Source: a virus. Taken from it: DNA of 20,078 nucleotides. The stretch lies in the UHGV virus genome UHGV-1836283; one strand, written 5' to 3'. Both the position numbers and the translations under genes were made by a program. The notes below the pieces were generated by a model. The model saw only the letters and a list, made by a program, of their open reading frames with translations, did not search any database and had not been told where the DNA came from. Below, piece after piece: positions 1 through 20,078 of the stretch. Each line of letters opens with the position of its first letter. Position 1 is the first letter of the stretch.

Positions 1-1
1 C

Positions 2-133
2 CCGCGGCAGGGATTCCCGCGTGTCAAATTTCGTCATCAGACGCGGTTCCTTGACTTCGCGGATCTGGTCAGCGGTAATGTAAAACCTCCCATGTTTCTC
101 AATTTCCCGCTCAATCCGGTATTTATCAAATAA
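2..133 (+). CDS. Unassigned partial ORF (C-terminal 43 codons, enters from left edge, TAA at 131-133), convergent with tfa; a mutually exclusive minus-strand ORF starting at ATG 37 is equally possible
   Basis: Open frame 2 from window start to TAA 131-133, followed 35 nt later by a terminator hairpin. Product not recognised. Confidence 0.3.
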   Translation, partial: PRQGFPRVKFRHQTRFLDFADLVSGNVKPPMFLNFPLNPVFIK

Positions 134-168
134 AATTCTCCCAAAGAATAACGTGCAAGCAGCAAAAT

Positions 169-186
169 ACGCCCCATAAGGGGCGT
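169..186. terminator. Bidirectional rho-independent terminator-like hairpin just downstream of tfa
   Basis: Perfect 7-bp GC-rich stem ACGCCCC/GGGGCGT with 4-nt loop. A-run before and T-rich run after on the plus strand; on the minus strand the stem is followed by UAUUUUG, 5 nt after the tfa stop. Confidence 0.6.
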
Positions 187-190
187 TTAT

Positions 191-790
191 TTATATGAAT
201 GGTTTTTTAGGCCAGATGATATTGTGAGCTTTCTGGGTATCTACTGCCTGAACAGCTTTGATATAGTTCACCCAAGATATTAGTTTTTCTTTATCTTCGT
301 CGCTGATAATTCCCAGCTGTAATTCAGTCTGCCAAAGAATGATCTTTTCCTTTGCGAACAGAAGCTGCACAGATTTCTGTTGCTCTGCCGCTTCCACTTC
401 CGCTACGTGCTGAGCATTGATATCCGTCACCCATTTTTCACCATCCCATTTATCGTATGGCGTTAACGGGGCGATAGTGGTTGTATTTTCAGGATAATCA
501 CCCGGAGCTGTGATTTCTTTCGATTCTCCCGTTTCGGTGTTATAGACGATTTCACCGCGATGGTCTGACACATATTCCCATGATTTTAAATCCACAGAAC
601 GGCAAATTGTATAACCAGCCTTAGATGTACCAGGAGCGTCTAAACAGGAATATGCTGGAATACCGACACCCACTGCAAGATATTCAGTTGATGCAGAAAT
701 ATATTCCCGCGTCTCACCATCATAGTTATAAACAGTAATATTCCCCGCCTTCGTGGCAATAAGCTCGCTATTTAATACGGCGTTATCCAT
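191..790 (-). CDS. Tail fibre assembly protein (Tfa family, Mu U-like)
   Basis: 199 aa; C-terminal pattern (…WQTELQLGIISDEDKEKLISWVNYIKAVQAVD…IIWPKKP) typical of Tfa chaperones; start overlaps the fibre stop (TAATG); position directly after the fibre gene. Confidence 0.8.
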   Translation of the reverse strand: MDNAVLNSELIATKAGNITVYNYDGETREYISASTEYLAVGVGIPAYSCLDAPGTSKAGYTICRSVDLKSWEYVSDHRGEIVYNTETGESKEITAPGDYPENTTTIAPLTPYDKWDGEKWVTDINAQHVAEVEAAEQQKSVQLLFAKEKIILWQTELQLGIISDEDKEKLISWVNYIKAVQAVDTQKAHNIIWPKKPFI

Positions 791-1494
791 TATGCAGCCC
801 TCACGATATAGTTAAATGCAATATTTCGTGGACGGGTTTCGCTCCCGCCATATGATGATGTAAATCCCGAATATGCCCGGTGTCCCGCATCCGTCGTATT
901 AGCCCAGGAAGGACCGCTAGAAGTATAGATGGCCCCATTGTAATCATGGCCGTGTGCCTCAATGCTCCCGTCCTGAGCAGACAGGAGAGTCCGTCCTGAA
1001 TCAATTCCTCTTCCATCATCCCACCCACGAATGAATTCGCCGCGTAAATCTGGCAATTTATTTGTCGGATAAACTTTTGCCAGTTCCGGATACTCTTCGG
1101 CAGAAAAAGCTGCACCGTTGCATTTCAGCCAGCCTGTTGGCGGTGTGACTGAAGGCCACGGAACAGGTACGCCAACAGGCAATGCTGAGCCTTCTCCTAA
1201 ACTAAGGTTTTCGAGAGCCGTTTGCACAGTGCCATCCGATTTGATATCGCCAAACGGATTCTTGCGGCTTAACAGCAGCGCACGAAGTGCGGTAAGCATC
1301 TGGTCATGCCGCCCTTTCTCCAGGCTGGCACCGGAGGCCTCCACCACGCTACAAAGTTCTTCCTGCAACATGTCAAAGTAGTCATCATCCAGATCGGTGG
1401 CAGGTGTGCCGGTCTGGGGGTTACCACGGGTAAAACCGTTCTTACCCGCGCCGAACTTATCCTTCTGCGCGGTTTTCGTGTCTATACGATGCAT
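790..1494 (-). CDS. Tail fibre protein with C-terminal phage tail-collar domain
   Basis: 234 aa; N-terminus [21 protein letters not shown]… as in Mu-type prophage fibres; C-terminal motifs [25 protein letters not shown]…[17 protein letters not shown]…HGH match the tail-collar fold. Confidence 0.8.
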
Positions 1495-1497
1495 GGA

Positions 1498-2082
1498 TTA
1501 CTCCGGATATTTAAAAATTACGTAGGTATGCGAAGGGCAGAGTTTGTTAAGCACGCACTCGACAACGGTGTCGCCCCAGATACGCAGTGCGGAATCACAG
1601 GGATCGCCACATGTCATCCAGGTGGTGTTGGTGGCGGCTGGCATGTTGACCTGCCAGTAATACCGCCATTCCGGCGCATTCACTGCGTCAGTACAGGCCG
1701 ATGAGCAGGTGAACGTGCTTTTATCGTATCGCGTGATAGTGGCGTCTGGTCTGCCCAGGGCAGCAAGCTGTGCAAGGTAAAAATCCTCATTGATGCCGCC
1801 CGCCAGATTAACCTTCGCATCCAGCCGTTGCTGACGCTGGCGAAGGGTCTGTGTCCCTGCGGGAATACATTCATCCGGCAGACCGCACAGACGCTCCCAG
1901 CGGTTTATCAGTTCAGTGGTGGTGCGCGGATCCAGCTCCCGCATCAGGGCATCCGCACGCTGATGAACGCGGGTTAATGAAGGTGCCGCACCGGCAATCG
2001 CCGGATCGCTGGCTGACCATGCAGGACCGGGCGGCAACAGTGCCGATAACAGGCGGATGTAATCATCGTTTGTCACGTCCAT
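1498..2082 (-). CDS. Mu gp48-like tail/baseplate protein (DUF2313, YmfQ-like)
   Basis: 194 aa; N-terminus [22 protein letters not shown] characteristic of the family; sits between baseplate J and the tail fibre as in Mu. Confidence 0.75.
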
Positions 2083-3131
2083 GAAATCGTCCCCAGAACC
2101 GCCAGTTCATTTTTTGCAATGGAGATATTGTCTGCCGGTGCAAGCAACTGATGGCTGTATTCCCCGTTCGCACCGGAAATCGCCTCACTGATACGCGATA
2201 CCTTCAGTTCTCCCTGCGGATAACCATCACGCAGCAGGAACGAACGCAACTCCGCGGTGATGGCAGCCCGTATTTCCGGTGTGTCCGGCGTCACGCGGAT
2301 ATGAAAATCCACTTTATGCGCCACCGGCCTGAATACATACAAATCAGAGCCTGCCACCGGGGCCAGTGGCTCAATGTGTTGTCTTGCCGCCGTTTCCGTT
2401 GATTCTTCCGGAATGGGATTAATCAGGTCACTGCTGGCAATCATCACACCGACAGTCCCCGTTCCCATCCAGTGGCGGTATGTCCATGCACGGGTAATGC
2501 CTGACACTTCTTTAGCCCAGACGACATAGTCCCCGTCAGCCCCGCCCTGAGGCGTCCAGTAATACCGCTCAATGACGCGGGCGCGCCACGTTTCCAGCTC
2601 TTCAGTATCAAATCCGCCAGTCAGGGTATCTGCAACACCGGAAGACGGCAGACCATTCACCGGCGTGACCAGGATTAATGCCGTACCGTCGTCAGCGTTA
2701 CCGACCGCGCCTGTAGTTGAGCAAGTGATCGGCACGCGCAGGACACCACCGGAGCTGGTTGCATCGTCAGTTGTCGTGTACTGCACCAGGTCATCGCGCT
2801 GAATAACACTCCCGGCGGTCACCTTCAGGCCATCGCTGACACCTTCCCAGCGCATATACCCGCTGGCAGCCGTGGCCCCCTTGCGCGGACACCGTTTCAT
2901 CGCAGCATGTCGCGCCAGCCAGGACTCATCGCACAGGTCAGGCAGCATGTTCATTGCCAGATAATCGATGTAACCGTAAACCGTATGCAGCGCCGCCGCA
3001 TACACCTTTGCCCGCACGTCTTCATCCATGCGCCGGAGCGTGTCGCTGACGTCCAGCCTGGCGAATAAATCGTTACGGAGCATACTGATATTTTCTGCCA
3101 GCGTCGGGCGCTGAAATTCACTGTCCGCCAT
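2073..3131 (-). CDS. Baseplate J-like protein (Mu gp47-like)
   Basis: 352 aa; size and position in the Mu-type baseplate cluster; 10-nt overlap with the downstream gene. Confidence 0.8.
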
Positions 3132-3546
3132 GCGTTATCGCACTCCACAGATCATCAAAAGAAATCATTACCGGTCCGTCACGACGCCAGAGAGTGATAC
3201 TGTTACCCAGTTCATTAATCCCGGTGCGGCGGATATCCAGATCAATACGGGACACCACGCCGTCATCAATCATCCATTGCAGGCATTCGCGGATATACCC
3301 CCTTACCGTCTGCACCAGCTGATTGGTCAGTTTGCTGCGCTGAAGCAGCCACAGTCGGGAGCCGTAACGGTCATTCTGTACCGCAGGCCAGGTATCCCCC
3401 CACCATCCCATCGGGACATCGGCGTTGTCATCAGGCTCCGCCCGCCGCCAGGTAAACAGGGAAATCACCACGGCGCGGGTCAGCGGATCCAGCTGTGCGC
3501 TGGCGCAGGTGCGTTTACCGTTCACCGTCAGCCACAGTTCCATCAT
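3118..3546 (-). CDS. Phage GP46-family baseplate protein (Mu gp46-like)
   Basis: 142 aa; recognised family pattern and conserved position between gp45 and gp47 homologues. Confidence 0.75.
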   Translation of the reverse strand: MMELWLTVNGKRTCASAQLDPLTRAVVISLFTWRRAEPDDNADVPMGWWGDTWPAVQNDRYGSRLWLLQRSKLTNQLVQTVRGYIRECLQWMIDDGVVSRIDLDIRRTGINELGNSITLWRRDGPVMISFDDLWSAITHGGQ

Positions 3547-4091
3547 GCCTCCATCGCTTTATCAGGTTTGTCGGTGTTACTGCCCTGACCGTTCTCTCTG
3601 TGACGATGCCCGTTATAGGCAAGCCGCATCGCTGACATGGTGGTACCGCCGGAGTCGCACAGGTCTTTCACCTGTCCGGTCACTTCCAGGTCCATTTCAA
3701 AACGTGCTCTGGGCGCATTGCGAAACGTGATCGTTTTACCTGCACCGTCCACCACGATCCCCTCCCGGGTCAGCGTCACAGACTGCCCCTGATCGTCATA
3801 GACAGCCACCTCACCCGTCTGCAGCCCTTTCAGGCGGTAGCGCCGGTCCGACACCGTAACAACCACCGCATGAGAACGGTCGCCATCCGGAAACAACACC
3901 ACCGCTTCCGCACCGCTGTTTGCCCTTGCGGTAAAACCGTAGGGTTCAAGATGTTCAACCCCGGCTTTGGGTTCACCGGCAATCAGGGACACATCCACGG
4001 TCTGACATTTCGTGGCGGCACTGATGCTTTTCACCACTGCCCGCCCAATCAGGCCGAGGAGTTGTCGCTGCATGGCTTCAATCGTCCTCAT
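3543..4091 (-). CDS. Baseplate assembly protein V / central spike (Mu gp45-like)
   Basis: 182 aa; gpV-like N-terminal region; 4-nt overlap with the next gene. Confidence 0.8.
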   Translation of the reverse strand: MRTIEAMQRQLLGLIGRAVVKSISAATKCQTVDVSLIAGEPKAGVEHLEPYGFTARANSGAEAVVLFPDGDRSHAVVVTVSDRRYRLKGLQTGEVAVYDDQGQSVTLTREGIVVDGAGKTITFRNAPRARFEMDLEVTGQVKDLCDSGGTTMSAMRLAYNGHRHRENGQGSNTDKPDKAMEA

Positions 4092-5170
4092 CAGAACGGG
4101 TCCTCCTGTACTCTGGCTTTTTTCTTTTTCCGCGCGCCGGGGGCTTCGGGTTCAGGCAGATAAGCATCAGGTGGGCCGACACGGATTTCCGTCAGGGTGC
4201 CGTTCTGGTCCTGAGTAAACGTGACTTCCGAAACAAGCAGTTCGGTATTGTCGAAACCACAGACCGGATCAAAGACAATCACCCGCTGGTTGGGCTGCCA
4301 CAGCGTACCGTTACCCTGTCGCCAGCCCTGCACCACATAGGTGGTTTCATCCGTCCGCGCCGCCCGTTGCCGGGCTTCAAAGTCAGCACGCGCAATACAG
4401 CCTGCCCCCGTAGCCTGCCCTGTCTGCCTGATATACATCGGACGGTAACGGGCAATAAATGCGTCCTCTGTGCGGGCCCGCAGCGCGGTGGTGGTGGCCT
4501 CACCGAAATCATCGTCGTTTCCGGCACGCTGCCCCGCCACCTGGTAAACAGAAAACCGCTCCCGGATACTCTTCTCCGTATCGCAGGAAAGGATGTTTTC
4601 CCCGAGTACCAGCGCAGTATGTGCCCGCGTTGAGCCAATACCGCCAATCACCAGCCTGCCGTGCGGGTCGTCGTAAGCCAGTGCCTGCTGCTGACCGAGT
4701 ATTTTGTTGATTACCTCAATCACCGTTTCACCGTGATCAGGCTGAACATCAGGAATAACACCCGACGGCGCACCGCTGTTCACCACCTCAATGCCGAAAG
4801 GCGCAGCAAGCGCCTGCGCAATCTGCACCAGCGAGCGTCCGTTAAACTGTGTCGGTTCGGCTGCACAGTCAATCAGGTCAGCCGTCAGACTACGTCCGGC
4901 AATACCGGTGCTGACCGAACGGGAATCGTAACGAACGGGCGTCGCCTCCACCCAGCCGGTGATCACCAGCTCATCACCAATCAGCACTTCCACTTTTGAA
5001 CCGTTTTTAATGCGCGGCTGAAGCGTGGTGATACCCTCATCTCCCGGCCACTGGCGGGTGATCTCCACACTGAAATCCCGCGCCAGCCGTTCAATACCGG
5101 CACCGATGCGCACCGATGTCCAGCCATTCCACTCCCGGCCATTTACCCGTAGCGTGACATTGTCGTTCAT
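4091..5170 (-). CDS. Baseplate hub protein (Mu gp44 / P, late control D family)
   Basis: 359 aa; MNDNVTLRVNGREW… N-terminus; conserved position; start/stop overlap with neighbours. Confidence 0.8.
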   Translation of the reverse strand: MNDNVTLRVNGREWNGWTSVRIGAGIERLARDFSVEITRQWPGDEGITTLQPRIKNGSKVEVLIGDELVITGWVEATPVRYDSRSVSTGIAGRSLTADLIDCAAEPTQFNGRSLVQIAQALAAPFGIEVVNSGAPSGVIPDVQPDHGETVIEVINKILGQQQALAYDDPHGRLVIGGIGSTRAHTALVLGENILSCDTEKSIRERFSVYQVAGQRAGNDDDFGEATTTALRARTEDAFIARYRPMYIRQTGQATGAGCIARADFEARQRAARTDETTYVVQGWRQGNGTLWQPNQRVIVFDPVCGFDNTELLVSEVTFTQDQNGTLTEIRVGPPDAYLPEPEAPGARKKKKARVQEDPF

Positions 5171-6495
5171 TGCACTGGCACCTTCAGAGGGATCACCGGC
5201 ACAAAGCCGGGATGCGTAATGGCATTACGCCGGATAATGTCCGCGTCACGCGCCGCGTTATCAAACCAGGTCGCCGCCAGCACCAGCGCGGGTAAAACTT
5301 CATCCGGTGTGCGCTGAATGATCCGTGCAGACTGTTCAAGGCGCGTGTTGATATCCGCATTCAGATCTGCTTTCACCCGGCGCAGCGCCAGAAACAGCGC
5401 ATCGCTGGTTGTACGGGACAACTCCTTATCAATTGCCGTATTCAGTGTGTCGCGAATGTCAGTCAGTTCTTCCCACGTCGGCAGGTCAACCGTGTTTTTC
5501 ACCGCCGGTGCATTGTTCAGTGCCGGATGCGTGACGGAAGGCCAGCCAGTGCTCTGCGCGGGTGTTGTTGCCTGCCCCACTGCGGCATTCTGCATCACCG
5601 CGGAAGTTGTTGGCGCAGGCAATCGGGTGACGGCATACGCCGCTTCGCTGATTGCGGTCGTACGAAGGGTGCTGGCAACCACGTTACGCTGCTGCGTCGC
5701 CGTGGCGGTGGTTTTACTGTCCGTTTTCCAGACGCCGCGCGGTTGCAGATCGCTGCCGAGGCTGACACCGGAAAGCGTTTTGATCATGGTGACCAGGTCG
5801 CTGGCGTTACCATAAAGGCGTTTCCCGGTACGCCACATTTTCTGCACCTGCTCAACGAAATTTTTGCCTGACGATGGCGGCGGCAGAAGTACCGAGATAT
5901 CCCCCTGCAACAGCCTGGCGGCATCCGATACGGCAGAATCCACCACTTTCATCGCATCAGAAATATACCCAAGCATTGTGCCGGCATTACCGACGACGTC
6001 GTTCTGCACAAAATCTGCCACGCCATCGATACTGAAACCACTGAAACTGTCACTGATGCAGTCATCCAGTGCAGAACAGGATGACATCAGCGTCTGCGCC
6101 GTCGCCGCACCTGATGTGGGGTAAGAGAGTTCTCCCGCTTCGACAAACTTCAGGTCAAAGCGGACAATACGTCCTTCACTTTTCGATGTGCTGACCCGAA
6201 CTTCCCCGTCAACACAGACTTTCAGCTCACCGTAAGTCGGATGGACAAGCGTGCCGGGACCGGGTTTATTCAGCGCTTCAATCAGGCGATCGCGCTGGTC
6301 AAAGCAGTCATCTCCCACCACATAAGCTGTGATGGACGGGCGGAAAGTGACTTTTCCCAGATCTTCGGTATAGGGTTTGTCGCGGTTCGGATATTCGTGT
6401 GTTTCCACACGACGGCCGGTTCCCGCACTTTCTTCTTCAACCTTAAACGGCACACCTCGAAATGACGCGTCCTGAAGTCTGTCTTTCCACGTCAT
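5167..6495 (-). CDS. DNA circulation protein (Mu gp43 / N-like); start moved to the internal ATG at 6495
   Basis: N-terminus MTWKDRLQDASFRGVPF… from the ATG at 6495 is preceded by GGAG. The ORF-track start at 6537 would make the protein run through a terminator hairpin. Confidence 0.8.
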   Translation of the reverse strand: MTWKDRLQDASFRGVPFKVEEESAGTGRRVETHEYPNRDKPYTEDLGKVTFRPSITAYVVGDDCFDQRDRLIEALNKPGPGTLVHPTYGELKVCVDGEVRVSTSKSEGRIVRFDLKFVEAGELSYPTSGAATAQTLMSSCSALDDCISDSFSGFSIDGVADFVQNDVVGNAGTMLGYISDAMKVVDSAVSDAARLLQGDISVLLPPPSSGKNFVEQVQKMWRTGKRLYGNASDLVTMIKTLSGVSLGSDLQPRGVWKTDSKTTATATQQRNVVASTLRTTAISEAAYAVTRLPAPTTSAVMQNAAVGQATTPAQSTGWPSVTHPALNNAPAVKNTVDLPTWEELTDIRDTLNTAIDKELSRTTSDALFLALRRVKADLNADINTRLEQSARIIQRTPDEVLPALVLAATWFDNAARDADIIRRNAITHPGFVPVIPLKVPVQ

Positions 6496-6510
6496 ATAAA
6501 CTCCGTACAT

Positions 6511-6532
6511 AAAAAATCCCACCGGAGTGGGA
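6511..6532 (-). terminator. Intra-operon rho-independent terminator/attenuator between tape measure and gp43 genes
   Basis: Minus-strand RNA: stem TCCCAC/GTGGGA (loop UCCG, extendable by wobble pairs) followed by UUUUUUAU, 23 nt after the tape-measure stop. Confidence 0.5.
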
Positions 6533-6555
6533 CTCATTAACAGATTAATTTTTCA

Positions 6556-8391
6556 TTACCTGCCAAAGCGCGTATAGCCAACATCATGGCTGACATCAAA
6601 ACCGCTGGATCGCGTTTCCATAACCCGCATACCCGGAGGCGAATTCACAAAAGAGACCTTGATCTCACCATCAACTTTTGGCGCAGAAGCTTTGTTAATC
6701 ATGAAGGGATTTGGGCCTGTGGCACCGGAGGCGTTGTTTGACTGAGCCAGATCTACCGCCGGATAAGGTTTGTATCCCCGCGCCGGTATTCCCGTCCCAT
6801 AAGCATCATAAGCACCCGCGCCCCACTGCGCAGAGTTAATGGCATCGACCGTGTCACCGGAACTGTCGGTAAACCATTCAATAATCGGCTTCAGCTTATC
6901 CCACATATCCTGAAACCACTTAACAACCGGTCCCCAGTTATTGATCACCATCCCCAGCGGCGACCAGGCAAAAACCTTCTTCAGAAGTTCCCAGCCAGCC
7001 TCAAAATAAGGACTAATGGTTTCCCAGAGTTTCTTAAAATAAGGTCCGACAACATCCCAGTTAGTGATAATTAATCCCGCAGCCAGGGCTATCGCCGTCG
7101 CAATCATGCCAATCGGCGTCATCGACATGATCCTGCTGACAATACTGATGGCACCGCCAACGCCCATCAATCCCAGTTTCAGAATCGCAAGACCGGCAGC
7201 AAGCCCGACGACGCCGCGAATAACCCGGGGATTTTCATCCGCAAACTTCGTGAATTTCTCCCCCAACTCCCCCAGCCATTGCGTGATATTTTTGGCGTCA
7301 CCAGAAAATGCGCCGCCAATAGCCGCAAGGCCGTTAGTTGCGGTCCCCGTCATTGCCTCCCACAGGTTGGACAGCGTACCAAGCTGGGCCTGAACACGTT
7401 TATTCAGGCTGGCCTGTTTATTCATCTTCTGCTGGATCTGATCGTAGCCATCCTTTCCTTTATCGATTAGTGCATTGACCACCTGAAGGGTTTCGGCATC
7501 ATCACCAAATATTGCCTTAAGTACACCTGTTCGCTTAACGTCGGTCAGTTTTCGCAGCTTTGCCAGTTGCCTGAACATGTTATCAAGACCGCCAAAACTC
7601 CCTTTGCCGTCAGTAAAATCGAGCTGCACTCCGAGTTTCTGGCGGGCCATGACTTTATTGACGTCCCTGATTTTCTTAACGCTTAATCCGGACTGAATAA
7701 CTTTTCGCAGGGCATTACCTGCCGACTCCCCGTTCATCCCCATCTGATCCATCATGACGCTGATAGGGGCAAGGCTCTGTGCAGCCTGAAGACCGTCCTT
7801 ATTCACCATCTTCAGAACAGAACTGGTTTTAGTGAAGAAGGACAACATGTTGGTATCGTCAACGCCCAGATAAAACGCTTTCTGGATAGTGTCGAACAGC
7901 CCCATCATGTCTTCTGACGCCGTTCCGGTAGCATCCTGCATCTTTGCAGCAAACTCGGCTGCCGATTCCGGTGTTTTTTTCAGTTGTACCGCAAGATAAG
8001 CTGTCGCTTTACCCACACCACCCAGAATGTTTTCTGCTGGGATCCCCTGACGCACCAGCATCTGCATCATGTTCTGGAAATCAGCCGTTGTACCGGGTAG
8101 CTGGTTACCCAGGCCAATAGCCAGTTTATTGATGTCCTGAAAGCTCTTTCCAACCTCGCCGTTCGCATCCATCATGGCGACTTTCAGCCCGGTGGCGGCG
8201 TTTTCCTGATCGGCATAAGATTTCAGGGAAAGCGTCAGACCCGCTGCCAGTCCGCCACCAAGCGCCAGCCCACCCTGTGACGCTTCTTCCGCCTGGCGTT
8301 TAAATCCCCGGATTTTCTTTTGCATTTTCGACAGCGCCGGAGAAAGCCTGTCGACACCGGTGATCAACGCCTTAAGCTCAAATTCAGCCAT
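6556..8391 (-). CDS. Tail tape measure protein (Mu gp42-like)
   Basis: 611 aa; Ala/Gly-rich hydrophobic segments (GVVGLAAGLAILKLGLMGVGGAISIV) typical of tape measure proteins; located right after the chaperone pair. Confidence 0.85.
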   Translation of the reverse strand: MAEFELKALITGVDRLSPALSKMQKKIRGFKRQAEEASQGGLALGGGLAAGLTLSLKSYADQENAATGLKVAMMDANGEVGKSFQDINKLAIGLGNQLPGTTADFQNMMQMLVRQGIPAENILGGVGKATAYLAVQLKKTPESAAEFAAKMQDATGTASEDMMGLFDTIQKAFYLGVDDTNMLSFFTKTSSVLKMVNKDGLQAAQSLAPISVMMDQMGMNGESAGNALRKVIQSGLSVKKIRDVNKVMARQKLGVQLDFTDGKGSFGGLDNMFRQLAKLRKLTDVKRTGVLKAIFGDDAETLQVVNALIDKGKDGYDQIQQKMNKQASLNKRVQAQLGTLSNLWEAMTGTATNGLAAIGGAFSGDAKNITQWLGELGEKFTKFADENPRVIRGVVGLAAGLAILKLGLMGVGGAISIVSRIMSMTPIGMIATAIALAAGLIITNWDVVGPYFKKLWETISPYFEAGWELLKKVFAWSPLGMVINNWGPVVKWFQDMWDKLKPIIEWFTDSSGDTVDAINSAQWGAGAYDAYGTGIPARGYKPYPAVDLAQSNNASGATGPNPFMINKASAPKVDGEIKVSFVNSPPGMRVMETRSSGFDVSHDVGYTRFGR

Positions 8392-8566
8392 GTGTGCGTT
8401 TCTCCTGCTCTATCCTGTTTGCCTGACTGACCAGTAAGGGAATTTCACTGATCGGCATATTCAGCAATTCGAAAGGATTAATGCGCCAGTAACTGGCGCA
8501 GTCAAAGAAGCGATCAGTGAGGTATTCAGCCGTCAGGCCTGGAGGAAAAAACCGGCCACAAGCCAC
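8384..8566 (-). CDS. -1 frame extension of the tail assembly chaperone (gpT-like part of a G/GT-type fusion)
   Basis: 60-codon ORF in the -1 frame relative to 8533..8802, overlapping its 3' end and the tape-measure start by 8 nt; a slippery heptamer lies in the overlap. Confidence 0.6.
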   Translation of the reverse strand: MACGRFFPPGLTAEYLTDRFFDCASYWRINPFELLNMPISEIPLLVSQANRIEQEKRTHG

Positions 8567-8802
8567 GCCGCTGCATTCAGGTCTGCCGGAGACATCTGGT
8601 CGACAGAGCTTTGCGGCACTTTCGCCAGCCGCACGATGTATTTCGATACCACATGCGCCAGAAGTCTGACGGACTCATCCTGATTCATCTGGTAGGGATA
8701 TCCCAGCTCGCGGACATCTTTCCCGGTGGGCTCATCAAACTCCAGTACGGAGAGTGTCTCGCCATGAGCGGTAATCGGTTTCTTTAACTCAAGCTCTTTC
8801 AT
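8533..8802 (-). CDS. Tail assembly chaperone (Mu gp41-like)
   Basis: 89 aa acidic protein between tube and tape-measure genes; start overlaps the tube gene stop. Confidence 0.75.
   Translation of the reverse strand: MKELELKKPITAHGETLSVLEFDEPTGKDVRELGYPYQMNQDESVRLLAHVVSKYIVRLAKVPQSSVDQMSPADLNAAAWLVAGFFLQA
8545..8551 (-). other. Programmed -1 ribosomal frameshift slippery site U UUU UUC
   Basis: Minus-strand TTTTTTC in X XXY YYZ register of the chaperone frame (…GCC GGT TTT TTC…), 10 nt before its stop. A -1 shift gives …VAGFF-PPGLTAEYL…. Confidence 0.6.
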
Positions 8803-9158
8803 TACTGGTAATCCCCTTCTTCACCGTGGAACTCAAGATCAACCGTGCCTTCTTCGGCATTATGGTTCGCTTCGCCGTGCAGCCAGGCAGACGACAGTAC
8901 ATAGACCTGACCGTTCGCCAGCTCGGCAGTGATTGTCATCTCATCAGACGAGGTGATTTTGTTCACCGGAAAATTCTTCGGCACCTTGAAGGTCCCTTTG
9001 ACATAAGGCGCACGGTGAGTTTCCTTGCGGTCCACTGAACCGTCCAGGCCGATGATGTCATCATTGACCGTCCTGTTCATGGGCACCTCAATGCCGCCGG
9101 TCAGCGATAGCTGCTGACCGTCAATTTTGAAATAACAGGTTCCCCCGATACGGGCCAT
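8802..9158 (-). CDS. Tail tube protein (Mu gp40 / M-like)
   Basis: 118 aa; directly downstream of the sheath gene with start/stop overlap. Confidence 0.85.
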   Translation of the reverse strand: MARIGGTCYFKIDGQQLSLTGGIEVPMNRTVNDDIIGLDGSVDRKETHRAPYVKGTFKVPKNFPVNKITSSDEMTITAELANGQVYVLSSAWLHGEANHNAEEGTVDLEFHGEEGDYQ

Positions 9159-10654
9159 TATGCAGACTCCTCTGAATACTGAAGACGGAACTGGTTAACC
9201 ACGGCAAAGACACGCAACTGGTTAACATAGTCAGGCGGGAACAGCGTGTTCAGGCGGTTCGGATCGCTGGCATCACGCTCCACAACCAGGTACTGCTTAA
9301 ACAGTTCGTAGTTTTCCACGATCCCCGCACGCTCAAGCTGACGGTAGGTTGCCAGCAGTTCCCCTTTGATCACCGCCGGGGTGACAATCGCCTGACCGGG
9401 ACCAAAGCGGGTACCGTCACTGGCAAGCTTGTGACGCCCGTACTTACTGGTAATGACGGATTTCAGTTTGCGCAGTACATACGCGCTGGTATGCAGTGTC
9501 TCACTGTCGAGGTAGCTGTTATCCGCAACCCCGTAAGCGTTTTTCCTGTACGTGGTGACATCACGCTGAATGCGCAGTACCCCGCTTTCGACATACGCCG
9601 TTGCCACGCCATGAGACAGCAGGGTCTGTTGTTCGGTCATCGTGAACCGTTTCCCCTTCGGCGCAGGCAGCATACCCACCATCTCACCGGTCTGCGTGGG
9701 ACGTGCCGGATCGTTGCGGATAAACACCGCTGCGCGGGCGGTACGGCTGGCTGCCAGCTCGTCGGCAGGCGTCTGGGTCTCTTTTTCGTACCCCGCCAGG
9801 GTGATGTGCTGCTGGTTAAACTGGTCACCTGCGTTCACCAGTTCTGACAGTGTGCCGGCCTTTGCCGTATACACATGACCATACAGCTGACGCGCATAGC
9901 TCCAGCGACCGCTGGTATCGTTCATCTCGGTCACCAGCGTGTTAACAGAGGCCGTGTCGTTGAACGGCAGACCGATATAATCAAACGGCTCATCCGCCAT
10001 TGCAGCCACCGCGCCGGTGAGAACCGGAGCGCCCGTTCCGGCGGTCCCCGTCGCCACGGCAATCTGTACGCCCGCTGGCAGCACTTCGCCCCCACCGAAG
10101 CCGTAGTAATTGAGGCTGACAGGAATTTCATTCCCGCAAAGCCCCTTATGGCGAGCGGTCAATGTAACCACACCAGCCGAAGATGAGGCCGTAAACGGCA
10201 GGGCCGGAACGGCATTGATGGCATCTTTGATACTGCTGGCAATCGTCGCGACGTTATCGCCGTTGGTCACCGGTGCCTGCACGCGGGTACGTCCCACATA
10301 AACATTCACCGTGCCGGTTTCGGTTGCTGCCCCGGTCACCGTCAGCGTAACTGTTGCCGCCGCGCCTGTGGATTCAGGAACGGCAATCACATACAGCTCG
10401 CCAAACGGGTCGGTCTGGCGATAAGCCTCGACCATACGCGCCAGCTGACTTCCCGCACCACAAATCTGGCGTGCATAGTCTGCCGACGGCATCAGTACCA
10501 GACTGTTGGCAACAATCTCTGCACCGTTATTGGCATGACCAATCAGCAGCGATGCTCCGCTGTCCTGTGCAGTATTCGCCGCCTGGTTATCCATTTCCGC
10601 ATAAAACAACGGAACCAGCGTATTCGACGGAATGGTGTTAAAGCTTATCGTCAT
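9158..10654 (-). CDS. Contractile tail sheath protein (Mu gp39 / L-like)
   Basis: 498 aa; sheath-like sequence and conserved sheath-tube-chaperone-tape measure order. Confidence 0.9.
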   Translation of the reverse strand: MTISFNTIPSNTLVPLFYAEMDNQAANTAQDSGASLLIGHANNGAEIVANSLVLMPSADYARQICGAGSQLARMVEAYRQTDPFGELYVIAVPESTGAAATVTLTVTGAATETGTVNVYVGRTRVQAPVTNGDNVATIASSIKDAINAVPALPFTASSSAGVVTLTARHKGLCGNEIPVSLNYYGFGGGEVLPAGVQIAVATGTAGTGAPVLTGAVAAMADEPFDYIGLPFNDTASVNTLVTEMNDTSGRWSYARQLYGHVYTAKAGTLSELVNAGDQFNQQHITLAGYEKETQTPADELAASRTARAAVFIRNDPARPTQTGEMVGMLPAPKGKRFTMTEQQTLLSHGVATAYVESGVLRIQRDVTTYRKNAYGVADNSYLDSETLHTSAYVLRKLKSVITSKYGRHKLASDGTRFGPGQAIVTPAVIKGELLATYRQLERAGIVENYELFKQYLVVERDASDPNRLNTLFPPDYVNQLRVFAVVNQFRLQYSEESA

Positions 10655-10808
10655 CGGTATTCACCTTTTTATTCACGCGCCGGATATCACCCGCTGCTTC
10701 ACGGCGCAGCCAGTAGTTGTTCTCGTCAACATTTCGCCCTTCGGCGGGCAAAAGGTCGCCGCGGGCAGGGTCAGGCACTGACCGCCCTTTAACAGGTTTG
10801 ACAAACAT
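10638..10808 (-). CDS. Small hypothetical protein (56 aa), below the ORF-track size cut-off
   Basis: ATG at 10808 preceded by GAGGA at 5-nt spacing, 8 nt after the upstream gene stop; TAA at 10638-10640 overlaps the sheath start by 17 nt. Translation MFVKPVKGRSVPDPARGDLLPAEGRNVDENNYWLRREAAGDIRRVNKKVNTDDDKL. Confidence 0.45.
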   Translation of the reverse strand: MFVKPVKGRSVPDPARGDLLPAEGRNVDENNYWLRREAAGDIRRVNKKVNTDDDKL

Positions 10809-10816
10809 GAGGATCC

Positions 10817-11377
10817 TCAGGAAGGAAGGGTTATTTCGGTGTGATGTTCGATATCGCCGTCAGGCCCGTTACCGGGCTCGAGATAATCAACATCAATCGC
10901 CAGCGTTTGCAGTTCATCCAGACTGTTCAGATCATCCTGCTGGCGGGTATCGTCTTCAGTCAGCTCGCTGATGACCGAAAAATCGAACTGATAAATCAGC
11001 TCATGACGATTCAGATCCAGCAGCGTGCCGCCGTCATAGGTAATCGGGTTACCACACGCTTCCGGGTTCCAGCCCAGCAGAGCCTTAAAGAGCATCTGCC
11101 GGACATCGTCCACCACATCATACGAGGCAAACTGACCGCGCTCATCACGCCCGTTACTCAGTATGACAACCACGGAGAAGCCCTCTTTCAGCTCCTGCCA
11201 GTAGTCGGTCTGGCTTTTGTTTTCTCCCGGAGAGTCATCACCCGGTACCACATACGCCGCCGGGAGTCTCAGCTTTCCGACCTCCGGCAGATTTTTGAAC
11301 TGTGCCGCGCCTGCCACCCGGTTTTCAAAATACGGACAGCGGGCACGCAGTGCAGCAATAACGGGCGTCAGTTTCAT
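10817..11377 (-). CDS. Mu gp37-like virion protein (DUF1834-type)
   Basis: 186 aa; recognised family pattern and position upstream of the sheath gene. Confidence 0.65.
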   Translation of the reverse strand: MKLTPVIAALRARCPYFENRVAGAAQFKNLPEVGKLRLPAAYVVPGDDSPGENKSQTDYWQELKEGFSVVVILSNGRDERGQFASYDVVDDVRQMLFKALLGWNPEACGNPITYDGGTLLDLNRHELIYQFDFSVISELTEDDTRQQDDLNSLDELQTLAIDVDYLEPGNGPDGDIEHHTEITLPS

Positions 11378-11880
11378 CTGTGTCGTCGCTCCGGCTTCAG
11401 TGATTTACGCAATTCCCGCGCCAGAAAATAGCGTGTCCAGCTGCGGTTCTTTTCAAGAGTTTCCACCATGAAGTTATTACGTGGAGCCAGTCGCCAGCCG
11501 CTGCCACCGGATGCACCACGATGATGGCCGCGACGACGCTTTGCCCCTCGCCTCACGCCATAGAACAAAAAAGCCGGATAAAAATCACCGGTGATACGGC
11601 GGTTTCCCTCTCCATTACGCTGGTTAGGGGCTATACGTGCCATAAAACCAGGGCGATGTTTACTGGCTCTGGGTACCATGTAACCAATTGAGCGAGCCAG
11701 GCGTCCGGTCTGATAACCGGGGTTTTCACCCGGTGCCGACCGCGCACGGCGCATCACCAGCCGACGGGCATCACGCATATGACGCTGACCAATCGTGACA
11801 AACGCCCGCCGGACATGGGCGCGGTTAAAGCGCATCTCCGCGGGCTGCTGAAAATCAACGTGCAAAAAGGAAGTCGTCAT
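11374..11880 (-). CDS. Virion morphogenesis / tail completion protein (HK97 gp10-like)
   Basis: 168 aa, very basic C-terminus; sits between head closure and tail genes. Confidence 0.6.
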   Translation of the reverse strand: MTTSFLHVDFQQPAEMRFNRAHVRRAFVTIGQRHMRDARRLVMRRARSAPGENPGYQTGRLARSIGYMVPRASKHRPGFMARIAPNQRNGEGNRRITGDFYPAFLFYGVRRGAKRRRGHHRGASGGSGWRLAPRNNFMVETLEKNRSWTRYFLARELRKSLKPERRHR

Positions 11881-12265
11881 TGTTGCCTCCGTGACTCTGC
11901 CTACATTCGCCCAGCTCCGTACACTCCAGCAGCAGAAAGCGCCGCGCTCCGTTCAGATCGCGCTGACGTTTCACCCGGTACACACTGTCACCGCAGACCA
12001 CCTCATAATCAGCGGTGATCCCCCGGCGGTAACGAATGGTGATGTAATGGGTGATGGCGTCTCCGGTCTGCGCGGTTTCCTGCCAGGTGGTGGCACTGGT
12101 CTGGATAACCTTCGCCCATGCCCGGAACGCAACCGGGTATTGAGGCTCCACGCCAAAGTTATCCGCGGGCATATCCACCCGCTGGCGGATCAGGACGCGT
12201 TTATTCAGTTCGCCGGGGTCCGGCAGAATGTAGGTTGCGCTGGTCTGCGCCTGACGAATTTTCAT
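11855..12265 (-). CDS. Head closure / head-tail adaptor protein
   Basis: 136 aa; family-like pattern (…AWAKVIQTSATTWQETAQTGDAITHYITIRYR…RFLLLECTE); follows the connector gene. Confidence 0.7.
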   Translation of the reverse strand: MKIRQAQTSATYILPDPGELNKRVLIRQRVDMPADNFGVEPQYPVAFRAWAKVIQTSATTWQETAQTGDAITHYITIRYRRGITADYEVVCGDSVYRVKRQRDLNGARRFLLLECTELGECRQSHGGNNDDFLFAR

Positions 12266-12585
12266 AGTGGTATAAGGCGATAAGGAACAACCAACCAGTT
12301 AAAACTCATTGGCAACTCCATTTTCTCAACGTCTGTAACCGTTGAGCGGTTTTCGTAGAAATGGCTGACAAGTAGCAGAAGCGCCAGCTTCACATCATCA
12401 GATATCACAAGCCCATCAGGATCATCCGCAGGCCTGTCATCTGCGGTTGCATACAACTTACGGTTAAGGAAGTTTTCCGTACGACTCTGAGCGGCCTTAC
12501 CAAGCAGTTCAAGCAACTCATCTTCATCAGAGAAATCATCATCCAGACGGAGCTGAAGCTTAATCTCTTCCATTTTTAACAGCAT
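12262..12585 (-). CDS. Head-tail connector (gp6-like); start moved to ATG at 12585
   Basis: MLLKMEEIKLQLRLDDDFSDEDELLELL… matches the gp6-like connector family. AGGAGG lies 4 nt upstream of the ATG at 12585; the ORF-track start at 12630 runs through a hairpin and A-run. Confidence 0.7.
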   Translation of the reverse strand: MLLKMEEIKLQLRLDDDFSDEDELLELLGKAAQSRTENFLNRKLYATADDRPADDPDGLVISDDVKLALLLLVSHFYENRSTVTDVEKMELPMSFNWLVVPYRLIPL

Positions 12586-12595
12586 AAAACCTCCT

Positions 12596-12637
12596 GTGCC
12601 CGCCAGAACGCGGGCACAAAAAAACCGCATTACGCGG
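12596..12637 (-). promoter_or_regulatory. Hairpin pair after the major capsid gene: weak terminator plus strong stem abutting the next RBS
   Basis: Minus-strand RNA: CCGC-GUAAU-GCGG + U7, then 8-bp stem GUGCCCGC/GCGGGCAC, then AGGAGG-UUUU-AUG of the connector gene. Confidence 0.45.
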
Positions 12638-12663
12638 CGTGCTGTATTACGTAAAAAGACTAA

Positions 12664-13893
12664 TCAACCACCAACGCTACCTTTCCCCACCAGCGCTTTA
12701 ATGGCAGAGGTGTCTTCCAGGATACAGTCAAAACGATGGAAGGCCAGAAAACCGGTCTGATCATATTCCGCGTAACGCTCAACCAGACGTTTAAGAATCA
12801 TGTATCGCACACGACGGATAATGAAGCGATCAAAGTCACCACAGAACATGAATTTTTTACCCGCCCCGATATCATCAATTTCCTGATCAATGACATACGG
12901 TACATTCAACACTGAAGCAGGTGCCACACCAACAATATCCGGCAACCATAAAGGGCGTCCCTGACCGTCTTCCATCTCACTGATCAGTTTCAGCGTATTA
13001 TCGTTAAACGCCAGGCGGAATTTCGGCCCGCGACGATATGCAGGATCAATGCTGTGTTTCAGAGCCAGAATTTCCTGCCACTTCACCGTATTTGCCGCGG
13101 CAGTCTGTGTTGTGCCGGTCACAGATGCGACCAGCCCTTTGGGTTGTTTAGGCGTACCAGCACCAGTTCCCTGAATCAGATAACGGGCTTCACCACGACC
13201 AATACGTTCAGCAATACGACGGGCAAGATAAGCTTCCATATCGATCGCGCTGTCCTGCAGCAACTCATTAGACACACGAATGATTTTCGATGTCATTTTG
13301 AGCGCCCCAAGACTTCCCATACCGAAATCGGTGTCTTCTTCACCGGCTTCTTCATTTTCGCCCAGCAGAACACCAACTTCGGAAGTACCATCAGCTGTTG
13401 CCCACTCCATAGTGCGACCGTCAGAAGTGGTAAGAATCTGCGCCACACTGGCGATGCCACCGTAGGACTTCATCTTCTCAACAACTTTCGCCAGGAATGT
13501 TTCTGGTACGGTATATCCGCCCTTTTCATCCTGAGCTACGCCCTGGGCACGAAGTTCACGCAACGCCTTTCGTTCTTCTGATGTCAGCTCACTGGCACCG
13601 TGACGCATCCACTTATCAAAAACCTGAGCTCGTTTCTCATCCTGTTGCGGATTGTTTTCCGGATCAAGATTCTGACGCTGCTCTTCCTCATTGCTTTCAA
13701 TGTACGCCTGATCCTGACGACGCAGTTCTTCTTCGCGTGCAATTCGTTCATCAAGCGCTTCCAGTTCGGATTTTGCTTTGTTCCACTCAGTGCGCTGCTC
13801 TTCCGTCCATGCGTTATCACCAATTTTTTCATTCAGGGCACGCATGTCAGTTGCGATAGTATTACGTTTCTGTTTCAGTTCATGCAGTTTCAT
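12664..13893 (-). CDS. Major capsid protein, HK97 family
   Basis: 409 aa; charged coiled-coil N-terminal region (delta-domain-like) and HK97-type body; preceded by AGGAA RBS. Confidence 0.9.
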   Translation of the reverse strand: MKLHELKQKRNTIATDMRALNEKIGDNAWTEEQRTEWNKAKSELEALDERIAREEELRRQDQAYIESNEEEQRQNLDPENNPQQDEKRAQVFDKWMRHGASELTSEERKALRELRAQGVAQDEKGGYTVPETFLAKVVEKMKSYGGIASVAQILTTSDGRTMEWATADGTSEVGVLLGENEEAGEEDTDFGMGSLGALKMTSKIIRVSNELLQDSAIDMEAYLARRIAERIGRGEARYLIQGTGAGTPKQPKGLVASVTGTTQTAAANTVKWQEILALKHSIDPAYRRGPKFRLAFNDNTLKLISEMEDGQGRPLWLPDIVGVAPASVLNVPYVIDQEIDDIGAGKKFMFCGDFDRFIIRRVRYMILKRLVERYAEYDQTGFLAFHRFDCILEDTSAIKALVGKGSVGG

Positions 13894-13903
13894 GATGTTT
13901 CCT

Positions 13904-14506
13904 TTACGCGTTAAGAAGGGTCAGGACGCGCTCACGCGCCATACGTTGATTAATGGCTTTCTGTAGCGCGCCGCTGTTGCGCGCCTCCTGCCATGCTTTC
14001 ATGGAGCGAACAGCCGAGTCAGCCTCCTGATAGGCAGGATATGTCACAGGACTGACATCCAGCAGACGGGAAAAGCGGGTTATCTCGCGAATAACAACCC
14101 CGTCCTCATCCTGATACCACTCCTCGCCGTCACGGGCGACACGGAAAGCAAAAGATGACTGGTTAATATCTCCACGTTGCATCGGGGCCAGCACCAGATC
14201 ACGAATGGTCTGTGTCTCCGGAGCCTGGATGTCATAGCGCAATCCGCGCTCATCAACTGAAAGATTCAGCGTGCCTGCTGCACTACGCCCAAGAATAAAA
14301 TTAGGATCGTGGTTAAACAGTGCGCGTACATCATCACCAAGCACATCGTCAAAAGCGCCGGGCCGGATGATTTCGCGGAATGAACCAAATATCAGCTCAG
14401 AACGACAGTCAAACACCGATCCATAACCGATAATGTGCGCAGGGTTATCGTCATGCCGCTCAGCACGCACCTCACCGCTGTAACAACGGATTTCACGGTC
14501 ATTCAT
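13904..14506 (-). CDS. Prohead protease, HK97 family; start moved to ATG at 14506
   Basis: HK97-family protease sequence (…AHIIGYGSVFD…). ATG at 14506 (MNDREIR…) has a GAGGGA RBS and overlaps the portal stop (ATGAATGA); the ORF-track start at 14563 lacks an RBS. Confidence 0.85.
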   Translation of the reverse strand: MNDREIRCYSGEVRAERHDDNPAHIIGYGSVFDCRSELIFGSFREIIRPGAFDDVLGDDVRALFNHDPNFILGRSAAGTLNLSVDERGLRYDIQAPETQTIRDLVLAPMQRGDINQSSFAFRVARDGEEWYQDEDGVVIREITRFSRLLDVSPVTYPAYQEADSAVRSMKAWQEARNSGALQKAINQRMARERVLTLLNA

Positions 14507-15725
14507 TGGTTTTTCCCTCATCTTTTTTTGGGGGCTTAAAATCTCCTGCCGGGTTAGCAGCATTCACGCTTACCAGCATCTCATCCAGCCCTTCAACCGG
14601 ATTCATATCCTCGAATGCGCGGGCCTCATTACGGCTCATCCATCCATCGGTAATAGCGAAGTGATAGAATTGCGCGCGCTCCTGCGGAGTTCCGCGTAAA
14701 AGCCCCGTCAGATTGAACCTGACGTAATACCCGGCGGCTAACTCAGCGCGGGTAAACAAGCGACGGTTAAGCTCCTGCTCCCAGTTCGTCACCCACGGCA
14801 TCATCGTGTAGCGGACAAACTGAATCGCCTGCGCAGAAATATTGGAGAAGGTGGCTTTTTCGAGGTCATTAATCATGTGCGCAGGAATATTGAAAATACC
14901 GGCAATCATTGAACGGTTCAGTTTCATCATGTCAATGATCTGAGCGTCAACTGGCGACACAGTCAGTGCCTTGTAATCCAGATCGGCTGGCAGCAGCATG
15001 GTTTTGTTTTCCTGGCTGCGTAACGCCTGCGATGCCTTCTGCCACTGATCTTTAAGCCAGCCCCAGCTGTCCTTATTGAGTCCGCTTTTAACGGATACTA
15101 TCCCCGCCGGACGGGCATTACCGCTGAAGAAGCTTTCTGTGTATTTCTGACCGCTCATCCCCATGCCTATTGTTTCGGCATGTTGCATAATCGGACTCAG
15201 CCCCATCTTCTGATTATTACCCAGCGCACGGATGTGGATCATATCGTCGGGGCTGATCGCAAACGCCCCATATTCGTTGTACAAACCGTAGGTGTATCGG
15301 CCACCAGTATTCATCAGCGTCGTTTCCCACGGCATACAGCAATCCAGGGATATGACTTCACCGCGACGATTACGTTTCACCCAGGTATACCCATTCCCCC
15401 AGCCAAGGATGTGACGTTGCTTCAGTTCGCGCCATTTGTAACTGGTTTGCCAGGTATTGGGCTCATCATGAACCAGATAAAACGCCGGATGATCGCGTGC
15501 GGGCTCAACCTTCCCATTGTGCCTGCGCATAACATGCAACGGCATCTGGGCAAGGCTGGAAGACAGGACATAGATACAGGAATACACCGCAGCCAGTTTC
15601 ATCGCAGTTTCAGGACTGACATAAACGTCTGCCCGGAACAGCCCATCAGTATCAACGGCATCCCCGGTTATCGGGGTGGAAGGATTCTCCAGTGATTTAC
15701 TTCTGAACAGAGCATCAAGCAGCAC
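14499..15725 (-). CDS. Portal protein, HK97 family
   Basis: 408 aa; recognised portal family; the start codon at 15725 is GTG. Confidence 0.9.
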   Translation of the reverse strand: MLLDALFRSKSLENPSTPITGDAVDTDGLFRADVYVSPETAMKLAAVYSCIYVLSSSLAQMPLHVMRRHNGKVEPARDHPAFYLVHDEPNTWQTSYKWRELKQRHILGWGNGYTWVKRNRRGEVISLDCCMPWETTLMNTGGRYTYGLYNEYGAFAISPDDMIHIRALGNNQKMGLSPIMQHAETIGMGMSGQKYTESFFSGNARPAGIVSVKSGLNKDSWGWLKDQWQKASQALRSQENKTMLLPADLDYKALTVSPVDAQIIDMMKLNRSMIAGIFNIPAHMINDLEKATFSNISAQAIQFVRYTMMPWVTNWEQELNRRLFTRAELAAGYYVRFNLTGLLRGTPQERAQFYHFAITDGWMSRNEARAFEDMNPVEGLDEMLVSVNAANPAGDFKPPKKDEGKTNE

Positions 15726-15876
15726 GCGTCCCCCTTCTGGCCATAGCCAGTGCGCCCACCAGCAGTAAACCGCCGGACAGCATCAGAGCCGGAGCCATAC
15801 CAAACTGCAGGTAAAACCCGCACGTAAGCAGGCCAAAACCAGCCAACCCGATAACATCAGCAATTAGTGATTTCAT
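15715..15876 (-). CDS. Small predicted two-helix membrane protein (53 aa) between terminase large subunit and portal
   Basis: ATG overlaps the terminase stop (ATGA); stop overlaps the portal start. Translation [53 protein letters not shown]: two hydrophobic stretches, basic C-terminus. No strong RBS. Confidence 0.4.
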
Positions 15877-17606
15877 AGAATTAAGAGAACATCGTCCGGA
15901 TCAAGAGATGAGAGGAAATCGTCGGGTTCTTTGAGCATTGCCCGACCGATCGCCATAATCAGTGCAACCGCACCATCGATTTTGTTTTCCGCCTGCTCCT
16001 TGACAGGCTTCACCACATCATCGTTACCCGGAATGGTTTTGCCGACCACGTTGCCGATACACCAGGTCATGATGGGATTGCCGTCATGATGAAAGCGCCC
16101 CGATTCAATCGCCGCTTCCAGCTCTTTCATCGGATCGGACATGTTGGTGTAGTTCTGAATGATGGTGATGGGGTTCAGGTCTTCATCAGCAAGGTCATGC
16201 GACAGCCCGGTCGCCCCGAAGGGGTCGATGGGTGACTCACTGACCGGGCTGATTTTGTTCGCCGCTTTGGCCTCCTCGAGGATGTAGCGATAATCCACCT
16301 CCGCACCAGCGGTAACAGTCAGAACGCCCATTTCCACCCATTTCTGAAAGCGTTCGGCTGTCCGGCGATCTTCATTTTTCTCGACGCTGTACACCGTGTC
16401 ATACGGTACCCAGAAACGCGGGGCCACACTGTAGTAATGCGTTTTACCGTCAATCTCGCGGGTATAAAGTCGCGCCATGCTGTTCATATCCAGCTTACGC
16501 GCCAGGTCAAAGGCCAGAATGCACGGCTGCCCCTCGAACTGCTCAAGGGTCAGTGATTTATCCTCGCAGCTCTGCCAGCTCACCAGGTTGAAATACGCCG
16601 AACGCGCCGACACCCAGATATTGAGGTGTTTTGTTTTAAAGACGTTTGCCAGACGGGCGTTATTTTTCGCACGCTGCTGCTGACTTAACAAAAATTCGCG
16701 ATAAACCGACACGCCAATATTCGGGTTGGCTTTTTCCAGCACCTGCGGGTCGGTCCAGTCATCGCCTTCGTCAACGGTATAGATGATCCCGAACAGTTCA
16801 TCGTTGGGTACCGAACCGTTGAGCATCTCGATAACTTCCCGCCGCTTGTCGTAGCACGGCCCCTCAATGTTGTACCCGGCGGTGGTGATGGCCCACATCA
16901 GTGGCTGACGTCGCGCCCCCATCCCGGTAAGCATCGTGGTATAAAGCGCATCGGTGGCGTGCTCGTGATATTCATCCACCACCGCACAGTGGGGTGATGA
17001 ACCATCACCGGGGTTACCGATCAGCGGTTCAAACCGCGCGCCATCCTCCGGACGGTTCATGTTTGAGGCGTTAACCTCAATCCCGAACGCTTCCGTCAGC
17101 ATGGGTGTGCGTTTACACATCAGTCGCGCCGGGCGAAAGACTTCCCACGCCTGTTTCTCTGTCGTGGCACCGGAATACACTTCCGCGCCAAACTCGTTAT
17201 CACAGGCAAAACAATACAGGGCGACACCGGCAGAGATTGCCGATTTGCCGTTCTTACGGGGGATTTCGGTATACACCTCCCGGAAGCGGCGCAGCCGGGT
17301 ACCTTTATTGACCCAGCCAAACGCACAGCAGATCACAAAGAGCTGCCACGGCTCCAGCGTGATGGGCATCCGTTTGAATGCCCACTCACCCTTGGTATGC
17401 GGCAACAGCTGAATAAATTTGGCGGCCCGTTCAGCCAGGTCCTTGTCGAAGCGGTAACGAAACGACTTACTTTTTTCCGCCATCAGGTCATCAAGATGGC
17501 GCTGGCAGGCCTGAATCACAAACTGGCAGGCCACAATCTTTCCGCGCACGACATCACGGGCATACTGATTGGCTGCATTTACGTTGGGGTAAGATTTCCG
17601 GCTCAT
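15873..17606 (-). CDS. Terminase large subunit
   Basis: 577 aa; Walker A-like motif EIPRKNGKS near the N-terminus; size and position after the small subunit. Confidence 0.9.
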
Positions 17607-17619
17607 GATTCGATGATTT

Positions 17620-18105
17620 TCAGATTGTCAGAAACGGGTTAGTGGCTTTCTTCTTCCCCGCCAGGCCAATCAGACGCTGGCGGCTGCTGGGGTCGAGTCC
17701 GAGCATTGCCCCCGTGCTGCTCATCTCGGACTCCTGTTCTTTTTTGGCGGTCAGCTCCGGATTTTTGACCATGCCGCCCATTGCACCGGTGATGGTGTTG
17801 CCCTGTCTGGCAATATTTTTCACGGCACGTCGCCAGAATTCATAGGCCACACACCACCGCTCAAGTACCGCCAGGTCAGTCACGCACAGCAGGCCCTGAC
17901 CGCAGAGTTCTTTGGTTGTCAGTTGCCACATGATCGTGGCGAGAGGGAGATCTTCTTCAGCGAACCACTCCGGTGGCTCAACACCTTTGATGGGCGTAAA
18001 AACAGGTTCATCTTTATTCAGGGCTCGCTTGCCGGGGTTTCCGGCCAGCGCCTTGCGCGCCGTTGGCTTGGGGCGACGCCCGGAACGCCCCGCCGTTCCA
18101 GCCAT
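17620..18105 (-). CDS. Terminase small subunit, P27 family; start most likely ATG at 18105
   Basis: P27-type N-terminus [27 protein letters not shown]; AGGAG lies 9 nt upstream of the ATG at 18105. The ORF-track start at 18114 is a GTG with no RBS. Confidence 0.85.
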
Positions 18106-18144
18106 ATGCGGCACTCCTGGTTAAATTTCATTTTTCGCGGGTAT

Positions 18145-18204
18145 AAAAAAACGATGGGGCGGGCAGTCCGGAAGACGTCAGGTCACAGGGATTTGACCCG
18201 CCCC
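18145..18204 (-). promoter_or_regulatory. GC-rich dyad with U-tract between HNH and terminase genes: candidate cos/packaging site or terminator
   Basis: 8-bp inverted repeat GGGGCGGG (18156-18163) / CCCGCCCC (18197-18204) around a 33-nt loop containing a nested GGTCA/TGACC dyad. On the minus strand it is followed by AUCG + U7. Confidence 0.4.
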
Positions 18205-18230
18205 TCCCCTCAGACAGTTGAGAATTATTA

Positions 18231-18581
18231 TCACTTTAACCGTTCACGGGCCGTCTTCGCCTTATGACACGGCCAGCACAGACTCTGCAGATTACTGTCA
18301 GCATCAGTGCCGCCATGCGCTTTAGGGATGATGTGGTCAACAGTTTTCGCCTCACGCACCACACCAGAACGCAGACATAACTGACACAGGCCTTTGTCAC
18401 GCTTCAGGACACGCGCGCGGATACTGTCCCACTTCGAACCGTAGCCGCGCTGATGACGGGATTGTCCAGGTTTGTATTGCTTCCAGCCTTCGCTTTTGTG
18501 GCTTTCGCAATAGCCTGACGGGTCAGTGGTGGTATTACGGCAACCTCGAGCACGGCAGGCTTTCGGGATTCGTGGCGGCAT
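18231..18581 (-). CDS. HNH endonuclease (terminase-associated type)
   Basis: 116 aa; Cys-rich N-terminus and HNH motif …DHIIPKAHGGTDADSNLQSLCWPCHKAK…; GGAGA RBS 9 nt upstream; immediately upstream of terS. Confidence 0.85.
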   Translation of the reverse strand: MPPRIPKACRARGCRNTTTDPSGYCESHKSEGWKQYKPGQSRHQRGYGSKWDSIRARVLKRDKGLCQLCLRSGVVREAKTVDHIIPKAHGGTDADSNLQSLCWPCHKAKTARERLK

Positions 18582-18665
18582 ATGTACTAATCTCCGATTT
18601 ATCCAAATTTAACTGCCATAATGCCGACATTCTCTGCCATTGTTGGCTCCGTTTATCCGTTAAAA

Positions 18666-18735
18666 GGGATATCAGTTAAGTTATCCCGTGTAGGGTATAA
18701 ACCATTATCAAAGCCACTCTGTAGGGAGTGGCTTT
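18666..18735. promoter_or_regulatory. Two terminator-like hairpins in the non-coding stretch between IS2 and the HNH gene
   Basis: Hairpin A: GGGATA(18666-18671)/TATCCC(18682-18687), followed by UUUUAA on the minus strand. Hairpin B: AAGCCACTC(18711-18719)/GAGTGGCTT(18726-18734), followed by TTTGT on the plus strand. Confidence 0.35.
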
Positions 18736-18758
18736 TGTAATGACAATAAAAAGCCCCG

Positions 18759-18799
18759 TAGACTGGCCCCCTGAATCTCCAGACAACCAGTATCACTTA
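18759..18799 (+). repeat. IS2 left terminal inverted repeat region (IRL)
   Basis: Matches the IS2 left terminus as I recall it; exact IR length not verified. Confidence 0.7.
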
Positions 18800-18849
18800 A
18801 ATAAGTGATAGTCTTAATACTAGTTTTTAGACTAGTCATTGGAGAACAG

Positions 18850-19215
18850 ATGATTGATGTCTTAGGGCCGGAGAAACGCAGACGGCGTACCACACAGGAA
18901 AAGATCGCAATTGTTCAGCAGAGCTTTGAACCGGGGATGACGGTCTCCCTCGTTGCCCGGCAACATGGTGTAGCAGCCAGCCAGTTATTTCTCTGGCGTA
19001 AGCAATACCAGGAAGGAAGTCTTACTGCTGTCGCCGCCGGAGAACAGGTTGTTCCTGCCTCTGAACTTGCTGCCGCCATGAAGCAGATTAAAGAACTCCA
19101 GCGCCTGCTCGGCAAGAAAACGATGGAAAATGAACTCCTCAAAGAAGCCGTTGAATATGGACGGGCAAAAAAGTGGATAGCGCACGCGCCCTTATTGCCC
19201 GGGGATGGGGAGTAA
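18850..19215 (+). CDS. insC: IS2 transposase OrfA (InsC)
   Basis: 121 aa [40 protein letters not shown]… with GGAGA RBS; the ORF-track start at 18805 is an upstream over-extension. Confidence 0.95.
19167..19173 (+). other. IS2 A6G slippery motif for -1 frameshifting (InsCD fusion)
   Basis: AAAAAAG at 19167-19173 in the InsC/InsD overlap. Confidence 0.8.
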
Positions 19216-20078
19216 GCTTAGTCAGCCGTTGTCTCCGGGTGTCGCGTGCGCAGTTGCACGTCATTCTCAGACGAACCGATGACTGGATGGATGGCCGCCG
19301 CAGTCGTCACACTGATGATACGGATGTGCTTCTCCGTATACACCATGTTATCGGAGAGCTGCCCACGTATGGTTATCGTCGGGTATGGGCGCTGCTTCGC
19401 AGACAGGCAGAACTTGATGGTATGCCTGCGATCAATGCCAAACGTGTTTACCGGATCATGCGCCAGAATGCGCTGTTGCTTGAGCGAAAACCTGCTGTAC
19501 CGCCATCGAAACGGGCACATACAGGCAGAGTGGCCGTGAAAGAAAGCAATCAGCGATGGTGCTCTGACGGGTTCGAGTTCTGCTGTGATAACGGAGAGAG
19601 ACTGCGTGTCACGTTCGCGCTGGACTGCTGTGATCGTGAGGCACTGCACTGGGCGGTCACTACCGGCGGCTTCAACAGTGAAACAGTACAGGACGTCATG
19701 CTGGGAGCGGTGGAACGCCGCTTCGGCAACGATCTTCCGTCGTCTCCAGTGGAGTGGCTGACGGATAATGGTTCATGCTACCGGGCTAATGAAACACGCC
19801 AGTTCGCCCGGATGTTGGGACTTGAACCGAAGAACACGGCGGTGCGGAGTCCGGAGAGTAACGGAATAGCAGAGAGCTTCGTGAAAACGATAAAGCGTGA
19901 CTACATCAGTATCATGCCCAAACCAGACGGGTTAACGGCAGCAAAGAACCTTGCAGAGGCGTTCGAGCATTATAACGAATGGCATCCGCATAGTGCGCTG
20001 GGTTATCGCTCGCCACGGGAATATCTGCGGCAGCGGGCTTGTAATGGGTTAAGTGATAACAGATGTCTGGAAATATAG
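19173..20078 (+). CDS. insD: IS2 transposase OrfB (InsD), normally made as InsCD fusion by -1 frameshift
   Basis: 301 codons with DDE-type integrase core (…WLTDNGSCY…[11 protein letters not shown]…); stop TAG at 20076-20078. Confidence 0.95.

Follow-up and report, generated by a model that had tools for sequence, protein, structure and literature searches.

Mu/SfV-like prophages integrated at dusA in Escherichia coli carry genes in the order dusA, integrase, DinI, acyltransferase and tfa (tail fibre assembly). The acyltransferase, a protein of 389 aa with the Pfam domain Acyl_transf_3, is encoded convergently with tfa and has a terminator in common with it; it resembles the O-antigen acetyltransferase cargo genes of serotype-converting phages. 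Two further systems serve as points of comparison. One is a type II restriction enzyme (R) of the Clostridium fessum/Lachnospiraceae type, the gene for which lies beside that of a methylase (M). The other is a product of sequence assembly, the chimeric contig end found in metagenomes assembled with de Bruijn graphs.

The window analyzed here is the whole stretch of 20,078 nucleotides from UHGV virus genome UHGV-1836283. Its first 190 nucleotides had been described in an initial annotation as an unassigned gene just beyond the tail fibre module. Positions 1-190 are the junction of two unrelated genomes, one that of an E. coli prophage and the other that of C. fessum. The two sources overlap exactly, a gene of each is truncated, and the junction is unique to the window. 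The features of the region are as follows.

1-141, minus strand: fragment of a type II restriction endonuclease gene of C. fessum type, with the DUF6996 N-terminal domain (Pfam, PADLOC and nucleotide identity)
2-133, plus strand: antisense open frame, a shadow of the endonuclease fragment and not a gene
35-37, minus strand: ATG proposed as a start, the internal Met43 of the 429-aa endonuclease
37-177, minus strand: 46-codon ORF that starts in the terminator loop, a spurious out-of-frame shadow across the junction and not a called gene
120-141, no strand assigned: junction 22-mer TATTTATCAAATAAAATTCTCC (as read on the plus strand), exact, native both to the acyltransferase 3' end and to R gene codons 8-15
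120-179, plus strand: acyltransferase 3' remnant, the last 19 codons YLSNKILPKNNVQAAKYAP and TAA, with 100% nucleotide identity from base 120
169-186, both strands: terminator hairpin ACGCCCC-ATAA-GGGGCGT, identical in the E. coli relatives
191-790, minus strand: tfa, tail fibre assembly protein (Pfam Caudo_TAP), last gene of the late operon
790-1494, minus strand: tail fibre gene, 234 aa

The prophage and its cargo position

From position 120 to 18758 the window aligns with the chromosome of E. coli MS14385 at 100.0% identity in a single alignment of 18.6 kb, and several further E. coli strains are near-identical over the same interval. Every phage gene of the window is carried on the minus strand, and beyond the tail fibre gene there are Mu/SfV-like baseplate, tape-measure, tube, sheath, head and terminase genes. 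Positions 18759-20078 are an insertion, a copy of IS2 (IS3 family) that the MS14385-type prophages, otherwise 100% identical, do not have here. On its right the window closes with the TAG of the IS2 transposase, so that the last 11 nt of IS2 fall outside it.

The tfa protein was looked up by exact match in an assembly collection, where 916 blocks list it; 25 contigs were read, and these represented six distinct contexts. Among those listed, the acyltransferase adjoins the identical tfa in all six. The cassette of tfa, Acyl_transf_3 and DinI, with an identical tfa protein, was observed behind at least three tail backbones, namely a Mu/SfV-like backbone at dusA, a P2-like backbone and a third type. 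Since it is found behind different tail backbones, the cassette moves between phages as a module, and the presence of the acyltransferase beside tfa in all listed contexts, across three tail backbones, marks the locus as a cargo slot. The initial annotation had expected a cargo site past the tail fibre genes, and this was borne out: the closest E. coli prophages hold the 389-aa acyltransferase between tfa and DinI, integrase and dusA. Read outward from the tail genes, the position in the relatives is tfa, acyltransferase, DinI, int and dusA; the window sequence ends 190 nt past tfa.

All MS14385-type relatives run on into an intact acyltransferase gene. The window has the same locus, the same terminator and the same last 60 nt of the acyltransferase as the dusA-integrated Mu/SfV-like prophages, but it differs from them in holding 19 acyltransferase codons and the stop codon, the body of the gene being replaced by the Clostridium fragment. 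The C-terminal end of the protein is ...FSNYLSNKILPKNNVQAAKYAP and stop in the acyltransferase of E. coli IR53017, and ...IRYLSNKILPKNNVQAAKYAP and stop in the window frame. This frame differs from that of the plus-strand ORF at 2-133. It is thus a third coding remnant, at 120-179 on the plus strand, which was overlooked when two candidate ORFs were first proposed for the region. Neither the terminator nor the acyltransferase remnant is out of the ordinary, and both are already annotated in E. coli genomes.

The predicted terminator downstream of tfa

The tfa stop codon is at 191-193, and the hairpin at 169-186 comes directly after it. A terminator scan reported the hairpin on both strands, with a stem of 7 bp (6 G-C pairs) and a loop of 4 nt. 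It is bordered by a T-tract at 187-196 on the plus strand and by ATTTTG at 168-163 on the minus strand (tails TTTATTTAT and ATTTTG), and its predicted folding energy is -15.4 kcal/mol on the plus strand (z -1.9) and -17.0 kcal/mol on the minus strand (z -2.9). With a G+C-rich stem and a T-run on each strand, the hairpin is by the usual sequence criteria a predicted bidirectional intrinsic terminator, and the earlier description of a strong bidirectional terminator after tfa holds. In the E. coli relatives this predicted terminator serves the two convergent genes, tfa and the acyltransferase. With its G+C-rich 7-bp hairpin and its T-runs on both strands, it resembles bidirectional intrinsic terminators between convergent genes, and nothing about it is unusual; the acyltransferase stop codon (177-179) sits in the hairpin loop.

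No promoter-like site was seen in 1-200, and Rfam searches of 1-400 gave sub-threshold noise only. An attR site or a tRNA had been suggested as something to look for near the end of the prophage, but no tRNA and no att-like feature were found in the window.

A Clostridium fessum restriction gene fragment

On the minus strand, one frame is open from the tfa stop codon to base 1. The stretch LFDKYRIEREIEKHGRFYITADQIREVKEPRLMTKFDTRESLPR from about position 139 matches Pfam PF22515 (DUF6996) with an E value of 7.8e-19 and 67.9 bits (cut-off 27) over profile positions 7-52 of 71, and the frame matches the PADLOC model REase_II (PDLC03513) with an E value of 1.9e-8. The top match among database proteins was P0001, which carries the name 'type II restriction enzyme' (Clostridium fessum), starts MSLIDDKWRILFDKY... 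and has 100% amino acid identity to the window frame. P0001 and a second protein, P0006, are encoded on C. fessum chromosomal contigs, with the gene located 3' to that of a Dam-family D12 methyltransferase. By its N-terminal DUF6996 match, the fragment is a predicted member of a type II restriction endonuclease family.

Comparison with three C. fessum genomes gave 96-98.5% nucleotide identity over window 1-141. Two substitutions relative to C. fessum are present, at positions 88 and 77; one is common to another C. fessum strain, and to judge from the strains compared both are within the strain variation of the species. A sensitive blastn search with window 1-135 returned zero matches in 5,426 complete E. 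coli genomes or 72,556 plasmids, and blastn with window 1-190 returned zero matches in 50,697 phage records. The absence of a match in these searches rules out E. coli, phage or plasmid DNA as the identity of the fragment.

The fragment comprises codons 9 (Arg, 139-137) through 54 (4-2) and one further base, the first of codon 55. Relative to the donor R enzyme it is 100% identical in protein over codons 9-54, but only about 11% of the gene is present. E. coli phage sequence stands where the donor has a methylase gene that runs into the start of R; the methyltransferase position is occupied by the tfa terminator together with what remains of the acyltransferase. Codons 1-8 (MSLIDDKW) are missing together with the start codon. 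Around the start of the fragment the window reads ...CTLFFG-RILFDKY, and there are zero in-frame ATG, GTG or TTG codons between the tfa stop and Met43. The catalytic DUF6997 region and the winged-helix C-terminus, both of which the donor protein has, are outside the window, which stops at codon 54. As it stands, the fragment has no start codon, no methylase partner and, within the window, no catalytic region, and so does not qualify as a functional member of the family. Instead of an intact, independently expressible ORF, the cargo position holds 19 acyltransferase codons and a start-less R fragment. The unassigned gene put forward as phage cargo is in fact a 5'-truncated piece of a C. fessum R gene with no start codon, promoter or methylase partner.

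A genuine small phage gene had been considered in two mutually exclusive forms, a plus-strand ORF ending at 133 or a minus-strand gene from ATG 37 with its own ribosome binding site. Both frames are indeed open, the plus frame from 2 to the TAA at 131-133, and AAGGAA does lie 9 nt upstream of the minus-strand ATG at 37-35, which gives MTKFDTRESLPR in what is the correct coding frame. However, the alignment of the minus frame to DUF6996 begins 34 codons upstream of this ATG, and the 'RBS' and the ATG both fall on invariant codons in the interior of a 429-aa protein: AAGGAA at 47-52 encodes Lys38-Glu39, part of the conserved motif REVKEPRLMTKFD, and the proposed start is Met43. The 43-aa product of the plus ORF is without a match in 5.8 billion proteins, Pfam or PADLOC, and was rejected as a gene. 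Protein and profile searches of the kind originally recommended (BLASTP/HMM) led to the C. fessum R enzyme and DUF6996 for the minus frame, but to nothing for the plus ORF. The sequence is present in no related prophage. We regard a small phage gene at this position as refuted. The original observation is partly confirmed and its interpretation partly supported, in that the slot and the strand were right while the gene model was wrong and the sequence is not cargo.

The donor restriction endonuclease family

The intact R gene of the isolate C. fessum SNUG30386 encodes a protein of 429 aa with the domain order DUF6996-DUF6997-DUF7226. This protein matches PADLOC REase_II over its full length (E 5e-103), its neighbor matches MTase_II (E 5.7e-104), and the partner is a Dam-family methylase (TIGR00571, E 7.8e-90). 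In C. fessum the M and R genes overlap by 14 nt, with the R start codon placed before M has ended; this overlap indicates that M and R form one operon, and R probably has no promoter of its own. Across 26 homologues, M43, K38 and E39 are invariant, as is the block KEPRLMTKFD, and at least 20 invariant residues precede Met43 in DUF6996. The pattern E173-x-D175...E188-x-K190 in the DUF6997 region is likewise invariant in the 26 homologues and would be compatible with a PD-(D/E)XK nuclease. An AlphaFold2 model of the donor enzyme has a mean pLDDT of 73, and the C-terminus is predicted to be a DNA-binding winged-helix domain. A search by sequence for a solved PDB relative of the donor R protein found none, and a literature search found no papers mentioning DUF6997.

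When 185,579 species genomes were scanned, relatives of the R gene were found in 29, all of them Clostridia and mostly Lachnospiraceae; no enterobacterial relative was among them. Public metagenome and genome assemblies contribute 3,343 sequences to the cluster of the C. fessum R protein. The DUF6996-DUF6997-DUF7226 family as a whole (represented by L010 2166-4290, from C. fessum SNUG30386, and P0007) consists of proteins of about 429 aa with Dam-family methylase partners and has more than 4,000 relatives, mostly from metagenome assemblies. Methylase sequences (P0117, P0127) are included in the 90% identity cluster of the R protein P0007, apparently by way of a 524-aa fused M-R gene call; these members are apparently a clustering artefact, which bears on how cluster names are to be read. 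In the two C. fessum MAG contigs (L002 and L003), homopolymer frameshifts split nearly every gene. The R gene is split there into calls of 75 aa (P0001) and 71 aa (P0006), and P0006 starts in the wrong frame, the same as that of the spurious 46-aa ORF of the window, for which it is the only parallel.

The character of the donor system bears on whether the window might carry the beginning of a functional orphan restriction gene as phage defence cargo. A full endonuclease would then continue leftward, to be translated from Met43 or from a non-canonical start, and the cell would tolerate the enzyme because E. coli Dam methylase would stand in for the Dam-family partner that was lost. The fragment has an open frame throughout, and the Dam family membership of the donor partner means that E. 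coli Dam might protect the host. However, the start codon has been lost with the rest of the first 8 codons, and initiation at Met43 would remove most of the conserved DUF6996, with its 20 or more invariant residues upstream. The gene would directly follow a strong terminator, no site resembling a promoter was seen in 1-200, and the position of the donor R start 14 nt inside the M gene makes a promoter of its own improbable. Such a gene also requires that the transfer itself be real. We consider this explanation highly improbable. With no start codon before Met43, a location directly downstream of the tfa terminator, and loss of the translation-coupled methylase gene, the fragment should be inert whether it arose as an artefact or by transfer.

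The junction at 120-141

By exact-match mapping, the window is identical to the E. coli locus L001 from 260 down to 120 and follows the C. fessum loci L002 and L003 from 141 down to 1. The 22-mer at 120-141 belongs to both. In the acyltransferase it corresponds to the codons Y-L-S-N-K-I-L-P, and in the R gene to W8 to Y15. Among the loci checked, it is present only in L001, L002, L003 and L010. The full 22-mer occurs in the MS14385/IR53017 allele only, and most E. coli copies of the acyltransferase (L004-L009, about 10650-10671) differ from it. At the position equivalent to window 140, most E. coli acyltransferase copies have A, whereas the window, IR53017 and MS14385 have G (GGAAGAATTTT versus GGGAGAATTTT, minus strand). 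By chance, a 5.1-Mb genome and one of 3-4 Mb should have about 7-9 21-mers and about 2 22-mers in common; with about 2 such 22-mers expected, the identity needs no common ancestry. The join destroys both the acyltransferase and the R gene, and no expressible product is left.

The end of an IS element or an att site at 119/120 was considered and rejected: there is no IS-like terminus, and both sides are continuous coding sequence of known genes. A 44-mer across the junction and a 36-mer carrying the two variants of the window were absent from JGI metagenomes, and a 28-mer of the foreign part was absent from IMG/VR and from GTDB species genomes. The foreign part was found in none of the related phages and prophages, and all listed contexts of the identical tfa have the acyltransferase instead. 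An exact look-up of the junction-spanning 46-aa ORF returned no record.

Origin of the join

The join is probably a non-biological chimera, produced in assembly or in the library, from a gut metagenome; we assign this reading a probability of about 0.7. In this scheme base 1 would be the end of a metagenome contig, and E. coli and C. fessum would have been co-resident in one gut sample. A chimeric path, created by the assembler or by chimeric library molecules, would have linked the two genomes through the 22-mer that they have in common, and the contig would then have stopped at a 141-nt graph node common to the native C. fessum path. Both species are gut bacteria; that they occurred together in the sample is an assumption.

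Several features point in this direction. The match to C. fessum takes up the first 141 nt of the window, no more and no less. The final k of MEGAHIT is 141 by default, and in a graph of this kind neighboring contigs have one k-mer node in common, so that a 141-nt Clostridium stretch counted from base 1 has the look of a contig end at a k=141 node. The smallest k of common metagenome assemblers is 21, and the 22-nt overlap, just above this value, likewise points to a de Bruijn graph contig end. A contig with the name k141_111235 occurs in the species-genome scan for the R gene. The location of the right edge exactly on the IS2 transposase stop suggests that windows are trimmed at gene ends; base 1, unlike the right edge, is no gene boundary, which fits a contig end on the left. 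It should be noted that our view of which assembler was used, and of base 1 as a contig end, derives from the 141-nt coincidence.

With every assembler, chimeric contigs arise most readily in species of low coverage (PMC7881036). The sources of the two parts are unrelated and near-identical to the window (E. coli 100% from 120, C. fessum 96-98.5% to 141, with the 22-nt overlap), and the junction is not reproduced in any collection searched. Chimeric contig ends of de Bruijn graph metagenomes show the same abrupt switch of source at an exact k-mer just above k=21, with a foreign tail that amounts to one k=141 node at the end of the sequence and a junction that is unique. In contrast, classical chimeras are usually formed at long conserved repeats (rRNA, IS elements) and not at chance identities of 22 nt. 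Two further points count against an artefact. To carry a path through 22 nt at k=141, a strict de Bruijn graph would have to include reads that span the junction or a chimeric contig built at a lower k. The contig, moreover, is unbroken at base 120, the point from which the path into the true acyltransferase should diverge. A sample dominated by junction-bearing molecules would account for both more simply.

A genuine recent transfer would supply such molecules. C. fessum DNA would have reached an MS14385-like E. coli lysogen and taken the place of the acyltransferase by short-homology recombination through the 22 bp, a length close to the minimum for RecA- or Red-type recombination in bacteria or phages. 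A second junction would then lie to the left of the window, and the product would be a dead, 5'-truncated restriction gene. The contig would end 141 nt in because native C. fessum in the sample creates a branch in the graph; a read-supported junction together with co-resident C. fessum would give precisely this contig end, unbroken through base 120 and ending exactly one 141-mer past the point of divergence. The locus is, in addition, a known site of cargo exchange, with the tfa-acyltransferase-DinI cassette in three phage backbones. On the other hand, the zero divergence from the E. coli relatives over 18.6 kb would need a very recent event, and the junction is absent from the 5,426 E. coli genomes, phages, plasmids, IMG/VR, JGI metagenomes and GTDB genomes. 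The R family is found in Clostridia only, no mobile-element vehicle is evident within the 141 nt, and the destruction of both genes brings no selective benefit. The prior for movement of chromosomal DNA between phyla is also far below that for a chimeric contig end. Transfer is in our estimation unlikely, and we favor the chimeric contig end. Most likely, no phage genome really contains the 'unassigned gene'.

Implications for phage cargo genes and the restriction family

As an artefact, the locus is a caution: a foreign tail of 119 nt gave two plausible ORFs and a convincing 'RBS' at a site where phage cargo is expected. Foreign tails at contig ends can seed false calls of cargo genes or of horizontal transfer. 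As a separate point, the DUF6996-DUF6997-DUF7226 proteins of the donor are a predicted, uncharacterised family of type II restriction endonucleases whose three domains are still DUFs in Pfam. Were the junction real, it would be an observed transfer between phyla, from a Firmicute to an E. coli prophage, by way of a 22-bp chance homology and into a cargo slot, and it may carry a restriction gene made tolerable by the Dam methylase of E. coli itself. It would then be a rare snapshot that bears on how phage cargo slots acquire genes.

Follow-up and report, generated by a model that had tools for sequence, protein, structure and literature searches.

A conserved family of predicted two-helix membrane proteins encoded immediately upstream of HK97-type portals

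Gene Organization at the Terminase-Portal Junction

The DNA analyzed here, referred to throughout as the window, is a 20,078-nucleotide stretch of the virus genome UHGV-1836283 whose packaging and head genes lie on the minus strand (Table 1). Its closest relative is 99.97% identical over window positions 120-18758. The PDB relatives of the encoded portal are the HK97 portal entries 8cez/8fql, and the GTG start assigned to the portal gene in the window is the start used by PGAP. A sequence-only reading of this DNA had proposed that a 53-codon open reading frame (ORF), for which no strand was given, spans the gap between the gene for the large terminase subunit (terL) and the portal gene while overlapping both. 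This arrangement was found as described, on the minus strand, and the small ORF was shown to be a gene belonging to an SfV-like prophage of E. coli.

Table 1. Coordinates of the small ORF, its junctions and the neighboring genes in the window (TM, transmembrane; AF2, AlphaFold2).
Feature	Coordinates	Strand	Evidence and remarks
HK97-fold major capsid protein	12664..13893	minus	Pfam Phage_capsid
S78 prohead protease	13904..14563	minus	Pfam Peptidase_S78
Portal, HK97-family, PF04860	14499..15725	minus	Pfam E 2.9e-98; GTG start 11 nt inside the small ORF
Small ORF, 53 codons	15715..15876	minus	Gene for a predicted two-TM-helix hairpin; PHROG 7105; WP_000838374.1
AGAAGGGGG, codons R47-R48-G49 and portal Shine-Dalgarno	15730..15738	minus	4 nt before the portal GTG
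Predicted TM helix 2, residues ~30-46	15739..15789	minus	Hydropathy, AF2 helix 27-51, conservation (73 members)
Predicted TM helix 1, residues ~8-23	15808..15855	minus	Hydropathy, AF2 helix 2-25, conservation (73 members)
ATGA overlap of small-ORF start and terL stop	15873..15876	minus	No Shine-Dalgarno upstream; sequence inspection and diverse relatives
terL C-terminal tail, mosaic joint	15873..15951	minus	End point of DNA similarity, drop in protein identity
terL, large terminase subunit	15873..17606	minus	Pfam TerL_ATPase and TerL_nuclease
P27-family small terminase subunit	17620..18114	minus	Pfam Terminase_4
HNH endonuclease, packaging module	18231..18581	minus	Pfam HNH

The start of the small ORF is preceded by TTCTCTTAATTCT-ATG, in which no Shine-Dalgarno (SD) sequence is present, and diverse relatives of the ORF likewise lack an SD and begin on or close to the stop codon of terL. 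Judging from the ATGA overlap and the missing SD, the small ORF is most likely translated by termination-reinitiation after terL. At the opposite end, the last 11 nt of the small ORF are shared with the portal gene from its GTG start. Just before this overlap, R47 and R48 are encoded by AGA-AGG, a tandem pair of rare Arg codons, and SD-like purine-rich motifs for the portal gene are also located within the final small-ORF codons of distant relatives. The protein terminates in the basic tail ARRGTRAA. Because the codons of this tail double as the portal SD, its basic character is at least partly a by-product, and the basic tails of such proteins should be interpreted with the ribosome-binding site of the downstream gene in mind.

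Conservation and Selection

The small ORF is confirmed as a real, selected protein-coding gene. It is intact, with equal length and the same overlaps, in 164/164 related loci (46 distinct DNAs), so that the frameshifts or stops that could have disqualified it among its relatives are absent and the 53-codon frame is kept. Comparison of synonymous and non-synonymous changes, likewise raised by the sequence-only reading, revealed purifying selection, with a dN/dS of 0.245 in the small-ORF frame vs. 0.39-2.97 in the five other frames. Third codon positions are the most variable (45/47), and second positions vary at 18/47. Upstream of its GTG, the portal frame is neutral (dN/dS 0.94). The concern that GC-rich DNA had produced a hydrophobic ORF by chance does not apply, as GC across the small ORF is just 0.48-0.56, within the range of terL and the portal gene.

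Annotation Status and Breadth of the Family

The description of this ORF as unannotated holds for the GenBank and RefSeq records of Shigella phage SfV, from which it is omitted, but not for E. coli genomes, in which PGAP annotates it as WP_000838374.1. The SfV copy, located between orf2 and orf3, is 92% identical (49/53 residues) with equal length and overlaps. Using hmmscan, residues 1-52 of the small protein were matched to positions 1-52 of the 52-position PHROG 7105 profile (E 9.2e-22). The PHROG 7105 members, WP_000838374.1, and the SfV ORF thus belong to the same family as the small protein, a family with no described function. When clustered at 50% identity, the proteins recovered by a family profile search fall into 128 clusters, nearly all of 48-60 aa and matched from end to end; family proteins range from 47 to 67 aa, with a median of 52 aa.

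Scans of the small protein against Pfam, NCBIfam, and PADLOC gave no match, and when 73 family members were scanned against Pfam, the only matches were scattered, sub-threshold ones to unrelated TM families. Literature on ymfR, sb3, SfV, transmembrane genes upstream of the portal, and small membrane proteins encoded at the terminase-portal junction yielded nothing on function, and passages in the SPP1 and Microbacterium phage papers describe insertions that are unrelated to the small ORF. The small protein is already catalogued as hypothetical, and its family is large but uncharacterized. The main value of the locus is the family-wide pattern. The family comprises at least 128 clusters and is fixed at one site, translationally coupled to the portal gene, from Enterobacteriaceae to Chlorobiaceae, a taxonomic breadth taken from source names and four context look-ups.

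Relation to YmfR and Sb3

The same slot, directly behind terL and with an overlap into the portal gene, is occupied in the e14 element of E. coli K-12 and in Salmonella phage ST64B by the genes for YmfR and Sb3 (PHROG 502), which are 60-aa two-TM hairpins. As with the small ORF, the last codons of these genes contain the portal SD, and the proteins have in common with the small protein the spacing GxxGx6Gx[YW]L. The small protein matches PHROG 502 weakly (hmmscan, E 1e-4), while the family profile, searched against a small database, picks up Sb3 and YmfR (E 2-4e-4); one protein, L251, is matched by both profiles. BLASTP of the small protein against Sb3 detected no similarity, and hhalign of the small-protein family against the YmfR/Sb3 family gave a probability of 13%. 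The two groups also differ in their tails, as that of YmfR/Sb3 is acidic/polar and ends in GGGK/GGE whereas that of the small protein is basic, and YmfR/Sb3 accompany a portal only 27% identical to that of the window. On this profile and motif evidence, YmfR and Sb3 are probable remote relatives of the small protein in the same position, and membership in its family is not claimed.

Protein Structure and Topology

Hydropathy and AF2 bear out the proposal of two hydrophobic helices followed by a basic tail. The protein has a GRAVY of 1.13, with its hydrophobic stretches at residues ~8-23 and 30-46, and AF2 predicts a helical hairpin (helices 2-25 and 27-51) with a pLDDT of 86.9. In family members (n=73), K+R averages 2.3 in the C-terminal tail vs. 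0.3 in the loop, a charge distribution from which a two-TM hairpin with both termini cytoplasmic (N-in/C-in) is predicted. Across 73 diverse members, the conserved residues are D7, G13, G20, Y22, L23, G26, and G35. Helix 1 carries the near-invariant G13 and G20, followed by Y22 and L23, and helix 2 carries the invariant G35.

A Foldseek search of the PDB with the AF2 hairpin returned nothing at E ≤ 0.001. A sequence search of the PDB with the family profile gave a single chance match, CD9 (E 3.5), and no related phage chain. The fold of a 53-aa hairpin is too simple to reveal function by structural comparison.

Linkage to the Portal Gene

The family is encoded immediately upstream of HK97-type portals, nearly always overlapping the portal start, and is co-inherited with the portal. 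Among 253 loci surveyed, 236 of the 240 family matches are portal-adjacent; no adjacent portal ORF was identified for the remaining 4/240, whose loci are probably truncated or disrupted. Members from Halomonas, TARA, JGI, and Chlorobiaceae sources all adjoin a PF04860 portal, with overlaps of 4, 8, or 11 nt. Chlorobiaceae (L167/L168) are the only lineage in which the small gene is apart from terL, and in these loci five genes lie between the two while the portal overlap is still present. The pairing of small gene and portal also persists while the protease type varies between S78, S49, and ClpP, and the family occurs with both contractile-tail (SfV-like) and siphovirus-like modules.

The small gene accompanies 26/37 portal clusters, comprising all 24 of those scoring at least 459 bits against the portal profile and 2/13 of the more distant ones. 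In the 11/37 portal clusters without the small gene, terL is coupled directly to the portal gene, an arrangement also seen in HK97 itself. Identity between small proteins correlates with that of their portals at a rho of 0.93 vs. 0.73 for the terL body. Discordant pairs follow the same pattern, as small proteins are 71% identical if the portals match and terL differs, and 30% identical in the reverse case.

Mosaicism at the locus points in the same direction. DNA similarity to ST64B, SfI, SfII, and SfIV ends at window position ~15951. Compared with the ST64B type, terL identity is 80-100% per 25-residue block but falls to 44-50% in the last blocks; the portals, as given above, are 27% identical. 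The position of this mosaic joint indicates that in ST64B-type phages the small ORF is exchanged as one block with the terL tail and the portal gene.

A Candidate Portal Partner at the Inner Membrane

Our leading reading, to which we assign a probability of only about 0.3, is that the small protein acts late, at the inner membrane, as a partner of the portal during head assembly or packaging, in a role resembling that of gp40 of T4. Since the small gene has no promoter, terminator, or SD of its own, it is most likely expressed only late, from the packaging/head operon and coupled to terL. Ribosomes finishing the small ORF would pass to the portal start, whose SD sits in the final codons, and such a handover would tie the output of the small protein to that of terL and the portal. 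The protein would then enter the inner membrane and may oligomerize through glycine faces formed by G13/G20 on helix 1 and G35 on helix 2. The resulting membrane hairpin could tether or chaperone the new portal or the portal-terminase complex, nucleating prohead assembly or packaging.

Gene 40 of T4 is not known to be adjacent to gene 20, and the T4 portal belongs to a portal family other than that of the PF04860 portal of the window. For HK97-like phages, no description is known of proheads that initiate at a membrane. The likeness of the small protein to gp40 is functional and hypothetical only, and no sequence relationship is expected. In T4, prohead assembly begins from the membrane-attached portal gp20, which depends on the viral chaperone gp40 (PMC9958956). 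This phage-encoded link of portal assembly to the inner membrane is the only established precedent for the mechanism proposed here.

Since many HK97-like phages couple terL to the portal gene without the small gene, a role as portal partner would have to be accessory or clade-specific rather than universal. Against portal binding, the cytoplasmic segments are tiny, at ~7 residues on each end. Conservation is strongest in the intramembrane glycines, a pattern that self-association or a membrane target would explain no less well than portal binding. Co-inheritance with the portal could also be hitchhiking, given that the small gene is flanked by the terL tail and the portal gene, which must stay matched, and holds the portal SD.

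It is possible, though we hold this wider proposal only tentatively, that the hairpin family together with YmfR/Sb3 constitutes a membrane component of the HK97-type head-assembly/packaging module that anchors or chaperones the portal or the portal-terminase motor at the inner membrane. If true, membrane-initiated prohead assembly, documented so far only for T4, would be widespread among temperate HK97-like phages. Head assembly outside T4, generally regarded as cytoplasmic, would thereby gain a membrane step, and the K-12 orphan YmfR would acquire a role.

Alternative Roles in the Membrane

It is considered unlikely that the small protein instead acts in superinfection exclusion or anti-defense, or as a modulator of host membrane proteins, with the hairpin binding a host DNA-entry receptor, protease, or insertase and thereby blocking phage DNA or disarming a host function. 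Small inner-membrane phage proteins with such roles occur in structural operons, as exemplified by HK97 gp15 and T4 Imm, and like the gp15-type morons and exclusion proteins, the small protein would be a small inner-membrane protein encoded among virion genes. In addition, the category assigned to PHROG 502 (YmfR/Sb3) is "moron, auxiliary metabolic gene and host takeover," and YmfR has stayed intact while the e14 element of E. coli K-12 that carries it has decayed. The PHROG category merely mirrors the label "membrane protein," however, and no published report of YmfR expression or phenotype was found. PADLOC likewise matched 0 families at E ≤ 1 for the small protein and YmfR.

The proposal of a moron-type accessory gene, made when the ORF was first noticed, was not sustained. 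Morons are marked by a promoter and terminator of their own, a deviating base composition, and variation among close relatives, whereas none of these hallmarks is seen for the small gene. A consensus scan of 3.3 kb detected 3 promoter-like sites vs. 2.6 expected and 3 terminator-like sites vs. 3.4 expected, and thus nothing above shuffled sequence; none of these sites is placed to drive or end the small ORF. There is also no GC deviation and no presence/absence polymorphism, and the portal-adjacent position is fixed. An accessory gene would not be expected at one exact portal-adjacent site from Enterobacteriaceae to Chlorobiaceae. The fixed position across these families and marine metagenomes instead argues for a long-standing component of the module rather than a recent moron. 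The sequence-only reading had also raised holin-like, toxin, and exclusion roles, for none of which positive support emerged.

Rather unlikely as well is a late membrane effector resembling a holin, antiholin, or pinholin, whose glycine-zipper hairpin would build up in the inner membrane as the late genes are expressed, alter membrane potential or lysis timing, and tie lysis to the progress of head assembly. The layout of two TM helices, predicted N-in/C-in topology, and basic cytoplasmic C-terminal tail is that of a class II holin. Class II holins and pinholins such as S21 of phage 21 resemble the small protein in their small size, their pair of TM helices rich in glycine, their N-in/C-in topology, as predicted here, and their charged C-terminal tail, but known class II holins are longer than 53 aa. 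Conserved intramembrane glycines are typical of oligomerizing or pore-forming helices, and 3/73 family members have weak sub-threshold matches to Phage_holin_3_6, although no holin family is significant in Pfam for the small protein or the 73 members. The gene is never found in a lysis cassette and is portal-adjacent in all contexts examined. Moreover, the closest relative carries a separate complete cassette (lambda-type holin, GH24 endolysin, and Rz) ~3-4.3 kb upstream, and the Halomonas locus carries its own holin. No dual-start motif is present, as the small protein has a single N-terminal Met and its next Met is residue 27. A holin function also leaves the strict portal adjacency across phyla unexplained.

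The coupling to the portal and the co-inheritance with it fit a virion-associated ejection or pilot protein, in which the hairpin would join the portal vertex during assembly and, on infection, exit with the DNA and help form a conduit through the inner membrane. Occurrence in both contractile-tail and siphovirus-like contexts suggests a head-side rather than a tail-side role, as such a protein would have. We nevertheless judge this quite improbable, since a hairpin with a GRAVY of 1.13 would need a chaperone for solubility before incorporation, solved phage structures contain no related chain, and no proteomic report was found.

Readings Without a Separate Functional Peptide

Even less credible is the proposition that only translation through the terL-portal junction matters and that the peptide is a functionless spacer for translational coupling. 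Coupling junctions at both ends, the portal SD inside the ORF, and the direct coupling of terL to the portal gene in phages without the small ORF are all in its favor. However, selection acts on the amino acids (dN/dS 0.245), G13, G20, G35, D7, Y22, and L23 hardly vary among over 70 divergent clusters that span phyla, and a spacer would not preserve both the two-TM hairpin and its fixed length (median 52 aa). A pure coupling spacer was rejected on this residue-level conservation.

Almost no credence is given to an N-terminal extension of the portal, whether by slippage at AGA-AGG-GGG to give a membrane-anchored portal isoform or by an upstream portal start as in the SfV record. The tandem rare Arg codons before the overlap would suit a frameshift, one database entry, P0153, has the form of a hairpin fused to a portal, and the SfV record begins the portal 51 nt upstream, inside the small ORF; but overlaps of 1, 4, 8, and 11 nt give different relative frames, such that the needed shift is not conserved, P0153 is most simply an indel or assembly error, and the upstream GTG of SfV is absent from the window. 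Both the frameshift fusion and the SfV upstream start were rejected, given that the relative frames vary and that, ahead of its GTG, the portal frame evolves neutrally. For annotation, the practical point is that the SfV reference record misses the small gene and appears to begin the portal too early.

A selected gene between terL and portal

The small ORF between terL and the portal gene is a selected gene that encodes a two-helix hydrophobic hairpin, is locked to the portal gene and is inherited together with it. It lies on the minus strand and is much as a reading of the sequence alone had described it, with the ATGA at the terL stop and with its final 11 nt shared with the portal gene, which starts at GTG. 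In the surrounding minus-strand module, Pfam models identify an HNH endonuclease, a P27-type small terminase, terL, a PF04860 portal, an S78 prohead protease and an HK97-fold capsid protein.

Coordinates of the small ORF, its neighbors and the insertion sequence in the window
Feature	Coordinates	Strand	Remarks
Small ORF	15715..15876	-	ORF, 53 codons
terL	15873..17606	-	Pfam; stop shares bases with the small-ORF ATG (ATGA)
Portal (HK97-family, PF04860)	14499..15725	-	Pfam; GTG start
IS OrfA	18805-19215	+	IS3-family
IS OrfB	19173-20078	+	IS3-family; reaches window end

A 147-nt spacing from terL stop to portal start recurs at 164 of 165 related loci drawn from viral contigs and assemblies, ST64B being the exception, and at all 164 equally spaced loci (46 distinct DNA sequences) the 53-codon ORF is intact, keeps both overlaps, and is free of frameshifts and stops. 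By the pooled Nei-Gojobori method, applied to small-ORF codons outside the overlaps, dN/dS is 0.245; the corresponding values are 0.14 for the final 150 codons of terL, 0.09 for the opening 150 of the portal gene, and 0.39-2.97 for the five alternative frames of the small ORF. Variable columns number 33, 18, and 45 of 47 at codon positions 1, 2, and 3, respectively. The suspicion that GC-rich DNA had produced a hydrophobic ORF by chance fails, as the DNA of the ORF is not GC-rich (0.48-0.56). Given intact reading frames and ordinary GC content, the small ORF is a real gene whose peptide is under selection.

The two hydrophobic helices proposed earlier are borne out by hydropathy, which places hydrophobic stretches at residues about 8-23 and 30-46 (GRAVY 1.13), and by an AlphaFold2 model built from the family alignment of 73 sequences, which forms a hairpin of helices 2-25 and 27-51 (mean pLDDT 86.9). 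A PDB sequence search of solved structures returned no chain related to the hairpin family, and a fold search was uninformative.

Translation signals and the basic tail

No Shine-Dalgarno sequence precedes the small-ORF ATG (upstream sequence …TTCTCTTAATTCT-ATG), and initiation would most simply occur by termination-reinitiation at the ATGA junction. The portal Shine-Dalgarno sequence, AGAAGGGGG, 4 nt ahead of the GTG, is formed by the codons AGA AGG GGG for R47-R48-G49 of the small protein (window 15730-15738, minus strand). In distant relatives, the small gene likewise begins at the preceding stop or close to it and lacks a Shine-Dalgarno sequence of its own; its final codons, which encode R/K/G-rich tails, contain a purine-rich Shine-Dalgarno sequence (loci L003-L251), and its overlap with the portal start is 1, 4, 8, or 11 nt. 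Two constraints thus act on the basic tail, positive-inside topology and the ribosome-binding site of the next gene, and this dual coding can imitate a 'positive-inside' signal.

Family breadth and probable relation to YmfR and Sb3

The small protein is already catalogued, both as a hypothetical protein and as a PHROG family, and is uncharacterized. Its earlier description as unannotated holds for the SfV records and not for E. coli, where PGAP lists it in the prophage of strain WP4-S18-ESBL-09 as hypothetical protein WP_000838374.1. Its whole length aligns with PHROG 7105 (function unknown, E 9e-22), there is a weak match to PHROG 502 ('membrane protein', E 1e-4), and Pfam, NCBIfam, and PADLOC give no match. 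Close homologs (at least 64% identity) occur in E. coli, Citrobacter, and metagenomes, and a family profile run against 1.84 billion cluster representatives recovered 128 clusters at E <= 1e-3, nearly all of 48-60 aa and aligned end to end. The cultured carriers are SfV, SKA5, Edwardsiella EPP-1, several Klebsiella phages, Halomonas QHHSV-1, and two 'Synechococcus' phages, in which the matched stretch, where annotated as its own gene, is a 'hypothetical protein'. Among 73 diverse members, G35 is invariant (73/73), G13 and G20 are each found in 72, G26 in 68, and D7 in 62 with E in six more; Y22 and L23 also stand out. Mean K+R counts in these members are 1.1 in the N-terminal seven residues, 0.3 in the six-residue loop, and 2.3 in the C-tail, a distribution that predicts an N-in/C-in hairpin.

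In ST64B, a 60-aa 'membrane protein', Sb3, occupies the slot of the hairpin, and in e14 of E. coli K-12, YmfR (97% identical to Sb3) has remnants of terL and of the portal gene on either side. BLASTP detected no direct similarity between Sb3 and the window protein, and hhalign joined the two families weakly (probability 13%). The hairpin-family HMM matches Sb3 and YmfR at E 2-4e-4 in a small database, one protein (L251) is matched by both profiles, and the spacing GxxGx6Gx[YW]L is common to both families. By these comparisons, YmfR and Sb3 are positional equivalents of the hairpin and probably its remote relatives, short of proven membership in one family. In the W3110 e14 region (L173 1492-3229), terL and portal are truncated pseudogenes and the 60-aa ymfR between them is intact. 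Among the papers searched, none gives a function for ymfR or sb3. New to the catalogued family are its strict pairing with the portal in different phyla and its probable link to YmfR.

Portal adjacency and co-inheritance

Of all the results, genomic context is the most telling. In every distant member examined, whether drawn from a Halomonas genome, TARA ocean metagenomes, a JGI metagenome, or a Chlorobiaceae MAG, the small gene directly precedes a PF04860 portal gene and overlaps its start. At the Chlorobiaceae loci (the MAG, L167, and a Logan contig, L168), five unrelated genes stand between terL and the small gene, and the portal overlap is still 11 nt. These five ORFs (about 2325-4400 in L167) have no recorded Pfam hit, and the prohead protease there is of the NfeD-N/S49 type, not S78. 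Across loci the prohead protease varies (S78, S49/NfeD-like, ClpP) and the hairpin-portal pair is constant. Of the 240 family hits surveyed across 253 loci, 236 are portal-adjacent; the other four fall in loci with no adjacent portal ORF identified, which are probably truncated or disrupted.

The hairpin gene is found in 26 of 37 portal clusters, including all 24 whose score on the portal profile reaches 459 bits. Distant portals (33-41% identity) make up the other 11 clusters, and wherever the upstream terL was included, it abuts or overlaps the portal gene directly. The hairpin gene is therefore an insertion into an otherwise directly coupled terL-portal junction, specific to a clade rather than universal.

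Comparison with ST64B places a mosaic joint inside terL (window 15873-15951, minus strand). Until the last ~20 residues, terL keeps 80-100% identity in each 25-residue block, a similarity common also to SfI, SfII, and SfIV; beyond the joint, the small gene and the portal (27% identity) change along with the terL tail. The joint position is consistent with the terL C-terminal tail acting as a portal-matching element, an idea drawn from what is known of other terminases. Over 125 distinct terL/hairpin/portal triples, the identity of the hairpin tracks that of the portal (Spearman 0.93) more closely than that of the terL body (0.73). Hairpin identity is 30% where terL is at least 88% and portal at most 70% identical, and 71% where the relation is reversed. 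This signal could be partly hitchhiking, since the two elements flanking the hairpin gene, the terL tail and the portal, must stay matched.

Possible functions of the hairpin

Tentatively, at a probability of about 0.3, the hairpin may be a membrane partner of the portal in prohead initiation or packaging. It is probably expressed only late, with its output tied to terL and portal through coupling, and is predicted to insert N-in/C-in into the inner membrane and to self-associate via its glycine faces; there it would serve as a tether or chaperone for the portal or for the portal-terminase complex. The analogy is with T4, whose membrane-bound gp20 initiator depends on gp40 (PMC9958956). Against this proposal, the cytoplasmic segments of the hairpin are very short, its conservation is concentrated inside the membrane, and many HK97-like phages lack the gene.

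The sequence-only reading had envisaged a moron-type accessory membrane protein, such as a toxin, superinfection-exclusion, or holin-like protein. A membrane protein is still predicted; the hallmarks of a moron are absent, as promoter and terminator signals do not exceed those of shuffles, GC is as in the flanks, and presence does not vary across 164 loci. A role in exclusion or host-membrane modulation is doubtful, and no PADLOC defence-component model matches the small protein. A late membrane-active or lysis-timing role is unlikely: the predicted topology fits a holin, but unlike holin genes, the hairpin gene is never set in a lysis cassette, it has no dual start and no holin model match, and the closest relative carries a separate cassette of holin, endolysin, and Rz. 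That the hairpin is a virion ejection protein is improbable. A mere coupling spacer is very improbable, leaving the residues conserved across phyla unexplained, and a hairpin-portal fusion is the least credible reading, the conserved frameshift form being rejected because the overlaps set the portal in differing relative frames. The probability left over goes to something else. One representative from the profile search, P0153 (131 aa), reads as the hairpin joined in frame to a portal N-terminus, most likely through an indel or assembly error.

Source of the window, the SfV record and the insertion sequence

The window represents an SfV-like E. coli prophage. Window 120..18758 is 99.97% identical to the prophage at dusA in strain WP4-S18-ESBL-09, and across the terL-portal junction an 801-bp segment (window 15400-16200) matches Shigella phage SfV at 96% identity. 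The junction is present in about 260 of 5,426 complete E. coli genomes. In the SfV record (NC_003444.1), the small ORF (2289-2450) is without annotation, and the portal CDS (2392-3666) starts at a GTG 51 nt inside it, a codon that the window lacks. The portal frame upstream of the window's GTG is neutral (dN/dS 0.94), which argues against the upstream SfV start; given this and the missing GTG, the annotated start of the SfV portal is probably 17 codons too early.

An IS3-family insertion sequence, which we take to resemble IS2, lies at window 18805-20078 (plus strand), directly upstream of the HNH/terS/terL operon. The match to the reference prophage ends at window 18758, at which point the reference carries its lysis cassette. 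The insertion may separate the late operon from its promoter, leaving the prophage defective. Outside the part matching the window, the reference prophage (L003 17044-17196) has another hypothetical ORF, of 50 aa, overlapping the end of an Rz-like lysis gene.

Follow-up and report, generated by a model that had tools for sequence, protein, structure and literature searches.

The interval between the HNH endonuclease and small terminase genes of an IS2-interrupted E. coli prophage is very probably the cos site of an SfV/phiP27-type phage

The virus genome UHGV-1836283, of which a whole stretch of 20,078 nucleotides was analysed here (referred to below as the window), carries a gene for an HNH endonuclease directly upstream of the genes for the small and large terminase subunits, and the locus raises the question whether the short interval between the first two of these genes (18115-18230) holds the site at which the phage DNA is cut for packaging. 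The initial annotation had proposed a cos site at this place, pointing to the gene order and to a GC-rich dyad in the interval, and had offered an intrinsic terminator behind the HNH gene as the other reading of the same letters. The adjacency of HNH, terS and terL that it described was borne out by the open reading frames and their Pfam families, all three genes lying on the same strand:

18581 to 18231, minus strand: HNH endonuclease gene, 116 aa (Pfam HNH PF01844, E 1e-16)
18105 to 17620, minus strand: terS, small terminase of the P27 family (Pfam Terminase_4 PF05119, E 2.6e-21)
17606 to 15873, minus strand: terL, large terminase of the HK97 type (Pfam TerL_ATPase PF03354 and TerL_nuclease PF20441)
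15725 to 14499, minus strand: portal gene (Pfam)
14563 to 13904, minus strand: prohead protease gene (Pfam)

In the literature on cos phages, HNH-terS-terL adjacency is the characteristic arrangement. In the HNH protein of the window, a zinc ribbon (CxxxxC...CxxH) at the N-terminus precedes the HNH catalytic domain; the protein covers the PF01844 profile in full (1-47 of 47), and its catalytic motif is intact, residues D82, H83, N97 and H106 being invariant in alignment A1. Over its full length it matched structure 5H0M (E 3.9e-13), the PDB code of the GVE2 HNH nickase (PMC5304195), and it shares 35% identity with the HNH protein of phage Gamma (E 6e-17). A gene identical to terS is registered in RefSeq as 'phage terminase small subunit P27 family' with the ATG at 18105 as its start, and a further GTG lies in frame upstream at 18114. 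The product of terL comprises ATPase and RNase H-like nuclease domains and matched the crystal structure of HK97 TerL, 6Z6D, over residues 80-557 (E 3.6e-25).

Megablast against phage records found the Shigella serotype-converting myoviruses SfV, SfI, SfII and SfIV, Salmonella phage ST64B and a number of E. coli phages obtained by induction, all at 87-98% identity. A far closer match was provided by a prophage of E. coli WP4-S18-ESBL-09, which lies around 4.69 Mb in NZ_AP022098 and is 99.97% identical to positions 120-18758 of the window, with 5 mismatches and 0 gaps in 18.6 kb. This prophage, which is apparently complete, encodes an integrase, a Mu-like tail, an HK97-like head, terL, terS and HNH, and further carries a lysis cassette, a Q antiterminator and immunity genes. 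The module of terS, cos and HNH is widespread, with matches in 3029 of the 5426 complete E. coli genomes and up to 6 copies per genome. From about 18759 to its end, the window consists of the insertion sequence IS2, which starts 177 bp upstream of the HNH start; in the IS2-free prophage, the equivalent position separates HNH from the lysis genes, holin and Q antiterminator. The exact junction of IS2 and prophage was present in none of the complete E. coli genomes searched. The element is an E. coli prophage with its late operon interrupted by IS2, and, given the location of IS2 upstream of HNH, this particular copy may no longer be expressed.

The position of the cut could be approached through relatives whose virion ends are known. 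The minus strand of the window carries at 18156-18165 the 10-mer TGCCCGCCCC, identical to the cohesive end of SfI virion DNA. The SfI termini were read directly from virion DNA by run-off sequencing; against the prophage sequence, the reads left a gap of 10 nt, 5'-TGCCCGCCCC-3', and the authors concluded that SfI is packaged by the cos mechanism; the same paper terms the SfV cos only 'postulated' (PMC3636060). The cos of SfIV has been stated to be identical to those of SfI, SfII and SfV, and precise restriction fragments and cos packaging have been described for SfIV (PMC3851460). The record ends of the deposited relatives were joined and then aligned to the window. The SfI record closes with ...GGACTGCCCGCCCC and opens with GTCGTTTTTTT, its break falling directly after the cohesive end. 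The break of the SfV and SfIV records lies 7 nt upstream of the end mapped in SfI, between window positions 18172 and 18173, that of the SfII record coincides with the HNH stop, and the ST64B record is circular with an arbitrary origin; the deposited ends of the relatives are not all mutually consistent. The record of phiP27 contains a 10-nt misc_feature labelled 'cos-site', CGCCCGCCCC, on the same 10 alignment columns as 18156-18165, and the linear records of HK97, Edwardsiella phage EPP-1 and Bacillus phage Gamma all end at that column. The cut can be described by the following features (here and below, ^ marks a nick):

18156 to 18165, minus strand: cohesive end (cosN core) TGCCCGCCCC, identical to the mapped SfI end
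between 18156 and 18155, minus strand: gene-strand nick, placed by the ends of mapped relatives
18166 to 18169, minus strand: GGAC at -4 to -1, with the AC before the cohesive end invariant
between 18165 and 18166, plus strand: predicted lower-strand nick, in ...GGGCA^GTCC... of the plus strand

Since a gap was found in both SfI run-off reads, both 5' ends of that DNA would be recessed and its overhangs 3'. The ends of HK97 are likewise 10-nt 3' overhangs (PMC9410871; PMC11331095). By analogy, the cohesive ends of the window element are probably 3'-protruding, the polarity following from a gap, not an overlap, in the SfI reads and from HK97. The proposal that cos lies between HNH and terS was thus upheld by the presence of the SfI-mapped 10-mer and by the ends of phiP27, HK97, EPP-1 and Gamma on the same column. 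Judged by these sequence identities, the interval is very probably the cos site of a temperate myovirus of the SfV/phiP27 type, carried here as an E. coli prophage. The site as such is already known, from the mapping of the SfI ends in 2013 and from the annotation of phiP27.

HNH-linked intervals were collected from IMG/VR (80 loci, all of them close relatives), from a set with one genome per species (45 loci) and from phage records. The resulting alignment A2 holds 28 non-redundant sequences from Enterobacterales and HK97 and runs ungapped from -58 to +55 around the cut. Nine of its columns, G21, G22, G26, A31, A57, C58, G60, C62 and T76, are invariant (n=28), and it is through this conservation in relatives, not through the statistics of the dyad, that the interval is non-random. 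Apart from the cut itself, the conserved anatomy comprises the following parts:

18210 to 18230, minus strand: variable linker from the HNH stop to the cos core, occurring in two unrelated versions in close relatives
18197 to 18209, minus strand: G-box GGGGAGGGGCGGG, at -44 to -32 from the lower-strand nick, with G21, G22 and G26 invariant and fixed spacing
18190 to 18196, minus strand: TCAAATC motif, at -31 to -25, identical in HK97 in the same columns
18170 to 18189, minus strand: variable spacer, at -24 to -5, constant in length and free in sequence (n=28)
18145 to 18155, minus strand: A/T-rich joint, at +1 to +11, ATCG and then a T7 tract (18145-18151), with T76 invariant
18123 to 18144, minus strand: putative TerS recognition box (cosB analogue) ATACCCGCGAAAAATGAAATTT, at +12 to +33, assigned by the match between box type and TerS type

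The linker reads either TGATAATAATTCTCAACTGTCT or TAAGAACCAGTTCCCACTGCCA in relatives whose HNH proteins are 95-100% identical, and everything downstream of it is conserved. The G-box, which contains the promoter-proximal arm of the dyad (18197-18204), occupies a cosQ-like position and is a putative upstream cos subsite, the third subsite of the region. In the TCAAATC motif, A31 is invariant and A30 and A32 are conserved at 90% or more (n=28). When judged by eye, this motif matches the IHF site WATCAANNNNTTR only partially. The spacer holds the GACGTC palindrome at 18174-18179 and part of TCCGGA at 18167-18172, and close relatives differ there at a single triplet, CCCTG[TGA/CAG/CGG]CC. A conserved small hairpin in the spacer was considered and rejected, the short palindromes seen in several relatives being inconsistent and absent from the RNAalifold output. 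Directly before the cohesive end, the AC of columns A57 and C58 is invariant, as is G60 (28/28). Column T76 corresponds to +8; T-rich flanks accompany all 28 relatives, stem-less ones included, with T-runs 2-7 long.

The dyad that had first drawn attention to the interval exists as described. Its arms, GGGGCGGG at 18156-18163 and CCCGCCCC at 18197-18204, are 8 bp long, 100% complementary and separated by 33 nt; the dyad reported as nested between them resolves into two 6-bp palindromes, the TCCGGA and GACGTC already mentioned (18167-18172 and 18174-18179), and the U7 is seen on the gene strand, where AUCG and then U7 follow the stem (A-run 18145-18151 of the plus strand). Nevertheless, the dyad exceeds chance expectation only modestly: of 5000 dinucleotide-shuffled versions of the interval, 301 (6%) contained some perfect inverted repeat of 8 bp, and an all-GC one occurred in 13.5% of whole-window shuffles. 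The arm at 18156-18163 coincides with the cohesive end over 8 of its 10 bases, and the arm at 18197-18204 forms the G-box core. Across the 28 relatives, the eight dyad pairs were paired in 69.6% of cells versus 68.8% in shuffles, and registers slid by 1-3 columns gave 54-67%; a single pair had changes on both sides. Hence, no covariation between the arms was detected in these relatives against either shuffles or slid registers. The RNAalifold consensus energy of the interval amounted to -0.84 kcal/mol, and single-sequence folds, in which the G-rich box was often paired with the C-rich end, gave z-scores scattered around zero. By these comparisons, the dyad is very probably not a selected stem-loop but a by-product of having a G-rich box upstream of a cohesive end rich in C.

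Against this background, the reading in which the GC stem and U7 form an intrinsic terminator ending the HNH transcript, instead of or besides cos, can be weighed. Eight G-C pairs followed by AUCG and U7 on the gene strand have the general look of such an element. The RNA folding that had been put forward as a check was run with a divided outcome: the 67-nt hairpin segment alone reached -26.8 kcal/mol and z = -2.45, with 3 of 200 shuffles folding as well, and the interval as a whole gave z = -1.55. In 24 of the 28 relatives, moreover, six or more pairs join the G-box and the cohesive end in the minimum-energy fold, and T-rich sequence follows downstream. However, the loop is 33 nt long versus about 3-10 nt in usual terminators, and the U-run stands 4 nt off the stem (AUCG) versus the usual 0-2 nt; a terminator and promoter scan of 17400-18900 returned 0 sites on both strands, and an Rfam search of 17900-18800 at a permissive E-value returned two chance-level matches, both outside the interval. 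The near equality of observed and shuffled pairing and the weak consensus energy argue against a terminator as well, and HK97 possesses the same cos layout without stem or T-run. In lambdoid late operons, the downstream head and tail genes rely on transcription through this point, and a Q-modified polymerase would pass over a terminator. A terminator function at the interval, the alternative offered by the initial annotation, is therefore unlikely. The dyad could also be functional in its own right, as a hairpin or cruciform or as symmetric half-sites for a dimeric packaging protein, in which case complementarity of the arms would be required. The perfect 8-bp complementarity within the SfV/phiP27 subgroup and the pairing of G-box and cohesive end in most single-sequence folds are in agreement with such a role. 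Relatives in which one arm has changed speak against it: CCCGCCTC stands beside unchanged GGGGCGGG in F1055, L106 and L108, and GGGGGAGGG stands beside CCCGCCCC in L111, relatives of the CGCCGCC type keep just a 5-bp GGCGG core in a shifted register, and HK97 has a pure G-run. Together with the lack of any pairing excess over shuffles or slid registers and a single-strand DNA fold, run as a cruciform test, of z = -1.30, this makes a required dyad very unlikely.

Two further readings concern the site as a whole. If packaging were by the headful (pac) mechanism, the interval would be no more than a pac region or an intergenic spacer like any other. No supporting evidence was found for this reading, and the restriction and end-sequencing data of SfI give defined ends (PMC3636060), as do the precise restriction fragments of cos-packaged SfIV (PMC3851460); the TerL of the window is of the HK97 cos type and the order of HNH, terS and terL is typical of cos phages, so that headful packaging is hardly conceivable here. 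A more serious reservation is that the site may be cos by descent and yet functionally silent, the relic of a crippled prophage in which IS2 severs the packaging genes from the late promoter and the lysis cassette. The insertion at about 18759, where the IS2-free prophage joins HNH to the lysis genes, holin and Q, and the absence of the IS2 junction from every complete E. coli genome searched are consistent with such a fate. On the other hand, the packaging and morphogenesis ORFs are all intact, and merely 5 substitutions separate the 18.6 kb from the IS-free prophage, which indicates that the IS2 insertion is recent. Moreover, cos acts in cis, and the terminase of a related co-resident prophage could still cut it, and an antiterminated polymerase may read through IS2. 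A silent relic is on balance unlikely, and the preferred reading is that of a cos site of the SfV/phiP27 type.

Downstream of the cut, the box at +12 to +33 occurs in several types. Type A is ATACCCGCGAAAAATGAAATTT, with variants in phiP27, L117 and L137, type B is ATCGCCGCAGGTTAGAAAAC, type C is ACGCGCCCAAAATAAGAAAC, and HK97 has a box of its own. These four box types, three of the P27 family and that of HK97, correspond one-to-one with the types of TerS in all 28 relatives whose terS could be scored, and the pairing is independent of the type of cohesive end: the end CGCCGCCTCA is shared by box types A and B, and the end TGCCCGCCTC by types A and C. A mosaic of this kind would be expected from a TerS recognition site beside a recombination joint, and the TerS of the window probably binds the box at +12 to +33. 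In HK97, the minimal TerS site extends from +15 to +29, with a G:C pair at 21 and an A-tract at 24-29 as essential elements (PMC11331095). The position of that site carries CTAACCCGATTTTTT in HK97, and the window has TATACCCGCGAAAAAT at +11 to +26; the likeness of the box to the HK97 site is one of position and composition only and may be taken as an analogy. The TerS proteins themselves are dissimilar. No similarity was detected between the TerS of the window and HK97 gp1 (hhalign probability 0.07%), the former belonging to PF05119 and the latter having no Pfam family, and neither the single TerS sequence nor a profile of 7 TerS sequences found a match in the PDB. As P27-family TerS lacks detectable similarity to HK97 TerS, the TerS-DNA mechanism of HK97 is not transferable by homology. 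A residue-by-residue transfer of the HK97 TerS-DNA contacts was dropped, the TerS profiles being without similarity.

From these elements, a course of cleavage can be proposed. On concatemeric DNA, TerS would bind the box at +12 to +33 (18123-18144) and would bring TerL and the HNH protein into place at the site of cutting. The two strands would then be nicked at a distance of 10 bp, the gene strand between 18156 and 18155 and the plus strand between 18165 and 18166, freeing 10-nt 3' cohesive ends (TGCCCGCCCC and its complement), and packaging would start on the terS side and continue up to the next cos. The HNH protein is known to stimulate cos cleavage by terminase (PMC11331095; PMC9410871), and the possibility that HNH and TerL cut one strand each was left open in the 2024 paper on HK97 TerS (PMC11331095). 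The HNH enzyme of phage Gamma, N.phiGamma, nicks at AC^CG / CG^GT (PMC3592412), and the same nick site, AC^CG / CG^GT, is given for the GVE2 HNH protein (PMC4027164). The predicted lower-strand nick lies in the invariant AC^YG, which is AC^TG (plus strand CA^GT) in the window and AC^CG (CG^GT) in phiP27, HK97 and Gamma; the cohesive end of Gamma begins at GTAC^CGCC. Because the nick falls in the nick site of homologous nickases, the HNH protein suggests itself as the lower-strand nickase. By this analogy, it is conceivable, at a little less than an even chance, that the zinc-ribbon HNH protein makes the plus-strand nick at AC^YG and TerL cuts the other strand. HK97 gp74, which lacks the zinc ribbon of the window HNH, has been reported as non-specific (PMC3592412), and for this reason the strand assignment to HNH is weaker for HK97 itself. 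If true, a model with HNH on the lower and TerL on the upper strand would answer the question which nuclease cuts which strand.

Comparison with known systems places the site more narrowly. The phages SfI, SfV, SfII, SfIV and ST64B show the same order of HNH, cos, terS and terL and an identical TGCCCGCCCC, and from the G-box to the ribosome-binding site of terS the phages of the SfV group are identical to the window or differ by 1-3 bases. The window differs from them in that it represents an E. coli prophage with IS2 inserted into the late operon upstream of HNH; its 21-nt linker is of the SfV/SfII and not of the SfI/SfIV type. No functional difference between the cos of the window and that of the SfV group is evident. 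In phiP27, an Stx2e phage and the type phage of the 'P27 family' of small terminases, the G-box, TCAAATC, the spacing and the GGAC before the nick are as in the window, and its TerS is likewise a member of PF05119. The first base of its cohesive end, however, is C and not T (AC^CG versus AC^TG), the sequence of its spacer differs, its TerS box is the variant ACACCCGCGAAATTAAAAATTT, and its TerS is more distant, with a local alignment score of 225 versus a self-score of 488.

The cos of HK97 resembles that of the window in having a G-run and TCAAATC, a spacer of equal length, AC before the nick and a C-rich 10-mer, all aligned ungapped, and downstream a box of a GC-core and A/T-tract with TerS at +15 to +29; its TerL is homologous to that of the window, and gp74 is 38% identical to the window protein in the HNH core but is devoid of the N-terminal zinc ribbon. 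In contrast to the window, the cohesive end of HK97 is CGCCGCCAAA, there is neither a perfect dyad nor a T7, about 250 nt (versus about 20 nt in the window) separate the HNH stop from the G-box, and TerS (gp1) has no detectable sequence similarity to the TerS of the window. In Gamma, GGGGCGGG follows the HNH stop, and then exactly 31 nt ending in AC and the C-rich end CGCCGCCCC, a 9-mer that is repeated at both ends of the record and is 9 nt long versus 10 nt in the group of the window. The TerS of Gamma belongs to the P27 family (TIGR01558) and its HNH protein has the same domain layout as that of the window; the host, however, is Gram-positive, the downstream box is different, and the AC^CG specificity was measured for the Gamma enzyme and not for the HNH of the window. 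The cos region of GVE2 is arranged similarly to that of Gamma.

With the cosQ-cosN-cosB arrangement of lambda, the window site shares a functional analogy only. In lambda, too, an element upstream of the staggered nick site is joined by a region downstream, beside the small-terminase gene, at which the small terminase binds, and late transcription passes through cos. It has, however, a 12-nt 5' overhang and no HNH, is cut by the unrelated Nu1/A terminase and needs IHF and R-sites, features of which none is present in the window. A cos of the lambda type was rejected for the window, as the relatives' end is 10 nt, the terminases fall into PF05119 and PF03354/PF20441, and HNH is present. The cos of the window belongs to the P27/SfV subgroup and is HK97-like in its working, its TerL and its HNH, but not in its TerS.

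The likenesses to Gamma and GVE2, to the P27/SfV group and to HK97 led us to a tentative generalisation, to which we give appreciably less than an even chance: the cos sites of HNH-dependent phages may have a three-part layout in common, in which HNH would nick the AC^YG strand and TerL the other. The proposed parts are the G-box with the (T)CAAA motif at -44 to -25, the invariant AC^YG nick site that opens a C-rich cohesive end of 9-10 nt, and an exchangeable TerS box at +12 to +33. No published description of such a shared three-part layout was found in the literature examined, and this layout across families, along with the coincidence of the HNH nick site, might be the sole new part of the present analysis.

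About the cos site itself, nothing new has been learned. The annotation of the locus is nevertheless settled, positions 18156-18165 being the cohesive end of a packaging module that is very common among E. coli prophages, and a linearisation point is fixed for genomes of this phage type, the deposited relatives of which are cut at four different places. For packaging specialists, the by-products are a G-box of fixed geometry, a TerS box that is swapped together with terS, and a lower-strand nick that coincides with the nick site of homologous HNH nickases; together, they reduce the assignment of the two strands to their nucleases to a simple strand-specific nicking experiment.

The cos layout of the E. 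coli prophage was found to be the same in two Gram-positive phages carrying zinc-ribbon HNH nickases, Bacillus phage Gamma (genome ends L151:441-500 joined to L149:1-90) and GVE2 (L150:130-200). In this layout, GGGGCGGG is followed by 31 nt with AC at its end and then by a C-rich cohesive end. The 9-nt terminal repeat of Gamma, CGCCGCCCC, has its first base exactly at AC^CG, the known nick site of this phage's own HNH protein (PMC3592412).

The deposited genomes of the SfV-like phage group are opened at four different linearisation points around cos, among them the following:

SfV (U82619) and SfIV (KC814930): record break 7 nt upstream of the end mapped on SfI virion DNA
SfII (KC736978): record break at the HNH stop codon
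ST64B (AY055382): record break just before the terS ribosome-binding site

Because these points differ, the ends of deposited records alone are not reliable evidence for the termini.

HNH homologues with 66-81% identity from various Enterobacterales (L107, L112, L114, L115, L120, L124-L129 and L132) were followed by no recognisable cos, and the gene runs straight into another downstream ORF instead. A Providencia metagenome-assembled genome (L116) does have a cos-like site, whose box is of type A, but no intact terS was found within 140 nt after this site. All of these loci may represent other arrangements or decayed prophages.

Several further features were observed around HNH and cos in the window:

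18184-18186, minus strand: single triplet in CCCTG[TGA/CAG/CGG]CC, a hot spot of variation in the spacer
18210-18230, minus strand: segment directly after the HNH stop, present in two versions among relatives (22 nt, positions 1549-1570 in loci L023-L102)
18710-18735: AAAGCCACTC / GAGTGGCTTT, the arms of a perfect 10-bp inverted repeat around a 6-nt loop, after which the plus strand reads TGT
18759-20078, plus strand: IS2 element with IS3-family orfA and orfB, left end TAGACTGGCCCCCTGAATCTCC

The two versions of the segment after HNH, TGATAATAATTCTCAACTGTCT and TAAGAACCAGTTCCCACTGCCA, are unrelated and were revealed by comparison of relatives with 95-100% identity in HNH. The insertion point of IS2 lies 177 bp upstream of where HNH starts. 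In the prophage of E. coli WP4-S18-ESBL-09, which is otherwise 99.97% identical, HNH-terS-terL are preceded by the lysis cassette and the Q antiterminator; in the window, IS2 cuts these three genes off from them. The junction between IS2 and prophage was absent from all complete E. coli genomes of the collection searched. Flanked by the start of HNH and the end of IS2, the inverted repeat resembles a terminator oriented opposite to the late genes; the terminator scan (17400-18900) made no call there.

Mosaicism at cos involves a box downstream of the cut (window 18123-18144; columns 80-101 in the alignment of 28 non-redundant cos relatives), which is exchanged jointly with terS. The four box types were concordant with terS in 28/28 relatives with a scorable terS, and this joint swapping followed neither the type of cohesive end nor the HNH gene, which places a recombination joint at about +1..+11 from the cos cut.

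Follow-up and report, generated by a model that had tools for sequence, protein, structure and literature searches.

Genes and Features of the Locus

The stretch of DNA analysed here, referred to as the window, is 20,078 nucleotides in length. Its right part contains the terminase genes of a prophage, an HNH endonuclease gene, a non-coding spacer, and an IS2 element that runs to the end of the window. The features are listed below by window position and strand.

15873..17606, minus strand: terminase large subunit (Pfam TerL_ATPase and TerL_nuclease)
17620..18114, minus strand: terminase small subunit (TerS), P27 family (Pfam Terminase_4)
18115-18230: candidate cos region between the TerS and HNH genes, containing the position of the SfV genome end (18172)
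18231..18581, minus strand: HNH endonuclease gene (Pfam PF01844, E = 1.1e-16; so annotated in relatives)
18582..18758, no strand: non-coding spacer of 177 bp from the HNH start codon to IS2, identical in alignment to the empty site of relatives
18710..18735, minus strand: hairpin 2, AAAGCCACTC-TGTAGG-GAGTGGCTTT (loop also written CCTACA), intact in a fold of window 18700-18800
18746..18758, minus strand: remnant of hairpin 1, which is split by IS2, comprising the 3' arm CGGGGCT and the T-run TTTTTAT (terminator scan of the IS2-free locus L001, and folds)
18754..18758, no strand: left copy of the target-site duplication, CCCCG, with the second copy directly after the right end of IS2 in the matching contig L019
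18759..20078, plus strand: IS2 (IS3 family), the first 1320 of 1331 bp (identity to the copy of E. coli APEC O78; Pfam HTH_Tnp_1 and rve; length from L019)
18759-18800, plus strand: left inverted repeat of IS2 (sequence)
18850-19215, plus strand: orfA, 121 aa (Pfam HTH_Tnp_1)
19167-19173, plus strand: A6G -1 frameshift site (sequence)
19173-20078, plus strand: orfB, 301 aa (Pfam rve and rve_3)

The HNH gene is the last gene before cos and, in the direction of the late transcript, the first gene on the structural side of the insertion. Further leftward on the minus strand are the portal, S78 protease, and HK97-type capsid genes, identified by Pfam, and the gene tables place Mu-like sheath, tube, and baseplate genes after the capsid. 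All structural ORFs are open in window 120-18758. Window 1191-18172 is 97.8% identical to phage SfV, and phages SfI, SfII, and SfIV are similarly close. Based on this closeness, the window is assigned by sequence to an SfV-like temperate myovirus with an HK97-type head and a Mu-type tail, of which it is the late half.

Position 1 of the linear SfV genome maps to window 18172, between the HNH and TerS genes. This position is bracketed by the inverted repeats GGGGCGGG (18156-18163) and CCCGCCCC (18197-18204). The cos site most probably lies here, untouched by IS2.

The left end of the window is unusual. Megablast matched no complete E. coli genome to window 1-119, and a look-up of the tail-fibre assembly protein did not find this end elsewhere. 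The minus strand of the segment holds a gene fragment with a match to DUF6996 (E = 6e-19) and no obvious start codon. A mosaic junction is present at 119/120, where relatives that are 100% identical have the 3' end of an O-antigen-type acyltransferase gene instead.

The IS2 left inverted repeat (TAGACTGGCCCCC... / TAGACTGGCCCCCTGAATCTCC) starts at window 18759 on the plus strand. All 1320 nucleotides of window 18759-20078 are identical (1320/1320 bp, 100%) to the IS2 copy of APEC O78, and the right end of the element is 11 bp (GGGCAAATCCA) past the end of the window. The complete element, as read in L019 (assembly GCA_041024635.1), is exactly 1331 bp. The terminal inverted repeats are imperfect and approximately 41/42 bp in length, the right one ending ...GGGGCAAATCCA in L019. 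The OrfAB fusion is open and encodes 409 aa with no internal stop. The repeat lengths and the orfA, orfB, and A6G features agree with the published description of IS2 (PMC3299598). The APEC O78 copy ends ...GGAAATATAGGGGCAAATCCA and has a 5-bp duplication, CTGAC, on either side.

The element thus has the identity and length, the terminal repeats, the reading frames with frameshift, and the 5-bp duplication of IS2, copies of which are also carried by E. coli K-12. It is apparently complete and active, with all sequence features intact. Its transposase is directed away from the HNH gene and is antisense to late phage transcription.

Target Duplication and the Sequence Beyond IS2

The left boundary of the element is fixed independently of the IS2 comparison by IS2-free relatives. 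Over window 120-18758, five complete E. coli genomes match at 100% identity, and their matches end exactly at 18758. The empty site of IS2-free relatives reads ...ACAATAAAAAGCCCCG|CGAATACGAGGCTAAATCC..., and a single CCCCG is present in the empty site of locus L001. With IS2 starting at 18759 and the HNH start codon ending at 18581, the placement of the element 177 bp upstream of the HNH/terminase module, as given in a preliminary description of this DNA, is correct. No coding sequence is interrupted; the insertion is intergenic.

Only the left CCCCG copy is within the window, and the window ends inside IS2. The window alone could therefore not exclude an IS-mediated deletion or inversion with its boundary at IS2, a truncated prophage remnant on one side, and unrelated chromosomal DNA beyond. 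The right flank was read in a public E. coli assembly (GCA_041024635.1, contig JBFTAB010000002.1, here L019), which was found via the rarer variant of the portal protein carried by the window. Reverse-complemented, L019 matches window 4499-20078 (15,580 bp) with 0 mismatches. Past the window end it continues with GGGCAAATCCA, CCCCG, and then CGAATACGAGGCT..., so that the whole junction reads ...AAAAAGCCCCG-[IS2, 1331 bp]-CCCCG-CGAATACGAGG. The CCCCG at 18754-18758, proposed from the window as one copy of a target duplication, is thereby borne out: it is present at both ends of IS2 in L019, against a single copy at the empty site.

The 5,026 bp beyond IS2 in L019 are collinear with the empty-site relative AP022098, with 1 mismatch. 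In IS2-free relatives the genes beyond the site are, in backward late order, a 50-aa ORF, an Rz-like lysis protein, a GH24 endolysin, a holin, and an 80-aa ORF, continuing with a Q-type antiterminator (PF03589), DUF968, KilA-N, RusA, and the immunity region. The flank of L019 has the same gene order (Rz-like protein, endolysin, holin, orf80, PF03589 antiterminator, DUF968, and KilA-N) and was inspected as far as the Dam gene. The lysis genes and late regulator that the preliminary description expected upstream of HNH are thus directly beyond IS2, both in L019 and, at the empty site, in the relatives. Extension to the right, proposed there as a check, yielded the right end of IS2, the matching CCCCG, and the lysis and late-regulator genes. 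Unrelated non-phage DNA beyond IS2, considered as another outcome, is ruled out for L019 by the CCCCG duplication and by 5 kb of collinear sequence with the lysis and late-regulatory genes, and a deletion edge there is refuted by the same two findings. A deletion or inversion boundary is for these reasons extremely improbable.

A single-nucleotide difference was observed in the rusA region of L019 (~620; equivalent to L001 ~18185). The sequence is CGCCGC-CTTA, a 1-bp deletion compared with CGCCGCGCTTA in the IS2-free relative, and no rusA was called. The deletion may be a true frameshift or a sequencing error. Given this deletion in the non-essential rusA, other small defects outside the window may be present in the L019 prophage.

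A misjoin induced by repeats during assembly, which would make the junction an artefact, was also considered. IS2 is multicopy; in complete E. coli genomes the median number of matching places is 3-5. L019 and the source of the window may be one and the same assembly, so that L019 does not count as independent confirmation. A misjoin would not, however, give an element of exactly 1331 bp, a perfect 5-bp duplication of a single-copy site, and collinear flanks, and we regard it as having almost no likelihood.

The duplication and the collinear lysis and late genes point instead to simple transposition. IS2 almost certainly inserted in this way into a complete SfV-like prophage, and the site is neither a deletion nor an inversion boundary. 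The element would have moved by the normal copy-out-paste-in route of the IS3 family into the non-coding stretch that separates the lysis cassette from the HNH-cos-terminase genes, duplicating CCCCG.

The host prophage is common; WP4-S18-ESBL-09 and MS14385, for example, are near-identical strains free of IS2. In the IS2-free relative AP022098 (L016, L017) the prophage is approximately 37.6 kb and is integrated at the 5' end of dusA; the integrase adjoins dusA, and a dusA fragment is at the far end, approximately 37.6 kb away. With IS2, the prophage would be approximately 38.9 kb. Phage genome records that match the head and tail module, covering 54-85% of the window with identities of 96.5-97.8%, are 37.1-43.5 kb, and the predicted size gain from IS2 stays inside this range.

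The insertion itself was found in none of the other collections searched. When each junction was compared by megablast with 5,426 complete E. coli genomes, 0 had the insertion. Exact patterns of the left junction and of the predicted right junction were absent from species-representative genomes, metagenome contigs, and viral contigs. A look-up of contigs by the HNH protein, which is very common (7,371 blocks), gave IS2-free places only. The insertion is rare and, since relatives match its flanks at 100% identity, evidently recent. Several apparent matches were examined and rejected. The sole junction match with 100% coverage, in strain a7, is another IS2 site inside an Rz-like gene. Whole-window matches in Z0117EC0098 and APEC O78 seem to include IS2, which in these genomes is elsewhere in or near the prophage.

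Two further IS2 sites were located in the course of these comparisons. In APEC O78 (L012 9001-10331), IS2 is at the tail-fibre/invertase end of an SfV-like prophage and is flanked by CTGAC. In strain a7 (L030 ~5610-6940), it is in the Rz-like gene of a lambda-like prophage, beside a second IS3-family element.

Hairpins at the Site and Predicted Late Transcription Across IS2

A terminator scan and folds show two tandem hairpins at the empty site on the late-transcript (minus) strand. Hairpin 1 is composed of AGCCTCGT-ATTC-GCGGGGCT followed by TTTTATTGTC, and is scored as terminator-like (L001 13172..13153). Hairpin 1 and its T-run are kept in the alignment of relatives. The 5-bp target lies within the 3' arm of hairpin 1, and in window 18100-20078 the scan found no terminator-like site left. 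At the right junction of IS2 (L019 5633-5648), a new terminator-like hairpin, GGGGTGGATTTGCCCC, arises on the late strand from the IS2 terminal TGGATTTGCCCC together with the duplicated CGGGG, and is followed by TATATTT. An Rfam search of 17500-20078 gave chance-level matches only.

The hairpins belong to a widespread module. A mosaic boundary is present in the spacer at approximately 18652, and the sequence rightward of it is a lysis-cassette tail module composed of the hairpins, the 50-aa ORF, and the end of Rz (L001 13053-13420). This module was found in 2,646 of the 5,426 complete E. coli genomes. It is positioned at the end of lysis cassettes in many different lambdoid prophages, with mosaic breakpoints adjoining the hairpins. 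In five relatives (L012, L015, L020, L022, and L023), variable cargo occupies the interval from the lysis genes to HNH. The cargo is KilA-N, DUF6236, DUF6979, a 184-aa ORF, or KilA-N/P63C, and adds approximately 0.5-1.5 kb.

The hairpin at the end of lambdoid lysis cassettes may be a structural target for IS2. Bearing on this idea, the exact site is occupied in 0/5,426 complete genomes, and the IS2 of strain a7 is approximately 500 bp away.

The layout beyond IS2 is that of a late operon, with the Q-type antiterminator (PF03589) followed by the lysis and structural genes on one strand; in L019, all genes downstream of the antiterminator share that strand. Direct reading of L019 shows a terminator-like stem, AACCGC/GCGGTT, followed by TTTTATT approximately 110 bp past the stop codon of the Q-like gene. 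The lysis cassette and late promoter are physically split by IS2 from the HNH, terminase, head, and tail genes, as the preliminary description had proposed and as the gene order in L019 confirms. Within the late operon, the HNH, head, and tail genes would now be preceded by 1.3 kb of IS2 sequence, untranslated and antisense. A promoter scan of the 177-bp spacer and the left end of IS2 found no sigma-70-like promoter toward HNH. The HNH, terminase, head, and tail genes would therefore be wholly dependent on read-through from upstream of the lysis genes.

If read-through fails, IS2 would be a strong polar block: the cell would lyse without virions, and the prophage would be defective. Several observations are in keeping with such a block. 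IS2 carries Rho-dependent terminators and silences downstream gal genes (PMC3737525), although our literature search did not establish which orientation of IS2 bears the galEP3 Rho-dependent terminators. HNH has no promoter-like site of its own upstream, and the right junction has gained a hairpin and T-run. The junction also turned up in none of the collections (complete E. coli, species-representative, metagenome, and viral), so there is no sign of spread of an IS2-bearing phage. Such rarity is equally expected of a very recent insertion with flanks 100% identical to relatives.

Other evidence weighs against the block. Antitermination of the Q type would be expected to suppress polarity: Q-lambda is a documented polarity suppressor, and Q-loaded polymerase resists pausing and termination (PMC12360218). 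Late transcription must already pass the native terminator-like hairpin. The presence of this hairpin at the site in thousands of prophages suggests that resistance to termination is normal for the late transcription that reaches HNH. The gap takes up to approximately 1.5 kb of foreign genes in relatives, and no gene is disrupted by IS2. Defects predicted from prophage sequence are, moreover, poor predictors of failure and often do not stop packaging or transfer (PMC2669165). Taken together, these points make a complete block unlikely.

A further reading is an uncoupling of lysis from virion assembly, in which the lysis genes, upstream of IS2, would be fully expressed on induction while the packaging, head, and tail genes, beyond the untranslated IS2 and the new junction hairpin, were strongly reduced. 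We hold this, and the related idea of a hairpin target, to be rather improbable. If lysis is uncoupled in this way, the prophage would kill its host while making few particles, which would represent an early step of prophage domestication.

The reading favoured here is that late transcription from downstream of the Q-type antiterminator gene is expected to be resistant to terminators and to Rho. Late transcripts would cross IS2 with an efficiency that is at most reduced. On this basis, IS2 alone would more probably weaken virion production than abolish it, a functional reading whose chances we consider somewhat better than even. As a whole, the explanation by simple transposition together with weakened virion production is given a probability of roughly 0.75. 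An IS2 insertion in lambda, r32, is reportedly bypassed by N antitermination; this forms no part of the evidence.

The proposal that IS2 has made the prophage defective is not supported. The site is intergenic, the hairpin is native, relatives carry cargo in the same gap, and the size is within the range of the family. A prophage would be called defective on the loss or disruption of an essential gene, or on a proven inability to make virions; here the structural ORFs are open, and the lysis and late-regulatory genes are present. Defectiveness caused by IS2 is unproven and doubtful.

The value of the locus is mostly one of annotation: it documents a single IS2 insertion, recent and private, in an SfV-like prophage that is common in E. 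coli and integrated in dusA. The case also advises caution, as an intergenic IS alone is no ground for calling a prophage defective. The locus is in addition a natural construct, with IS2 in a Q-antiterminated late operon for which isogenic IS2-free relatives exist. This construct would permit a direct test of the suppression of IS2 polarity by a PF03589-type antiterminator.

Comparison with Known Systems

The prophage resembles SfV in the order of its late genes, namely Q, terminator, S-R-Rz-Rz1, HNH, cos, TerS, TerL, portal, protease, capsid, and Mu-like tail. In full, the SfV annotation runs Q, terminator, orf47, methylase, terminator, S-R-Rz-Rz1, and HNH. The two differ in the gap between Rz1 and HNH. 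In SfV this gap is 26 bp and has no hairpin module, whereas in the lineage of the window it is 223 bp, contains two hairpins, and now carries IS2.

Insertion sequences in resident prophages are commonplace, and the present one is ordinary and already in a public assembly. In Sp4 of O157 Sakai, nu1 is disrupted by an IS, which, as here, is in a resident lambdoid prophage. The Sp4 nu1 case, the Rz-like gene of strain a7, and the tail-fibre case of APEC O78 are all hits to coding sequences, whereas the insertion described here is intergenic.

The closest likeness in operon structure is to galEP3 (gal3), where IS2 is likewise between the promoter and the downstream genes of one operon. The difference is that the operon here is a phage late operon, in which a Q-modified, termination-resistant polymerase is expected. 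Polarity of the gal type may for this reason not apply to the insertion upstream of HNH.
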